Shown here in pieces: positions 1-56,371 of a DNA stretch of 56,371 nt (positions are counted from its first letter, which is position 1; each line of letters opens with the position of its first letter). The notes beneath the pieces are model-generated. The model was not told the origin of the DNA. It saw only the letters and a list, made by a program, of their open reading frames with translations, and did not search any database. The stretch is from a virus (taxonomy: Duplodnaviria > Caudoviricetes), in the IMG/VR virus record IMGVR_UViG_3300010362_000018, positions 1-56,371 of that record; one strand, 5' to 3'. Both the position numbers and the translations under genes were made by a program.

Positions 1-1
1 C

Positions 2-370
2 ATCCTCCAGGTGGTCCTCTGCGAGTACAAGAAGAACTTCCTGGGCCGTCAGTACCCGGGCCGTACGCATGACACCGAGCTCCGCTACTGGAAGGCGATG
101 GGCGAGTACTGGGGCCACGAGTCGACGATGCTTCAGGCGCGGGCGGAGGTGTTCAACGCGGTCAGCCTGGGCGAGCAGAACGGCTGGTGGGGCGCCCGCA
201 AGGAACTGGAGCGGACGTTGCCGGACTTCCGGTACTACTGGAGCGACCTCCGGTTCAGCTATACCGATACGGATGACATCTCCCACCCCATCACCTGGGA
301 AGAGGCAGGCAAGCCCTGCCCAACGTCAAGCATCGTCGGAGCGGCTCCGGCTGCGCTGGCAGGACCCTGA
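2..370 (+). CDS. 5'-truncated aGPT-pyrophosphorylase / amino acid:DNA transferase-like protein (thymine hypermodification)
   Basis: Open from the window edge; motif VVLCEYKK-x5-YPGRTHD resembles the LCxxK...YxG..D signature of aGPT-Pplase proteins; clusters with a kinase and TET/JBP. Confidence 0.55.
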   Translation: MLQVVLCEYKKNFLGRQYPGRTHDTELRYWKAMGEYWGHESTMLQARAEVFNAVSLGEQNGWWGARKELERTLPDFRYYWSDLRFSYTDTDDISHPITWEEAGKPCPTSSIVGAAPAALAGP

Positions 371-761
371 GTTCCGGGCCAAGATGATCGCCAAGAACAA
401 GAACCCGTCGCACCCGTCCCGCGCCGCCTCTGCGGCACGGATGCGTGAGCGGTGGGCTGACCCGGAGTGGCGCGCCAAGATGTCAGCCGCGCAGCGCAAG
501 CGGTGGGAGGACCCGGAGTTCAGGGCGCGGGCGACCGCTCACCTGCCGGGCAACAATCACCGCGGGAACGCGCCGGTCAAGGGCACGTGCGTCTACTGTG
601 GCAGGCCGGGCACGGAGCGCGACCACGATGTGCCTACTCAGCGCGGCGGGACCAACGATCCGTCGAACATCGTGATCGCGTGCTCGTCGTGCAACGCCTC
701 GAAGGGCAATCTCACGGGCGCCGAGTACCGCGAGCTCCTCCGCCTGAAGGAGCTCCGGTGA
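273..761 (+). CDS. HNH endonuclease with N-terminal WxDPExRxK (NUMOD3-like) repeats
   Basis: CVYCG...DHDVP..RGG....NIVIACSSCNASKG; three W.DPE.RA repeats; ATG 273 chosen (ORF open from 69); overlaps the previous gene. Confidence 0.8.
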   Translation: MTSPTPSPGKRQASPAQRQASSERLRLRWQDPEFRAKMIAKNKNPSHPSRAASAARMRERWADPEWRAKMSAAQRKRWEDPEFRARATAHLPGNNHRGNAPVKGTCVYCGRPGTERDHDVPTQRGGTNDPSNIVIACSSCNASKGNLTGAEYRELLRLKELR

Positions 762-1210
762 TCCTCCGGCCCGTGTACGAGGTGGGCGACGCCCGGCTCT
801 ACCAGGCGGGCTCGAAGCGCCTCGACGGCTACGAGCCGAGTGACGTTGCGGCCGAGTACCGGATCGCGATGGTGCTGAACGTCGCGCCTCACCCGAACCC
901 GAAGATGGCGTTCTACGTGCTGACGTACCGCCACGTCCCGTTCGGGGACAACAGCCAGTTCCGGTCAGCGCTCCCGAACATCGAGCCCGCCGTGGCGGAG
1001 GCGGCAGCGACGCTGACCGCCGGGGGCAACGTCCTCACGCACTGCTACTACGGCGTGAACCGGAGCGGCCTGGTGAACGCGCTGATCATCCGGGACATCG
1101 AGAAGTGCTCCGGCCGTGACGCGCTCGCCCGCCTCAGGGAGCGCCGCCGCGGCGCTTGCGGCGGGAACGATCACTTCGTCGCGTATCTCAACGACCTGGA
1201 GGCCCCATGA
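758..1210 (+). CDS. Dual-specificity/tyrosine phosphatase-fold protein
   Basis: Catalytic HCxxGxxRS motif (HCYYGVNRSG); GTGA coupling with the HNH stop. Confidence 0.8.
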   Translation: MILRPVYEVGDARLYQAGSKRLDGYEPSDVAAEYRIAMVLNVAPHPNPKMAFYVLTYRHVPFGDNSQFRSALPNIEPAVAEAAATLTAGGNVLTHCYYGVNRSGLVNALIIRDIEKCSGRDALARLRERRRGACGGNDHFVAYLNDLEAP

Positions 1211-1929
1211 CCACCGCGGTCCTCGTGGACCTGGACGGCACGCTCCTGCCGGACAACATCTTCCTCCCGCAGGCAGCGGTCCTCACCGAGGCCATCACCG
1301 AGGTGTACGGATTCGACGCCGGGTACGGGCCGGAGCACGTCCCTGAGGCCGTGCAGGTGGACTGGGTCGGGAAGACTGACCGCCGGATCGTGCTGGAGAT
1401 GTGCAAGCGCGCCGGAGTCAGCGACGAGGACGCCGTGCTCAAGCTGCCACAGTGGATCGATGCGTACATGGCCCGGTTCCTGGCGCGCTGCCCGACGCGC
1501 CTGCGCGCTCGGCGCTCGGTGGTCGAGATGATCTGGGCCGCGAAGGCGCTCGGCGCGGACATCCGGCTGGTGACCGGGAACCTGCGGCCGGTGGCGCGGC
1601 TGAAGGTGGAGCGGGCGCTGGTCGGTGAGGCGATCAACCTCCGCCGGTCCGCAACGGGCAGCGAGTGCCTGAGCCGCGAGGAGCTCGTGAGGTGGGCGCT
1701 CGGTACGCTGCCGCCGAGTCACGCGGTGGTGGTCGGGGACACGTGGCGTGACGTTCAGGGCGCGCAGCTGGCGGGCGTGCCGTGCGTGGCGCTCGCGACG
1801 CCCAAGCACGGCGTGGAAGAGCTCCTGGACGCGGGTGCTGACACCGTCGTCCCGGCGGATGACGGAGAGAAGCTGACCGGCGCGGTGGTTGACCTGCTCA
1901 CCGCTTATACTTCGGCGCCCCGAACGTAG
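1207..1929 (+). CDS. HAD-superfamily hydrolase/phosphatase
   Basis: DLDGTL motif I, LVTGN motif II, VVGDTWRDV motif IV; ATGA coupling. Confidence 0.85.
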   Translation: MTTAVLVDLDGTLLPDNIFLPQAAVLTEAITEVYGFDAGYGPEHVPEAVQVDWVGKTDRRIVLEMCKRAGVSDEDAVLKLPQWIDAYMARFLARCPTRLRARRSVVEMIWAAKALGADIRLVTGNLRPVARLKVERALVGEAINLRRSATGSECLSREELVRWALGTLPPSHAVVVGDTWRDVQGAQLAGVPCVALATPKHGVEELLDAGADTVVPADDGEKLTGAVVDLLTAYTSAPRT

Positions 1930-1934
1930 GAGGC
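1906..1934 (+). promoter_or_regulatory. Promoter -10 TATACT + CCCGAAC leader + SD
   Basis: TATACT 1906-1911, CCCGAACGTA 1919-1928, GGAGG; member of a repeated element. Confidence 0.6.
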
Positions 1935-1938
1935 CCGA

Positions 1939-2235
1939 GTGGCGATCGTCAGGATCAAGGCGAACAAGCGATGGTTCCGGCAGGTGCTGATCGTGATGCA
2001 CGACCAGCCGAAGCTGATCCGCGAGGTAGAGCGCGCGATGGAGCGACCCGGGCTGACCGCCAGCCTCACCGCGCCGGAGATGCGTGACCTTGCGGCCCGG
2101 ATGCCCGACGACCCCAACGTTGTGCGCGCCCTGAGCGATCTGGAGGCCGCTGAGGAGAACGATCGCATCCGCAAGGCGGAACTGAACGAGCGGATGGATC
2201 GCTTCCGCTCAGAGGCCCGGTGGGACCGTGACTGA
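1939..2235 (+). CDS. Hypothetical protein
   Basis: GGAGG SD, GTG start, GC-type codon use. Confidence 0.7.
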   Translation: MAIVRIKANKRWFRQVLIVMHDQPKLIREVERAMERPGLTASLTAPEMRDLAARMPDDPNVVRALSDLEAAEENDRIRKAELNERMDRFRSEARWDRD

Positions 2236-2314
2236 CTTCTGGGCCGGGCTGATCTGCGCGCTGTTCGCCGCGACGATCTGCGCGCTGATCCTGCACTGGG
2301 CGGGTGTGCTGTGA
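2228..2314 (+). CDS. Small hydrophobic peptide (28 aa)
   Basis: MTDFWAGLICALFAATICALILHWAGVL fills the gap and overlaps both neighbours. Confidence 0.5.
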   Translation: MTDFWAGLICALFAATICALILHWAGVL

Positions 2315-2868
2315 CCGCCCGGACGCGCCCGTGGTACCGGGCTGAGAAGCCGTTGCTCGTCTACCTGATCGGCGTGCCCGGCGCGGGCAAGTCAGCCGTC
2401 ATGGCCGAACTCGTTCGCGGGCGCCGCCGCCGGGTGTTCACGCAGCCGTTCGCTCACACCACCTACGAGGACGGGCTGGTGCAGCTGGGCCGGGAGCGCG
2501 TGGGCCGGTCAGGCACCGACACGCTCGCGATGAACGTTCAGCCGCGCGTCCTCGCGATGCTGGAGACTCAGACGTGGAGCCGCGTCCTCGGGGAGGGTGA
2601 CCGGCTCGCGAACCGCGCGTTCTTCGACGGCGCTCGGCTGCGCGGCTACACGCTCGACGTGATCCTGCTCGACTGCCCGCCGGAAGTTGCGGCGGAGCGC
2701 CGCGCCGCAAGAGGCTCCGAGCAGGACGCGCGCTGGCTGAAGTCACGCGCCTCGAAGATCGAGAACCTGAGGCCCCTGGCTACCGCCGTTCTGGATGCTA
2801 CGTTGCCGGTGGAGACGCTGGTAGCGACGCTGTCGGCGCACCCGGTGATCACGAGAGAGGAGTCCTGA
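2311..2868 (+). CDS. P-loop nucleotide kinase of DNA-modification loci
   Basis: Walker A GVPGAGKS, SGTDTL, EGDRL, RxxRGS lid; coupled to the TET/JBP gene. Confidence 0.75.
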   Translation: MTARTRPWYRAEKPLLVYLIGVPGAGKSAVMAELVRGRRRRVFTQPFAHTTYEDGLVQLGRERVGRSGTDTLAMNVQPRVLAMLETQTWSRVLGEGDRLANRAFFDGARLRGYTLDVILLDCPPEVAAERRAARGSEQDARWLKSRASKIENLRPLATAVLDATLPVETLVATLSAHPVITREES

Positions 2869-3773
2869 TGCTGACGGAACTGCGCGTGCGTTCACGGATC
2901 AGCCCGGAGGCGATGGACGCCCGGAAGCAGAAGATCCTCACCGAGCGTGACCACGACGTGCGCCTGACCGGCCCGACGCGCGTGATGGGGCCGTCAGGGA
3001 GGCCGCTGGCCGTCTACCTGCCCGGCGCGGTCCGGGAGCAGATGGACGCGGCGTACGGGATCCTCCACACGATCAGGGGGACGAGCGAGAACCGCGGGTA
3101 CGCCTCAGGCACCGGCAACAAGTTCACGCAGAACAACGTGCAGCGCGCCAAGCCTGTCATGTCCTCGATCCTCGGCTCGTTCGAGGCGTCGGGCTTCTAC
3201 AAGTTCTGTCGCCTCACCTCCTGGACCGCAAGAGAGATGGAGACTCGCTGGCCTCAGCTGCTGCCGCTGTTCCAGGCGATCGCCGCCGAGTTCGAGCGCT
3301 ACGTCCCGGACCGCTTCGCCGCGCAGCGTCGGTACGCCGATCAGACCGCCGCCGACTGGATCATCGACGGCACGCCGTTCACGACGATCACGCTGAACAA
3401 CACGTACAGCACCGGGGTCCACCAGGACAAGGGTGATCTGGACGAGGGGTTCAGCTGCCTCGCTGTCGCCCGGCGCGGGGCCTACGTGGGCGGGACGCTG
3501 ACGTTCCCCGAGTACCGGATCGCTGCGGACATGCAGGACGGCGACCTGATCCTGATGGACGCTCACGCCTGGCACGGGAACACGCTGATGCACTGTCGCT
3601 GCGAGGACGGCCGCAAGCTGCTCAACACCGGCCCGTGCGAGTCGTGTGGCGCTGAGCGGATCAGCGTCGTCTGTTACTACCGGACGAAGATGGCGACCTG
3701 CGGGACGGCTGACGCTGAGGCGTCCCGGGCGACCGACTGGGCGGAGCGCAACTACGGCGTGAGGAGCGGCTGA
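2868..3773 (+). CDS. TET/JBP-family 2OG-Fe(II) dioxygenase
   Basis: FTTITLN, HxD (HQD), HGNT and RISVVCYYR motifs. Confidence 0.8.
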   Translation: MLTELRVRSRISPEAMDARKQKILTERDHDVRLTGPTRVMGPSGRPLAVYLPGAVREQMDAAYGILHTIRGTSENRGYASGTGNKFTQNNVQRAKPVMSSILGSFEASGFYKFCRLTSWTAREMETRWPQLLPLFQAIAAEFERYVPDRFAAQRRYADQTAADWIIDGTPFTTITLNNTYSTGVHQDKGDLDEGFSCLAVARRGAYVGGTLTFPEYRIAADMQDGDLILMDAHAWHGNTLMHCRCEDGRKLLNTGPCESCGAERISVVCYYRTKMATCGTADAEASRATDWAERNYGVRSG

Positions 3774-3949
3774 TGGAGTACAAGGACACGCTCCCCTACC
3801 AGGAGCGGCAAGAGGCTCTGGAGGCCCGGGGGGACCTCTCAGGAGAGGCGCTGACCGAGCGCTTGAGCCGCGGGGAGCTCGCCGCCGAACAGGCCATCCT
3901 GGACCGCGAACGACGCGCGCAACTCCGCCGGGCCTGGGCCTCCGAGTAG
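3773..3949 (+). CDS. Hypothetical protein (58 aa)
   Basis: TGATG coupling with the TET/JBP gene. Confidence 0.55.
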   Translation: MEYKDTLPYQERQEALEARGDLSGEALTERLSRGELAAEQAILDRERRAQLRRAWASE

Positions 3950-4032
3950 CTCGGGCTCAGCCGCGCCGCAAGTGACCGGCCGTGCCGGGCGGCTGACGCG
4001 CGCACCCGAGGCCCACCGACGAAAGATAAAGA

Positions 4033-4095
4033 TTCGCTAGGGGGGGTTGACATTACCGAGCAACCGGTTATACTGTGTCTTGTAACCCGAACGTA
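4033..4095 (+). promoter_or_regulatory. Strong sigma-70-type promoter with TTCGCTAG7 upstream tract and AACCCGAACGTA leader
   Basis: TTGACA 4047-4052, 16-nt spacer, TATACT 4069-4074, CCCGAAC 4086-4092. Confidence 0.85.
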
Positions 4096-4123
4096 GCCCT
4101 CTGAACCAGCCCAGGAGATTCAA

Positions 4124-5206
4124 ATGCCCGCCACCCTCACCACCCCGCTCAACTCCCGCGAGTACGTCGTCAACGCCGAGCGGCGCTCCACCAGCCGCAC
4201 CGTGACCGCCGTGATCGCCGAGCGGCCGATCTGGGCCGAGCGCGCCTCCAGCTTCCGGGTCCTCTGCGACACCCACGGCACCACCCGCCGCGCGGCTAAC
4301 CGGACCGAGGCCTTCGACATGGCCCGCTACCCGGCCAGCTTCTGCGACCAGTGCACCGGCCCCACCGCCCGCCGCCAGCGCGTCAGCCGCGCCGCCCGCC
4401 GAGTCACGGGCACGGTGGCCGCGGTCGCCGGTAACCGCAAGTTCGGCGTCGAGATCGAGTTCATCGGCGCGGCCATGAGCCGAGTCGCTCAGGAGCTCCG
4501 CAACCGCGGGCTCGGGTGTGACCTGCCCGGCTACAGCCACCGAGTCCTGAGCACCTGGAAGGTCGTCAGCGACGCCTCCCTCCCCTCCGGCGGCGGCGAG
4601 CTCGTCAGCCCCCCGCTCCGCGGCGCCGCGGGCCTTGAGCAGCTGCGCCTGGCCTGCGAGGCGCTTGAGGCCGCTGGCGCCCGCGTCAGCCGCTCTTGCG
4701 GCCTCCACGTCCACCACGACGTGAACGGGCTGAACGCTCCGGCGCTGGGTCGCCTCTTCCGCAACTGGATGGATACGCAGAGCGCTACCGACCAGCTGGT
4801 CAGCGCCTCCCGCCGCGGCACCCGCTGGGCCGCGCCGCTCACCCACCGCGACGTCGAGCGCGTCGAGTCGCTCCGCTCCACGGCGCGTGACGCGGTCCGT
4901 AGCCACTTCGCCTACGTGGACCGCTACCGCTCCCTGAACGTTGCGGCGTACCCGCGCTACGGCACCGTCGAGGTTCGGCAGCACCAGGGCACGATCAGCT
5001 TCACGAAGATCGCTGCCTGGGTCGCCTACGGCCAGGCTCAGATCAACGCCGCGGTCGCCGGGGTCACGCTGGCTAGCGTCACCGCTCACGACCTGCTCGA
5101 CACGCTGGCGGCTCACGGGCTGAGCGCTGACCAGGTGACCTACCTGAAGCAGCGCGCCGGTCACTTCGGCTTCGCCGCTCCCGCCCCCGCGCCGGTCGCG
5201 GCGTAA
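4124..5206 (+). CDS. Putative amidoligase (COOH-NH2 ligase, Amidoligase_2-like)
   Basis: FGVEIEF, WKVVSDASL, ELVSPPL, CGLHVH, RYRSLN, TVEVRQHQGT. Confidence 0.85.
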   Translation: MPATLTTPLNSREYVVNAERRSTSRTVTAVIAERPIWAERASSFRVLCDTHGTTRRAANRTEAFDMARYPASFCDQCTGPTARRQRVSRAARRVTGTVAAVAGNRKFGVEIEFIGAAMSRVAQELRNRGLGCDLPGYSHRVLSTWKVVSDASLPSGGGELVSPPLRGAAGLEQLRLACEALEAAGARVSRSCGLHVHHDVNGLNAPALGRLFRNWMDTQSATDQLVSASRRGTRWAAPLTHRDVERVESLRSTARDAVRSHFAYVDRYRSLNVAAYPRYGTVEVRQHQGTISFTKIAAWVAYGQAQINAAVAGVTLASVTAHDLLDTLAAHGLSADQVTYLKQRAGHFGFAAPAPAPVAA

Positions 5207-5216
5207 GGGGGCGGCG

Positions 5217-5489
5217 GTGCTGAACCTGATCTTCCCTGACGGCTCCATCGTCACCGGGCGCACCTTCGCTGAACTGGAGGAGGCGCTCAGGGCAACGCAG
5301 TGGAGGCCGTACAAGACGCGCCGGGAGTTCCGCCGGGACTTGCGGCGCCGGGCCGCTAACTGGTCCGGCCGGGCTCAGAAGCCCGTCATCTACCAGACCC
5401 CTAAGGGGTTCATCTACCACCTGGTCAACAGCGGGATGTGCATGCTGGAGACCACCTCAGTCACCTCGATCCATCAGGAGCAGTCATGA
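5217..5489 (+). CDS. Hypothetical protein
   Basis: ORF between the amidoligase and the C26 hydrolase. Confidence 0.65.
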   Translation: MLNLIFPDGSIVTGRTFAELEEALRATQWRPYKTRREFRRDLRRRAANWSGRAQKPVIYQTPKGFIYHLVNSGMCMLETTSVTSIHQEQS

Positions 5490-6472
5490 CCAAGAAGCCC
5501 CGCAAGACCAACCCCGCCCCCGCTACCGCCGACCGGCCCGTTCAGCGCCCCCACGTGCTGATCCTGGAGGGCCTCAGCGGCGCTACGGCCGTCGTCCGTC
5601 ACGCGGGCGGCACCGTCACCACCGTGAGCCCTCAGAACGTGAGCGCGGTCGAGAAGGCGCTGGCCCAGCCGTTCGACGCGCTGCTGCTCACGGGCGGCGG
5701 CGACGTGGACCCGCGGCGCTACGGCGAGAAGCCTCACGCTCGGACGTACGGCGTCAACGAGACGCGCGACCGTACCGAGTGGAGCGCCCTGGAGCGCGCT
5801 GAGGCGCTGGGCGTCCCGGTCCTGGGCATCTGCCGAGGCAGCCAGCTGATGGCCGTCCACAACGGCGGGCGCCTGAAGCAGCACATCAACGGGCACCGCG
5901 GCACCAGCCACCTCGTCTGGGCTCAGCCCGGGACGCACTTCAAGCGCATCATCGGCAACGCGATGGGCTGCGTGAGCCTCCACCACCAGATCGTCTTGCG
6001 GCACGGCGCGGGCTTCCGGGTGGCGGCGCGTAACCGCGAGGGCATGATCGAGGCGATCGAGTCCCGTGACGGGCGCTGCCTCGGGGTCCAGTTCCACCCG
6101 GAGATGGACTACTGGAGCAACCCGGGCTCACAGCGGATCATCCGCTGGCCGGTCGAGGCCGCGGCGGCGTACGCGGGCGTCCAGGCGCCGCCCGCGCGGC
6201 CGGTCAAGGCGCGGCGCGCCCCGGCCAAGGCTGAGGGCAAGCACCGCCCCGCCGGTCAGCGCACCAAGCCCCGCAAGCGGGCGCCGGTCAAGGTCAGCTG
6301 GCTCTGCCCGGTGTGCGCCATCAGGTTCGACAAGGAGGAGGACCGTAACGACCACATCTGGTACCTCCACGAGCAGCAGCCGCTGTTCGACAAGGTGGGC
6401 AAGCCGCCCAAGTACAACGCCGCGGGCCTTGAGCCGCCTGCGGACCACCCCGACTGGGAGCCCGCCGCGTAG
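5486..6472 (+). CDS. Class I glutamine amidotransferase / peptidase C26 (gamma-glutamyl hydrolase, PuuD-like) with C-terminal C2H2 finger
   Basis: LTGGGDVDP, LGICRGSQ (nucleophile Cys), GVQFHPE; CPVC...H...H tail. Confidence 0.85.
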   Translation: MTKKPRKTNPAPATADRPVQRPHVLILEGLSGATAVVRHAGGTVTTVSPQNVSAVEKALAQPFDALLLTGGGDVDPRRYGEKPHARTYGVNETRDRTEWSALERAEALGVPVLGICRGSQLMAVHNGGRLKQHINGHRGTSHLVWAQPGTHFKRIIGNAMGCVSLHHQIVLRHGAGFRVAARNREGMIEAIESRDGRCLGVQFHPEMDYWSNPGSQRIIRWPVEAAAAYAGVQAPPARPVKARRAPAKAEGKHRPAGQRTKPRKRAPVKVSWLCPVCAIRFDKEEDRNDHIWYLHEQQPLFDKVGKPPKYNAAGLEPPADHPDWEPAA

Positions 6473-6481
6473 GCGGGCTCC
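6457..6481 (+). terminator. GC hairpin over the stop codon
   Basis: GGAGCCCGCC/GGCGGGCTCC 10-bp stem; no U-tract. Confidence 0.45.
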
Positions 6482-6508
6482 AGCCCTTCCACCAGGAGAT
6501 CACTACCC

Positions 6509-7558
6509 ATGCCGCCTTACAGCCGCTACGAGGACGCGCTGATCGCCCAGCAGCGCCTCTACGAATGGACCATCAGCGAGCCGGGCCTCAGGTTCATGCT
6601 GGGCTTCTTCACCAGCCAGAACGAGATCCATACGCCGGAGGCTCAGCGTGACCCGGTCGCGCTCGCCCGGATCCAGGTCGCGATGTTGCGGGAAGCCGAG
6701 CCGGTGTACGTCAGCCCGGACGCCTGCGATCTGGTCGACCACGCCCGTGAGACGTGGAAGCCTGAGCCCGTCCTGGGCAGCGACGCGTTCACGCCGTACG
6801 GGTTCGTGCTGTTCCCGCGGCCGATCATGCTCGACGACATGCCCGTCACCGAGGAGAACCCGATGCGCGCCCCGGCGCCGCCCGGCTCGCTGAACGGCTA
6901 CATCCCCGTCCGCGCGATGGCGTGGCTGAGCATCATCAGCGAGGACGCGCAGATCGGGACGTTCTGGGTCAGCTTCTACACGGCGGTCGAGGACGAGTTC
7001 CGCCTTGCGGACGAGCTCGGCGTCCCTGACCGCTGGACCAACCCGCCACCGGGCCACCCGGCGTACACGCGCGATCACGTCCGCCGCAACTTCCCGATGT
7101 CGATGGTCCACATGTGGCAGTGGTCGTGGGGCAACGACGGCAACCACGAGTACGGCGACTGGGATGACCCTGACCGCTACGACGTGATGCCCCAGGACAG
7201 CTTCGAGCAGATGAGGGAGCGCGCCCGGCAGCAGTGCGGACTGATCCAGACGTTCTGGCGCATCGCCAGCCAGTTCGTCCCCGCCCGGCACCGGCTCCCG
7301 CGTCAGCTGCGCCGCGACGCCGCGCGGCACGGGATCGCCGCGAAGGAGGTCACCGTGATCACCTTGCGGCGGGAGCGTGAGCGCCCCGACTACGACCCGG
7401 AGCCGACCGGGAGGGAGTACCACGTCAGCTTCCTCGTCCGCGGGTACTGGGCTACCCGGCACACCCGCAACGGGCCGCGGCAGGTCTGGGTCCGCCCCCA
7501 CCTCAAGGGGCAGGGGCCGTTCCAGGAGACGGCGCGTGGATGGGAATTCACACGGTGA
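6509..7558 (+). CDS. Hypothetical phage protein with C-terminal VRGxW...WVRPHxKG motif
   Basis: 349-aa ORF, CAGGAG SD. Confidence 0.75.
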   Translation: MPPYSRYEDALIAQQRLYEWTISEPGLRFMLGFFTSQNEIHTPEAQRDPVALARIQVAMLREAEPVYVSPDACDLVDHARETWKPEPVLGSDAFTPYGFVLFPRPIMLDDMPVTEENPMRAPAPPGSLNGYIPVRAMAWLSIISEDAQIGTFWVSFYTAVEDEFRLADELGVPDRWTNPPPGHPAYTRDHVRRNFPMSMVHMWQWSWGNDGNHEYGDWDDPDRYDVMPQDSFEQMRERARQQCGLIQTFWRIASQFVPARHRLPRQLRRDAARHGIAAKEVTVITLRRERERPDYDPEPTGREYHVSFLVRGYWATRHTRNGPRQVWVRPHLKGQGPFQETARGWEFTR

Positions 7559-7585
7559 GGGCGCCCGCGCCGACCCCGGCGTCCC

Positions 7586-7613
7586 CGGTCCGTAGGGAGC
7601 TCTCCTGGAGTCC
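7586..7613 (+). repeat. Degenerate copy of the dispersed CGGTCCGTAGGGA...CTGGAGTCC element
   Basis: Matches 29038-29065 at both ends. Confidence 0.6.
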
Positions 7614-7695
7614 TGAGGACCGGGACGCGTGGGTATCCGCTGGCGAGCCGCAAGGCTTGCGGACCGCCTCGCCGCTGAGGAACGCTGAGAAGAAA

Positions 7696-7755
7696 TTCGC
7701 TAGGGGGGGTTGACGAAACGCGAATCGTTGTTATACTTGTAGGCGTAGCCCGAAC
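7696..7755 (+). promoter_or_regulatory. Strong promoter, same class as 4033
   Basis: TTCGCTAG7, TTGACG 7710-7715, TATACT 7732-7737, CCCGAAC 7749-7755. Confidence 0.85.
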
Positions 7756-7779
7756 GAACCCCGACTCAGGAGACCTCTC

Positions 7780-8103
7780 ATGATCAACGAAATCCTTCTC
7801 ACCGGCACCGCCTTCGGCCGTACGATCAGCTTCATCGCCAAGGACTACGGTCACGGCGCGATGAGCGTTGACGCGCTGTTCCTCGCCCGGACCCCGAAGG
7901 GCTCCAAGACCTACGCGGTGAACGGCGACTTCTACCCGGTCGAGAACGACCGTCGCCGCGGCGACACGATCTTCACCACGGAGGACGGGCGCGAGTACCG
8001 CCTCGCCTTCCAGACCGTCATTCGGAACCGTCACGGGCGCCTCTGCGGGCTGGTCGAGCAGAACGCCGAGACGACGGTCCTTCCCTACTTCCAGGCCGCG
8101 TAG
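7780..8103 (+). CDS. Hypothetical early protein
   Basis: SD CAGGAG, first gene after a promoter. Confidence 0.7.
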   Translation: MINEILLTGTAFGRTISFIAKDYGHGAMSVDALFLARTPKGSKTYAVNGDFYPVENDRRRGDTIFTTEDGREYRLAFQTVIRNRHGRLCGLVEQNAETTVLPYFQAA

Positions 8104-8137
8104 AGCGGCCTGGGCAACCCATCAGGAGATCACCACC

Positions 8138-8374
8138 ATGAACGTTCAGCTTCACGAGAAGACCGGCCGCTACTACGACGCGGACGGGCTGCACCCCGCC
8201 GACGCCCGCTACTACTGGACCGCGTTCTGCGGCGGTTGCGGGGAGGAGATCGACGTGGTCGCCACGTACGAGGGCGGCGCGCGGGCCGTCGTCAAGGCCG
8301 CGATCGCCGCGGACTACGTGCCCATGACCATTGACCGCCTTGAGCGCCGCGAGCTCGGCGTCATCTACTTCTAG
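8138..8374 (+). CDS. Hypothetical protein
   Basis: SD CAGGAG, CxxC. Confidence 0.7.
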   Translation: MNVQLHEKTGRYYDADGLHPADARYYWTAFCGGCGEEIDVVATYEGGARAVVKAAIAADYVPMTIDRLERRELGVIYF

Positions 8375-8376
8375 CC

Positions 8377-8604
8377 ATGAGCGCGATCTTCATCCCCCGC
8401 GGCGCCCTCCTGACGGACGAGTCAGGCGGGCGCATGATCCTCAGGGTCGCGGGCTACGGCGAGGTGACCGGCCTCTCCGCAACCACCCTGAGCGTCCGCT
8501 TCGAGGACGGGCAGGACTACACCGTGAAGCGCTCCGAGCTCCCCGTCAAGACCCGCGGCTGGCACGTCGGCCTCGGGACCCCCAACCATCAGGAGTCAAG
8601 GTGA
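8377..8604 (+). CDS. Hypothetical protein
   Basis: Tightly packed ORF. Confidence 0.65.
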   Translation: MSAIFIPRGALLTDESGGRMILRVAGYGEVTGLSATTLSVRFEDGQDYTVKRSELPVKTRGWHVGLGTPNHQESR

Positions 8605-9041
8605 ACCCTCAGTACAACATCGCCGTCTACGGCACCCTCATGTCCGGCCACTTCAGGAGCGAGGCGGCGCTCAGCCCGTACGCCGAGCTCCAGGGGCCGT
8701 GCGTCATCCGCGGCGACCTGTACGCCGTGGGCTTCGGCGCCTTCCCCGCGCTCCGCAAGGGCACGGGCGAGGTGAAGGGCGAGCTCTGGCGCGCCCTCTC
8801 CCTGGAGCACCTCACCGAGATGCTGAAGATGACCGACAGCATCGAGGGCTACCGCGCCAATGACGAGGGCCGGTCGATGTACCTGCGGCGGATGGTGCAG
8901 CTGGTCGAGCCCGACGTGACCGCCTGGACCTACGTCTGGAACAGCGACGGGATGCGCCTCCACCCGATCCCCTCCGGGGACTGGCGCGAGTACGCCGCGC
9001 GTGAGCGCGACGCCTGGCGCGGCACGTGGAGCGCGGCATGA
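8601..9041 (+). CDS. Gamma-glutamylcyclotransferase (AIG2/GGCT-like)
   Basis: N-terminal AVYGTL, FPAL, VKGELW, D.IEGY, YLRR, AWTYVW, I.SGDW. Confidence 0.85.
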   Translation: MNPQYNIAVYGTLMSGHFRSEAALSPYAELQGPCVIRGDLYAVGFGAFPALRKGTGEVKGELWRALSLEHLTEMLKMTDSIEGYRANDEGRSMYLRRMVQLVEPDVTAWTYVWNSDGMRLHPIPSGDWREYAARERDAWRGTWSAA

Positions 9042-9250
9042 CCGGCTACGAGATCCTGGAGGCGGTGCGCGCTGAGCGCGCCGCCTTGCGGGCGCGGGAC
9101 CAGCTGCTCGCCCGCGTCGAACACGCTCTCAGGGGCGTCCCGGAGGTCCGTACCGTCCCCGAGCGTGAAGTCCGGGGGCACGTGGTCAAGGCGCACACCC
9201 GGCGCTCCAGGCGGTCCCAGAACGCTCCGAGCGCGGAGGCCTCGCCGTGA
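9038..9250 (+). CDS. Hypothetical protein
   Basis: ATGA coupling; VRGHxVKAH motif. Confidence 0.6.
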   Translation: MTGYEILEAVRAERAALRARDQLLARVEHALRGVPEVRTVPEREVRGHVVKAHTRRSRRSQNAPSAEASP

Positions 9251-9570
9251 GCCACACCTACCACGCGGCGCTTGCGGGCTACGACGCCCGCAACGTCTTC
9301 CACGACGGCTGTCCTGAGTGCGAGCGCCGGGCGGCTGACTTCGGCGCCGCCATCGCGAACGCTGACGCCAACAACTTCCGGGCGCTGTGGATGACCGCGG
9401 CGCAGCTGTTCTGGTTCGAGCGCGCGGGCTTCCCGCCGATCGACCCGGACCGCCGGGTCAGCGAGTGCGATCACGAGGTGGCCCGGCAGCTGTACACGGT
9501 GATGGTCGTCCTCGAACGTCACTTCGGGCTGCACCCGCGGGGCATGTACGAGCTCGCGGGTAGGCTCTAG
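9247..9570 (+). CDS. Hypothetical protein
   Basis: GTGA coupling, CxxC. Confidence 0.65.
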   Translation: MSHTYHAALAGYDARNVFHDGCPECERRAADFGAAIANADANNFRALWMTAAQLFWFERAGFPPIDPDRRVSECDHEVARQLYTVMVVLERHFGLHPRGMYELAGRL

Positions 9571-9749
9571 GACCTGGGTCTGACCGCGTGCCCGCCCCGC
9601 AAGCTACCACCTCCCGCCGGGCGATAAGGGCTGCCGGAGAGCGGCGCCCTCGGTCCCTAAAGGCTGCGAATCTCCTGATGGAGCGCGGCGTCGGGGCTAC
9701 GGTCCCGGCGCCGTGCATCCGCTTCCACGTTCCTCCAGAGGAGCGCCTG

Positions 9750-9899
9750 ATGCCGCGTGTCCGCAAGCAGTTCGTGGGGCTCAGTGACGGCTCCACCGAC
9801 ATCCGGGGCAAGCGCCCGGGCACCGACATGCCCAAGGCGAAGCAGCGCCAGAAGCGCAAGCCGCGGCGCAAGCCGCCGAAGCCGCCGGGCCGTGCCTGA
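9750..9899 (+). CDS. Small basic protein
   Basis: GAGGAG SD; K/R/P-rich. Confidence 0.5.
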   Translation: MPRVRKQFVGLSDGSTDIRGKRPGTDMPKAKQRQKRKPRRKPPKPPGRA

Positions 9900-10062
9900 G
9901 CGCCGGGCGTACATCTGCCTACGCTGCGACCCGGTACACCGCGTGTTCGTCGCTGCGGGAGAGCCCGTCCCGAAGTGCCCTCAGCACGGCCGGATGACGC
10001 GGCAGACCAACGTGCCGTACGTCCGCCCGCCCGCGCCGCCGCCGCGCCGCCGTAGGCGCTGA
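9892..10062 (+). CDS. Small zinc-ribbon protein
   Basis: CLRC...CPQH; R-rich tail. Confidence 0.55.
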   Translation: MPERRAYICLRCDPVHRVFVAAGEPVPKCPQHGRMTRQTNVPYVRPPAPPPRRRRR

Positions 10063-10069
10063 GAAAGAA

Positions 10070-10129
10070 TTCGCTAGGGGGGGTTGACGAATCGTCCGGG
10101 GCGGTTATACTTCCTGTTGTAACCCGAAC
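10070..10129 (+). promoter_or_regulatory. Strong promoter, same class as 4033
   Basis: TTCGCTAG7, TTGACG 10084-10089, TATACT 10106-10111, CCCGAAC 10123-10129. Confidence 0.85.
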
Positions 10130-10154
10130 CGCCCCACCAAGCCAGGAGATTCAA

Positions 10155-11276
10155 ATGCCCACCACGTCAGAGCCCACCGCCCGTCAGCTTCAGTTCTTCA
10201 ACTCGCTGCTCGCCGAGCGGAACATGCCGACCATCGAGCACTTCGCGCCGAACACGACCCGCCGCGAGGCCAGCCAGGCCATCGACCAGCTGATGGCGAT
10301 GCCGCGCCCGGCGCGTACCGCCGCCGCCGTTGACCGCAACGGCGAGGGCACCCAGGTGGAAACGCCCAGCGCCGATAGCCGCGCGGGCCGGATGCTCCTT
10401 GCGGGCGGCATCGAGGCCACCGTCACCTTCACCGACGGGCGCCACGCGACCGTGAGCGTCAGGACCCGCGGGCGCCGCGGCAACGGCTGGGCGAACATGA
10501 GCCCCGGCGAGGAGGGCGCCCGGACCAACATCAAGATCCTCGGCGCCAACGTCGGCTGGATCAACGTCATCGACGGGCGCTGGGTGCTGACCCTCCGGAC
10601 CCGTCGCGAGGAGTACCGCCGCGCGATCCTCGCGGTGTTCGAGTACGCCGCGACCGGCGTGACCGCTGACGGCTCACGAGTGCAGGAGGCCTCCCGTTGC
10701 GGGCGCTGCTTCCGCGAGCTCACCGACCCGGTCAGCATCGACCGCGGCATCGGCCCGGAGTGCTTCGGCCGTGACACCGGCAGCCAGCACATCGCGGCTG
10801 ACCGCGACCGCAACGGCACCGCCGTGACCCGCGAGCCGCGCACCGTGACCGGCGTGCTCCGCGAGGCGGGCACCAACGAGGCCGAGGTGGCCGCCGAGGC
10901 CGCCCGCCGCCGCGCGCTGAGCAACGGCGCCCACCCCGACCAGGCTGACGGCGACGCGTTCGGCGCGTACGAGGCGGTCCAGGAGCGTCAGGCGTACGAG
11001 CGGGAGATGCGTGAGGACGCGCTGTACCGCGAGGAGGCGGAGAACCTCCGTGAGAGCGCCCTCCAGGCGGCGGTCAAGTCGCTGACCGCCCCGGCGCCCG
11101 CCCCGGCGCCCGCCCCGGCGCCCGCCGCGGCCCCGGCGCCGCGCCCGGTCAGGCGCCCCACGGACGCTCAGATCAAGCGCGCCCGGGAGATCATCGAGGA
11201 GGCGCTGGACCTGGCTGACATCCCCTTCCGTGACACCGTCCTGGCCCTGAGCGTGTTCGACGCGCTCAAGCGCTAG
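10155..11276 (+). CDS. DUF6011-domain protein with (PA)n linker
   Basis: CGRCFRELTDPVSIDRGIGPEC; GCCCCGGCGCCC tandem repeat near 11088-11140. Confidence 0.75.
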   Translation: MPTTSEPTARQLQFFNSLLAERNMPTIEHFAPNTTRREASQAIDQLMAMPRPARTAAAVDRNGEGTQVETPSADSRAGRMLLAGGIEATVTFTDGRHATVSVRTRGRRGNGWANMSPGEEGARTNIKILGANVGWINVIDGRWVLTLRTRREEYRRAILAVFEYAATGVTADGSRVQEASRCGRCFRELTDPVSIDRGIGPECFGRDTGSQHIAADRDRNGTAVTREPRTVTGVLREAGTNEAEVAAEAARRRALSNGAHPDQADGDAFGAYEAVQERQAYEREMREDALYREEAENLRESALQAAVKSLTAPAPAPAPAPAPAAAPAPRPVRRPTDAQIKRAREIIEEALDLADIPFRDTVLALSVFDALKR

Positions 11277-11283
11277 GAGGACA

Positions 11284-11314
11284 GGGGGCGGCGTTCTGCC
11301 GGGACGCCGCCCCC
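11284..11314 (+). terminator. GC-rich hairpin terminator
   Basis: GGGGGCGGCGTTC/GGGACGCCGCCCCC just after the stop. Confidence 0.6.
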
Positions 11315-11320
11315 GAGGCT

Positions 11321-11350
11321 TATACTCACCCAACCCCGAACGTCAGGAGG
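11321..11350 (+). promoter_or_regulatory. -10 TATACT + CCCGAAC leader + SD
   Basis: TATACT 11321-11326, CCCGAACGT 11335-11343, AGGAGG. Confidence 0.65.
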
Positions 11351-11355
11351 AACCC

Positions 11356-11577
11356 ATGCTCTACCCATCCGACCGTCACCCCGACTGGATCAACCCGGAC
11401 GCTGACCTGATCGGCGTCGACGGCAACGCCTTCGCCGTCATCGGCTTCGTCCAGCGCAAGCTGCGCGAGGCGGGCAACTCGAACGAGGTGATCGACGCCT
11501 ACCGCAACGCGGCCATGAGCGGCGACTACGACCACCTGCTCCTCGTGAGCATGGACTACGCGGGGATGAACGGATGA
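11356..11577 (+). CDS. Conserved small phage protein
   Basis: GxDGNAFA...SGDYDHLL motif common in phage hypotheticals. Confidence 0.75.
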   Translation: MLYPSDRHPDWINPDADLIGVDGNAFAVIGFVQRKLREAGNSNEVIDAYRNAAMSGDYDHLLLVSMDYAGMNG

Positions 11578-11852
11578 CCGCCCGCCCGGTGGTTCAAGCC
11601 ACTCACCTCGTTGCGGTGATGATCCGCCGCCGCGAACCGGAGTTCTGGTACGGGCGCCGCGACGCCGTGGGCCACAAGGTCCACGTCCACTACGACGATG
11701 GCGCGTACGCCGCGACCGTCAACTACGAGACGCGCGCCTGGTGCGACTACGAGTTCCTTGACCGCGTCCAGGACGCTCTGGACGCCAACGGGCTCCCGTT
11801 CGCCGCTGAGTACCTGGGCGACCACGAACTAGCGCTGCTGGAGGCGCTCTGA
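11574..11852 (+). CDS. Hypothetical protein
   Basis: ATGA coupling. Confidence 0.65.
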   Translation: MTARPVVQATHLVAVMIRRREPEFWYGRRDAVGHKVHVHYDDGAYAATVNYETRAWCDYEFLDRVQDALDANGLPFAAEYLGDHELALLEAL

Positions 11853-12235
11853 TGATCACGAGACAAGTCAACGGCGAGACGTGGTACATCGTCGCCGTCC
11901 ACTACCCCACCGCCGCCGCCGCGCGTCAGGCGTGGGAACGAGCCGAGCGGGCGCCGTGGCGCCCGAGCGCCGCCATCGGGCTGATCCGGATGAGCGCTCA
12001 GACCCACGAGTTCGACCCCGCGTGCCCCGCGGGCCGTCACCCGGTCGTGGGCGTCACGGTCAAGCGCGCCTCCGCGGAGGACATGGAGGACGAGCTCGCT
12101 GACGGCACGCCGTGGGCGCCGGGCCTCTGGTTCCAAGACCAGCTGATCGAGCGTCGCCGCAAGGTGGTCACCGCGTTCGGCTCCTCGCTCCAGGGCACCG
12201 GGGGCCGCTACCGCGTGAGGAGGCCGGAGCGATGA
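11852..12235 (+). CDS. Hypothetical protein
   Basis: TGATG coupling. Confidence 0.65.
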   Translation: MITRQVNGETWYIVAVHYPTAAAARQAWERAERAPWRPSAAIGLIRMSAQTHEFDPACPAGRHPVVGVTVKRASAEDMEDELADGTPWAPGLWFQDQLIERRRKVVTAFGSSLQGTGGRYRVRRPER

Positions 12236-12942
12236 ACCACGAGGCGCGGCAGGTACTCAGCGTGCTCGACAACGGGCCGACCACGACCAGGAAGCTATCG
12301 CTGATCCTGGGCGTATCGCAGTCACGGCTCCGCGCGTTGCTCCGCAAGCTGGCGGCTCAGGGGCTCGTCACCCGGCACGGGAACACCAAGGGCGCGATGT
12401 GGGCGCGGCGCGGGCAGACCGACGCGCAGCAGACCCGCGTCGCGCGTCTCCTCGTCCGGGAGTTAGCCGAGCGGCTCCAGCGGTTCACGTACGAGGATCT
12501 CCAGTCGAAGCTGCCGGGCGTACCTGAGCGTCAGCTGCGCGCGGCGCTCAGGTACTACGAACGCGGCGGCAGGCTGGAGGTGGACAAGCGGCGCCGGAAC
12601 GAATCCCGCCGCTACCGGTTCGTGCCTACCGCGCCCGTGCGTCCCAGGGAGCGCAGGCAGCCCCCTGAGGCGGCGTTCGTTGACCGCTCGGGCGGGGGCC
12701 GACCCGTGGAGGGCACCGGCCGTCAGAGCCGCCCCGGGAGCCACGAGGTGCAGCAGTTGTTCGAGGAGATCACTGCGGCGGGCGGCGAGCTACAACGCCG
12801 AGCGCGTCACTGGTGCGTGATGTACGGCGGGCAGATCATCGCGACCATCCCGGGCACGCCGAGCGATCACCGCGCGCTACTGAACGCGCGGGCCAACCTG
12901 CGCCGCGCCGGGCTACCCATCGGCGAGGAGGTGCAGCCGTGA
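12232..12942 (+). CDS. Tandem winged-HTH protein with C-terminal HicA-like domain
   Basis: TTRKLSLILGVSQSRLRALLRKLAAQGLV wHTH; second wHTH-like segment; H...TIPGTPSDHRALLNARANLRRAG. Confidence 0.55.
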   Translation: MNHEARQVLSVLDNGPTTTRKLSLILGVSQSRLRALLRKLAAQGLVTRHGNTKGAMWARRGQTDAQQTRVARLLVRELAERLQRFTYEDLQSKLPGVPERQLRAALRYYERGGRLEVDKRRRNESRRYRFVPTAPVRPRERRQPPEAAFVDRSGGGRPVEGTGRQSRPGSHEVQQLFEEITAAGGELQRRARHWCVMYGGQIIATIPGTPSDHRALLNARANLRRAGLPIGEEVQP

Positions 12943-12964
12943 GCAGCGCCGCCGGGCCAAGCCT

Positions 12965-13002
12965 TATACTTCCCATGACAACCCGAACCGACCCAAGGAG
13001 GT
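12965..13002 (+). promoter_or_regulatory. -10 TATACT + CAACCCGAAC leader + SD
   Basis: TATACT 12965-12970, CCCGAAC 12982-12988, AAGGAGGT. Confidence 0.7.
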
Positions 13003-13006
13003 CACC

Positions 13007-14110
13007 GTGAAGCAGGGACTCTCCCTGCAGGACTTCGCCGCTGAACTGGAGCGGCAGAACTCCGCCAAGCAGGACTACGTCGCGGACACGCGGCGGATGC
13101 ACTTCAACACCGAGGTGCTGGAGACCGGCCGCGGCGGTCACAGCGAGATCGACCTGATCGGTGACGGCTCCACGCCGGACACCTCCGGGCTGATCGTCAC
13201 TGAGCACTGCCACCGGCAGCTGGCCGACCACCTCAACATCCCCTGGAAGTTCTACGAGCGCATCCAGGGCGGGCTGCCGAACCTGCTCGACATCAACGTC
13301 AACCGGCTGCTCCACCACGACCCGTCCCGCCGGATGGTCCGCACGCTGGACGGCAAGGCGCGGGCGTTCCTCAGCGACCGCTACCGGCGGCTCGACAACC
13401 ACGAGCTCGCCCGCGCGGTCCTCCCGATCCTGCAGGACCTGGGCGAGGGCGTCCGGGTGGAGTCGTGCGCGCTCACCGACGAGCGGATGTACATCAAGGC
13501 GCTGACCCCGCGCGTTACGGGCCAGGTCAAGGTCGGCGAGGAGGTCTGCGCCGGGGTGTTCATCAGCAACAGCGAGATCGGCTGGGGCTCGCTGAGGGTC
13601 GAGCCGTTCGTCTACACGCTCGCCTGCACCAACGGCATGGTCCTGCCGCGCTCCCTCGGGGAGTCCTTGCGGCGCATCCACGTCGGGCGCCGCGTCCAGA
13701 ACGAGGAGGCCTCGTACGCGGTGTTCCGTGACGAGACGCTCCAGGCGGATGACCGCGCGTTCTTCATGGCGGTGGCTGACGTGGTGCGTGCCGCCGTGGA
13801 CGAGGTGCGCTTCCGTGAGGTGGTCGAGGCGCTCCGCGCCGCGGCCGAGGGCAAGCCGCTGGAGAGCGTGACGCTGGGCGTCCAGCGCCTCGCCAAGGCG
13901 GAGGGGCTCAGCGACGGCGAGGCCGACAGCGTCCTCACCCACCTGGCGGGTGGCGGCGACCTGACTCGCTGGGGCCTGCTCAGCGCGGTCACGCGCGCCT
14001 CGCAGGACGTAGACTCGTACGACCGCGCCACCGAGTTGGAGGAGCTCGGCGGCAAGCTGCTCGTCTACTCTGACGCGGAGTGGGCCGCGCTGGCGGCGGC
14101 GACGGCGTAG
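13007..14110 (+). CDS. DUF932/DUF945-family phage/plasmid protein
   Basis: RAFLSDRYRRLDN, ISNSEIGxGS, LACTNGM, TRWGLLSAVT. Confidence 0.75.
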   Translation: MKQGLSLQDFAAELERQNSAKQDYVADTRRMHFNTEVLETGRGGHSEIDLIGDGSTPDTSGLIVTEHCHRQLADHLNIPWKFYERIQGGLPNLLDINVNRLLHHDPSRRMVRTLDGKARAFLSDRYRRLDNHELARAVLPILQDLGEGVRVESCALTDERMYIKALTPRVTGQVKVGEEVCAGVFISNSEIGWGSLRVEPFVYTLACTNGMVLPRSLGESLRRIHVGRRVQNEEASYAVFRDETLQADDRAFFMAVADVVRAAVDEVRFREVVEALRAAAEGKPLESVTLGVQRLAKAEGLSDGEADSVLTHLAGGGDLTRWGLLSAVTRASQDVDSYDRATELEELGGKLLVYSDAEWAALAAATA

Positions 14111-14159
14111 GATCGCGGGCGCCGGGCGGGCTGTCATGGCTCGCCCGGCGCGCACCGTC

Positions 14160-14648
14160 ATGTACCGGCCACGGCTCTCAGTGATCATCGCGTCGAGCGG
14201 GCGCCCGACCCTCCAGCGGACGCTTGACTCCGTGAACCCGCAACTGCGTGAGGGCGACGAGTGCCTCGTCAGCATGAACCTCGACTGCCCGTGGGGTCAC
14301 GCCGCCCGCAACCAGCTGATGCGCGCCGCCCGCGGTGACGCGCTCATGTTCATCGACGATGACGACTGGTACACGCCCGGCGCGCTGGAGCTCGTCCGCG
14401 CCCGGATCAGACTCCACGCCTGGAAGGTCCATCTCTTCCGGATGCGCTACCGCGATGGGCGCCTCCTGTGGGCTGACCCTGAAGTCAGGGACGGCAACGT
14501 CAGCACCCAGATGGTCGTCACGCCGCCTCCGCTGAGGGCTCAGTGGGGCGATCGCTACCAAGGGGACCTGGACTTCATCCGCGGGCTCCAGGCGGAGTTT
14601 GGGGAGCCCTGCTGGCACACGCCGGTCATTGCGGAGATCGGCAAGTGA
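14160..14648 (+). CDS. Glycosyltransferase family 2 (GT-A)
   Basis: SVII...RPTLQRTLDSV, ARN, ARGDALMFIDDDD; alternative start 14136 lies inside a hairpin. Confidence 0.8.
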   Translation: MYRPRLSVIIASSGRPTLQRTLDSVNPQLREGDECLVSMNLDCPWGHAARNQLMRAARGDALMFIDDDDWYTPGALELVRARIRLHAWKVHLFRMRYRDGRLLWADPEVRDGNVSTQMVVTPPPLRAQWGDRYQGDLDFIRGLQAEFGEPCWHTPVIAEIGK

Positions 14649-15700
14649 ACGTCCTCGCGCTCAGGGCCGACTCGTACGGCTGTGGGCACTACCGGATCAG
14701 CCTGCCCGCCCGGCACGCGGGCGTCCCGGTCCAGGTGGAGGATCGCATCCCGCTGAACATGCGCCGGGTGGGCGCTACGAACCAGCGGATCCTGATCAGC
14801 GTTCCGGTCGGCGCTGACGTGGTGGTCATCCAGCGCCCGGTGAGTCACCACATGCCAGCGATCATCTCGATGCTCCAGCAGCAAGGCGTCGCGGTCGTCG
14901 TGGAGCTCGATGACGACCTCTGCGCGCTGGACCCGCGTCACGGCGCCTACGCCGCGCTCCATCCAGCGAACACGCCTCACGCCAACTGGCAGCACCTCAG
15001 AACCTGTTGTGGAGCCGCCGACCTGGTCACCGTGACCACTGAGCCGCTGGCCCGCAAGTACGCGGCTCACGGGCGCGTTGCCGTCCTCCCGAACTGCGTC
15101 CCTCAGGCGTTGCTCAAGCTGAAGAGCCCGCTGGACGCCGACTTCGGCTGGACGGGCTCACTCGCCAGTCACCCGCGCGACCTGGGCGTGCTGGGCACCG
15201 CCGTTCGGGATCTGGTCAACGATGACGGGTTCAGCTTCCGCGTGGTCGGTGACGGCAAAGGCGTCGCGAAGCAGCTGGGCCTGGGCGGCGTCGATGACAC
15301 CGGCTGGCTGGATCTGGACCTGTACTACCGGGCGGCGGCTCAACTGCGCGTCGGGCTCGTGCCGCTTCAGGACACCGCGTTCAACGAGGCCAAGTCGGCG
15401 CTGAAGGGCATCGAGTACGCCGCGCTCGGGATCCCCTTTGTCGCGAGCGACACTCCGGAGTACGTGGACCTGCAGAGCCGCGGCGCCGGGTTCCTTGCGG
15501 ACCGGCCGCGCCGCTGGCGTTCGATGGTGCGCTGGCTACTCCAGAACGTCTCTCACCGCGAAGAACTCGTCCAGGCGGGCCGCGACACGGTGGCTGCGTA
15601 CTTCACCATCGAGGATCAGGGCTGGCGCTGGGCGGAGGCCTGGGAGCGGGCGATCGCCTACCGCAAAGAGCTCGGTAGCATGCCGCGCGTCGTAGCCTGA
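14645..15700 (+). CDS. Glycosyltransferase, GT-B (GT4-like)
   Basis: GCGHYRI, ELDDDL, FGWTGS, FNEAKSALKGIEYAALGIPFVAS. Confidence 0.8.
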   Translation: MNVLALRADSYGCGHYRISLPARHAGVPVQVEDRIPLNMRRVGATNQRILISVPVGADVVVIQRPVSHHMPAIISMLQQQGVAVVVELDDDLCALDPRHGAYAALHPANTPHANWQHLRTCCGAADLVTVTTEPLARKYAAHGRVAVLPNCVPQALLKLKSPLDADFGWTGSLASHPRDLGVLGTAVRDLVNDDGFSFRVVGDGKGVAKQLGLGGVDDTGWLDLDLYYRAAAQLRVGLVPLQDTAFNEAKSALKGIEYAALGIPFVASDTPEYVDLQSRGAGFLADRPRRWRSMVRWLLQNVSHREELVQAGRDTVAAYFTIEDQGWRWAEAWERAIAYRKELGSMPRVVA

Positions 15701-15728
15701 CCGCCGGGCGCGCCGGTACGATCGGCGC

Positions 15729-16070
15729 GTGCGTGACGAGGTGAGGCTGCTGGGACGGACGAGCGGGTACACCTCCGACCCTTCGCGGGCGCTCCCGGGA
15801 GAACCCGAGGCCGTGGACAGGTCCACACAGCAGCGGTTCACGCTGGAAGCCGCTCGCAACTGGCCGCGGCTCAGTTCGCTCCAGACCCAGGAGCGTCGTG
15901 AGGCGCCAACGCACGTCAGGCTCCAGCGCGCCGAGGCGCAAGCCCGGGTCAGCGGGATCGACGTGCACAGGGAGCTCCGCCTCACCCGGCTCGCCATCGA
16001 GGCGGGGCGCCCTGCGGCGCACGTAGAGCGGCGACTCCAGGTTCTGGAAGCCCGGGTCTACCCACGCTGA
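15729..16070 (+). CDS. Hypothetical protein
   Basis: ORF fills the gap. Confidence 0.55.
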   Translation: MRDEVRLLGRTSGYTSDPSRALPGEPEAVDRSTQQRFTLEAARNWPRLSSLQTQERREAPTHVRLQRAEAQARVSGIDVHRELRLTRLAIEAGRPAAHVERRLQVLEARVYPR

Positions 16071-16180
16071 AGGGCGGCTGGCTGCTGGTGCTGGTCCTGG
16101 CGCTGATCGTGCTCGCGGTCTACCTGGGCATCATCATCGAGATCGTGGTGACCGGCGGACTCAGCGCTAGCTAGTGGCGT

Positions 16181-16241
16181 TATACTCGGCTCGTTCAGTG
16201 GCGAGCGCCCTAGACCCGAATGGGGCGCGCTGTACCGGCCG
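16181..16241 (+). promoter_or_regulatory. -10 TATACT and structured leader for the HNH/lysis block
   Basis: TATACT 16181-16186; hairpin GCGCCC/GGGCGC with ACCCGAA in the loop. Confidence 0.5.
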
Positions 16242-16255
16242 CGAGGTAGGAGTCC

Positions 16256-16669
16256 GTGTCCCCGGGCGAGATCCTCAGAGCGTGCGCAACCTGCTCGGCA
16301 CCGTTCCGCCCGCAAGGCGCTGAGCGGCACTGCCCGGCGCACCGCGTCACCGAGAGGTTACCCACCACGCGGTCACGGCCGACGAGCAGCACCCAGCGTG
16401 AACGGATTAGGCAGGCGGTCCTACTGCGTGACCCGCTCTGCACGCTGAGCCTGCCGGGCTGTACGCGCGTGAGCACCGTCGCTGATCACGTCATCGCCGC
16501 GGCTGACGGTGGCGCCTACGAGGAGTCCAACCTTCGAGGCGCTTGCTGGCACTGCAACTCGGTACGCGGCGGACAGTCTGCCCACCGAACAGGTGGAGCG
16601 GAGCGCGCGGCCGTCCACCGCCATGGTGTGGACGGCGCGACGCTCATCCGCTCACGACGACTTCACTGA
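16256..16669 (+). CDS. HNH endonuclease (packaging-associated type)
   Basis: RQAVLLRDPLC...C...VADHV...GG...NLRGACWHCNS. Confidence 0.8.
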   Translation: MSPGEILRACATCSAPFRPQGAERHCPAHRVTERLPTTRSRPTSSTQRERIRQAVLLRDPLCTLSLPGCTRVSTVADHVIAAADGGAYEESNLRGACWHCNSVRGGQSAHRTGGAERAAVHRHGVDGATLIRSRRLH

Positions 16670-16678
16670 AGGAGGCTC

Positions 16679-16810
16679 ATGCCCCGACCCGGACGCAGGA
16701 CCACCCCGAAGCGGAAGCCCGGCAACAAGCCGCCCGTCGGCAAGCCCGGCAACAGCAAGGGCGGCGGCGACGGCAAGACCGTCAAGCCCAAGAAGCAGCG
16801 GGGAACGTGA
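16679..16810 (+). CDS. Small basic protein (43 aa)
   Basis: AAGGAGG SD; K/P/G-rich. Confidence 0.55.
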   Translation: MPRPGRRTTPKRKPGNKPPVGKPGNSKGGGDGKTVKPKKQRGT

Positions 16811-17857
16811 GTGTCGTACGGTGACCTGACATCCGCTGAACAGGCGCACTGGAACGAGTACACCAACCTGCGCCAGTTGAGCGACTGGCCCGGGTTCAGC
16901 GACGGGCAGCGTCAGCGCAGGACCGACAGCCGGGCGTGGCTGGTCGAGCGCCGCAAGTCCATCTGGCGCAGCGCTCAGCCCAAGAGCAAGGGCGGTGACG
17001 GCAAGGGCTGGAACGTCGCGAACCGCCGGACCCGCTGGGAGTTCCTGAAGGACGCGAACCTCAACACGGGCGCCCCGAAACACGAGGTCCGCCTCCCGGC
17101 GCCCGGCGCCATGACTCAGACCGAGCGCGTCTACGTCGAGGAGCGCGAGGTGTACCTGGTGTTCACCTCCACCAGCGACGCTCAGAAAGCGCGCAAGGTC
17201 GCCAACGTGGACTGGCTGGTGAACCGGCGGAAGCAGCTGTACCGGCTGCTGCGTGACGAGCCCAACAAGATGGCCCGTGAACGCAAGGCCCGGTACGACG
17301 CGCTCTGCATCGCGACGGGTCACGGCAAGGTGTTCACCGAGTGGAAGAAGACCCATAACAAGTGGGGCGTCCCGATCAAGACCGAGCCGACCACCGGCCG
17401 GGCCGTTGCGGTCAGCAACGCGCGCAAGCACCTCGGTGTGAAGGAGAACCCGGCCAACTCCAACCGCGGCGAGCCGCAACCGTCAGGCTGGCAGCGCCGG
17501 GTGTTCGGTAGCACCGGGGTGCCGTGGTGCGCTTGCTTCACCAGCTGCATGGCCTGGGACGCGGGAGTCGAGGGCTCAGCGACAGCAGCCGTCAGCGTGG
17601 CCTGCTCGATGGCCCGCGCGGGCAAGGGCATCTACCGCGGCGCTACCCGTGACCCGAGCCGCGTGAGGCGCGGCGATCACGCGGTCATCGGCTGTGAGTC
17701 ATGCCACATCGAGATGGTGATCAGCGACACCGATCCGTACCACACCATCGGGGGCAACACCTCACCCGGCGCGGGCGGCTCGCAGTACAACGGCGGCGGC
17801 GTGTTCGAGCGGCACCGCCGCGGTCAGGTTGTCCTCTGGCTACTGGTGAGGTTCTGA
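16811..17857 (+). CDS. Endolysin, C-terminal CHAP domain
   Basis: LGVKE...N.G, PWCACF, HIEMV, TIGGNTS. Confidence 0.8.
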   Translation: MSYGDLTSAEQAHWNEYTNLRQLSDWPGFSDGQRQRRTDSRAWLVERRKSIWRSAQPKSKGGDGKGWNVANRRTRWEFLKDANLNTGAPKHEVRLPAPGAMTQTERVYVEEREVYLVFTSTSDAQKARKVANVDWLVNRRKQLYRLLRDEPNKMARERKARYDALCIATGHGKVFTEWKKTHNKWGVPIKTEPTTGRAVAVSNARKHLGVKENPANSNRGEPQPSGWQRRVFGSTGVPWCACFTSCMAWDAGVEGSATAAVSVACSMARAGKGIYRGATRDPSRVRRGDHAVIGCESCHIEMVISDTDPYHTIGGNTSPGAGGSQYNGGGVFERHRRGQVVLWLLVRF

Positions 17858-18096
17858 TGCCCGACGAGCCCGGCTCTGACGAACTGCTCGGGAAGGACGC
17901 TGTCCTCGCTGAGGCCAAGGCCGTGGAGGGTGAGGAGAAGGAGCTCGCTGACGAGGACGCGCTCACCGCTCAGACTGAGACGCCGCCCGGTGATGACCCG
18001 CCCGAGGAAGGCGACGAGCTCGACCCCGACGCGCCGCCCGACGGTGAACCCCACCCCGAGTACGATCCACTGCCCGGGCCTGGACCTGGGGACTGA
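17857..18096 (+). CDS. Acidic Pro-rich small protein
   Basis: TGATG coupling. Confidence 0.55.
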   Translation: MPDEPGSDELLGKDAVLAEAKAVEGEEKELADEDALTAQTETPPGDDPPEEGDELDPDAPPDGEPHPEYDPLPGPGPGD

Positions 18097-18142
18097 GGGT
18101 ACGATCCCCAGTGACCACACCACTCCACCCGGGAGGGACGCT

Positions 18143-18307
18143 GTGAGCGACGAGGTGCAGGAACCGCAGGGCGTGCCGGAGGGAGCGCCGGACTCACCGG
18201 CTCCCGAGCAGGCCGAACCGCCGCTGGAGCCCAACCCCGAGGCCGACCCCGAGGCCGACCCCTCAGCCGTCGAGCCTGACCCCGAGGAAGCGGACGCCGA
18301 AGCCTGA
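18143..18307 (+). CDS. Acidic Pro-rich small protein
   Basis: GGAGG SD; PEAD repeats. Confidence 0.5.
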   Translation: MSDEVQEPQGVPEGAPDSPAPEQAEPPLEPNPEADPEADPSAVEPDPEEADAEA

Positions 18308-18495
18308 TGGCTGCAACGCCGAGCCCGGTCTACCTACGCGGCACGTGCGGCCTCTGTGGGTGGACTGGGCTCGGTCGTACCTTCCGGGTCATCATGCCCA
18401 CCGTCTGCCCTCAGTGCGGACACTACTCAGTACGGGCTACGTCATCCACTCCACCTACCACCAGCGATGACAGCAACGCTGACCCCGACCAGTGA
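18307..18495 (+). CDS. Small zinc-ribbon protein
   Basis: CGLC...CPQCG. Confidence 0.55.
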   Translation: MAATPSPVYLRGTCGLCGWTGLGRTFRVIMPTVCPQCGHYSVRATSSTPPTTSDDSNADPDQ

Positions 18496-18578
18496 TCGAG
18501 CTCGCCCTCGCCTTCCTCATCGGCGTCATCGTCGGGGTAGCCATCGTGCATGCTGTCAGCGCGTACCGATGGAAATGA
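18492..18578 (+). CDS. Small membrane peptide
   Basis: MIELALAFLIGVIVGVAIVHAVSAYRWK, GTGA coupling. Confidence 0.5.
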   Translation: MIELALAFLIGVIVGVAIVHAVSAYRWK

Positions 18579-18685
18579 CTGAGAGGGGGGGCCTTCTCAT
18601 CTCGGGGCTCTGTGACGGGGGCGGGCGTGCCGCGGGCCTTCCTGCAGCGAATTCGGCGGAGAAGTTTCTCTGAGCAGGGGTTTCG
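18579..18685. other. Candidate genome end / packaging (cos/pac) region
   Basis: Non-coding gap with a G7 run between the HNH/lysin and terminase blocks; codon third positions turn from C-rich to G-rich here. Confidence 0.3.
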
Positions 18686-18931
18686 GTGAGCCGATGGCCG
18701 CATTTCCACTTCCACGGGGCCGGGCGGGATCACTTGTTCTTGATCGTGGCGGTGTTGCTGTTCATCCTGATGACGATTTGGGGCCTCGCGACGATGGTGT
18801 TGCTACTGCTGTACCAGGACGACGTGAGCGAGGGCGTCAAGACGCGCCTGATCGCGGCGTTCGCGTCGATGTTCACCGGGTTCTTGGGCTTCGCGGTGGG
18901 CTACATCGCCGGGCGCGGCGGGGAGAGCTAG
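18686..18931 (+). CDS. Two-TM membrane protein (holin-like)
   Basis: Two hydrophobic segments, near the endolysin. Confidence 0.6.
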   Translation: MSRWPHFHFHGAGRDHLFLIVAVLLFILMTIWGLATMVLLLLYQDDVSEGVKTRLIAAFASMFTGFLGFAVGYIAGRGGES

Positions 18932-18934
18932 GGT

Positions 18935-19162
18935 GTGCCGGTCCTGGCGGCCCTGGACGTGGCGGCGTTGCTGCTGGCGCTGGCGGCGATCATCTCAGCG
19001 GTGGGCGGGGTGGGTAGCACGATCATGGCCCTCCGGAAGAGCCAGGGCGAGGAGCAGCAGAACTGCCTTGACCGGCTGAAGGAGGCGCGCGCTGAGGCTG
19101 AGCGGCTGGCGGTCGAGTTGCACGCGCTGAAGATGGCGGAGGCGGCGCCGGATGAGGAGTAG
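18935..19162 (+). CDS. TM + coiled-coil protein (lysis-cassette type)
   Basis: N-terminal TM segment, heptad-like C-terminus. Confidence 0.6.
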
Positions 19163-19538
19163 CACCATCTGGGCGGTGGTGGGCGCGTCGGCGTTCGTCG
19201 CGGCGGGCGGGTTGGGCGCGGCGGCGGTGATCGCTCAGAGCCCGGAGCCCGCGAAGACCGTGACGGTGGACGTGGGGAAGGGTGAGAAGGGCGACACAGG
19301 TCCGGCTGGACCCGCTGGCCCCGCAGGACCGACTGGCCCGAAGGGTGATACGGGTGATCGGGGACCGGCTGGACCGCGTGGAGCGGTCGGCCCGGTCGGC
19401 CCGGCGGGTCCGCGGGGGCCTCAGGGACCGCCGGGAGCGGTGACGTGCCCGTCGGGTTACGTGTACGGGAAGCTGATCATCAACCACCCGGGCGGTCAGG
19501 CGACGATTCTTACGTGCATGACGCCTGACTCGAACTAG
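19152..19538 (+). CDS. Secreted/anchored collagen-like protein
   Basis: Hydrophobic N-terminus, Gly-X-Y repeats, Cys pair. Confidence 0.7.
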
Positions 19539-19550
19539 CGTTCCGGGGCC

Positions 19551-19778
19551 GTGACGCTCACCGAGCCCGACCGAATCGCCCTCCTGGAGGAGATTGCGCA
19601 GGACAAGACGATCAAGGCGACACAGCGGTTGCGGGCGCTGGAGGAGTTAGGACGCGAGCGGAGACGTGAGGCGGCGCGTACGGGCGCCGAGCTCCCGCCG
19701 GAGGAGCAGCCGGACCCGTTCGCGGACATGGATGAGGTCGCCGTGGCGCGTCAGCGGCGCTCACGGAGGTCAGCGTGA
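19551..19778 (+). CDS. Probable terminase small subunit
   Basis: Coupled to TerL; L.EIA...RLRALEELG helical pattern. Confidence 0.5.
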   Translation: MTLTEPDRIALLEEIAQDKTIKATQRLRALEELGRERRREAARTGAELPPEEQPDPFADMDEVAVARQRRSRRSA

Positions 19779-21319
19779 GGAGCGCGGTGCTGATCACCGA
19801 CGTACGGACGCTGAAGCGCGCGCCGAAGCCGTTCACGGTCGAGCACTTCAGGATCTACGGGTCACGGCTGGTGTTCGATGACGGTGAGCGCCGGGAGCCG
19901 GAGGGCTGGCAGCTGGACTTCGCGCGTGAGGTGTTCAAGGCGCTGGCGCGGGGCGCGTGGGGCTACGAGAACTGGCTGGTGGTCCCTGAAGGGAACGGGA
20001 AGACGACGTTCATGGGCGAGTTGGGCCTGTACGGCGTGGACTGGGCGTTCCGGCCGTGGATACCGCTGTTCGCTCACAACGGTGATCAGGCGAAGACGAC
20101 GTACTACCAGGCGAAGACGTTCGTTGAGAACACCCCGGGATTGCACCATCGCTTCCGCTGCTACGACGGCTTGCGGACGATTCGCCCGTTCAAGGACGGG
20201 AAACGGCGCCCGGGCCGGGGGCTGGAGGTGTGTCCGTGGGACCCGGACGCCAATGACGGGACCATCCCGTACCCGTTCTTCCTGGCTGACGAGCTCCACC
20301 GGCATCCCACGATGGAGACGTGGCGGCTGATGAAAGGTAAGTGCAAGAAGCGGAAGGCCGTGGGCATCGGGATCAGCACCGCGGGGCTGCCCGGCAGCGA
20401 GTTCGAGACGGCGCGCGACAAGATGCGTGACGGCGCGCAGCAGCGGATCAGGCGGCACGGGGGCACGCTCTACCGGGGACGGCGTCACAGCATGCTGGAG
20501 TTCCGCCTGGAGGACGTTGACAAGGCGACTGACCCGCGGGCCGTGGTCAAGGTGAACCCGCTGAGCACCATCACGCTCGCGGACATCCGGGAGGAGCTCG
20601 CCGCACCGACGTTCGACATCGGGGACTGGAAGCGGCTGAAGTGCTGCATCGCGGCGCGCTCGACGCTGGCGGCGATCAGCGATGAGGAGTGGTCAGCCGC
20701 GTCGGAGCCGGAGTTCACCGAGATCCCTGAGGGCGAGCGCATCGACTACGGGCTCGACTTGGGCTGGAAGTACGACACCACGAGTGGCGTGGCGCAGTGG
20801 GAGCACCCTGACGGCTGGCACCTGTGGGATGAGGCGGACGTGATCAGCCCGCCGCGTGACGGCTCGTCGCTGCACCCGGACAAGATCAAGCGCGTGCTGG
20901 TGGCGCGGCATGAGCGCAATCCGATCGACGCGATCGTGATGGACATGACGAACGGCGAGGACATCGCGGCGTGGGCCGTGGACGAGCTCGGCTGCACCGT
21001 GATCGACCGTCCGCAGGGCAACAACCACGCCGTGAGGGACTACAAGAACGTGATGCGCGGGCTGAGGACGCGGGCGCTGAGGCACGTGCCGTACTGCCCC
21101 AAGCTGACGGCGCACAGCATGAACGCAGTGGCGTGGAAGCTGCCGCGCGGTGACACCAAGTTCGAGCGGCCGTCGCTCAGCCGCACCAGCCGGACCAAGC
21201 AGGACGAGCGCGTGATCGACGCGCTCGACGCGGGCGGCTTCGCGTACACCAACGCCTGCGTCGAGCCCGTGCCGGAGCCGACGATCAACCTCGACGACTA
21301 TCGCATACGTGTCCTCTAG
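19775..21319 (+). CDS. terL: Terminase large subunit
   Basis: Walker A PEGNGKTT, Walker B DELH, ISTAG, nuclease GLDLG..D, IDALDA. Confidence 0.9.
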   Translation: MRSAVLITDVRTLKRAPKPFTVEHFRIYGSRLVFDDGERREPEGWQLDFAREVFKALARGAWGYENWLVVPEGNGKTTFMGELGLYGVDWAFRPWIPLFAHNGDQAKTTYYQAKTFVENTPGLHHRFRCYDGLRTIRPFKDGKRRPGRGLEVCPWDPDANDGTIPYPFFLADELHRHPTMETWRLMKGKCKKRKAVGIGISTAGLPGSEFETARDKMRDGAQQRIRRHGGTLYRGRRHSMLEFRLEDVDKATDPRAVVKVNPLSTITLADIREELAAPTFDIGDWKRLKCCIAARSTLAAISDEEWSAASEPEFTEIPEGERIDYGLDLGWKYDTTSGVAQWEHPDGWHLWDEADVISPPRDGSSLHPDKIKRVLVARHERNPIDAIVMDMTNGEDIAAWAVDELGCTVIDRPQGNNHAVRDYKNVMRGLRTRALRHVPYCPKLTAHSMNAVAWKLPRGDTKFERPSLSRTSRTKQDERVIDALDAGGFAYTNACVEPVPEPTINLDDYRIRVL

Positions 21320-21737
21320 CACCTGTCAGTGCGGTTGCGGTGAGGCTGTCAGGAGCGGCAGCCGGTTCCGCCGCGGTCACAACAAGCGCAACCAGCCGCT
21401 CCAGTCGAAGTGCAGCGTTGTCGGCTGTCCGCACCCGCGACTCCGCTACCAGGCCGTCTGTCGTGAGCATCACAACCTGAAGATCAACACGTACCGGCGG
21501 AAGCGGATGGGACTCTCACCGGCCGACTACCAGGCCATGCTCGATGAGCAGGGCGGCGTGTGCGCCATCTGCGGTGACCCGCCGGGCGTGCAGGCGCTCG
21601 CAGTGGATCACGACCACGCGACGGGCTACGTCCGCGGGCTGCTCTGCACCAACTGCAACCACCTCCTCGGGAAGGCGAAGGACAACCGGACCGTCCTGGA
21701 GGCCGCGATCGCCTACCTGGCGAGGGGGAGGTGCTGA
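21309..21737 (+). CDS. Endonuclease VII-family free-standing nuclease
   Basis: QGGVCAIC...VDHDHATGYVRGLLCTNCN; N-terminal CQCGCG. Confidence 0.85.
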   Translation: MSSSTCQCGCGEAVRSGSRFRRGHNKRNQPLQSKCSVVGCPHPRLRYQAVCREHHNLKINTYRRKRMGLSPADYQAMLDEQGGVCAICGDPPGVQALAVDHDHATGYVRGLLCTNCNHLLGKAKDNRTVLEAAIAYLARGRC

Positions 21738-23161
21738 TGGAGACAGTTCAGGAGCGTAACGAGCGGATCGAGCGGCTGGAGGCCGGGCGCCGGGAGCGCG
21801 CTCAGGAGCCAACTGGACCGGTGGAGGTCGCGCCGGGCCGCGGTGACCTGAGGCGGAGCTCGGTGTCTGTCCCGGCGATGCCGATGAACTTCGGGCTGCC
21901 GTGGCTCGGGGTGGCGTCGAACACCGTCTGGTCGGTGGACGGCCGGGTGGTCAGCTTCGCTCAGATCTTCAGCGAGCAGGCGTGGGTGGCGGCCGCGGTC
22001 ATGCGGATGCTGACGTGGTCGGTCCGGGTGCCGCTGAAGGTGTACCGGCGGACCGGTGACGACTCGCGAGTGCGGCTGAGGCCGTCGGATCACCCGCTGG
22101 CGGCGGCGATCGACAACCCCTGGGACCGCGGCTACCCGGCGGCGCTGACGCAGGCGCTGCTGGGGCCGGTGCTCGTGCACGGCAACTCGGTGACCGAGGT
22201 GGATGAGGGCCGCTCGGGGAAGATCACGTTCACACCGCTCGACTGGCGGTTCCTGACCCCGGTGAAGCCCTACGGGGACATCGTCAGCTGGCGGGTGGCG
22301 CCTCAGTCCACGGGTGCCGGGGAAGCGACGCGTGACCTGTCGGTGGATGCGGCGCTGCACGTGGCGTGGTGGAGCCCGCTGTCACCGGAGGGCGTGTCGC
22401 CGCTGAACCAGCTGGGCACCACGATCGCGCTCGAGGACGCCGCGACCCGCTATCAGAAGGCCCAGTTCCGGAACGGGGCGCGCCCGCCGAGCGCCATCGA
22501 GGCGACCGTCGAGTTCCTCGGCCTCCAGCCCGATGTCCGGGACGAACTGATCAAGAACCTGCGTGAGGACGTGACCGCCATCTACAGCGGGCCGGACAAC
22601 GCGGGGCGCCCGGCGCTGCTACCGCCGGGCCTGTCATGGAAGGCGGTCGGGCATACGTCGGTCGAGGCCGAGTTGATCGCGCAGCGGCTGATCGACCGTG
22701 AGGAGGTGGCGGCCGTCTACCAGATCCCGCCGCCGATGCTGGGTGACCTGAGGCGCGCGACCTTCTCGAACGTCACCGAGCTCCGGCAGGTGGCGTACAC
22801 CGATGGGCTTGGCCCGCCGCTGGTCCTGATCGAGCAGGTGATGACCAGCGGCATCCTCCGCAACCTGCTGCGCGAGGATGACACGTACTGTGAGTTCGAC
22901 TTCAGCGGGGTGCTGCGCGGCGACTTCCTCAAGGAGGTCACCGCGCTCCGCGGCGCCATCGGGTCCGCGCTGATGACCCCGAACGAGGGCCGGTCGAAGA
23001 TGAACCTGCCGCGCTCGACTGAGCCCGGCGCCGACCAGCTGTACCTCCCGATGAACAACCTTCAGCCACTCGGCACCACACCGGGGCCGAACCGTCAGCA
23101 GCGCCGCGCGCTCGTGCTCCCGCCGGGCGTGTCACGACCCGAGGAGGAGGTGTTCGCGTGA
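21737..23161 (+). CDS. Portal protein (HK97 family)
   Basis: VPLKVYR, HGNS, GVSPL, FRNGARP, VYQIPPPMLG, TFSNV, MTPNEGR. Confidence 0.92.
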   Translation: METVQERNERIERLEAGRRERAQEPTGPVEVAPGRGDLRRSSVSVPAMPMNFGLPWLGVASNTVWSVDGRVVSFAQIFSEQAWVAAAVMRMLTWSVRVPLKVYRRTGDDSRVRLRPSDHPLAAAIDNPWDRGYPAALTQALLGPVLVHGNSVTEVDEGRSGKITFTPLDWRFLTPVKPYGDIVSWRVAPQSTGAGEATRDLSVDAALHVAWWSPLSPEGVSPLNQLGTTIALEDAATRYQKAQFRNGARPPSAIEATVEFLGLQPDVRDELIKNLREDVTAIYSGPDNAGRPALLPPGLSWKAVGHTSVEAELIAQRLIDREEVAAVYQIPPPMLGDLRRATFSNVTELRQVAYTDGLGPPLVLIEQVMTSGILRNLLREDDTYCEFDFSGVLRGDFLKEVTALRGAIGSALMTPNEGRSKMNLPRSTEPGADQLYLPMNNLQPLGTTPGPNRQQRRALVLPPGVSRPEEEVFA

Positions 23162-24177
23162 GCGATCAGGAGCATGTGGAGGTGCCGCCGGGCGCCGCGT
23201 TCGCGGAACTGGAGGGGCACCTGTGGGCCATCCGCCCGGCGGTGCTCGGAGAGCTCTTCGCGCTGGCGGCGGACGGCCGGTTCCTGGACCTGGCCCGCCC
23301 GGAGGCGGCGCGTCGGCCGGGGCGCCCGCGGAAGATCAACGGACCCGTCCAGGTGATCGGGCTGCACGGCATCATGGCTGACCTCGGCTTCCTGGCGGCG
23401 TTGTTCGGGCTGGAGAACCCGCTGCATCGCTTCCGGCGTGACTTCGCCGAGGCGATGGGCAACGAGGACGTGGGCGCCGTGGTGATCGACGTGGATTCGC
23501 CGGGCGGCACGGTCGATCACGTCCCCGAGGTGGCCGCTGAGATCCGCGCGGCGCGCGGCCGCAAGCCGATCGTCGCCGTCGCGAACACGCTGGCGGCGTC
23601 AGCGGCGTACTGGCTCGTCTCACAGGCCGACGAGGTCGTGGTGACCCCGAGCGGTGAGGCTGGGTCGATCGGCGTGTACGCGGCGCACCGTGACATGAGC
23701 GGCGCGCTGGAGATGGCGGGGATCAAGAACACGCTGATCCACGCCGGGAAGTACAAGACGGAGGGCAACCCGTTCGAGCCGCTGACGGACGACGCGCGGG
23801 AGCACATCCAGGAGGACGTGAACGCCTTCTACGACCTGTTCACGGCGGATGTGGCCCAGGGCCGCGGCGTCAAGCAGCAGGCCGTCAGGGACGGCTACGG
23901 AGAGGGCCGGGTCCTGAACGCGAAGAACGCGGTGCGTGACGGGCTTGCGGACCGTGTGGAGACGTTGGGTGAGGCCGTGGCACGCCTCACCGCGAGGTCA
24001 CACGGCGGCGTGACCACGGCCGAGGTGATCACCGGAGCCGCAACCGCCGATCCCGAGGCCGAGGCCGTGGCCGGAGCCGCTGAGGGCGATGACGCGCTGA
24101 GCGAGGACGAGAAGCGGGAGTTCGCGGACGTGATGTTCGCGCTCCGGCTGGACCGCTTGCACGACGCGATCGCCTGA
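23158..24177 (+). CDS. Prohead protease, S49/SppA family
   Basis: DVDSPGG, AASAAYWL, GSIGV, AGKYKT. Confidence 0.9.
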   Translation: MSDQEHVEVPPGAAFAELEGHLWAIRPAVLGELFALAADGRFLDLARPEAARRPGRPRKINGPVQVIGLHGIMADLGFLAALFGLENPLHRFRRDFAEAMGNEDVGAVVIDVDSPGGTVDHVPEVAAEIRAARGRKPIVAVANTLAASAAYWLVSQADEVVVTPSGEAGSIGVYAAHRDMSGALEMAGIKNTLIHAGKYKTEGNPFEPLTDDAREHIQEDVNAFYDLFTADVAQGRGVKQQAVRDGYGEGRVLNAKNAVRDGLADRVETLGEAVARLTARSHGGVTTAEVITGAATADPEAEAVAGAAEGDDALSEDEKREFADVMFALRLDRLHDAIA

Positions 24178-24212
24178 CCCGACACCCACGACCCCGAGGA
24201 GGGGTTCAGAAG

Positions 24213-25556
24213 ATGGCAGTCAGCACCAACGTGGCGCTGCGCGACCGCCTGAAGGACATCCGCTCCCAGCTGGCCGAGGCGCGTGACGAGCGCGCCACCG
24301 CTCGCACCGAGCAGGAGTCCGCGAAGGACAAGTTCGCGCAGGCGTCCCACGAGGGCAAGGTCACCGAGTGGCCGGAGTTCAAGGACGCCCAGGAGGCGGT
24401 CAAGAAGGTCGGCGGCATCGAGGACCAGATCGCGGACCTGACGCTCGCCGAGTCGGAGATCCTCAAGCTGCTCGGCGACGAGCAGGGCGCCCCGGACCCC
24501 GGCGGCAACGACCGTGGCTCGTACGGGGAGCTCGCCCGCGGCTGGAACGGGCACCGCCTGGTCGCGAAGGGCTCGAACTACGCCAAGGCGCGGGACATGG
24601 GCGTGTTCACGTCCACGGCGAAGTTCGGCGTGGTCGAGTTCGGCCCGATCGCGTCCCGTGAGGAGGCCGCGCGCTTCCTCGCCGAGCTCCCGGCCGCTCC
24701 GGCGGCGCCGGTTGACTCCGCGGCGACCGCGGGCCTCATCCAGCCCGACGTGCGCGGGCTGCTCGCGCCGATCCTGCGGCCGCTGAGGTTCCTCGACCTG
24801 ATCCCGACGGGCACCACCGACTCGAACTCGATCGAGTACACGCAGGTGACGGCGATCCCCGCGTCGGCGGCGCCGGTCGCCGAGGGCGCGGTGAAGCCGC
24901 AGCAGGGGCTCACGCTGGTCGACGCGACGGCGCCGGTCAGGACCATCGCGGGCTGGATCAAGGTCAACCGGCAGTCGATGGACGACGCCGCGGGCCTGGC
25001 CACGCTGATCAACACGCTGCTGCCGTACGACGTGAGGCGGCAGATCGAGAAGCAGATCCTCGCGGGTGACGGCACCGGCCAGAACCTGCGCGGCATCCTC
25101 AACACGTCCGGCATCGGCGCCCCGGCGTTCGTGGCGGGCGACAACATCGCTGACGCGATCCTGAGGGCGATGACGGTCGTGGTCCTGTCGGACCAGGAGC
25201 CGAACTTCGCCGCCATGCACCCGCTCGACTGGCAGGACCTCCTGCTCATGCGCGAGGTGGGTGGCTCGACGGGCACGTCGCGTTCGGGTCAGTACCTGTA
25301 CGGCGGTCCGGCCACGATGGCCGCGGCCCAGATCTGGGGCCTGACCATCACGCCCACGGTCATGATCGCGAAGGGCACCCCGCTGGTGGGCGACTCGAAC
25401 GGCTGCACGCTGCTGTACCGTGAGGCCGTCAACGTCAAGGCGTCCGACAGCGACCAGGACGACTTCGTCCGCAACCGCGTGACCATCTTGGCGGAGGCCC
25501 GGGTGGCGTTCCCGGTCTGGCGCCCGTCGGCGTTCGCGAAGGCGGCCACCTCCTAG
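24213..25556 (+). CDS. Major capsid protein (HK97 fold) with N-terminal coiled-coil delta domain
   Basis: VAEGAVKP, TIAGWI, ILAGDGTGQNLRGIL, FVRNRVTILAEAR, RPSAF. Confidence 0.93.
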   Translation: MAVSTNVALRDRLKDIRSQLAEARDERATARTEQESAKDKFAQASHEGKVTEWPEFKDAQEAVKKVGGIEDQIADLTLAESEILKLLGDEQGAPDPGGNDRGSYGELARGWNGHRLVAKGSNYAKARDMGVFTSTAKFGVVEFGPIASREEAARFLAELPAAPAAPVDSAATAGLIQPDVRGLLAPILRPLRFLDLIPTGTTDSNSIEYTQVTAIPASAAPVAEGAVKPQQGLTLVDATAPVRTIAGWIKVNRQSMDDAAGLATLINTLLPYDVRRQIEKQILAGDGTGQNLRGILNTSGIGAPAFVAGDNIADAILRAMTVVVLSDQEPNFAAMHPLDWQDLLLMREVGGSTGTSRSGQYLYGGPATMAAAQIWGLTITPTVMIAKGTPLVGDSNGCTLLYREAVNVKASDSDQDDFVRNRVTILAEARVAFPVWRPSAFAKAATS

Positions 25557-25566
25557 GAGGCAAGCC

Positions 25567-25779
25567 ATGCCGAGGAAGGCAACCAAGGACACCTACGGCG
25601 TCGAGATGCTCGGCGGCGTGGAGGTCCGCCGCCAGATCTTCGCCGGGGAGATGATCCCGGTGACGATCGAGGTGGACGAGGGCGACTACGAGGAGGTCGA
25701 GGGCGGCGAGACCGTCATCGGCGCCGACCCGGAGCCCCCGAAGCGTCAGTCCCGCGCCAAGAAGAAGGCCGACGACTGA
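25567..25779 (+). CDS. Small protein after the capsid gene
   Basis: AGGAGG SD; basic tail. Confidence 0.7.
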   Translation: MPRKATKDTYGVEMLGGVEVRRQIFAGEMIPVTIEVDEGDYEEVEGGETVIGADPEPPKRQSRAKKKADD

Positions 25780-25788
25780 CGGCAGCAG

Positions 25789-25830
25789 TGGCCGCGGCGG
25801 AACGTCCGCGTCAACCGCCCGCCGCGGCCA
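25789..25830 (+). terminator. Hairpin after the capsid operon
   Basis: TGGCCGCGGCGG ... CCGCCGCGGCCA inverted repeat. Confidence 0.55.
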
Positions 25831-25849
25831 CCCTTACGATCTACCCGAC

Positions 25850-26143
25850 ATGCACAGCCCACTCGGAGAAGACATCGTCGCGTCACTCCCGGTGACGGGT
25901 CCGCCGCCGACGTACGGCGCGCGGATCGAGGTCCCGATCACGCGGCAGATCGTGACGTTCTGGCGCCCGGCGGAGCTCATGCCCGCCACCGCTGACGCCG
26001 ATTCGTACTGGTCGGTGACGCTGGAGAGCCCGCCCGCCACGGGCGACTGGCTGATCGTCTGGGTGCCGCAGGATCCGCTGACCGAAGCCGAAGGCTCCGA
26101 TGAGCGGCTGGTGTTCGTGCCGTTGTTCGTGGAGGCCGCATGA
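25850..26143 (+). CDS. Hypothetical virion protein
   Basis: Position in the head-neck block. Confidence 0.6.
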   Translation: MHSPLGEDIVASLPVTGPPPTYGARIEVPITRQIVTFWRPAELMPATADADSYWSVTLESPPATGDWLIVWVPQDPLTEAEGSDERLVFVPLFVEAA

Positions 26144-26607
26144 CCGACTTGGCATGGTGGTGGAGTCAGGCGCCGCCGTTCATACCTGACGTGACGGACA
26201 TGGTCGGGACGACTGCGCCGGTCTGGGCGCCGACGGTGGAGGACATCGCGATCGTGGTGCCCGCGTACACCGCCGGGGGCTTCGACGACGACGCTGAGAA
26301 CGCGGGCGCGCTTCAGGGCGCGTTCACTGATGCCACCGAGCCGACCGAGGCGGAGGTCGAGACGCTGATCTTCTTCGCCTGTCGCGAGGTCGAGGGCCGT
26401 GTCGGGCTCCCGATCCAGGAGAAGGACTACAACCTCGCCCGCGCTGCGGCGACGTGGCACACGGCGATGAACATCTCCTCCGGGAAGCAGCCCGCCGCGA
26501 CCGATGACGCGACCGGCGAGTACCGCGGCTACTCGAACAACTTCATCGCGGCGATGCGCGAGCTCGTCTACCACGGCCGGATGCCGCTGAACACCCGGAT
26601 GCGCTGA
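26140..26607 (+). CDS. Probable head-tail adaptor
   Basis: Size and synteny; PT..DI, T.PT..EV..LI pattern of actinophage adaptors. Confidence 0.55.
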   Translation: MTDLAWWWSQAPPFIPDVTDMVGTTAPVWAPTVEDIAIVVPAYTAGGFDDDAENAGALQGAFTDATEPTEAEVETLIFFACREVEGRVGLPIQEKDYNLARAAATWHTAMNISSGKQPAATDDATGEYRGYSNNFIAAMRELVYHGRMPLNTRMR

Positions 26608-27137
26608 TGCCGTTCAACCTGACCCCGCTGAACGCTCGGATTGAGGTCAACGGCGTTGCCTCGACGCAGCTGATGATCGACGGGCTGCAGAAACGTGGTC
26701 ACAACGTCGAGCCGATCCTGCAGTCGATCCAGGTGAAGCACTATCTGGAGCAGTCGGCGAACCGGCGGATGGAGGGCTACCCGTTCCGGCCGGTGACGGC
26801 GCGCTGGCGGCGCCGCAAGGCGCAGGAGGGGCTCGATCCGCGGACGATGCACGCCTCGAACCGGCTCGCGAACGCGCTGGCTCACACGACCAGCGGTGAC
26901 GTGAAGATCGACGCCAGCGCGACGACGCTGACGTGGGGCATCCAGAAGAGCTCGGACCTGTGGATCAGGACTCACGTCCAGGCGACGCGGGGGCGCCGGG
27001 CCGTCGTGATCGACGCTACGGCCGAGGACAACATCGCGCTCGCCATCGGCAAGTACGTCGCGTTCGGCGCGCTCCGCCGCGGCCTCGCCGGGCTGGTCGC
27101 AGCGACTGCCGCGCCGGGCGTTCCTCCGCCTCCCTGA
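26607..27137 (+). CDS. Probable neck/tail-completion (virion morphogenesis) protein
   Basis: Basic protein, synteny. Confidence 0.5.
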   Translation: MPFNLTPLNARIEVNGVASTQLMIDGLQKRGHNVEPILQSIQVKHYLEQSANRRMEGYPFRPVTARWRRRKAQEGLDPRTMHASNRLANALAHTTSGDVKIDASATTLTWGIQKSSDLWIRTHVQATRGRRAVVIDATAEDNIALAIGKYVAFGALRRGLAGLVAATAAPGVPPPP

Positions 27138-27841
27138 TGCCTGACACCGCGCTGACAATCCCGTACGACGTGGAGGGCGTGATCGTCGACCTGATCCGGC
27201 GGCGCCATGTCGAGCACATGGCCAAGCTGGAGCGGCAGCGCGGCGTCGCGCCCCGGACGTTCCAGACCTACAACACAGTCGTACGGATGAGCGACGCTCA
27301 GGGCATCCGCCTCAGCGGTGACACCACGCCGAGCCTGCTGGTCGGGGTCGTTGGGGTGCCCGGGATCATCCGGAACGAGGACGAGTGCCTCGACTTGACC
27401 TTCCAGCTGGGGATGCAGGTCACCGTCCTCGGGCAGCGGCGGCGGGACGTGCTCCTCAAGCGCGACGCGTTCGCGTGGAGCACCATCGAGTGCATCTACC
27501 AGCGGTTGCCGCGACACGCGGCTGGGGCGTTGGCGCTACCGAGTCCGCAGAATGACTCTCGGCTCCAGGCGAACCAGCCGCCCGCGGTCATCCGGGACGT
27601 GGAACTGATGGATTACGAGCCGCTCAGCGACGGGGACACGCAGCGCACCGTCGGTGACGTGCGGATGATCTGGCAGGTGGGCGTTGCGAACGCGCTGAGC
27701 ATCCGCGGCGGCTGGCCGGTGGATGACTCCGACTGGCCGTACGACGCGGGCGGCGCGCCCGCTGATCCGTACGATCCGCAGCAGCCTTGGCCGGGCGCGC
27801 GGCCGGAGGTCGTCGTGGACCGGAAGCTGGTGATCGAATGA
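27137..27841 (+). CDS. Probable tail terminator
   Basis: Directly upstream of the sheath. Confidence 0.45.
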   Translation: MPDTALTIPYDVEGVIVDLIRRRHVEHMAKLERQRGVAPRTFQTYNTVVRMSDAQGIRLSGDTTPSLLVGVVGVPGIIRNEDECLDLTFQLGMQVTVLGQRRRDVLLKRDAFAWSTIECIYQRLPRHAAGALALPSPQNDSRLQANQPPAVIRDVELMDYEPLSDGDTQRTVGDVRMIWQVGVANALSIRGGWPVDDSDWPYDAGGAPADPYDPQQPWPGARPEVVVDRKLVIE

Positions 27842-27866
27842 GACACAACAAGGAGGAGGGCGGCTG

Positions 27867-28991
27867 ATGCCCCTTGACATCGGGCTGGAGCTCGGCGTCA
27901 CCCTGGAGATCGTCGACGAGCCGGAGGCCGCGACTCCGCCGACCCAGACTGACACCGGGTTCCTGATCCACACCGTGAGCGGGAGCGGCGCGCCCGCCAG
28001 CGAGGTCACCGAGGTGCGCTCATCGGGCGAGGCGCGTGACCTGTTCCCGAATGACCCGGCGCTCACGACCATCACCGACGGCTACTTCTCGATCGGCGGC
28101 GGACGGCTGTTCATCTCGCCGCTGGGCTCGGACGCGCTGGCGGCGGCGGAGGCGTTCACGCCGGAGTACGGGCCGGGCCAGCTGATGGCGCCCGAGGTGC
28201 TCACGGCGGCGAAGCAGGCGGACCTCGTCCAGTGGGCGTGGGACAACAACCACATCTACCTCGCCTCAGCGCCCGCCAACTCGACGCAGGCGCAGCTGGA
28301 GACGCTGTCGGACACGCTGATCAGCCCGGAGGGTCGGTTCAGCGGCCTGTGGGGTGACGTGATCCAGGTGCCGGGCCTCGCGCCGGGCACGTCGCGTGAC
28401 CTGGACTCGGCGGTCGCGGTGGGGGCGCTGATCGCGCGCTCGGACATCCTGACCGGCAACCCGAACCTGGCCGCGGCTGGGAACCACACGCCGGGCGCCG
28501 CCGGGCAGGTGGATTTCGCGATCGGAGTCACGCCTGAGCGGGCGCTCCAGGAGATCAGGGAGCTCGCCAAGGCGCAGGTCAACTCGTTCCGGCGGGTGAA
28601 CAAGCGCGTCAGGAACTACGGCTTCTGGACGCTCGCGGACCTGGATCAGCTTCCGCAGTGGTGGGACCTGAGCGGCTCGCGGACGATCATGGCGCTGAGG
28701 GCGCGCGAGGAGGCCGTCGCGGAGGAGCTCCTGTTCGGTCAGGTGGCCGCGGACGGCATCTTCCTCGACCGCTACCAGTCGAGCCTCGCCGCGGTCTGCG
28801 CGGAGCTCCAGCGGATCGGGGCGATCTACGGCACCGACCGGGCGCCCGGCTACCGGGTGGACGTGAGCATGAACCCGACCTCGCAGATCGCGACCGGGCT
28901 GGTGCAGGCGTCGGTGATCGTCAAGACGAGCCCGTTCGCCGCGGCGCTGCGGATCAACCTGATCCGCCGGGCCATCACGCAGCCTCTCTGA
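27867..28991 (+). CDS. Tail sheath protein
   Basis: TDTGFL, VGALIARSD, AAAG, VNSFR...VRNYGFWTL, IYG...YRVD, SPFA..L.INL. Confidence 0.8.
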   Translation: MPLDIGLELGVTLEIVDEPEAATPPTQTDTGFLIHTVSGSGAPASEVTEVRSSGEARDLFPNDPALTTITDGYFSIGGGRLFISPLGSDALAAAEAFTPEYGPGQLMAPEVLTAAKQADLVQWAWDNNHIYLASAPANSTQAQLETLSDTLISPEGRFSGLWGDVIQVPGLAPGTSRDLDSAVAVGALIARSDILTGNPNLAAAGNHTPGAAGQVDFAIGVTPERALQEIRELAKAQVNSFRRVNKRVRNYGFWTLADLDQLPQWWDLSGSRTIMALRAREEAVAEELLFGQVAADGIFLDRYQSSLAAVCAELQRIGAIYGTDRAPGYRVDVSMNPTSQIATGLVQASVIVKTSPFAAALRINLIRRAITQPL

Positions 28992-29033
28992 CGGATGGCG
29001 CCCGGACCAGGTCCTAGGGTCTGAGCGAGGGCG

Positions 29034-29060
29034 CCCGCGGTCCGTAGGGACCGGTTCTGG
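29034..29060 (+). repeat. 27-bp dispersed repeat CCCGCGGTCCGTAGGGACCGGTTCTGG
   Basis: Exact reverse complement at 48989-49015. Confidence 0.85.
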
Positions 29061-29098
29061 AGTCCACGGCACGCTTATCACAGGAGGAACTACCGGCA

Positions 29099-29503
29099 AT
29101 GCCGTACATGCAGCGCAACTGGACCGTTCACCTCTCCGTCGACAATCAGGACTTCGGGTTCTGGGCGGTGAAGGAGGGCGGCGGGATCGAGACCGAGGAC
29201 TCGACCTACGACGACTGGGACGGGCAGGTGCAGCTGGGTGGCAAGCGCACCCGGACGGAGATCACGCTCCGGAAGCTGTACCGCGAGCAGGTGCACGCCG
29301 TGTTCCGCACGCTCGACGCGCTCGCCGGGCGCGGCAGCATCGTGCTCACGGCGAGCCCCACCGATGACGACGGCGTCAGCTGGGGCAACCCGATCATCAA
29401 CACCGGCAAGCTGGGCAACGTCGCCCCGCCGGACGTGGACAAGTCATCGAGCGACGGCGGTGAACTGGAGATCGTCGTCCGGCCGAACGTCGCGCTGGCC
29501 TAG
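29099..29503 (+). CDS. Tail tube protein
   Basis: After the sheath, 134 aa; GG...LGG...EITLRK...D.SS...ELEI. Confidence 0.75.
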   Translation: MPYMQRNWTVHLSVDNQDFGFWAVKEGGGIETEDSTYDDWDGQVQLGGKRTRTEITLRKLYREQVHAVFRTLDALAGRGSIVLTASPTDDDGVSWGNPIINTGKLGNVAPPDVDKSSSDGGELEIVVRPNVALA

Positions 29504-29504
29504 G

Positions 29505-29711
29505 ATGCCGCAGCCTCCGGCCGGTCAGGACTTCTACATGGTCATCGGCCTCGGCCACGCGACGACGGACGTGCAGGGCGCGGCGCAGGTGTTCGTGGCG
29601 ACCGGTAGTTCGGAGGAGGCGGCGGTCGCGAAGGTTGCGCCGCTGGTCCCGGACGCGCTGCTGTTCACGGCGCAGGTGGTGCCGACGTTCGACCGGCCGA
29701 AGACGCCCTGA
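29505..29711 (+). CDS. Hypothetical protein
   Basis: ORF fills the gap. Confidence 0.55.
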   Translation: MPQPPAGQDFYMVIGLGHATTDVQGAAQVFVATGSSEEAAVAKVAPLVPDALLFTAQVVPTFDRPKTP

Positions 29712-29738
29712 ACCCTGCTACCCAAGGAGAACTAGCCC

Positions 29739-30332
29739 ATGGCAGAGCCCGCGATTCGTATGGTTGGCGGCTCACCGGAGGATGAGCGGCGCGAGCCGCC
29801 TCTGCCCCCGGCGCCGCCTCAGGAGTTCGAGAAGCAGGTCGGCGGGGCGGTGATCGACCCGCCACGGCCGGAGGACATCGTCGAGGCGACGGGCGGCTCA
29901 CTCGCCGATCAGATGAGGGCGCGCTTCGAGGCGATGGCTGCCACGGAGGAGTTCGGCATCCCGGGCTGGGAGCTCGCGGACGGCTCGCCGGGGCTGATCA
30001 TCGAGGCACGCGCGTTCGGTGACCGCCGGGTGTTCAACGAGGGGCTCTCGAACGAGGCGTTCATTGCGAAGAGCACCAACCGGCTGTTCTTCGTCAGCGA
30101 CGACGGCGCCCGTGAGGAGGTGCCCGGCGGCTGGGGGCCGGAGCTCGCCGGGATGATGGGCGTCAGCGTCACCAAGGCTGCGGACCTCGTCGCCCAGGTG
30201 ATCAGCAAGCCCGACCCGGCGCGGCCGGGCGTCCGGATCCCGAACGTCGCCGGGATCGGCGCGCTCGCCACCGAGCTCCTCAACTGGGCGCGCCGCGGCC
30301 GGTCGGACATGGAGGAGCGGCTGGGGGAATAG
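29739..30332 (+). CDS. Tail assembly chaperone (G-like)
   Basis: Precedes the tape measure; ends in slippery GGGGGAA. Confidence 0.7.
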   Translation: MAEPAIRMVGGSPEDERREPPLPPAPPQEFEKQVGGAVIDPPRPEDIVEATGGSLADQMRARFEAMAATEEFGIPGWELADGSPGLIIEARAFGDRRVFNEGLSNEAFIAKSTNRLFFVSDDGAREEVPGGWGPELAGMMGVSVTKAADLVAQVISKPDPARPGVRIPNVAGIGALATELLNWARRGRSDMEERLGE

Positions 30333-30517
30333 CGGACGCCTCGCCGTACCTGCAGGAGCTCGTCAACGCGGTCCGTCTGAAGATGGACTGGCGCCCGCTC
30401 GCGGGGCTCACTTCCGCGGATGAGGGGACGATGATCGAGCGGGTACTGGCGGGTTGCGTTCTAGCCGCCGCGGTCGAGCAGCACAACGCCGATGTCGCCA
30501 AAGCTAACCGGAAGTAA
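30323..30517 (+). other. -1 programmed frameshift and GT-like extension
   Basis: G GGG GAA at 30323-30329; -1 frame (IADASPYLQELV...ANRK) open to TAA 30515-30517. Confidence 0.75.
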
Positions 30518-30519
30518 GT

Positions 30520-32757
30520 ATGGCCGGTGAGAGCACCGTCCTCGTCCGCCTCCGCATGCTCGGGGCGAGCCAGTTCAGCAGCGATGCGAAGGGTGCCGCC
30601 AAGGGACTGGACTCCATCGACAACAGCGCGAAGAAGGTGGGCGGGCGCTTCCAGGGTGTGAAGTCCGCGATGGGCACGGTCGCCGTGTGGGGCAAGCGCG
30701 CGGCGATGGCCGGGGTCGCGGCGGGCTCGGCGGCGGCGGTGATGGGCGTCAAGTACGACGCGGCGCTGGAGACGTCTCAGACGGCGTTCAAGGGGCTCCT
30801 CGGGAGCCAGAAGGGCGCCGAGGACATGATGCTCCGGCTGCAGAAGTTCGCAGCGGAGACGCCGTTCGAGCAGCAGCAGCTGGTGAGCGCCGCGCAGCGC
30901 TGGATCGGCGTCGGCAACTCGGCGAAGTCAGTGATCCCGTCGATGCGGGCGGTGGGTGACGCAGTGGCGTCGGTGGGCGGCACGCCCGAGGACGTAATGG
31001 GAGTCGTGACCGCGCTGACTCAGATGCAGAACAAGGGGAAGGCGTCCAGCGAGGAGCTCCAGCAGATCGCCGAGCGCAACATCCCCGCGTTCAAGATCCT
31101 CGCGAAGTCGCTGGGCCTCAGCGGCGCCGAGCTCTCCGACAAGCTGAAGAAGGGCGCCATCAGCGCTGACTCGGCGGTCGGCGCGCTGCTCAAGGGCATG
31201 GAGGGCAAGTACAAGGGTGCGATGGACGCGCAGTCCAAGACGTTCAGCGGCATGATGAGCACCCTCCACGACAACGTGAACATCATCCTCGGTCAGGCGT
31301 TCCAGCCGCTGTTCGAGTGGCTGCGGACGAAGATCCTCCCGGCGGTCAACGACTTCTTGGGCGTGCTGGTCAAGGCGGGCCAGAAGGGTGGCATCCAGGG
31401 GATGGTCAAGGCGCTCCAGGGGATGAAGGGCGGTGAGGGCGCCGCCAAGGTGATCAACACGATCGCCCGCGCGCTCGGCGGGCTGATCACGTTCATCGAG
31501 AACATCGACTGGGGCAAGGCGCTCGACACGCTCAAGCAGCTGGGGCCGATCATCACCACCGCGGCGGCGTCCACCGGGAACGCTGACTTCGCGGGGATGT
31601 TCGCGTCGGTGACCAAGGTGGCGGGGCCGTTCGCGTCGGTGATCAACACCATCATCGGGCTCCTGCAGAAGTTCCTCGGGTTGCCGTACGCGCCGCAGAT
31701 CGTGGGCGGGCTACTGGCGCTGGCGACGGCGGCGAAGGTCGCGAACGCCGCTACCGGCGGTCTCGTGACGGCGTTCGCGAAGATGGGCGGTCAGGCGTTC
31801 ACGATGGCCAACACGATCGGGACGCTGATCACCCAGGTCCTCGCGTACCGGACCGCGAAACTGCTCAGCACCGGGGCGACGGTCGCTGACACGACGGCTA
31901 CCGGCGCTCACACGGCTGCGATGACCGTCAACAACTCGGTCCAGAACATGGGCGTCCTGGCGCTGATCCGCTACCGCGCCGGTCAGGTCGCCTCTGCGGC
32001 GGCGAGCGTGGTCGTGAGGGCCGCAACGATCGCGTGGACTGCGGCGCAGTGGCTCCTGAATGCGGCGCTGAGCGCGAACCCGATCGGGCTGGTGATTATC
32101 GCGATCACTGCGCTCGTCGCTGGCCTCGTCCTCGCGTACACCAAGTCGGAGACGTTCCGCAACATCGTGCAGGGCGCGTTCCGGGCAGTGAAGAACGCCG
32201 CGGTGAGCGCGTTCAACTGGGTCAAGAAGAACTGGCCGACGCTGCTCGCGATCATCAGCGGCCCCATCGGGTTGGCGGTGCTGGCGGTGGTCAGGAACTT
32301 CGGGACGATCAAGCGCGCGGCGTCGAGCGCGGTCGCGTTCATCAAACGAGCGTTTGCGGGCGTCAAGCGGTTCATCTCCGGACTGTTCACCGGGGCTGGG
32401 GGGTTCATTGCCGGGATCGGCCGCGGGTTGGCTGACTGGCTGAACAACAACACGCCGTTCGGCGACCGCGTCGAGTTCAAGGTGCTCGGCAAGTCGATCG
32501 GGTTCACCATCCCGCGGCTCCAGGCGGGCGGCATCGTGCAGCGCGGCGGTCAGGCGCTGGTCGGGGAGCGTGGCCCGGAGATCGTTCACCTGCCGCGTGC
32601 CGCGACCGTGTACTCAGCCGCCGAGTCACGCGCCGCAACGCGCCGCGGGGCCGTAGCGTCGATGCCGATCACGCTCGTCGCGAACTTGCACCTGAGCGGC
32701 CGACAGATTCACAGCGAGGTGTTCAGGGTGGAGCGCGCTCAGACGGAGATGTCCTGA
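30520..32757 (+). CDS. Tape measure protein
   Basis: 745 aa, Ala/Gly-rich; FAAETPFE, AAQWLLNAALSANPIGL, GE.GPE. Confidence 0.92.
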   Translation: MAGESTVLVRLRMLGASQFSSDAKGAAKGLDSIDNSAKKVGGRFQGVKSAMGTVAVWGKRAAMAGVAAGSAAAVMGVKYDAALETSQTAFKGLLGSQKGAEDMMLRLQKFAAETPFEQQQLVSAAQRWIGVGNSAKSVIPSMRAVGDAVASVGGTPEDVMGVVTALTQMQNKGKASSEELQQIAERNIPAFKILAKSLGLSGAELSDKLKKGAISADSAVGALLKGMEGKYKGAMDAQSKTFSGMMSTLHDNVNIILGQAFQPLFEWLRTKILPAVNDFLGVLVKAGQKGGIQGMVKALQGMKGGEGAAKVINTIARALGGLITFIENIDWGKALDTLKQLGPIITTAAASTGNADFAGMFASVTKVAGPFASVINTIIGLLQKFLGLPYAPQIVGGLLALATAAKVANAATGGLVTAFAKMGGQAFTMANTIGTLITQVLAYRTAKLLSTGATVADTTATGAHTAAMTVNNSVQNMGVLALIRYRAGQVASAAASVVVRAATIAWTAAQWLLNAALSANPIGLVIIAITALVAGLVLAYTKSETFRNIVQGAFRAVKNAAVSAFNWVKKNWPTLLAIISGPIGLAVLAVVRNFGTIKRAASSAVAFIKRAFAGVKRFISGLFTGAGGFIAGIGRGLADWLNNNTPFGDRVEFKVLGKSIGFTIPRLQAGGIVQRGGQALVGERGPEIVHLPRAATVYSAAESRAATRRGAVASMPITLVANLHLSGRQIHSEVFRVERAQTEMS

Positions 32758-33413
32758 TGGCCGGGCCGCGCGGCGGGATGGTCCGTCTCGACCCGAGCCG
32801 CGGGTCATCGCTGACGATGATCCTCAACAAGGAGCCGGACCGGTCAGGCGGCGTCGGCGGCTGGGAGTCAGTGGACCGCGCGCTGAGGCGCGGCGCACGC
32901 TGGTGGAGGTCCTGGCCGGATGACACGATGAGCCTCGACTGCACCATCGACATTGACGCGATCGGCGGGCCGTCGGTGGAGCGCCGGATCAGGGTGCTCC
33001 GGGACATGGGTCAGCCCGGCGACGCGGATGACCCGCCCACCATCAAGCTGAGCGGCGACATCTGGGACTCGGACTGCAACGCAACGTGGGTGATGGACGG
33101 CTGGTCGCTGGGAACGCGGCTCTACCTGCCGGATGGCACGATGCGCCGCCAGCAGGTCACGGTCGAGCTCTCACGCTACGAGGCCGTCGAGGACGTGACG
33201 CCCATCAAGATCCGGAGCACCCGGACCAAGGGCAAGAAGCGCCGGACTCACAGCGCCGTAGTCAGGAGCGGTGAGAACCTCCGGGCGGTCAGCTTGCGGG
33301 AGCTCGGGAGCCCGACGCGCTGGCGGGACTTGCAGCGCTGGAACAAGAAGCTGAGGAAGGTGGACCCTGACCTTCCGCTGAGGGCGGGAACGCACGTGAC
33401 CATCCGTGGCTAG
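32757..33413 (+). CDS. Tail tube initiator/baseplate protein with LysM-like C-terminus
   Basis: VVRSGENLRAVSLRELGSPTRWRDLQRWN...LRAG. Confidence 0.7.
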   Translation: MAGPRGGMVRLDPSRGSSLTMILNKEPDRSGGVGGWESVDRALRRGARWWRSWPDDTMSLDCTIDIDAIGGPSVERRIRVLRDMGQPGDADDPPTIKLSGDIWDSDCNATWVMDGWSLGTRLYLPDGTMRRQQVTVELSRYEAVEDVTPIKIRSTRTKGKKRRTHSAVVRSGENLRAVSLRELGSPTRWRDLQRWNKKLRKVDPDLPLRAGTHVTIRG

Positions 33414-33993
33414 CGCGCGCACCACACCGAAGAAACGCCAGGCGGACCGGCGGAGCACCCCGGCCAAGCGGGCTCGGCTCCGCCGGGACCCTGCGATCGC
33501 GATCCCGCCCCCGCGGATCACCGGGACGCGCACGTCGAGCATCCGGAACCTGCACCTCCGGTCACGCGGCCGGACGTACCGGATCAGCGACAACCTCGAA
33601 GGCGACACGCCCTGGTCGCTCGGGATGGACCAGGCAGGCACCTTCACGCTCCCGATCCGTGACCCGAGCGGCGACATCGTGGACATCCTCAAGGACGAGT
33701 CGAACCTCCAGCAGGACGGCGCGACCGTGACGCTCGATGGCGTGGTCTACTGCGTGACGGGACTCGACCACGACGGGGAGGGGCTGTACACGCTGACGAT
33801 GGAGGATCAGACGGCGTGGCGGCTCAAGCAGTTCAGCAAGTTCCGCTCGGTGAGCCGGAAGCGCTCGACCCGGTATGCGTTCATCCAGGGGTTCGTCGAT
33901 GAGGCGAGCCGCAAGCCGCTCAGCAAGATGCGCTCGTTCATCCCGGAGATCGATGACCAGCAGAAGATCCAGCGGCCCAAGGCGGGCGCCTGA
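33406..33993 (+). CDS. Baseplate hub protein (N-terminal part)
   Basis: Synteny, beta-rich. Confidence 0.5.
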   Translation: MASARTTPKKRQADRRSTPAKRARLRRDPAIAIPPPRITGTRTSSIRNLHLRSRGRTYRISDNLEGDTPWSLGMDQAGTFTLPIRDPSGDIVDILKDESNLQQDGATVTLDGVVYCVTGLDHDGEGLYTLTMEDQTAWRLKQFSKFRSVSRKRSTRYAFIQGFVDEASRKPLSKMRSFIPEIDDQQKIQRPKAGA

Positions 33994-35429
33994 TGGCGCT
34001 GGTCCGTAACGGCGGCGGCACCGCCCCTGCGAGCCGCGGGAACCGGCCGGACTCAGGCGGTACCAACGAGGCCGCGGGCGGCACGTCCAGCGCGGGCTCA
34101 GGTGACGCCGGGCGCCCGCGCGGCACTGGCTCTAGCGACTACACCGTCAAGGGCAAGCGCGCTACCGCCAAGCAGCGCGACGTGATCGACGGGTGCCTGG
34201 CGCAGGCCTCGGAGGACAACGCGTCGCGCCGGGTGATGATCGCGGTGATCATGTGCATCACCCAGGAGTCGAACGCCGGGGAGCTCGCCTCGGTGATGAC
34301 CGGCAACGACGACGTGGGTATCTTCCAGCAGGGCCGGAACTGGGTGACTGAGAAGGAGGCGAAGGACCCTGCGGCCTCGACGCATGCGTTCCTGGTGACT
34401 GGGCCGACTTCCTGGAAGAAGGTCAACGGCGGCGTGAAGTCAGCGCCCGGGAACCTCGACTCAGCGATTCGGAAGGTCCAGATCAGCATCGGCGGGTACG
34501 CGCCGTGGGAGAAGGAGGCCACCAAGACCGTGGACACCTGGCTCGACACGGGCGGGCGCGCGGGGACCGACTACGTCAAGCAGTACAACTTCACCCGCGG
34601 CGACAAGGGCGGTCAGAAGGAGAACAGCTGGGACGCCGCGGCGCGGCTGGTGGAGGAGGTCGGTGCGTACCGGTGGGCAGCTGGGAACGTGTTCTACGCG
34701 GTCAGCGGCGACGAGCTCCGCGCCGGGGCGCCAAGCCTGAGCATCCGGGGCGATGAGGGCTGGCTGGTGCGGCAGCCCGCGTACAGCTGGGCGAACAACC
34801 GGGAGATCAGCGAGGTCACGCTGGACGTGCTCGGTGACCGGTGGGACGTGATGCCTGGTGCATGCATCGTGCTGACCAGCCTGTTCGGGCCGATGGCCGG
34901 GCGTTGGCTGGTGTGGAACGCGAGCGGTGACCGGCTCGACTCGCCGATCATCCATGTGACGCTCAGGCGCCCGACGCGGCTGAAGGATGAGCCGCCGAGC
35001 GAGAGCGCTCAGCATGCCGAGACTGACAGCGAGGGTGGTGACTTGTACGACATCTGCAAGAAGATCAGTGACAACCGGCACGCCTACGTGTACGGCGGCT
35101 CTCACGGGCCGAAGCTGAGCTCCCTGCAGCCGAGCTCGCCGTTCGACTGTTCGTCGTCGTGCAGTTACGCGCTGTTCAAGGCGGGCATGTTCGACGGCTC
35201 GGTCGCGATCGTGAGCGGTGACTTCGCGTCGTCGTGGGGCAAGGCGGGGAAGGGCGACGACTTCACCATCTGGGCGAACAGCACTCACGTCTGGATGGAG
35301 GGCTACGAGGACGGCAAGCCCAAGTGGCGGTTCGACACCTCACAGCACTCCGGGAAGTCGGGGCCGATGTTGACGACCGTGGCACGTAGCGATCAGGGCC
35401 GCTTCCAGCCGCGGCATTGGGGCGGCTGA
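33993..35429 (+). CDS. Baseplate hub / tail-associated lysin with lysozyme-like and NlpC/P60 domains
   Basis: QES...GIFQQ; YVYGGSHG...FDCSS...THV. Confidence 0.7.
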   Translation: MALVRNGGGTAPASRGNRPDSGGTNEAAGGTSSAGSGDAGRPRGTGSSDYTVKGKRATAKQRDVIDGCLAQASEDNASRRVMIAVIMCITQESNAGELASVMTGNDDVGIFQQGRNWVTEKEAKDPAASTHAFLVTGPTSWKKVNGGVKSAPGNLDSAIRKVQISIGGYAPWEKEATKTVDTWLDTGGRAGTDYVKQYNFTRGDKGGQKENSWDAAARLVEEVGAYRWAAGNVFYAVSGDELRAGAPSLSIRGDEGWLVRQPAYSWANNREISEVTLDVLGDRWDVMPGACIVLTSLFGPMAGRWLVWNASGDRLDSPIIHVTLRRPTRLKDEPPSESAQHAETDSEGGDLYDICKKISDNRHAYVYGGSHGPKLSSLQPSSPFDCSSSCSYALFKAGMFDGSVAIVSGDFASSWGKAGKGDDFTIWANSTHVWMEGYEDGKPKWRFDTSQHSGKSGPMLTTVARSDQGRFQPRHWGG

Positions 35430-37300
35430 TGCCCGGCGCGCTGAGCACCGCAAGCCGGAAGCAGATGGAGCAGCGCGCCCCGGCGCAGCTACTGGAGGGC
35501 ACCGTCCTGGACCCGCCGCTCAACTCGGAGGGGTTCCTCAGGATCGAGGTGGACGGCCAGCCGGGCGTCGTGCAGACGTGCCCGTGGCCGTACAGCGGGA
35601 TAGACGCGCTGCCCGGTGACGCGGTTGCGGTGGAGGTCAGCGACGGCGGGAACTACTGGGCGCACTGGTGGCCGCAGAATGGGCAGACACCTAGCGGCGG
35701 GGGCGGCGGCACCCTGCTCAGCGGCGAGTGGAAGTGGACGACCTCCGCGACGAACCCAGCGTCCGGGCGGATCGGGATCAACACGGGCGCCTGGAACACC
35801 GCGACCGCCGTGAACATCCACAAGACGACGAACGCGGGCGGTGACGCCTCGAACCTGTTCGCCGTTCTCAAGGTGAACGACCGGCTCTACATCCAGCAGA
35901 GCAACGACTCTTCCCGCTGGGGCCGCTATCGGATCAACGCGGCGCTGGTCGATCACGGCGACTGGTTCGAGATCCCCGTGACGTGGGAGTCGGACGGGGG
36001 CACGCTGCCGTCGAACAACTCGGTCTGCCGGATGACGGCGGTGATCGGAGGCGCGGGCGGCGCGACGTTCCCGCCCGGCGGCACGCCCGGCGAGGTGCTC
36101 ACGTTCCTGGGGCCGGGCCTCAACGACGTGGATTGGGAGCCAGCGCCGGGCGCCGGGGGCGCTCAGGCGCCCAACATGTCGCGTTACTCACTGGCGGGGA
36201 CGTACGTGGCATCGACCTGGATGACGTACACGCCGAGCAAGGTGGAGGGCAGCGGCGACGCGGCGGCGTTCTCGATCAGCGGCAACAACATCGTCGTCCG
36301 TGACACGGGACAGTACTTGGTCACGGTGCAGACGCGCGCTCAGGCGGCGGCGACGCGGCATCTGCATCAGATCAACCTCGGCGCGGCGTCGATCCTTCAG
36401 ATGGACACCGCCGGGATCACGGGCGGCGCGGGGCTCAGCACGACGCTGTCGTCAGCGGTGGTGCTGAACATCACGGCCGGGCAGACGGTCTCGATCAACG
36501 GCTGGAGCCAGACGGCTGGGGCGACGGGCGCACAGGTCATGTCGATCACGCGGGTCGGCGCCCTGCCGGGGCCGAAGGGTGACACGGGCGCTACCGGGCC
36601 GACGGGCGCTCAGGGGATCGCTGGAGCGACGGGACCGCCCGGGCCGACGGGTCCGCAGGGCACCGCGGGCGTCATGTCGTACTACGAGCAGCCGAACGAT
36701 CCGGGCGCCGTGCAGAACGGGTCGATCTGGGTGGACACCGATGACGTGCCGGTCGCCTACCAGGGGCCGCCGCGCGTCACCGCGCTGCCGTCCAACCCGG
36801 TCGACGGGCAGGAGATCTACTTTGCCGCTGACGCTACGAACGGCGTGGTCTGGCACTTGCGGTACAACGCGGGCTCAGCGAGCGCCTACAAGTGGGAGTT
36901 CATCGGCGGTCCCGATCTGACCGCCGCTGTGCAGGCTTCCGAGTCGATCAGCGCTGTCAGCGTGTGGTCTGATACCGGGACTGTGGGGCCGCAGATCGTG
37001 GTCCCGCTGGCCGGGGACTACGACTTCTCAGCGATGGCGGTCGGGTACCCGAACGGCGTGGCTGCCCAGGTTGCGATCGGCTTGGCGATCGGCGCGACCA
37101 ATCCCGCGCAAGCCTCGGAAATCGGCTTCGGTTACGGGCCGACGGCCGCGAAGTGGCAGGGTCTCGCGTGTCAGGGACGTAAGACCGGTTTGGCGGCGGC
37201 CAGCCAGATGCGTGTGCGGTACTGGGGTGACGGTGGCGGCGGCCAGTTCGCTTCGTTCATCGGTCGCTCACTGGCCGTAACCCCGGTGAGGGTCGGCTGA
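35429..37300 (+). CDS. Spike/fibre protein with collagen-like segment
   Basis: N-terminal OB-like spike segment (PGDAVAV), GXY repeats, beta-rich domains. Confidence 0.7.
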   Translation: MPGALSTASRKQMEQRAPAQLLEGTVLDPPLNSEGFLRIEVDGQPGVVQTCPWPYSGIDALPGDAVAVEVSDGGNYWAHWWPQNGQTPSGGGGGTLLSGEWKWTTSATNPASGRIGINTGAWNTATAVNIHKTTNAGGDASNLFAVLKVNDRLYIQQSNDSSRWGRYRINAALVDHGDWFEIPVTWESDGGTLPSNNSVCRMTAVIGGAGGATFPPGGTPGEVLTFLGPGLNDVDWEPAPGAGGAQAPNMSRYSLAGTYVASTWMTYTPSKVEGSGDAAAFSISGNNIVVRDTGQYLVTVQTRAQAAATRHLHQINLGAASILQMDTAGITGGAGLSTTLSSAVVLNITAGQTVSINGWSQTAGATGAQVMSITRVGALPGPKGDTGATGPTGAQGIAGATGPPGPTGPQGTAGVMSYYEQPNDPGAVQNGSIWVDTDDVPVAYQGPPRVTALPSNPVDGQEIYFAADATNGVVWHLRYNAGSASAYKWEFIGGPDLTAAVQASESISAVSVWSDTGTVGPQIVVPLAGDYDFSAMAVGYPNGVAAQVAIGLAIGATNPAQASEIGFGYGPTAAKWQGLACQGRKTGLAAASQMRVRYWGDGGGGQFASFIGRSLAVTPVRVG

Positions 37301-38316
37301 TGGCTACCGCGGTCCGGGTGAAGACGGCGTCCGGGTGGCAGGACATCGCGATCAGCGGCCCTGCCGGTCCGACGGGCGCGACCGGCGCGGCCGGAGCAAC
37401 CGGTTCCCAGGGTCCGCCGGGGCCGACCGGGGCAACGGGCTCTCAAGGCCCGCAGGGCGCGACGGGTCCAGCTGGCCCGACCGGTCCGGCTGGCCCCGGC
37501 GGCGTCCCGGGTGGTCCGGCCGGAGGTGACCTGGGCGGCACCTACCCCAACCCGGTCGTCATGCAGTCGAGTCTCGGGGACTTCCACGTTGACAACGGCG
37601 TGATCTGGGCGGGGTACGGCGTCGAGTCGTCCGGGACGGTGAGCGCCCAGTACGGGATCACCGCCAACTCGGGCACCGGGTTCGACGCCACGCTCTACAA
37701 CATCGGCGGGAAGGCGGCGCTCCTGCTCGGGGAGTCGCAGGACGTGAACCTGTACCGCGAGGCGGCTAACGTCCTCAAGACCGACGACAGCTTGCAGGTG
37801 GCCGGGACGCTAGCGGTCACCGGGGCGCTGTCCAGCGGCGCGATCACCAGTCCGACCGTCACCGACCTGAAGCCCGTCACGAGGACGGTCGGCCCGGTCA
37901 CCGGGAACGGCGGGAACCTCCCGGTCACGTACGTCGCGCTGCCCGGCATGTCGCTCAGCTACACGACGCCTGCCCGTCCAACACGCGCTCGCATCGACGT
38001 GCAGGTTCGCTTGACGAGCATCACGGCTGCGTGGGCGTTCGCAGCAGTCGGCTTGACCGTGTCACCGACCCCGACGAGCCGGTTGCACGCTAACGCGGCA
38101 TCAGGGGTAGCGCCCGCGGCCAGTGAGATCCTCGCGCTGCTCTACCTGCACAACGCGGGCGCGATCGGAGCACACTTCATCGGGTTCGACTCGATGCTCC
38201 TGGCAGCTAGCACCGCCTACACGTTCACGGTGGTCGCTGCGTCGAACCCCGCGAACAGCGCTCAGTTCCAGGCGACCGCGCAGAGCACGATGATTGGAAC
38301 CTTCACCCCGGAGTAG
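37300..38316 (+). CDS. Collagen-like tail fibre protein
   Basis: GXY repeats, AGGDLGGTYPNP, DVNLYR.AA..LKTDD. Confidence 0.75.
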   Translation: MATAVRVKTASGWQDIAISGPAGPTGATGAAGATGSQGPPGPTGATGSQGPQGATGPAGPTGPAGPGGVPGGPAGGDLGGTYPNPVVMQSSLGDFHVDNGVIWAGYGVESSGTVSAQYGITANSGTGFDATLYNIGGKAALLLGESQDVNLYREAANVLKTDDSLQVAGTLAVTGALSSGAITSPTVTDLKPVTRTVGPVTGNGGNLPVTYVALPGMSLSYTTPARPTRARIDVQVRLTSITAAWAFAAVGLTVSPTPTSRLHANAASGVAPAASEILALLYLHNAGAIGAHFIGFDSMLLAASTAYTFTVVAASNPANSAQFQATAQSTMIGTFTPE

Positions 38317-38324
38317 GAGACCCT

Positions 38325-38522
38325 ATGGCCGATCAGTACCGCACAACCGTGAGCATCGTGTTCTGGTCCGCGGACCCTGAGTCCGCTGAGGGCGTCGTGG
38401 ACGCGCTGAAGGGCGTGGTGCCGACGGAGGACGCGGACGCGACGCTGACCACCATCGAGTACCGTGCGGAAGGCAGGCCCGAGCCGCTGCCCGAACCCGA
38501 CGCGCCGGTAGGGGCTGCGTAG
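38325..38522 (+). CDS. Hypothetical protein
   Basis: AGGAG SD. Confidence 0.6.
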   Translation: MADQYRTTVSIVFWSADPESAEGVVDALKGVVPTEDADATLTTIEYRAEGRPEPLPEPDAPVGAA

Positions 38523-39535
38523 TGGCTGACGTTCCGCACTTGGCGTGGCCGTTCCGGCTGACGGGTCCGCCGGTGTCGGCGATGAGCGCCTGGGACCCAG
38601 CGGCAGCCTACACGCCGGGTGACGTGGTGACCTACCAGGGCGATCGGTATCGCGCGCTGGCCGCGCGGTCCGGGCTGCAGAACCTCATCCCGAACCCGAG
38701 CGCCGAGGTGAACACGACTGGCTGGACGGCTCAGACCACGGCGGGCGGCAGCATGACGCGGGATACCGCGCAGCACAAGGACGGCGTGGCCAGCTTCAAG
38801 ATGACGCAGGGCAGCACGAACGGCACGATGGGCGGGCTGATCTCGATCCCGGTCAAGGCGGGGAAGCCGTACTCAGCGAGCGCGCAGCTACGGCTCGGCG
38901 TTGCGGGGCGGGCGGGCTACCTGTTCATGTCCTGGTACGACGCGGGCGGAACGCGCATCGGCTTCCCGCTGAGTCAGCTGGCCGCGCTGACGCTGAACAG
39001 CTGGGTGCAGATCAAGTTCGAGAACCAGGTCGCCCCGGCGGGCGCGGTACGCCTCGACTTCCAGGTGCAGTTCCAGACCCCGGTAGCGAACGAGACGCCG
39101 CAGAACTTCGACTCGGTGATCGTGGTGCAGGGTGCAACGGTGCCCGCCTACTTCGACGGCTCGACGCCTGGCTGGTCGTGGGCGGGCGCGGCGGGCAACT
39201 CGGTGTCCCAGGCGCCCGCGCCGCCGCAAGACGTGCAGGGCTGGGCGGCGGTCCCGTCCAGCGGGCCGCGGACGCTGACTCAGGTGGAGCAGGACACGCT
39301 CCCGGACGTGCAGCAGTCCGTCTACGCCTACCTCTCATGTCCGAAGGGCGCTCGCCCGCTGAACCCTGACTGGGGCGTGGAGGACCCTACGTTCAGCACC
39401 ACCATCGACGGCGAGGCACTAGCCGCGGAACTGGAGGCCAGCGAGGATGGAAGGGCGCTCGTGAACGTGATCGTCAACGGGCCGAGCGGGGAGGGCCGGG
39501 CAGTGCTTGACGTGTTCGTGGATCTGCCGGAGTAA
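38522..39535 (+). CDS. gp25/W-like baseplate wedge protein with inserted carbohydrate-binding modules
   Basis: HLAWPFRL and GARPLNPDWG gp25 motifs flank WDPAAAYTPGDVVTYQG and NLIPNPSAE...GW modules. Confidence 0.65.
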   Translation: MADVPHLAWPFRLTGPPVSAMSAWDPAAAYTPGDVVTYQGDRYRALAARSGLQNLIPNPSAEVNTTGWTAQTTAGGSMTRDTAQHKDGVASFKMTQGSTNGTMGGLISIPVKAGKPYSASAQLRLGVAGRAGYLFMSWYDAGGTRIGFPLSQLAALTLNSWVQIKFENQVAPAGAVRLDFQVQFQTPVANETPQNFDSVIVVQGATVPAYFDGSTPGWSWAGAAGNSVSQAPAPPQDVQGWAAVPSSGPRTLTQVEQDTLPDVQQSVYAYLSCPKGARPLNPDWGVEDPTFSTTIDGEALAAELEASEDGRALVNVIVNGPSGEGRAVLDVFVDLPE

Positions 39536-39544
39536 GGAGCCGCG

Positions 39545-40732
39545 TTGCCTCTCTACATCGACCCTGACCTGATCACGGATGAGACCGCGGTCGCGGAGGC
39601 GCTGCTCGCAGGGATGGCGGACCGGCTCGACTCAGCGCTCAGCCTGCCGGAGGATGAGGGCTGGGAGCCGAACGAGGGCTCACCGGAGACGGCGTTCGCT
39701 GAGGCCGTCGGGATCATCACCGCGACGATCGCGGCGCTCGTGCAGGACGACGAGCGTGACGACTACGAGGGCTTCGGCGAGTTGATCTTGCGGGTGAGCC
39801 GGATGAGCGCTGAGCCCGCGATCGGGTTCGCGCTGTGGTCGTTCAACCAGGCGGGGACGTTCATCATCCCGGACGGCTCGGAGTGCGTGCTCGACGCGCC
39901 GGACGGCACCCCGGTGGGCTTCGCGACGGTCGGAGACGTGACCTCGACCGGCAACGAGGCTGTGGACGTGCGCATGATCGCGCTGGAGCCCGGTGAGATC
40001 GGGAACGGGCTCAGCGGTGCTGCGAGGGACTGGGAGCCGCTGCCGTTCGTGTCAGGCGTGACGATGACCACGATGAGCCAGGGCGGCACCGATGAGGAGA
40101 CGCGCGACTCGTACCTGGACCGCGTGGTCCGCCGGGCGAACCGCCTGAAGGACGTGCCGATCGTGACCGATGACTACGCCGACGCGGCGATCGACGTGCC
40201 CGGTGTAGCACGTGCTGTGGCGGTCCGGCTGCTCAACAACGACGCGCCGACCGACCCGCCCGCGGCGGCGGGCCACGTCACCATCTTCGTGGCGGATGAG
40301 GATGGCAACGAGCCGCCTCCCGAGGTGCAGGCAGCGGTGGTTGCGGAGATGATGGGCACCGACCGGCCGCTCGCAGTGATCGCGCACGTGGACGGACCTC
40401 AATATACCAACATCACGGTCCGTGCGGACATCCGCCTCAGGGTGGGGGCTGACCATGACGCGACGGTCGCAGCCTGCCAGGACGCGCTCTCGACGGCGTT
40501 CAGCAAGGCGACGTACGGGCTCGATGACAACGCGCCGGGCCGCTGGCTGCCGCCGCGGAGCAGCGCCGAGCGGGTCATCACCGAGTACGACGTGAGCGCC
40601 GCCGTGGATGACGTGGACGGCGTGAGGAACGTCGTCCTAGCACAGGTGAACGGTGCGAGCTCCGCGACGCTGACGGGCTGGGCGCCGCTCCCGAACCTGA
40701 CGGCGACCCCGACGGTGAACGTGGTGCCGTGA
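39545..40732 (+). CDS. Baseplate J-like protein
   Basis: G..GN, GGTDEET...Y..R, DY...A..VPGVARA, GHVTI. Confidence 0.85.
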   Translation: MPLYIDPDLITDETAVAEALLAGMADRLDSALSLPEDEGWEPNEGSPETAFAEAVGIITATIAALVQDDERDDYEGFGELILRVSRMSAEPAIGFALWSFNQAGTFIIPDGSECVLDAPDGTPVGFATVGDVTSTGNEAVDVRMIALEPGEIGNGLSGAARDWEPLPFVSGVTMTTMSQGGTDEETRDSYLDRVVRRANRLKDVPIVTDDYADAAIDVPGVARAVAVRLLNNDAPTDPPAAAGHVTIFVADEDGNEPPPEVQAAVVAEMMGTDRPLAVIAHVDGPQYTNITVRADIRLRVGADHDATVAACQDALSTAFSKATYGLDDNAPGRWLPPRSSAERVITEYDVSAAVDDVDGVRNVVLAQVNGASSATLTGWAPLPNLTATPTVNVVP

Positions 40733-41379
40733 ACCAGGCGCTCGAACACCTGATGGCGCTGATGGAGCATCGGCAGATCGATGCGACCTCCGACACCATC
40801 ATGCAAGCCATCCTGGAGGCCATCGCGATCGACGCGATGGAGCGCCTCAGCGTGATCGCGTACGGCGACCCGGACGCTGATCCGCCGGTCCCGCCGGGCA
40901 AGGCGCTGAACGATCCGCAGGTCGCGCCGCTCTGGGCGCTAGCGCACGCGGCGCTGTACGTCGGCGCGCGGATGCCGGGCAGGCTGCCGGGCGAGACCGA
41001 CGAGGCGTACACCGCCCGTGCCCGGGACGCGGTGATCTTCCCGATTGGGATCAAGCGCGGGTCGCATGAGGCGGTCAGGCGCTCGATCTCGCCGTTCCTC
41101 ACGGGCACCAAGACGATCTCGATCACCGATCAGGCGGGCGGCGACCCGTACGCGCTCCAGGTGCGCACGATCACCGCGGAGACGCCTGACCCCGCCGCGG
41201 TGCAGAAAGCGCTGGAGGGCGACTACGTCAGCGGCGGCGTGCGCGGCGCGATCAGGGCGGAGCTCAAGCTGACCTACATCGTCTCCCCCTCGGTCACCTG
41301 GGCGGAGGGGACGCGTGCCTTCAACGCGGTGGCCGGGACGGTGACCTTCGCGAACGTGACCTACGGAGACGTGACATGA
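40729..41379 (+). CDS. Baseplate wedge/tail protein I-like
   Basis: DP..AP...L...ALYVG, KRGS..AV; follows J. Confidence 0.65.
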   Translation: MNQALEHLMALMEHRQIDATSDTIMQAILEAIAIDAMERLSVIAYGDPDADPPVPPGKALNDPQVAPLWALAHAALYVGARMPGRLPGETDEAYTARARDAVIFPIGIKRGSHEAVRRSISPFLTGTKTISITDQAGGDPYALQVRTITAETPDPAAVQKALEGDYVSGGVRGAIRAELKLTYIVSPSVTWAEGTRAFNAVAGTVTFANVTYGDVT

Positions 41380-42299
41380 CAGCACCCCCCAGCGCGAAGT
41401 ACGGCATCCCGCGCGTCGCGGACAACGACACGATCAACACGTTCCCGGTGACTCAGCGTGCGGGGATCGACTGGATCGACGCGAACATCAGCACGTTCAT
41501 CACCACGAGCCCACGCCCCGCGGCTCAGTACAGCGGACGCTGGCACCTGGACCTGGTGACGGGCGTTGTGTCGCTGGATACTGGAACGGCGTGGGTCGAG
41601 ATGGCGCGCGTCGCGGCTCAGGCGCAGGTTCCGCTCGGCACGCAGGTGGCTTACACCGGGGCGGTACTACCGGTGGACGGCCGCTGGCAGTGGGCGGACG
41701 GCGGGCTGATCAGCACCACCGACTTCGCGGAGTACTTCGCGCTGGTAGGGCACGCCTACAACGGCGGCGTGGACCCGGGCGGCGGCAACTTCCGCAAGCC
41801 TGACAAGCGCGGGCGCGCTGCGGTGGGGGCGGACGCGATGCCCGGTAGTGCCGCGGCGGGGCGGCTCCCCAACAGCAACCGGGCGTTCGGTCAGAACGGC
41901 GGCGCTGAACAGGTGACGCTCACGACCGCAACCATCCCGACCCACAACCACACCGCGACGGGCTCAACCGCGGCGGCTGGCTCTCACAGTCACGGCGGCG
42001 CGACGGGTGCGCGTGACCGGTCGCAGTCGCACTGGCACTCGGTGGGTGGCGGGCAGCTGATCTACAACGGCGGCGTGGGCACCGCGGTCGGCCCATTCAA
42101 CGTTGGCGGCAACAGCTACCTGTACCGCCAGGCGCTGAACGCCGACTGGGCGGAGCCCGCCGACCACCTTCACGGGATCAGCGCTGACGGCTCCCACACC
42201 CACACCACGACCGTCACGGTTGCGAACAACGGGAGCGGCGGAGCGCACGTCAACATGCAGCCGTACGAGGTGGACAACGTGATCGTGAGGGTGCGCTGA
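41376..42299 (+). CDS. Tail fibre protein with collar domain
   Basis: PLGT...Y...WQWADG, PDKRGR..VG, GGAEQVTLT...PTHNH, HVNMQPY. Confidence 0.8.
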   Translation: MTAPPSAKYGIPRVADNDTINTFPVTQRAGIDWIDANISTFITTSPRPAAQYSGRWHLDLVTGVVSLDTGTAWVEMARVAAQAQVPLGTQVAYTGAVLPVDGRWQWADGGLISTTDFAEYFALVGHAYNGGVDPGGGNFRKPDKRGRAAVGADAMPGSAAAGRLPNSNRAFGQNGGAEQVTLTTATIPTHNHTATGSTAAAGSHSHGGATGARDRSQSHWHSVGGGQLIYNGGVGTAVGPFNVGGNSYLYRQALNADWAEPADHLHGISADGSHTHTTTVTVANNGSGGAHVNMQPYEVDNVIVRVR

Positions 42300-42634
42300 T
42301 GGACTGGATCGTCCTGTCTCACACGCTCGACGCTGACGCGGGCGCCTACGTCCTGGTGGTCGGCGGCTTCCAGGACGTCCTGGTGGCCTCTGAGAGCGAT
42401 CAGGACCAGAATGGGGCAGCCGTGGAGGCCGTGCCCGTGCAGGTCGCTCAGCAGGACTTCCTGTTCGCCTCAGAGGATCCCCGCTGGGCGGACCGTGACG
42501 TGGAGGACGTAGCGGCTGAGCAGCGGGAGATCGTGCGCGCCAAGCTGGCGGAGCAGGCCGACGAGGCGGAGGCTGAGGCGGAGCGCCGCGCCGGGCAGGT
42601 CAAGCAGCTGGGAGGGGAGGGAGAGGCGCTGTGA
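42299..42634 (+). CDS. Hypothetical (possible fibre chaperone)
   Basis: TGATG coupling after the fibre gene. Confidence 0.55.
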   Translation: MDWIVLSHTLDADAGAYVLVVGGFQDVLVASESDQDQNGAAVEAVPVQVAQQDFLFASEDPRWADRDVEDVAAEQREIVRAKLAEQADEAEAEAERRAGQVKQLGGEGEAL

Positions 42635-42870
42635 AGGTCATCGCCCGCAAGTTCTGGGAGGAGCCCGCGGTCTGCATCGGGCTGCTCGCGTCAGTGGCGC
42701 TGGTGTTCATCAACGTGATCGGGCAGGATGACTGGGGGATCGAGAACATCATCGCGGTCCTAGCGCCGTTGCTGTCAGCGTTGGGCATCCGCCCGCTGGT
42801 CACACCACACGTGCCCGGGGAGGGCGCCCCCACCGAGCCTGGGGTAGCGCAGCCGATCCGTAAGCCGTAG
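42631..42870 (+). CDS. Holin-like membrane protein
   Basis: EPAV, two TMs, IRPLVTP C-terminal motif typical of actinophage holins. Confidence 0.65.
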   Translation: MKVIARKFWEEPAVCIGLLASVALVFINVIGQDDWGIENIIAVLAPLLSALGIRPLVTPHVPGEGAPTEPGVAQPIRKP

Positions 42871-42893
42871 GGCTGCCAGCCCGACCTAGCACT

Positions 42894-42927
42894 GGAGCCT
42901 GCTCGGGCCTCGACCCGGGCGGGCTCC
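42894..42927 (+). terminator. Terminator of the structural operon
   Basis: GGAGCCTGCTCGGG/CCCGGGCGGGCTCC stem. Confidence 0.6.
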
Positions 42928-42933
42928 TGGTGC

Positions 42934-42990
42934 GTTAGGGGGGGTTGACTTTCTCGTGAGGCCGGTTATACTGTGTCTTGCATGACGAAC
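42934..42990 (+). promoter_or_regulatory. Strong promoter, same class as 4033
   Basis: TAG7, TTGACT 42945-42950, TATACT 42967-42972; GGTTATACTGTGTCTTG identical to the 4033 promoter; variant leader GACGAAC. Confidence 0.85.
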
Positions 42991-43017
42991 TCAGCCCCCA
43001 ATCATCAGGAGCCCAGC

Positions 43018-43149
43018 ATGAACCTCACCCGTGAGCAGGAGATCATCCTCTGCCTCGTCCTCAACGGCGAGATGAGCATGAGCAGCGCCATCCGGCGCGC
43101 CCGTGAGAACGGGCAGGACGACTTCGCCGAGTACCTCCGGGGGTTCTGA
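43018..43149 (+). CDS. Small hypothetical protein
   Basis: CAGGAG SD, 43 aa. Confidence 0.55.
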   Translation: MNLTREQEIILCLVLNGEMSMSSAIRRARENGQDDFAEYLRGF

Positions 43150-43150
43150 G

Positions 43151-43450
43151 ATGCTCTACTCAGACGCCGCCGCCCGCCGCCAGCGCGCCGCCTCGCGGCG
43201 CCTGGCCCGCGAAGCCAGCACCGCCGCGCTCGCGAAGGCGCGCACTGACCTGGAGACGCTGACCCAGCTGTACGATCAGGGCCTCGTCTTCACCGAAGGC
43301 TACGAGCCCGCCGCCGCCGCGTTGCGGGAGCAGATCGCGTTCCACTCGTGGGTGGAGGACGTTGACGCCTTCGCCGCTGAGTACCGCGCCGCCGCTGACA
43401 CCGCCTACGGTGACTCCGGCCCCACCTCGATGTTCTGGGATCGGTCATGA
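43151..43450 (+). CDS. Hypothetical protein
   Basis: Packed ORF. Confidence 0.6.
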   Translation: MLYSDAAARRQRAASRRLAREASTAALAKARTDLETLTQLYDQGLVFTEGYEPAAAALREQIAFHSWVEDVDAFAAEYRAAADTAYGDSGPTSMFWDRS

Positions 43451-43779
43451 CCCGCGCTGAGGCCACGCGAGAGCTCCAGGAGCCCGGGAAGTGCCCGCGC
43501 TGTGACGGCGCCGGGCACACCGGCCAGGACCGCTTCAGCGGCGTCTACGACCCGTGTGACGCCTGCGAGGGCACCGGGGCCGCTGAGTCCCGGTTCGACC
43601 CGCTGAGCGTGCAGATCCTGCCGTGCAGCGCTTGCGGCGGGGAACGCCGCCCCGGCGTCCTGCACGTCTGCCCGGACCCTGAGGCCGTGACCCGCGCCAT
43701 CCGTACGGGCGCGGTGTGCGGCACGTGCGCCGACGAGGGCGCGCTGACCTGTGACTGCTGGAATCAACTCAACCCGTGA
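43447..43779 (+). CDS. Cys-rich zinc-finger protein
   Basis: CxxCxGxG twice plus further CxxC. Confidence 0.65.
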   Translation: MTRAEATRELQEPGKCPRCDGAGHTGQDRFSGVYDPCDACEGTGAAESRFDPLSVQILPCSACGGERRPGVLHVCPDPEAVTRAIRTGAVCGTCADEGALTCDCWNQLNP

Positions 43780-43790
43780 AGGAGAACCCC

Positions 43791-44069
43791 GTGCCCACCG
43801 CAACCGGTACCAAGACCCCCACGCTGAGCGAGCTCGCTGACGCTCAGCAGAACTTCCTGAACGCCGAACGGGCGTACGAGGAGGCCACTGACAAGCGCGC
43901 TGACACCATCGTCCGCCTCGTGGAGGCGGGCGTACGTCAGTCCGCGATCGCTGACGCGCTCGGCATCAGCCGCGGGCGCGTCGGCCAGATCGTCGCCACC
44001 ACCCGTGAGGGCCGGAGCGCGATGGCGCCCACGCACCAGTTCGTGCCGCCCGTACCGCCCGCCGACTAG
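43791..44069 (+). CDS. Small HTH DNA-binding protein
   Basis: GVRQSAIADALGISRGRVGQIV. Confidence 0.8.
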   Translation: MPTATGTKTPTLSELADAQQNFLNAERAYEEATDKRADTIVRLVEAGVRQSAIADALGISRGRVGQIVATTREGRSAMAPTHQFVPPVPPAD

Positions 44070-44313
44070 CCCCGCCGGTCAGGACCGCCGCGCCCACGCT
44101 TGCGGCGGTCCCGGCCGTTCCGGCAGCGCGCCAGCCCGTACGCACCGGTACGCCTCAGGAACTCGCGCCCCGCGTCAGTCGCGCCGATCCGCCACAGCAG
44201 CGGGTTCAGCGCGCTCCGCTGCGCGTAGTACGCGAGCCGGGCCTCAGCCACCCACGGGGGCTCCCGAGGTCCCTTGGTGAGCCTCCAGCGGTGGATGCCC
44301 AGACCGCTCACGG

Positions 44314-44492
44314 CAAGTAGTGAACCTGAGCGGAGTTACCGAAGTCGGGCTATCCTTCGCACGGCGAAGACAACGGCGCTCCCGACTCCTCCGAGTCTCC
44401 TGGGATACGTTCGGGTTGAACAGGTTGAGCGCCAACTTCGCCCAGGACAAGAGCCCGTCGATCCTCCTGCGATCGGCGGGCTCTACTACTTG
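44314..44492 (+). ncRNA. Candidate novel structured RNA (multi-stem, two pseudoknots)
   Basis: Closing helix CAAGTAGT/ACTACTTG, five internal helices and two cross-pairings read by eye; a G-U pair favours the + strand. Confidence 0.6.
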
Positions 44493-44502
44493 ACGGGCCG
44501 CT

Positions 44503-44624
44503 TATACTCCCCGCCGGTCACGTACCCAAGGGGAAGGAGGGGTCCACCCGGCTCCGCCGCTGACGGTCCGAACACCGTCTGGGGAAGTCCCGTACCGACA
44601 AGGCGCGGATGCCGAGGACAGCTG
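44503..44624 (+). promoter_or_regulatory. -10 TATACT and long leader of the rpf-like gene
   Basis: TATACT 44503-44508; hairpin GACGGT-CCGAAC-ACCGTC 44562-44579. Confidence 0.55.
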
Positions 44625-45044
44625 ATGTACCTCGTGGAAGCAGCCGCTATGGCGGCTCTGGTGCTGGCACCACCCGCCAGCGCTCAGCACTACCGTCACG
44701 ACCCACACCACCCGGGTCATCACCGTGGGTGTCACACGTACCGCTGTGATCACCGGATGGATCGCAAGGCGCACCGCAAGACGCAGCGCCGCTGGTGGAG
44801 GTCGGTCCGCCCGTTCAACGGGAAGCTGGTCAGGATCGCGTCCTGCGAGTCAGGGGGGCGCTGGCACATCGCGACTGGGAACGGCTTCTACGGAGGCCTC
44901 CAGTTCACTCTCCAGACGTGGCGGAGCGTGGGTGGGGGCGGTATGCCCCACTGGGCTGAGCCACTGGAGCAGAAGTTCAGGGCGGTCCGTGTGTTCAAGC
45001 GCCGCGGGGGCTGGGGTGACTGGCCGGTCTGCGGTTACCGCTAG
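44625..45044 (+). CDS. rpf: Secreted resuscitation-promoting-factor (Rpf) transglycosylase
   Basis: Signal peptide ending ASA; CESGG.W...TGNGFYGGLQF...TW...EQ...WPVC. Confidence 0.9.
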   Translation: MYLVEAAAMAALVLAPPASAQHYRHDPHHPGHHRGCHTYRCDHRMDRKAHRKTQRRWWRSVRPFNGKLVRIASCESGGRWHIATGNGFYGGLQFTLQTWRSVGGGGMPHWAEPLEQKFRAVRVFKRRGGWGDWPVCGYR

Positions 45045-45089
45045 TTCGCGGCCCCGGCGCCGTTGACGCCTGAGGCGGGAGGGGCACGG

Positions 45090-45731
45090 ATGCCCCGCCG
45101 CCGCTCCGACCCGTACGCTGCGGCGGTGATCTGTCTCGTCAGCGGCGCGCAGCCCATCCTCCGCCGGTACGCGCACACCGGGCGTTACGGCCAGCTGATC
45201 GTGCCGCGCTCAGGGGACATGCCGGAGCTCGGGCTGCCGTGGGCGTGTGACAACGGCGGCTACCACGGCTTCGAGATCGAGCCGTACGCGCGGATGCTCG
45301 GACGCGCCCGCAACTACTCGGGGTGCTGGTGGGTGACCGCGCCGGACGTGTACTGTGACCCGGCGGCGACTGACACGCTGTTCCACGAGTGGGAGGGCGC
45401 GCTGCACGAGCTCGGCTTCCCGGTAGCGCTGGTGGCGCAGGACGGGCTGGCTGAGGGCGACGTGCCGTGGGACCGGCTGGACTGCCTGTTCATGGGCGGC
45501 ACGCTCAACTGGAAGCTGGGCGCTGAGGCGCGGGCGCTGATCCGGGCGGCTCAGGCGCGCGGCAAGCGGACGCACGCGGGCCGCGCCGGGACCATCCGGC
45601 GGATGCGCTACTTCGGGTCGCTGGGCGTGGACAGCTGCGACTCGGCGATCTTCAGCCGTCACGCCGGGCCTGCGTTCCAGACGTTCACGCCGCTCCTGAC
45701 TGACCGGCAACTCGGACTGGAGATCGAATGA
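45090..45731 (+). CDS. TGT/DpdA-like base-exchange protein
   Basis: WACDNGGY, APDV, VAQDG, FMGG, H.GR, DS.DS match the TGT-barrel pattern; coupled to VUT. Confidence 0.6.
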   Translation: MPRRRSDPYAAAVICLVSGAQPILRRYAHTGRYGQLIVPRSGDMPELGLPWACDNGGYHGFEIEPYARMLGRARNYSGCWWVTAPDVYCDPAATDTLFHEWEGALHELGFPVALVAQDGLAEGDVPWDRLDCLFMGGTLNWKLGAEARALIRAAQARGKRTHAGRAGTIRRMRYFGSLGVDSCDSAIFSRHAGPAFQTFTPLLTDRQLGLEIE

Positions 45732-46282
45732 CCATCCTGCTCTACATCGCGGCCGTCGCTGCCGCGAACATCGTGACCGCCGCAACGACGCCGTGGGATG
45801 TCGGCCCGTTCTTGATCACCTGGGGGACGTGGTTCGCCGCGGTGACGTTCGTGTTGCGGGACGTGATCCAGCTGCGTCACGGGCGCCGCATCGCGTACGT
45901 CGCGATCGGGGCCGGGCTCGCCGTGGCGGCGGTGTCAAGCGCGCTACTCGGCGACACCGAGGCGGTCGTGGTCGCGAGCGGCCTGGCGTTCGGGCTCAGC
46001 GAGTCACTCGACACCGAGGTGTTCACCCGCCTGCGCGCCGGGCTGCCGCTGAGGGTCGGGGTGTCCGGCGTCATCGGCGGCGCGCTCGACACGAGCGTGT
46101 TCGTGATCGTCGGCCTGAGCCCGCTGTGGTCCGGGATCATCCCGTGGTCAGCGGTCCCGAACGCGATCCTCGGGGTGTGGCTCGCGAAGTGCCTGATCCA
46201 GGCGCTAGCCGCGGTGTCCTGGAAGGCTCTGGAGCGGACTTTGGTGGGCACTGACACGGAGCCGCCGGTTCGGGCCGTATAG
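45728..46282 (+). CDS. VUT/YhhQ-family (queuosine precursor) transporter
   Basis: Multi-TM; AAN, TFVLRD, AS..AF..SE..D..VF, S...G..LDT.VF. Confidence 0.8.
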   Translation: MTILLYIAAVAAANIVTAATTPWDVGPFLITWGTWFAAVTFVLRDVIQLRHGRRIAYVAIGAGLAVAAVSSALLGDTEAVVVASGLAFGLSESLDTEVFTRLRAGLPLRVGVSGVIGGALDTSVFVIVGLSPLWSGIIPWSAVPNAILGVWLAKCLIQALAAVSWKALERTLVGTDTEPPVRAV

Positions 46283-46307
46283 TCGGCTGCGACCCGAACT
46301 ACGGAGG
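46278..46307 (+). promoter_or_regulatory. -10 TATAGT + ACCCGAAC leader + SD
   Basis: TATAGT 46278-46283, CCCGAAC 46293-46299, GGAGG. Confidence 0.65.
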
Positions 46308-46312
46308 CTGTG

Positions 46313-47422
46313 ATGACTGAGCAGGAGCCCGGCACCGCCCTGGTGCGGCGCGCCGGTACGGACCTGATCACCGACGACGAGATTCGGCGGCTGTACCGCC
46401 TGAGCGAGTCGCTGGCGCTGGCCCGGATGTTCAAGGACGTGCAGCGCGCGGAGCAGGCGTTCGCGAAGATGATCATCGGCCGTGACCTGGGCCTGAGCCC
46501 GGCGCAGGCGCTGCTCGGGCTGCACATGGTGGACGGCAACGTGATGGTCCACTACGCGATGCTCGCGCGGTTCATCGAGGCGCGCTCGGAGGACGGGTAC
46601 AGCTACCGGGCCGGGTGGCTGAAGGTCAACCCGCCCGCTGAGGGCGAGCCGGAGGACGCGCTCCATGTGGAGTTCGTCTGGATGGACGAGGAGGAGCCCG
46701 ACGACCTGCGTGAGACGTACGGCGCGGTGGTGTACTTCGAGACGCCGCGGGCGGAGCGCCCGCTCATGTCCCGGTACACCGTCGAGGACGCGCGCACCGC
46801 CGGGCTGATCAAGGCCGACCCGCGCGCCGCGTGGAACACGAGCCGCCGCAACATGCTGCTCGCCCGCGCGATGAGCAACGGCGTCAAGTGGCACGTGCCC
46901 GAGGTGCTGGAGGGGCTCCCGATCTACGTCGAGGGAGAGATCACCGGCCGCAACGGGTCCGTCACCGAGCCGGTCGGGACGGGTGGCGATGAGGGCACCG
47001 GGCTGGACCTGGGGCCGAAGGTGGAGCAGATCATCGCCCGCGCCACTGACCTGGGCCACGCCGGGCTCAGCAACCGCGGGGCGCTGGAGATCGCGCTCGG
47101 GAACCGCGCGCCGGGCGTGGTGAACCAGTGGATCAAGGACGCCTCGAAGGAGCTCGACGACTTCGAGGAGACGCTCCTGAAGGGCGACGGCGAGGAGGTC
47201 ACTGACGCCGAGGTCGTGCCGCCGATGCCGGAGGGCGACGTGATGCGTGAGGAGGCCGCGGCTCACCGCGCCGTGGAGCAGCTGACCGAGAGCGCGCTGA
47301 TGGCGGAGCGGCTGGAGTCGCTGCGCGCCCGGCGCGCGGAGGAGCAGGACCCGGATGAGAAGCGGATGCTCGACGAGGAGATCGAGTCGATCGAGAACGC
47401 GCTGAAGGGGAAGGACGCGTGA
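46313..47422 (+). CDS. RecT-like single-strand annealing protein
   Basis: GRDLGLSPAQAL...VDG, YTVEDAR.AGL, W...RNML.ARA...PEVL.G. Confidence 0.7.
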   Translation: MTEQEPGTALVRRAGTDLITDDEIRRLYRLSESLALARMFKDVQRAEQAFAKMIIGRDLGLSPAQALLGLHMVDGNVMVHYAMLARFIEARSEDGYSYRAGWLKVNPPAEGEPEDALHVEFVWMDEEEPDDLRETYGAVVYFETPRAERPLMSRYTVEDARTAGLIKADPRAAWNTSRRNMLLARAMSNGVKWHVPEVLEGLPIYVEGEITGRNGSVTEPVGTGGDEGTGLDLGPKVEQIIARATDLGHAGLSNRGALEIALGNRAPGVVNQWIKDASKELDDFEETLLKGDGEEVTDAEVVPPMPEGDVMREEAAAHRAVEQLTESALMAERLESLRARRAEEQDPDEKRMLDEEIESIENALKGKDA

Positions 47423-47661
47423 CGCTCGACGGCGAGGCTGGCGTCAGCATCATCACCGACCACCGGTTCCGGTCACCGATCGAGCAGCCGTGGGGCCTGT
47501 GCATCGTGCCCGGCTGCGGACTGGGCGAGGCCGCTCACAGCGCCGCTGAGGGCATCTACACGCCGGTCAGGGCGTACCGGTGCCCGTACTGCGTGAACGT
47601 CGGGGAGGCGGTCTGCACGCACCTGGAGGCGCCGCTCGGGATGGACGGGAGGCCGCTGTGA
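47419..47661 (+). CDS. Hypothetical Cys/His protein
   Basis: GTGA coupling. Confidence 0.55.
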   Translation: MTLDGEAGVSIITDHRFRSPIEQPWGLCIVPGCGLGEAAHSAAEGIYTPVRAYRCPYCVNVGEAVCTHLEAPLGMDGRPL

Positions 47662-48800
47662 CCGAACTGATCCTGCCGACGACGCTGCGTCAGTCCAGCA
47701 TCGCGCGCTTCGACAACTGCCCGCTGAGCCTCCTGCTTGCGGAGCAGCAGCCGCCTGAGCAGCACCAGCCGTCACCGCTGGCGGCGCTCGGGACGCTGTT
47801 CCATCGCTGGGTGGCGCTGGTGATCCGTGAGATGCGCGCGACCGGCGAGATTCACTACGGCGTGGATCAGGGCATGGAGCGGCTGCTGGAGGTGATCGCG
47901 CAGCGTGACATCCCCGACGATCAGGTGGTTCACCTGCCGCTCGCTGAGATGAAGTGGCTCCGGATCTGCTGCACGCGCTGGTGTCAGGGCGGGCCGTTCA
48001 ACGCGAGTCGCGTGATCGCCGTGGAGGAGGAGCTCTCAGGGACCGTCAAGGTGCCCGACGGGAACGGCGGCGCCTACGAGCGGACCGTCGTGGGGCACCC
48101 GGACTGCATCGTTGCGGACCCGCCTGACGGCGTGATCGTCCCGGACTGGAAGACGGGCTGGTCGCCGCCTGCGAAGCTGGGCTACGAGGACCAGCAGATG
48201 CGTGACCAGGACGGGACGCGCGAGGAGAAGCTGACCGACCAGGGGTACGCGCAGCAGGTGATCTACGGGATCTTGATCCTGCAGAACCTCCCGGCGATCA
48301 ACCGGGTCACGCTGCGCGAGGTGTACCTCCGGCACGGCGAGTACCGTGAGGCCACCGTGGATCGGTACAACCTGGAGCGCCTGACCGACGTGCTCGGGGC
48401 GGTCATCGCTCAGATCGACGCGGCGTACGACGCTGGGGCTGACAGCGCGCGCTGGTTCCCGACCGCGGGGACTCACTGTGGCATCTGCCCGGCGCCGCGC
48501 GCCTGCCCGCTGAAGGAGTGGCACGGCATCCCGACGAGCCTCGACGAGGCGCAGCTGCTGGCGCGGGAGTGGATCGTTGCGGCCGCGGTCCGTAAGGAGC
48601 GGACGCCGCTGCTCAAGGGCTGGGTGGAGCATCACGGGCCGATCCCGATCAAGGCGGGGCGAGGGCGCCGCGAGGTCGGGTGGGTCGACAACAGCACCGG
48701 CTCCGGGAAGTCGTTCAAGCTGTACGAGCCGGATGAGGCGCCGCCCAGCCCGTTCGATGAGCGGCTCGACCAGCTGATGCGTCAGCGCGCCGCGGCATGA
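47658..48800 (+). CDS. PD-(D/E)XK exonuclease (RecB/Cas4-like)
   Basis: S....F..CP, GTLFH, GHPD, DWKTG, Q..IY, C..CP...CP. Confidence 0.8.
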   Translation: MTELILPTTLRQSSIARFDNCPLSLLLAEQQPPEQHQPSPLAALGTLFHRWVALVIREMRATGEIHYGVDQGMERLLEVIAQRDIPDDQVVHLPLAEMKWLRICCTRWCQGGPFNASRVIAVEEELSGTVKVPDGNGGAYERTVVGHPDCIVADPPDGVIVPDWKTGWSPPAKLGYEDQQMRDQDGTREEKLTDQGYAQQVIYGILILQNLPAINRVTLREVYLRHGEYREATVDRYNLERLTDVLGAVIAQIDAAYDAGADSARWFPTAGTHCGICPAPRACPLKEWHGIPTSLDEAQLLAREWIVAAAVRKERTPLLKGWVEHHGPIPIKAGRGRREVGWVDNSTGSGKSFKLYEPDEAPPSPFDERLDQLMRQRAAA

Positions 48801-48973
48801 GCGTCTACTGGACCGGCTGGCTGGACGCGCTCGACTCGGTCCTGCAGCTGCTCGATGACGTGGACCGCGGGATCAGGGACGAGCAGGAGGTCCGTGAGGA
48901 GATCGAGCGCAAGCGGCTCAAGGTGCTCCGGGACCGCAAGGAGGCCCGAAGTCAGGTGGTAGGCGGTGCCTGA
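48797..48973 (+). CDS. Small hypothetical protein
   Basis: ATGA coupling. Confidence 0.55.
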   Translation: MSVYWTGWLDALDSVLQLLDDVDRGIRDEQEVREEIERKRLKVLRDRKEARSQVVGGA

Positions 48974-48988
48974 CCCTGATTCCGGAGG

Positions 48989-49015
48989 CCAGAACCGGTC
49001 CCTACGGACCGCGGG
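48989..49015 (-). repeat. Inverted copy of the 27-bp repeat
   Basis: Exact reverse complement of 29034-29060. Confidence 0.85.
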
Positions 49016-49018
49016 GCC

Positions 49019-49390
49019 ATGGCCAAAGGGTTGAGGTCACGACGAACGGACGCCGCGCTCCGAGCGCTGCACGCGCGTCAGCGGGAGCCCGGGTACGAGG
49101 AATGGCACCGGACCCGCTACGGGCGGTGTGCGGTCTGCGGGCGGCGCGGCACCATCCTTCGCCACCACCTCGTCTACGAGCAGCACGTCAGGCGCGCGGG
49201 CGGTGACCCGTGGGACCTCCGCAACGCGCTTGACGTGGGGGCGCTGTGCGCCTGCCACCAGCGACACCACACCGCCGCGCGCCGTATCCCGCTACGGCTG
49301 ATCCCGGCCAAGGCGCACACCTTCGCGACCGAGCTCCTGGGACCGGCTCGCGCGGAGCTCTACTGGTCCCGGTACTACGGGGAGGGCTGA
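49019..49390 (+). CDS. HNH-like nuclease
   Basis: CAVCG, HHLV, D.RN, C..CHQRHH. Confidence 0.65.
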   Translation: MAKGLRSRRTDAALRALHARQREPGYEEWHRTRYGRCAVCGRRGTILRHHLVYEQHVRRAGGDPWDLRNALDVGALCACHQRHHTAARRIPLRLIPAKAHTFATELLGPARAELYWSRYYGEG

Positions 49391-49722
49391 TGACTCCGGA
49401 TGGGAACGGCAGGTCGATCCAGGAGCGCGCTCAGGGTGGCGTCGACGATCAGCTGGGCATGTTCGACCGCGTGATCGAGGACGCGGCGCTGGAGGCACTC
49501 CTGGAGGACCGCGAGGTGAAGCGGCTCACCAAGTCCGAGGCGAACACCGCGTACGCCTCAGCGCACGACCGCGTCAAGACCCGGATCAGCGAGGAGGCGC
49601 TGGAGCCCGGCGACGTGATCCGCTGCGGCCGGTTCCGGATCAAGATGACGCACGTCGAGGGCGGCGCGGTCGCGTTCGAGACGAGCGGCTCCGACCGGCT
49701 CTACATCGGGACGCTCGACTGA
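49390..49722 (+). CDS. Hypothetical protein
   Basis: TGATG coupling, GGAGG SD. Confidence 0.65.
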   Translation: MTPDGNGRSIQERAQGGVDDQLGMFDRVIEDAALEALLEDREVKRLTKSEANTAYASAHDRVKTRISEEALEPGDVIRCGRFRIKMTHVEGGAVAFETSGSDRLYIGTLD

Positions 49723-49731
49723 AGAACGGGA

Positions 49732-49783
49732 CGGGCGCCCCTCCACCAGGCCGAGCTTCTGGATAGAGTTGGAGGGGCGCCCG
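49732..49783. repeat. 14-bp inverted repeat upstream of the primase-helicase
   Basis: CGGGCGCCCCTCCA/TGGAGGGGCGCCCG enclosing TAGAGT. Confidence 0.7.
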
Positions 49784-49983
49784 AGAGGTTCCGGCTTGCG
49801 GCGCCTTGAGGGAATGGGCGCACGTAGCAGGGAGTCAACGAGCGGAGCATAGCGGGCGCTGCGGCGGCGCGCTACAGTCCCGGCCAGAGGGAACGGGAAA
49901 CGCCGCTTGTAGCGGGGAAAGAGGGTGTTGGTCATGGTCAGCGATACGTCTCCAGCGTCACGGCGATCGGTTCTCCGTGACTC

Positions 49984-51741
49984 GTGAACCCGGTCGAACT
50001 CGTCCGCGCCCGGCTGGAGGCGCGTAGCTGCTCTGTCGCTCAGGACCGCGGCCACGCCTTCGAGGCGCAGTGTCCGGCCCATGAGGACCGCAACCCGTCG
50101 CTGAGCGTCAGCACCGGCCGTGAGGGCAAGGCGCTGGTGAAGTGTCACGCGGGCTGCCGTACCGAGGACGTACTGTCGGAGCTCGGGCTGACCGCGGCCG
50201 AGCTCTTCCCGGAGGACAGCCGCCCCGCCGATGACGGCTGGACGGTGGAGGCCGAGTACGTCTACCACGACGCCGGGGGCCGGGAGATCTTCAAGGTCGT
50301 CCGGTTCACCGGCAAGCGGTTCCGGCAGCAGCGCCGGACGCCGGGCGGCTGGGAGTGGGGGATGGAGGGCGTCACCCGCCAGCTGTTCCAGCTGCCGAAG
50401 GTGCTCGCGGCGAAGGAGCGCGGCGACTACATCTTCCTGACCGAGGGTGAGAAGGACGCGCTCGCGGTTCAGGGCGCGGGCTACTGCGCAACGACGATGC
50501 CCGGCGGCGCCGGGAAGTGGGAGCGTCAGTACACCGAGGCGCTGACTGGCGCGAAGGTGATCATCCTCGCCGACGACGATGACCCGGGACGGCAGCACGC
50601 CGCGTCCGTCTGGAGGGAGCTCGCCGGACGGGCGCGCGGGCCGTGGGTCCGGCTCCCGGCGGAGGGCTGCAAAGACATCGCGGATCACCTCGCCGCAGGG
50701 CACTCGCTGAAGGGCGAGCTCCGGGAGTTCGCGCAGCTGGTTGACCTTCCCGCCGCGGGGCCGACGAATGGGCGCGGGCGGCTCGCGGCGCTGACCGCCG
50801 CGGCGTTCGCCGCCCGCCGCGGGCCGGAGCGCTCACTGGAGTTGCTTGGGCCGATGTTCCAGCGCGGCATGCGGACCGTCGTCGGCGCGCAGACCGGTGA
50901 GGGCAAGACTACGTTCGCGCTGCACGCCGTTCACGCGCTCGTCGCGCGGGAGCCGTTCCTCGGGGAGGAGCGCTGGCGCGGCCGGTACGACGGCGCCCGA
51001 GCGCTCGTCGTGGACCTGGAACAGGGCGAGGAGACGCTCAAGGCGCGGCTCCACGACTGTGGGCTGGCTGACACCGAGCGCGTAGACATCCTCTGGGAGC
51101 CCAACGGGATCGCACTCGACAAGCGCGAGGAGGACCGCGCCATGGTCCGCGATCAGATCCGAGAGGGCAACTACGACCTCGTCCTGCTGGACCCGCTGTA
51201 CCAGCTGCACCTCGGGTCAGGCAACGACGAGGAGGTCGCGTCCGCCACCATGCGGATCATCGACGGCTGGGCGCGCGAGTTCAACTGCTCGATCGTGATC
51301 CCGATGCACGCGCGGAAGCCTCACCCCAACGCGGGCCGCTCGTTCACCATCCATGACATCGCCGGGACCGGCACGTGGCTGAGGAACGCCGAGTTCGTCC
51401 TCGGTCTGCAGCTGATGTTCGCGGGTGAGTCCCGGCTCTGGTTCTTCAAGGACCGGATCGGCCGTGGCCCCACCATCCGCTCTCACTGGTGGCTGAACTT
51501 CGACCGTGACTCAGGCGGCTACCGCCGCTCCCACAAGGAGGAGAAGGAGCGCGTCAAGAAGGCGATGAAGACGCTCCTGCAGCGTGACGTGGGCGCGACG
51601 CGCGCCGAGCTCCTGGAGGTGACCGGCGGCAACGAGGTCCTCGTCCAGGAAGTCCTCCGTGGCAAGCACCAGCGCGGCGAGCACTACCGGACCCGCAAGT
51701 GGCCGGTCAGCGCGGATCAGGAGACGCTCGGCGTGGACTGA
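49984..51741 (+). CDS. Primase-helicase (Zn finger + TOPRIM + RecA/AAA_25 helicase)
   Basis: CPAHEDRNPSL...CHAGC, EGEKD, D.D..G, KD..D, Walker A AQTGEGKTT, LLDPL, HARK. Confidence 0.88.
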   Translation: MNPVELVRARLEARSCSVAQDRGHAFEAQCPAHEDRNPSLSVSTGREGKALVKCHAGCRTEDVLSELGLTAAELFPEDSRPADDGWTVEAEYVYHDAGGREIFKVVRFTGKRFRQQRRTPGGWEWGMEGVTRQLFQLPKVLAAKERGDYIFLTEGEKDALAVQGAGYCATTMPGGAGKWERQYTEALTGAKVIILADDDDPGRQHAASVWRELAGRARGPWVRLPAEGCKDIADHLAAGHSLKGELREFAQLVDLPAAGPTNGRGRLAALTAAAFAARRGPERSLELLGPMFQRGMRTVVGAQTGEGKTTFALHAVHALVAREPFLGEERWRGRYDGARALVVDLEQGEETLKARLHDCGLADTERVDILWEPNGIALDKREEDRAMVRDQIREGNYDLVLLDPLYQLHLGSGNDEEVASATMRIIDGWAREFNCSIVIPMHARKPHPNAGRSFTIHDIAGTGTWLRNAEFVLGLQLMFAGESRLWFFKDRIGRGPTIRSHWWLNFDRDSGGYRRSHKEEKERVKKAMKTLLQRDVGATRAELLEVTGGNEVLVQEVLRGKHQRGEHYRTRKWPVSADQETLGVD

Positions 51742-51997
51742 CCCCTGACGCGCAGCGAACAACTCCGCCGGGGGCAAGGCGTGGGTGAAGGGCCGAGCAA
51801 GAGGTGGTCACGCGCTCAGCGTACAGGGGTCACACTCGGCGCCCGCGAGCCGCGAACGGACTGAGCCGAGCCGGATGCTGAACGGCGCGTGCGCGGCGGA
51901 CGGGTGGGCAAGCCACTCGCCGGATGACTTGCGGAGACAGAGAGCTAGGGCTCACAGCATCGGCTAGCCCCAAGGTACCACCCAGGGGGTAGGAGGT

Positions 51998-52026
51998 TAT
52001 GCTCAGACCCGAACCCGAACGGAGGA
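51998..52026 (+). promoter_or_regulatory. -10 TATGCT + tandem CCCGAAC leader + SD
   Basis: CCCGAAC 52008-52014 and 52014-52020, GGAGG. Confidence 0.6.
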
Positions 52027-52034
52027 GTTGGTGG

Positions 52035-52265
52035 ATGCCTTCACACCGGAGCCATCGTAGGCACAGCAAGCGCATGCTGGGCTGGGCGGCGCGTCAGCCG
52101 CGCCAGGACCAGGTGCCGGAACGTGACCCCGCCGGGCTGGCGCGGGCGCTGCGTGAGGCGCGCGAGCGCGATACGAGGCAGCGGGTCCACTACGCCTTCC
52201 GCACGATGGAGGACGGGCAGTGGTCCGAGTGGCAGGTCGGCGCCATGCCCCGGGGCCGTAGCTAG
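52035..52265 (+). CDS. Hypothetical protein
   Basis: GGAGG SD. Confidence 0.55.
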   Translation: MPSHRSHRRHSKRMLGWAARQPRQDQVPERDPAGLARALREARERDTRQRVHYAFRTMEDGQWSEWQVGAMPRGRS

Positions 52266-52318
52266 GGGGACTTGACGCGAGGGGTTATACTTCCGCGGGT
52301 AACCCGAACCCTAGGAGG
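52261..52318 (+). promoter_or_regulatory. Promoter with CCCGAAC leader
   Basis: GCTAGGGGG, TTGACG 52272-52277, TATACT 52286-52291, CCCGAAC 52303-52309, AGGAGG. Confidence 0.75.
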
Positions 52319-52322
52319 GCTG

Positions 52323-52616
52323 ATGGAACTTCTTGACAGGCTCAGCGGCTGCGCGGCGCTGGGCGTGATCCACCGGGTGTGGGAGGACGGGCCTTGCCCC
52401 GGCTGCCACGTCCCGGGCGAGCCGCTCCGCGTGCTGATCGACGGCACTGAGGACTGGAGCCCGGCGGCGCGTCAGGACGTGACGCGGCTGGTGAAGATGA
52501 CGGTCGGCGACCTGATCCACACGGACTGGTACCGCCGGACCGCCGCCCGCAACGCTCACGCGGGCGAGGCCGAGCGTGAGCGCATCCGGCGTCAGGTGAG
52601 GGAGACGAACGCATGA
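52323..52616 (+). CDS. Hypothetical protein
   Basis: SD, CxxC. Confidence 0.65.
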   Translation: MELLDRLSGCAALGVIHRVWEDGPCPGCHVPGEPLRVLIDGTEDWSPAARQDVTRLVKMTVGDLIHTDWYRRTAARNAHAGEAERERIRRQVRETNA

Positions 52617-53011
52617 CGACCGTAGCGTGCCTGCGCTGTGAGCGGCTGGTCGAGCTCGTCGGGATCAGTCAGCACGACGGCTCCGACGTGGACCTGGAGG
52701 AGGTGGACCTGGACACCAAGGAGCCGACGGCGATGCTGACGGCGCTCTGCGCTGACTGCCTCGGGGCTGACGCGGCGCTGTTCCTGAAGAACTCGCGGTC
52801 ACGGGTCGCGAAGTACCTGACCGACGCTGAGGATGCGCTCGCGGGGATGAAGTGGGTCGCGGACGGGCCGCTGAAGGACAACGCTGACGTGCAGCGTGAC
52901 ATCCGGGCGATGGAGGCCCGGGTCGAGACGATGCGCGCTCAGTTCGCGGCGCTGATGACGGTGACCGAGGACGACGTGATCACCGGACCGCTCGACGAGG
53001 GGGACGAGTGA
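52613..53011 (+). CDS. Hypothetical Zn-binding/coiled-coil protein
   Basis: CLRC...CADC. Confidence 0.65.
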   Translation: MTTVACLRCERLVELVGISQHDGSDVDLEEVDLDTKEPTAMLTALCADCLGADAALFLKNSRSRVAKYLTDAEDALAGMKWVADGPLKDNADVQRDIRAMEARVETMRAQFAALMTVTEDDVITGPLDEGDE

Positions 53012-53469
53012 CCCTCATTCGTGCGGTGACCGGCCCGTCCCGGATCACCGACGGCGAGGGGAGCTACGTCAGGCAAGTCCTGGCGGAGCTCCCCCGCCCC
53101 TCGGAGTTCCGGACGGGCGCCGCTGACGGCGTGGACACCGTCGCCGCCCACTGCGGCTGGGGCCTGTGGACCCGCGCCAAGCACGTGCTGTACGTGCCGG
53201 GCGCGCCTCACAACGCCTGGCTGGTGGAGGACTGGCAGGGTGAGCGCGTGTTCTGTCCTGAGGGGCTGACGCGCGCTGACTCGTACCGGACCCGCAACAC
53301 GATGATGGTCATGGGCGCCGACGAGCTCGTCGCGTTCGTGAAGCGCCCGGGCTGGTACAGATCCGGAGAGATGATGACAGTCGGGATCGCTCAGCGGATG
53401 GGAGTCCAGGTGACGACGTGGGTGCTCCAGGACGGTCCGTGGACCGCCGACTTGACCGCGGGGTTATAG
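53008..53469 (+). CDS. SLOG-fold (YspA/DprA-like) protein
   Basis: VTGPS, TGAADGVDT.A, RNTMMV..AD.LVAF, SG..MTV..A. Confidence 0.6.
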   Translation: MTLIRAVTGPSRITDGEGSYVRQVLAELPRPSEFRTGAADGVDTVAAHCGWGLWTRAKHVLYVPGAPHNAWLVEDWQGERVFCPEGLTRADSYRTRNTMMVMGADELVAFVKRPGWYRSGEMMTVGIAQRMGVQVTTWVLQDGPWTADLTAGL

Positions 53470-53496
53470 TCCCCGGCGCAACCCGAACCCAGGAGG
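53452..53496 (+). promoter_or_regulatory. Promoter with CAACCCGAAC leader
   Basis: TATAGT 53465-53470, CCCGAAC 53482-53488, CCAGGAGG. Confidence 0.7.
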
Positions 53497-53500
53497 ACGA

Positions 53501-53974
53501 GTGAACGAGCAGAAGTGCGCGTGGTGTGGAGAGCCCGCTACCCACCGAGCATCGCACCAGGACGTGCGGCTCCCGGCCTGCGCGCTGCACGCCGCGGTCG
53601 CCGCTCGGAAGCACACCTGGATGCCGTGCGTGATCAACGCCGACTTCGACGGGATGACGCCTGAGCAGCAGGCGCGCGTGCTCCGTGAGACCAAGTGGGC
53701 GGACAACATCGCCAACGCTGAGTGGCCCGTCGTGCTCCGTGAGGACGGCGCCAGCAAGCACGCGAAGGCGCGGCTGAAGAAGAAGGCCGTCGGTTGGCTG
53801 ATGGCGCTGAGCAGGATCATCGTCCTGAACCCGGCGCTGGCCGTGCAGGTGCTCCGCGAGGCGGACGCTCAGTACCGCGAACAGCTGAGGGAGCCGCCGT
53901 TGCTGTCATGGGCGGTGCTGGCTGACCTGATCGAGTTCGGTAGCGTCCAGTCCGCTACCAAGGAGGCAGCGTGA
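53501..53974 (+). CDS. Hypothetical protein
   Basis: CAWC...C..H N-terminus. Confidence 0.65.
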   Translation: MNEQKCAWCGEPATHRASHQDVRLPACALHAAVAARKHTWMPCVINADFDGMTPEQQARVLRETKWADNIANAEWPVVLREDGASKHAKARLKKKAVGWLMALSRIIVLNPALAVQVLREADAQYREQLREPPLLSWAVLADLIEFGSVQSATKEAA

Positions 53975-54171
53975 CCACAGACCTTGCCCGGCTCGCCGCA
54001 ATGGAGCGCGAGCTCGCGGAGATGACCGAGGCTGAGACTGACCCGGCGCAGAAGGCGCTGAACGACGCTGCGTACGGGGCGGTTGCCCGCGCGGCGTTCG
54101 GGCCGGTTCAGGCGGTGCGTTACGTGCCGCCGCCTGACGGCTTGCCATTCGACCCGAAAGAAGGGAAGTAG
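53971..54171 (+). CDS. Hypothetical protein
   Basis: AAGGAGG SD. Confidence 0.6.
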   Translation: MTTDLARLAAMERELAEMTEAETDPAQKALNDAAYGAVARAAFGPVQAVRYVPPPDGLPFDPKEGK

Positions 54172-55113
54172 ATGCCAGATCACAGCTGGGAGCGGTCCGT
54201 GGAGATCGCTAAGACGGCGCTGCTCAAGACGTTCGAGGGCCGTATGACGGTCGCGGAGGAGTCGCTGCTCCAGTGCCCCGATCGCGCTGGGCGGCGGGCA
54301 GCGGGCGAGCGCACGTTGGCTGACTTCGCCGAGGAGGTGGGCGTGGAGCACGCGACGCTGAAGCGTTGGCGCCGCGTCCACAAGTGGCTGGGCAATCGGC
54401 GCGGTACCGCTCCGATTGGGAGCTACGCCCTGGCCGAGGAGGCGATGATCTCTCGGCGGTGGGAGACGGGGCGCGCGTTCGCCGAGTTCGTGCTTCGGAC
54501 GGACCCGCCGCTCTGGGAGCAGGAGGGCTATGAGCCGCACCAGTTCCGCTCCTGGACAGTGGACGCGCTCCGCGTCCACTTGGGGCAGCGTCCCACGAAC
54601 ACCACGCTCGTCGCGCTCCGGGCGGCGCAGGAGGACCGTGAGCCGACGGCGGACGAGGAGCACGCCGCCGCCGCGCAGGATGCCATCGAGGAGGCGCGGA
54701 CCGAGGCTGGGCAGGTCGAGGACTACCACCAGTCGCGCGAGGTGCTCGACGCGATGACTGACGCGCGGGAGGAAGTCGAGGAGCATCACTACGAGAACGT
54801 CGGTCAGGTGCTCCAGGGCGACGGCGTCCCGGACGACTACGAGATGGAGCGGTTGGTCGAGGCGCTGGAGCGCGATCACCTGCCGTCGGTCATCGCTGAG
54901 CGTGCGATGAATCTTCGGCGGGCGCTGGAGCGCGTGCCGGAGTGGCTGGAGCGTTACGGGCACATCACGCGGCCCGGGCAGGACGAGGCTCAGGGCGTGC
55001 TCATGCATGACACGCTCGATGAGGAGAAGGGCAAGGTCGAGATGGCCTTTGCCGAGGCGACGGGGAATCTGGCGCAGCAGTTCAGCCAGTACCTCGCGAC
55101 AGCAAGGAGGTGA
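54172..55113 (+). CDS. Hypothetical protein with HTH-like segment
   Basis: TLADFAEEVGVEHATLKRWR. Confidence 0.65.
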   Translation: MPDHSWERSVEIAKTALLKTFEGRMTVAEESLLQCPDRAGRRAAGERTLADFAEEVGVEHATLKRWRRVHKWLGNRRGTAPIGSYALAEEAMISRRWETGRAFAEFVLRTDPPLWEQEGYEPHQFRSWTVDALRVHLGQRPTNTTLVALRAAQEDREPTADEEHAAAAQDAIEEARTEAGQVEDYHQSREVLDAMTDAREEVEEHHYENVGQVLQGDGVPDDYEMERLVEALERDHLPSVIAERAMNLRRALERVPEWLERYGHITRPGQDEAQGVLMHDTLDEEKGKVEMAFAEATGNLAQQFSQYLATARR

Positions 55114-55114
55114 T

Positions 55115-55618
55115 ATGCGCCCACTGACTCGTCGGCAGCAGGAGGACATCCTGACGCTGGCTGAGTTCTACGAGCAGTCGGGTGCCGCCAATGGGTTGCG
55201 GATCACGCATTCGCAGACCGCGGCGGCGCTGGGCTGGCACTGGATGCGTGTCTGCAACACGGTGCGCCTGATCAAGGAGCATCCGGAGTTGCGGATGGGC
55301 ATCTCGATCCGGCGCGGGCCTGACCCGGTCGTGACGTTCACGACCGAGGCCAACCTGCTGGTCGGTGACGCGGTGATCGCCGCTGATGCAGTGGGCCGCG
55401 CTGGCTACCTGGAGACCATTCTCCGGCTGGCGCGCTACGCCATGGCTGTCAAGGTCCAGCACCGCAACACCGCGGATAAGCGGTCGGCGGCTTCCAGGCG
55501 GCTTCTGGCGGAGTTCCGCCGCCAGAAGGCTGCGATCGCCAGTCTGCAGGCGTCCCTGGACCTGCAGAGCACTTTCGAGGAAGAGGTCGCTGAGTTCCTG
55601 GAGGAAGTGCTCGCGTAG
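55115..55618 (+). CDS. Hypothetical protein with wHTH-like segment
   Basis: AAGGAGGT SD; ITHSQTAAALGW. Confidence 0.65.
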   Translation: MRPLTRRQQEDILTLAEFYEQSGAANGLRITHSQTAAALGWHWMRVCNTVRLIKEHPELRMGISIRRGPDPVVTFTTEANLLVGDAVIAADAVGRAGYLETILRLARYAMAVKVQHRNTADKRSAASRRLLAEFRRQKAAIASLQASLDLQSTFEEEVAEFLEEVLA

Positions 55619-55663
55619 TCCGGAGAGAGCGGGCGCTACTCGCGGGCGCCCGCTTGATCCGCT

Positions 55664-55695
55664 TATACTGACAGGGCAACCCGAACCGATGGAGG
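55664..55695 (+). promoter_or_regulatory. -10 TATACT + CAACCCGAAC leader + SD
   Basis: TATACT 55664-55669, CCCGAAC 55680-55686, GGAGG. Confidence 0.7.
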
Positions 55696-55700
55696 CTGGC

Positions 55701-55922
55701 ATGGAACCGATGGAAGCGTGGATCTGGATCGAGGGTCACGGCTGGATGGAGGGCGCGATCGACGCGGAGGGCGTCTACTTCGCGGAGCGGCCTCCTGACG
55801 TGAGGCCGCACACCAAGGTGATCGCGGTCGAGCGGACGCCGTGGGAGCATGAGCCGCCGGGCGTCGTTGAGACGGCGCGGCTACTGACGAGCATCCAGTC
55901 CGGTGGGCTGGACCAGATCTAG
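55701..55922 (+). CDS. Hypothetical protein
   Basis: SD-supported ATG. Confidence 0.6.
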   Translation: MEPMEAWIWIEGHGWMEGAIDAEGVYFAERPPDVRPHTKVIAVERTPWEHEPPGVVETARLLTSIQSGGLDQI

Positions 55923-55932
55923 GAGGAAACAT

Positions 55933-56196
55933 ATGTTCCAGGAGATCGGGAGCAAGATGGGCGCGTCGCTGGACGGCGCGGGGCGTGTCATGGTCGGCGC
56001 GGTGCGCGGCGTGAAGGACGAGCGCGCGGTGGCCACGGCGCTGCCGCTGGCGCTGGTTGGCGCGGGCGTCGTGATCCTGGCGCCCGGTGCCGCTGCCGGG
56101 GCGGCGGTGGCGACCGGCGTGGCGGCGGGCGCGGCCACGGGGCTGCTCATCCACGGCGCCATCGAGGAGGCGAAGCGCCCGGAGCTCGCGACGTGA
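55933..56196 (+). CDS. Gly/Ala-rich membrane protein
   Basis: AGGAGG SD; glycine-zipper-like hydrophobic segment. Confidence 0.65.
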   Translation: MFQEIGSKMGASLDGAGRVMVGAVRGVKDERAVATALPLALVGAGVVILAPGAAAGAAVATGVAAGAATGLLIHGAIEEAKRPELAT

Positions 56197-56371
56197 CGTT
56201 CTACGGGACGTGCGACTACTGCTTCGATCCGGTGAACGGGAAGCCCGGGACCGATGATGGCCCGGCGTTCCCCGTGACCGGCTGGGAGATCCTCCGGGAG
56301 GAGGGCGGCGCCAACCAGATCCACGGTCGTGAACGGATCGCGGGCGGCGTCCGGCACGTCAAGTGCCTGCC
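56193..56371 (+). CDS. 3'-truncated hypothetical protein
   Basis: GTGA coupling, CDYC; runs off the window. Confidence 0.5.
   Translation, partial: MTFYGTCDYCFDPVNGKPGTDDGPAFPVTGWEILREEGGANQIHGRERIAGGVRHVKCL

Follow-up and report, generated by a model that had tools for sequence, protein, structure and literature searches.

How might a tailed phage remodel thymine after its DNA has been replicated, and why would it carry two phosphatases for the purpose? This question arises from one end of the 56,371-nucleotide stretch of DNA analysed here (the window), which belongs to an uncultured, high-GC, tailed phage. We hypothesize, with a probability of roughly 0.72, that these genes make up the core operon for hypermodifying thymidine after replication, and that a dual-specificity phosphatase (DSP) encoded among them acts around the step catalysed by the amino-acid:DNA transferase (AADT). 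The pathway type is already published; the new element is the DSP that partners AADT.

Gene content of the operon and the predicted steps

The following features are relevant (window coordinates).

2..370, + strand: C-terminal 122 aa of AADT (formerly aGPT-Pplase2; PF18724 family)
273..761, + strand: HNH endonuclease with repeated WxDPE[FW]RAKM motifs (PF01844, 41.2 bits)
758..1210, + strand: dual-specificity (cysteine) phosphatase, DSP (DSPc PF00782, 43.0 bits; cut-off 33.5)
1207..1929, + strand: HAD-superfamily hydrolase (DLDGT motif I), subfamily-IA-like (PF00702, 40.0 bits; PF13242, 32.7 bits)
1939..2235, + strand: 98-aa ORF (ORF98), GC3 0.87
2228-2314: 28-aa hydrophobic micro-ORF
2311..2868, + strand: P-loop kinase, Walker A GVPGAGKS (Ploopntkinase3 PF18751, 72.1 bits)
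2868..3773, + strand: Tet_JBP / 5mYOX Fe(II)/2OG dioxygenase (PF12851, 70.4 bits, cut-off 34.9; phrog_24024, E 1e-48)
3773..3949, + strand: 58-aa ORF (ORF58), last operon gene, its start overlapping the TET stop
4035..4099, + strand: phage promoter repeat, CGCTAGGGGGGGTTGACA-16 nt-TATACT, from which a further transcription unit starts downstream of the core operon
4124..5206, + strand: Amidoligase_2 (COOH-NH2 ligase; PF12224, 108 bits)
5486..6472, + strand: class-I glutamine amidotransferase (GATase) / Peptidase_C26, gamma-glutamyl hydrolase type (PF07722, 146 bits)
8601..9041, + strand: gamma-glutamyl cyclotransferase (GGACT/AIG2-like; PF06094, 67.4 bits; phrog_2520)
56249..56371, + strand: closing 123 nt of the window; contig L011 begins with the same 123 nt

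The core set, at positions 2-3773, comprises the C-terminal third of AADT, the DSP, the HAD, the P-loop kinase and the Tet_JBP dioxygenase. All five had been named in a sequence-only reading of this DNA and were found where it placed them, by Pfam or, for the AADT fragment, through longer homologues; the HNH endonuclease and the small ORFs, absent from that earlier gene list, also lie in the cluster. Start and stop codons overlap between HNH and DSP (GTGA), DSP and HAD (ATGA), kinase and TET, and TET and ORF58 (both TGATG), and the term 'translationally coupled' is therefore fair. ORF98 had no match in Pfam, PHROG or NCBIfam and no homologue in any relative locus compared, and ORF58 had no family match in Pfam or PHROG.

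A single metagenome contig of 4,584 bp, L011, shares exactly 123 nt with each end of the window (1-123 and 56249-56371), and these two overlaps close a circle of about 60.7 kb (60,709 bp); the CheckV completeness of the record is 65%. Recovering the upstream genes, proposed earlier as a check, was possible with this contig, which carries the missing N-terminal part of AADT and a ParB-like gene shortly before it. With L011 joined, the gene order is ParB-like, AADT, (HNH insertion), DSP, HAD, ORF98, P-loop kinase, Tet_JBP and ORF58.

The N-terminal 282 aa of AADT are encoded at 3737-4582 of L011, which matches window 1-123 exactly, and this part scores 35.6 bits against PF18724 (cut-off 26.2). 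ORF 2-370 alone had no Pfam match; it is the portion of the protein beyond the reach of the Pfam model. Of 414 candidates, 18 longer proteins match it at E<=0.001 with identities of 56-100%, each carrying a precomputed PF18724 annotation, and the Pfam ADDT model scored above cut-off in 4/4 of the longer homologues scanned. These homologues and the L011 N-terminus bear out the earlier assignment of the ORF as aGPT-Pplase/AADT-like. Residues C239, Y250, P251, G252 and D256, invariant in 25 AADTs (alignment A5), correspond by eye to the LCEY...YPGRTHD stretch of its translation. The HNH gene probably spans 273-761, running over the 3' end of AADT in a different frame: its product is 49% identical (E 9e-42) to the HNH at the same AADT/DSP junction of L015, the similarity begins at nt 345, upstream of the ATG at 384, and farther upstream the frame offers ATG/GTG/TTG starts at 273 and 69 only. 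It is probably a mobile (homing-type) insertion between AADT and DSP and no pathway enzyme.

The analysis establishes which genes are present, their synteny and fusions, and that other sources of 5hmU or 5mC are absent; each enzymatic step in this phage is predicted from these findings. PF00145 (DNA_methylase) and PF00303 (Thymidylat_synt) had no match in the six frames of the window, in searches that matched 9 and 10 of 14 control genomes, respectively, and both were absent from the Pfam matches of 90 window ORFs and 9 L011 ORFs. The six-frame searches of the window thus uphold the earlier remark that no cytosine methylase or dUMP hydroxymethylase is visible. No DNA polymerase was found among the Pfam matches of the 90 window ORFs. 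As polymerase, dUMP hydroxymethylase and C5-methylase are not encoded, phage DNA would be synthesised by the host polymerase. The dioxygenase, probably aided by the ParB-like protein, would then hydroxylate thymines of the phage DNA, giving 5hmU; the PF18751 kinase would convert this to 5-phosphomethyl-dU, and AADT would replace the phosphate with a nucleophile.

The dioxygenase is predicted to be a thymine-to-5hmU oxidase. Ten relatives all have its residues H185, D187, H233, H236, R264 and C278; we take the first five to represent HxD...H plus Arg, and 23 residues follow C278. The kinase, a predicted 5hmU-DNA kinase, lies outside PF18748/PF18723, the families named for 5-hmdU DNA kinase, and pairwise similarity to one HMUDK_HMUD1 kinase was not found. 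By Pfam, a PF18751 kinase adjoins AADT/DSP/TET in L003, L004, L005, L012, L013, L015, L020, L022, L024 and L025; in L026, L027 and L028 a kinase was placed near these genes by a local kinase HMM only. The module of ParB, AADT, PF18751 kinase and TET is conserved in the first nine of these loci, in L025/26 and in L028. ParB-HMM matches occurred in 20/22 TET-bearing locus entries, and 6 of the 20 had served to build that HMM; both exceptions are truncated at a contig end.

The HAD hydrolase and the genes behind the promoter

The HAD is likely a small-molecule phosphatase, with weak, sub-threshold NCBIfam matches to phosphoglycolate phosphatase and phosphonatase-like models, and would most likely provide or trim a small-molecule donor. 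Downstream, the promoter repeat occurs in four copies in the window, and promoter-like sites in 1-10200 number 3 against 0.5 expected, none of them within 1-4000. The amidoligase and the GATase are possible tailoring enzymes, with which GGACT possibly acts, a pathway link that we infer; the three may lengthen or unmask the adduct. In the available text of PMC8989533, amidoligase and glutamine-amidotransferase genes co-occur with 5-HMUDK and aGPT-Pplase2, and that of PMC13229309 names GATases as linked to ParB-dependent 5mYOXs.

The HAD and the downstream amidoligase, GATase and GGACT could instead be unrelated auxiliary genes, nearby by chance and outside the DNA-modification pathway, a serious possibility against which we nonetheless lean. 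The HAD has one orthologue among the relatives, in L012 (36% identity, E 2e-26), the one such locus among 16 other distinct AADT-DSP loci; the HAD of L017 was rejected as an orthologue, being unrelated beyond motif I. Likewise, the amidoligase, GATase, ORF349 and GGACT had no homologue in any relative locus compared, and the amidoligase/GATase/GGACT group follows a separate promoter, with an AcrVA2-like gene among its members. Against this, the ATGA overlap couples translation of the HAD to that of the DSP, the L012 orthologue of the HAD also sits inside the cluster, and the portions seen of PMC13229309 and PMC8989533 mention HAD, GATase and amidoligase as co-occurring with 5mYOX or AADT genes.

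The DSP phosphatase as a partner of AADT

Across 17 homologues, the DSP residues C96, G99, N101 and R102 (CxxGxNR P-loop) do not vary. Its AF2 model has a pLDDT of 94.6, and the top Foldseek matches were Tk-PTP, DUSP7 and DUSP28, generic DSPs that gave no substrate hint. In 18/18 viral contigs or loci retrieved with the DSP profile, AADT lies upstream on the same strand, directly adjacent in 10 and with one intervening gene in 8. Moreover, in 13 of the 150 best AADT representatives a DSP is fused to the C-terminal side of AADT, Pfam DSPc being confirmed in 5/6 fusions examined. Consequently, the earlier proposal that both phosphatases belong to the pathway stands strongly for the DSP, and weakly for the HAD with its single orthologue.

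In the tree, a 100/100 branch splits DSP-linked AADTs from two DSP-less ones, and TET-type and thymidylate-synthase-type loci are intermixed within the DSP-linked clade. The AADT-DSP pair is found whether the 5hmU source is Tet_JBP or of the thymidylate-synthase type, and also co-occurs with 5-hmdU DNA kinases. A tblastn search with the L018 DSP matched no Salmonella or Pseudomonas phage record, and our literature search found no paper tying a phosphatase to a T-hypermodification pathway.

Our model is that the DSP would be an obligate partner of the present AADT clade, acting directly around the AADT step. We tentatively propose that it strips a phosphate retained by the AADT product, which would still be phosphorylated because the donor carries one. 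Candidate donors would be a phospho-amino acid or, in relatives with myo-inositol-1-phosphate synthase, inositol phosphate.

It is conceivable, though rather unlikely, that the DSP reverts unreacted phosphomethyl-dU to 5hmU. As such an eraser or proofreader it would hydrolyse the 5-phosphomethyl-dU left unused by AADT, keeping a reactive, doubly charged intermediate out of packaged DNA, and the adduct itself would never be phosphorylated. Every locus would have this substrate, in keeping with the presence of the DSP irrespective of accessory genes, 5hmU source and kinase family, including the minimal five-gene cluster L020 (ParB-TET-AADT-DSP-kinase), where no donor-making enzyme is encoded; the shallow active site of DSPs also suits a phosphomonoester on a macromolecule. 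However, the DSP would then rival AADT for its own substrate in a futile cycle with the kinase, and a competitor fused to AADT (13 representative clusters) is less expected than a fusion of consecutive steps. DSP-less AADT clusters are also known (L004; Gordonia phage MakoManhole), so an eraser is not needed in general.

Less probable still is that the DSP dephosphorylates the free donor, or that both phosphatases act on free small molecules only, releasing the AADT nucleophile (phosphoserine giving serine or inositol-1-phosphate giving inositol, for example) and leaving DNA untouched. HAD-IA enzymes are typically small-molecule phosphatases, and the window HAD has weak matches to phosphoglycolate phosphatase and phosphonatase-like models; myo-inositol-1-phosphate synthase, whose product is phosphorylated, sits beside AADT-DSP in L013 and L018; and an AADT-DSP fusion would suit donor delivery to AADT. 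Yet DSP-fold enzymes mostly target macromolecule-bound phosphates, the DSP is present in L020 without a donor-synthesis gene, and the window, L012 and L017 have a HAD besides the DSP, a pairing that points to separate roles for the two.

Relation to known systems

The route T -> 5hmU -> phospho-hmU -> adduct, put forward in the sequence-only reading, is supported and already published, as the cluster fits the published ParB-associated T-dioxygenase/kinase/AADT pathway. According to the accessible part of the paper, it was proposed for metavirome contigs in which TET_JBP replaces dUMP hydroxymethylase (Lee et al. NAR 2021/2022, PMC8989533). There, sequences 22-25 of Fig. 2 carry TET_JBP, 5-HMUDK and aGPT-Pplase2 without dUMP hydroxymethylase, TET_JBP giving 5hmU in situ for kinase and transferase, with amidoligase and amidotransferase genes nearby, as in the window. 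The contigs differ in their kinases (HMUDK families, against PF18751 here), and the paper mentions no DSP; 'phosphatase' occurs once, in a methods context.

For the first step, T -> 5hmU, there is experimental proof with 5mYOX enzymes of phages, a ParB-dependent subclass among them (O'Toole et al., PNAS 2026, PMC13229309). As far as the consulted text of that paper goes, the ParB-dependent subclass (clade C1) is 'consistently linked' with GATases, P-loop kinases and AADTs, some C1 enzymes without ParB were inactive, and many ParB-dependent members gave under 5% 5hmU. Judged by gene content, the window, with the ParB gene on L011, fits this description: a ~300-aa Tet_JBP dioxygenase with a C-terminal extension past the last conserved Cys, a linked short ParB-like gene, P-loop kinase, AADT and GATase, and no neighbouring C5-methyltransferase. 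The window differs in its DSP, a fixed AADT partner, as the main text uses 'phosphatase' 0 times and HAD appears only in the Fig. 9 legend.

In cultured actinophages, five-gene cassettes (Gordonia phage MakoManhole genes 1-5; Rhodococcus phage Tonitrus, PMC11955845) share the ParB-like, Tet/JBP-like oxidoreductase, aGPT-Pplase2 and P-loop kinase genes. They sit next to the terminase, and the hosts are high-GC Actinobacteria but, unlike the window, they lack DSP and HAD. The cassette AADT is 24-27% identical to P0001, a 65%-identical homologue standing in for the window AADT fragment, and falls outside the DSP-linked clade; the dioxygenases are 25% identical. Salmonella phage ViI and Pseudomonas phage M6 (Lee 2018/2021), with 5-HMUDK and AADT followed by PLP or radical-SAM tailoring, share the AADT-family phosphorylate-then-substitute chemistry at the 5-hydroxymethyl group. 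In these phages, by contrast, 5hmdU enters before replication via dUMP hydroxymethylase. In base J synthesis of kinetoplastids (JBP1/2 plus glucosyltransferase), Tet_JBP hydroxylates DNA thymine and the hydroxyl is then decorated, as proposed here; that system is eukaryotic and glycosylates directly, without kinase, AADT or phosphatase. The relatives L002 and L006, with TET and a TET-associated glycosyltransferase, are closer to base J than the window is. To our knowledge, no phosphatase partner has been described for the ViI and M6 pathways.

That the dioxygenase acts on 5-methylcytosine in a TET-like cytosine pathway is very improbable: in the text seen of PMC13229309, clade A/B phage 5mYOX enzymes oxidise 5mC and 5mYOX97 and 5mYOX176 also support 5mC oxidation in vitro, but no C5-methyltransferase is encoded in the window (six frames) or on L011, the neighbouring AADT and P-loop kinase are thymidine-pathway enzymes, and the AADT-DSP pair is also seen with thymidylate-synthase homologues and 5-hmdU DNA kinases.

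For the thymidine hypermodification that we favour, a DSP that constantly accompanies AADT, or is fused to it, hints at an undescribed DNA base, and a new base is possible.

Closing the genome and completing the operon

The record (56,371 bp, 69% GC) is classed as linear in IMG/VR, with a CheckV completeness of 65%. Third-position GC was used to call genes and yielded about 90 ORFs, of which almost all are on the + strand. A sequence-only reading had described a thymine hypermodification cluster at 2..3773, and all five of the genes it named are present there. Its first member, the 5'-open ORF at 2-370, has no Pfam match by itself. Its full-length homologues (56-66% identical) reach 37.6-47.5 bits against PF18724, the family now named amino acid:DNA transferase (AADT) in Pfam and formerly aGPT-Pplase2. 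The database protein P0018, which is 100% identical over its overlap with ORF 2-370, pointed to L011, a 4,584-bp metagenome contig. The last 123 nt of L011 are the first 123 nt of the window, and its first 123 nt are the window's last (56249-56371). Consequently, the two close a circle of 56,371 + 4,584 - 246 = 60,709 bp, and the phage genome, at about 60.7 kb, is probably circular or circularly permuted, despite the CheckV estimate. L011 also yielded the upstream genes whose recovery had been proposed: the N-terminal part of AADT, which scores 35.6 bits against the PF18724 cut-off of 26.2, and a ParB-like gene. The ORF at 2-370 is thus aGPT-Pplase-like, as had been read from the sequence.

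Genes of the modification operon and its neighborhood (window coordinates unless L011 is named)
L011: RusA, annotated by family search
L011: excisionase/HTH-like gene and several small ORFs
L011 3004-3792: ParB_N protein, 262 aa, directly upstream of AADT
L011: first 282 residues of AADT, PF18724
2-370, +: 5'-open ORF, AADT C-terminal fragment, matching longer PF18724 proteins
273/384-761, +: HNH endonuclease, by family search
758-1210, +: DSPc phosphatase (DSP), PF00782
1207-1929, +: HAD hydrolase (HAD), PF00702
1939-2235, +: 98-aa ORF (ORF98), by gene call
2311-2868, +: P-loop kinase, PF18751
2868-3773, +: Tet_JBP dioxygenase, PF12851
3773-3949, +: 58-aa ORF (ORF58), by gene call
4124-5206: amidoligase, behind a separate promoter
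5486-6472: Peptidase_C26/GATase, behind a separate promoter
6509-7558: AcrVA2-like 349-aa ORF (ORF349), between the GATase and GGACT genes
8601-9041: GGACT, behind a separate promoter

With L011 joined, the full core operon reads ParB-like gene, AADT, HNH, DSP, HAD, ORF98, kinase, dioxygenase and ORF58. At four gene junctions within 1-3949, the stop codon of one gene overlaps the start codon of the next, which bears out the proposed translational coupling, and a promoter search found no promoter-like sites inside 1-4000; window 1-3949 is the tail of one operon. A 65-nt repeat occurs in four copies (4035-4099, 7698-7762, 10072-10136 and 42933-42997; pattern CGCTAGGGGGGGTTGAC...TATACT). Its -35 and -10 boxes are close to consensus and are preceded by a G7 tract, and the copies are probably phage-specific promoters. 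As the repeat is absent from L011, a unit of ~22 kb apparently begins at 42933, with the modification operon as its last part.

Several other features of the genome were recorded. A hydrophobic 28-codon micro-ORF (2228-2314; VTDFWAGLICALFAATICALILHWAGVL) fills the space from ORF98 to the kinase and overlaps its neighbors at both ends; it may encode a small membrane peptide or have arisen by chance. The HNH gene (273-761) has a relative with 49% identity at the same AADT/DSP junction of an otherwise different phage (L015 5499-5942); both overlap the 3' end of AADT, and the enzyme looks like a homing endonuclease targeting that junction. Far from the operon lie two glycosyltransferase genes of GT2 and GT1_4 types (14136-15700). 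An endonuclease VII gene with a Cys-rich N-terminal region (21309-21737) sits as an insertion between the genes for the large terminase subunit and the portal. At 45090-46282, a phrog_15826 protein is followed by a membrane protein resembling Vut_1 and queuosine-precursor transporters (TIGR00697, 41.5 bits, below the cut-off); this pair might point to a second DNA modification, of 7-deazaguanine type.

The AADT-DSP pair across phages

The DSP scores 43 bits against PF00782 (cut-off 33.5). In its CX5R P-loop, C96...R102, the residues C96, G99, N101 and R102 (CxxGxNR) are invariant in 17 homologues, and its AF2 model has a pLDDT of 94.6. This invariant loop and confident model indicate that the enzyme is probably active. 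Foldseek matched the model to Tk-PTP and DUSP7/28/5/10 with probability 1.00 and TM 0.66-0.75. Taken together with a PDB profile search, these matches put the protein as close to many DUSPs as to small archaeal PTPs, and this fold comparison gave no hint of the substrate. Cysteine phosphatases of the RNA 5'-triphosphatase type typically have an Asn in the P-loop (GxNR). Assignment to that type was not supported: the PDB profile ranked archaeal and bacterial PTPs and DUSP10 first, no enzyme of the type was among the 60 PDB-profile matches listed, and Foldseek placed the baculovirus RNA 5'-phosphatase 17th and DUSP11 18th, after generic DSPs.

Single-protein locus searches of viral contigs with DSP, HAD or P0018 gave no confirmed locus, and alignments were required. 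The dioxygenase query gave nine loci, an AADT alignment (A1) two more, and a five-sequence DSP alignment 53 pattern matches that resolved into 18 loci, which include three contigs already obtained and three near-duplicate pairs. Pfam annotation of the relatives covered 82/103, 40/51, 78/82 and 72/92 called ORFs, omitting cluster-distant or very short ones, and all six-frame ORFs were also screened with local HMMs built from these sequences. Alignment A1 gave no locus in one genome per prokaryote species, so the search provided neither a prophage copy nor a host assignment.

In all 18 DSP-profile loci, AADT lies upstream of DSP on the same strand. The two genes are directly adjacent in 10/18 and separated by one gene in 8/18, the intervening gene being an HNH, an FkbM-type methyltransferase, a TET-associated glycosyltransferase or a small ORF. 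Tet_JBP is missing from 7/18. Six of these were scanned with Pfam (L016, L017, L018, L021, L029 and L031; L030 is a near-duplicate of L031), and 6/6 carry 5-hmdU DNA kinase domains (PF18748 and/or PF18723). Thymidylate-synthase homologues occur in L017, L021 and L029, and UDG-fused family A polymerases in L016 and L018. The AADT-DSP pair is therefore independent of the source of 5-hydroxymethyluracil (5hmU).

The pairing extends to gene fusion. A 25-AADT profile run against 1.84 billion representative proteins (50% identity) matched 883 at E<=0.001 and 243 at E<=1e-30. Among the best 150 of the 883 representatives, a local HMM identified 13 fusions of an N-terminal AADT to a C-terminal DSP (477-637 aa). 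Pfam detected DSPc in 5/6 fusions examined, with no detection in P0101 at E<=0.001. In a maximum-likelihood tree of 19 AADTs, 17 DSP-linked sequences split with branch support 100/100 from two DSP-less ones (contig L004 and Gordonia phage MakoManhole), the DSP-less side consisting of these two rows and the root being arbitrary. Inside the DSP-linked group, TET-type and thymidylate-synthase-type loci interleave. The AADT C-terminal region was considered as a trait of the DSP-linked clade and rejected, as its invariant residues are common to the DSP-less L004 AADT in alignment A1. The sole solved chain named AADT, 25qc_A, matches the AADT profile weakly (E 0.007). One protein, P0131 (761 aa), has a tandem pair of AADT domains, at 24-343 and at 435-746.

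In the collection of cultured phages searched, none has the DSP-linked AADT clade. Window 1-8000 had no megablast match there, and neither did the AADT fragment by tblastn. P0001, a full-length homologue of the window AADT, found at best a 24-27% identical protein without a DSP beside it, and the only matches to the L018 DSP were in eight records of Mycobacterium phages (E about 1e-3).

The second phosphatase is a different case. HAD scores 40 bits against PF00702 (cut-off 26.4), begins with MTTAVLVDLDGTLL and has the motif I DxDGT nucleophile; no NCBIfam equivalog model matched it at its cut-off. Its one orthologue (36% identity) lies inside the L012 cluster, and the HAD next to AADT in L017 is unrelated to it. 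The proposal that both phosphatases belong to the pathway is thus upheld for DSP by its 18 loci and 13 fusions, and weakly for HAD by its single orthologue.

Other genes accompany the pair in some phages. An FkbM-family methyltransferase lies beside AADT or between AADT and DSP in L013 (7261-7995), L022 (5207-5854), L025 (5085-5741) and L029 (5245-5898). Beside AADT-DSP, the stretches L013 6172-9492 and L018 3070-6435 include a myo-inositol-1-phosphate synthase, and L021 5001-9318 includes a GFO/IDH/MocA oxidoreductase together with a DegT-type aminotransferase and a methyltransferase. These enzymes of inositol/aminocyclitol chemistry in L013, L018 and L021 suggest cyclitol-type adducts on thymine.

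Predicted source of 5hmU, the kinase and the downstream genes

The dioxygenase scores 70.4 bits against PF12851 (curated cut-off 34.9). Tet_JBP-type dioxygenases are marked by the Fe(II) ligands HxD...H plus a 2OG-binding Arg, and H185, D187, H233/H236 and R264 are invariant across 10 aligned relatives. The invariant C278 is followed by 23 residues. In the ParB-dependent subclass of phage Tet_JBP-type (5mYOX) dioxygenases (PMC13229309), a C-terminal extension follows the last Cys shared by both subclasses, which is numbered C280 in 5mYOX176; C278 may correspond to it. The dioxygenase profile had 0 matches among PDB sequences. The ParB-like protein of L011 matches ParB_N narrowly (26.8 bits, cut-off 26.3) and is 31% identical (E 1e-21) to a ParB-like gene inside the L012 cluster. 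ParB, AADT, a PF18751 kinase and Tet_JBP recur as a module in L003, L004, L005, L012, L013, L015, L020, L022, L024, L025/26 and L028, and a ParB HMM, in whose building six of the matching entries were used, matches 20/22 TET-bearing locus entries; both misses are cut by contig ends.

The sequence-only reading had seen no cytosine methylase or dUMP hydroxymethylase, and a search of the six window frames and of the called ORFs of the window and L011 likewise found no C5-cytosine methyltransferase and no hydroxymethylase of thymidylate-synthase type. No DNA polymerase was found among the window genes, the replication set comprising only primase/helicase and recombination nucleases. Oxidation, in DNA, of thymine made by the host is consequently the only visible route to 5hmU.

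The kinase matches PF18751 and generic P-loop families only. It does not match PF18748 (HMUDK_HMUD1) or PF18723 (HMUDK_hel), and has no similarity to the HMUDK_HMUD1 kinase of L018 (E 5.1). It may work like a 5-HMUDK though not a member of the HMUDK families, and because of this PF18751 membership it is the weakest link of the mechanism.

Homologues of the amidoligase, GATase, ORF349, GGACT, ORF98 and ORF58 were found in none of the relatives' loci examined, and the possible link of amidoligase, GATase and GGACT to the pathway comes from the published general co-occurrence of such genes with AADT and 5mYOX genes. ORF349 has no match in the local Pfam copy. The ESM Atlas groups it with AcrVA2-like (PF26125) clusters at 0.97-0.98, a lead to a possible anti-defense gene of AcrVA2 type.

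The published route and the possible role of the phosphatase

Lee et al. (PMC8989533) describe contigs without dUMP hydroxymethylase in which TET_JBP lies beside 5-HMUDK and aGPT-Pplase2, with amidoligases and amidotransferases nearby, and propose in situ conversion of thymine to 5hmU. O'Toole et al. (PMC13229309) show oxidation of T after replication by phage 5mYOX enzymes and define a subclass that depends on ParB and has GATases, P-loop kinases and AADTs linked to it; a figure legend lists HAD among the co-occurring domains. The window cluster likewise has a cognate ParB-like gene. Rhodococcus phage Tonitrus is reported to carry parB-like, tet-like JBP, aGPT-Pplase2 and 5-hmU DNA kinase genes (PMC11955845), and MakoManhole has the same gene order, with no DSP beside its AADT.

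On the basis of family membership, gene context and the papers of Lee et al. and O'Toole et al., we infer that in the window phage the dioxygenase with ParB would convert T to 5hmU, the kinase would convert 5hmU to 5-phosphomethyl-dU, and AADT would then displace the phosphate. The earlier reading from T through 5hmU and phospho-hmU to an adduct is supported by families and context, yet it was largely anticipated in PMC8989533 and PMC13229309; as for the TET-kinase-AADT route, it has been published before and is ordinary. The published scheme, 5hmU by oxidation or incorporation, then phosphorylation, then phosphate substitution, differs from the window in having no phosphatase. The main texts of PMC13229309 and PMC13458397 do not use the word 'phosphatase' (0 occurrences), and PMC8989533 has it a single time, where methods are concerned. 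No phosphatase tied to thymidine hypermodification was found by full-text searching of the literature, as distinct from supplementary datasets, which may list PF00782. The obligate AADT-DSP pairing is the part that goes beyond the print found.

Three readings of the DSP role have in common that it is a pathway enzyme. Ranked first, though short of even odds, is that DSP strips a phosphate still present on the AADT product: an AADT-then-DSP fusion order usually reflects consecutive steps, and the myo-inositol-1-phosphate synthase genes by the pair in L013 and L018 suggest phosphorylated donors. It is doubtful that DSP instead resets unused 5-phosphomethyl-dU to 5hmU; this would offer a universal substrate, but it would be strange for AADT to be fused to a phosphatase that destroys the substrate AADT itself uses. 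The release of the donor from a phospho-metabolite by DSP is unlikely.

We tentatively propose, with a probability of about 0.3, that AADT-DSP represents a branch of thymidine hypermodification that is distinct and widespread and includes its own dephosphorylation at the DNA level. AADT would install a phosphorylated nucleophile and the fused or adjacent DSP would unmask the group on DNA, yielding an undescribed family of bases, which amidoligase, GATase and GGACT would elaborate further in the window phage. The nucleophile would be a phospho-amino acid in this phage, and inositol or aminocyclitol phosphates in relatives with myo-inositol-1-phosphate synthase or with a dehydrogenase plus an aminotransferase.

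Thymidine hypermodifications shield phage DNA against restriction, and they also provide enzymes for use in DNA labeling and sequencing chemistry. The tight genetic tie seen here between a cysteine phosphatase and one large AADT clade implies a chemical step missing from the published scheme: either the donor is phosphorylated, or a proofreading reaction takes place on DNA.
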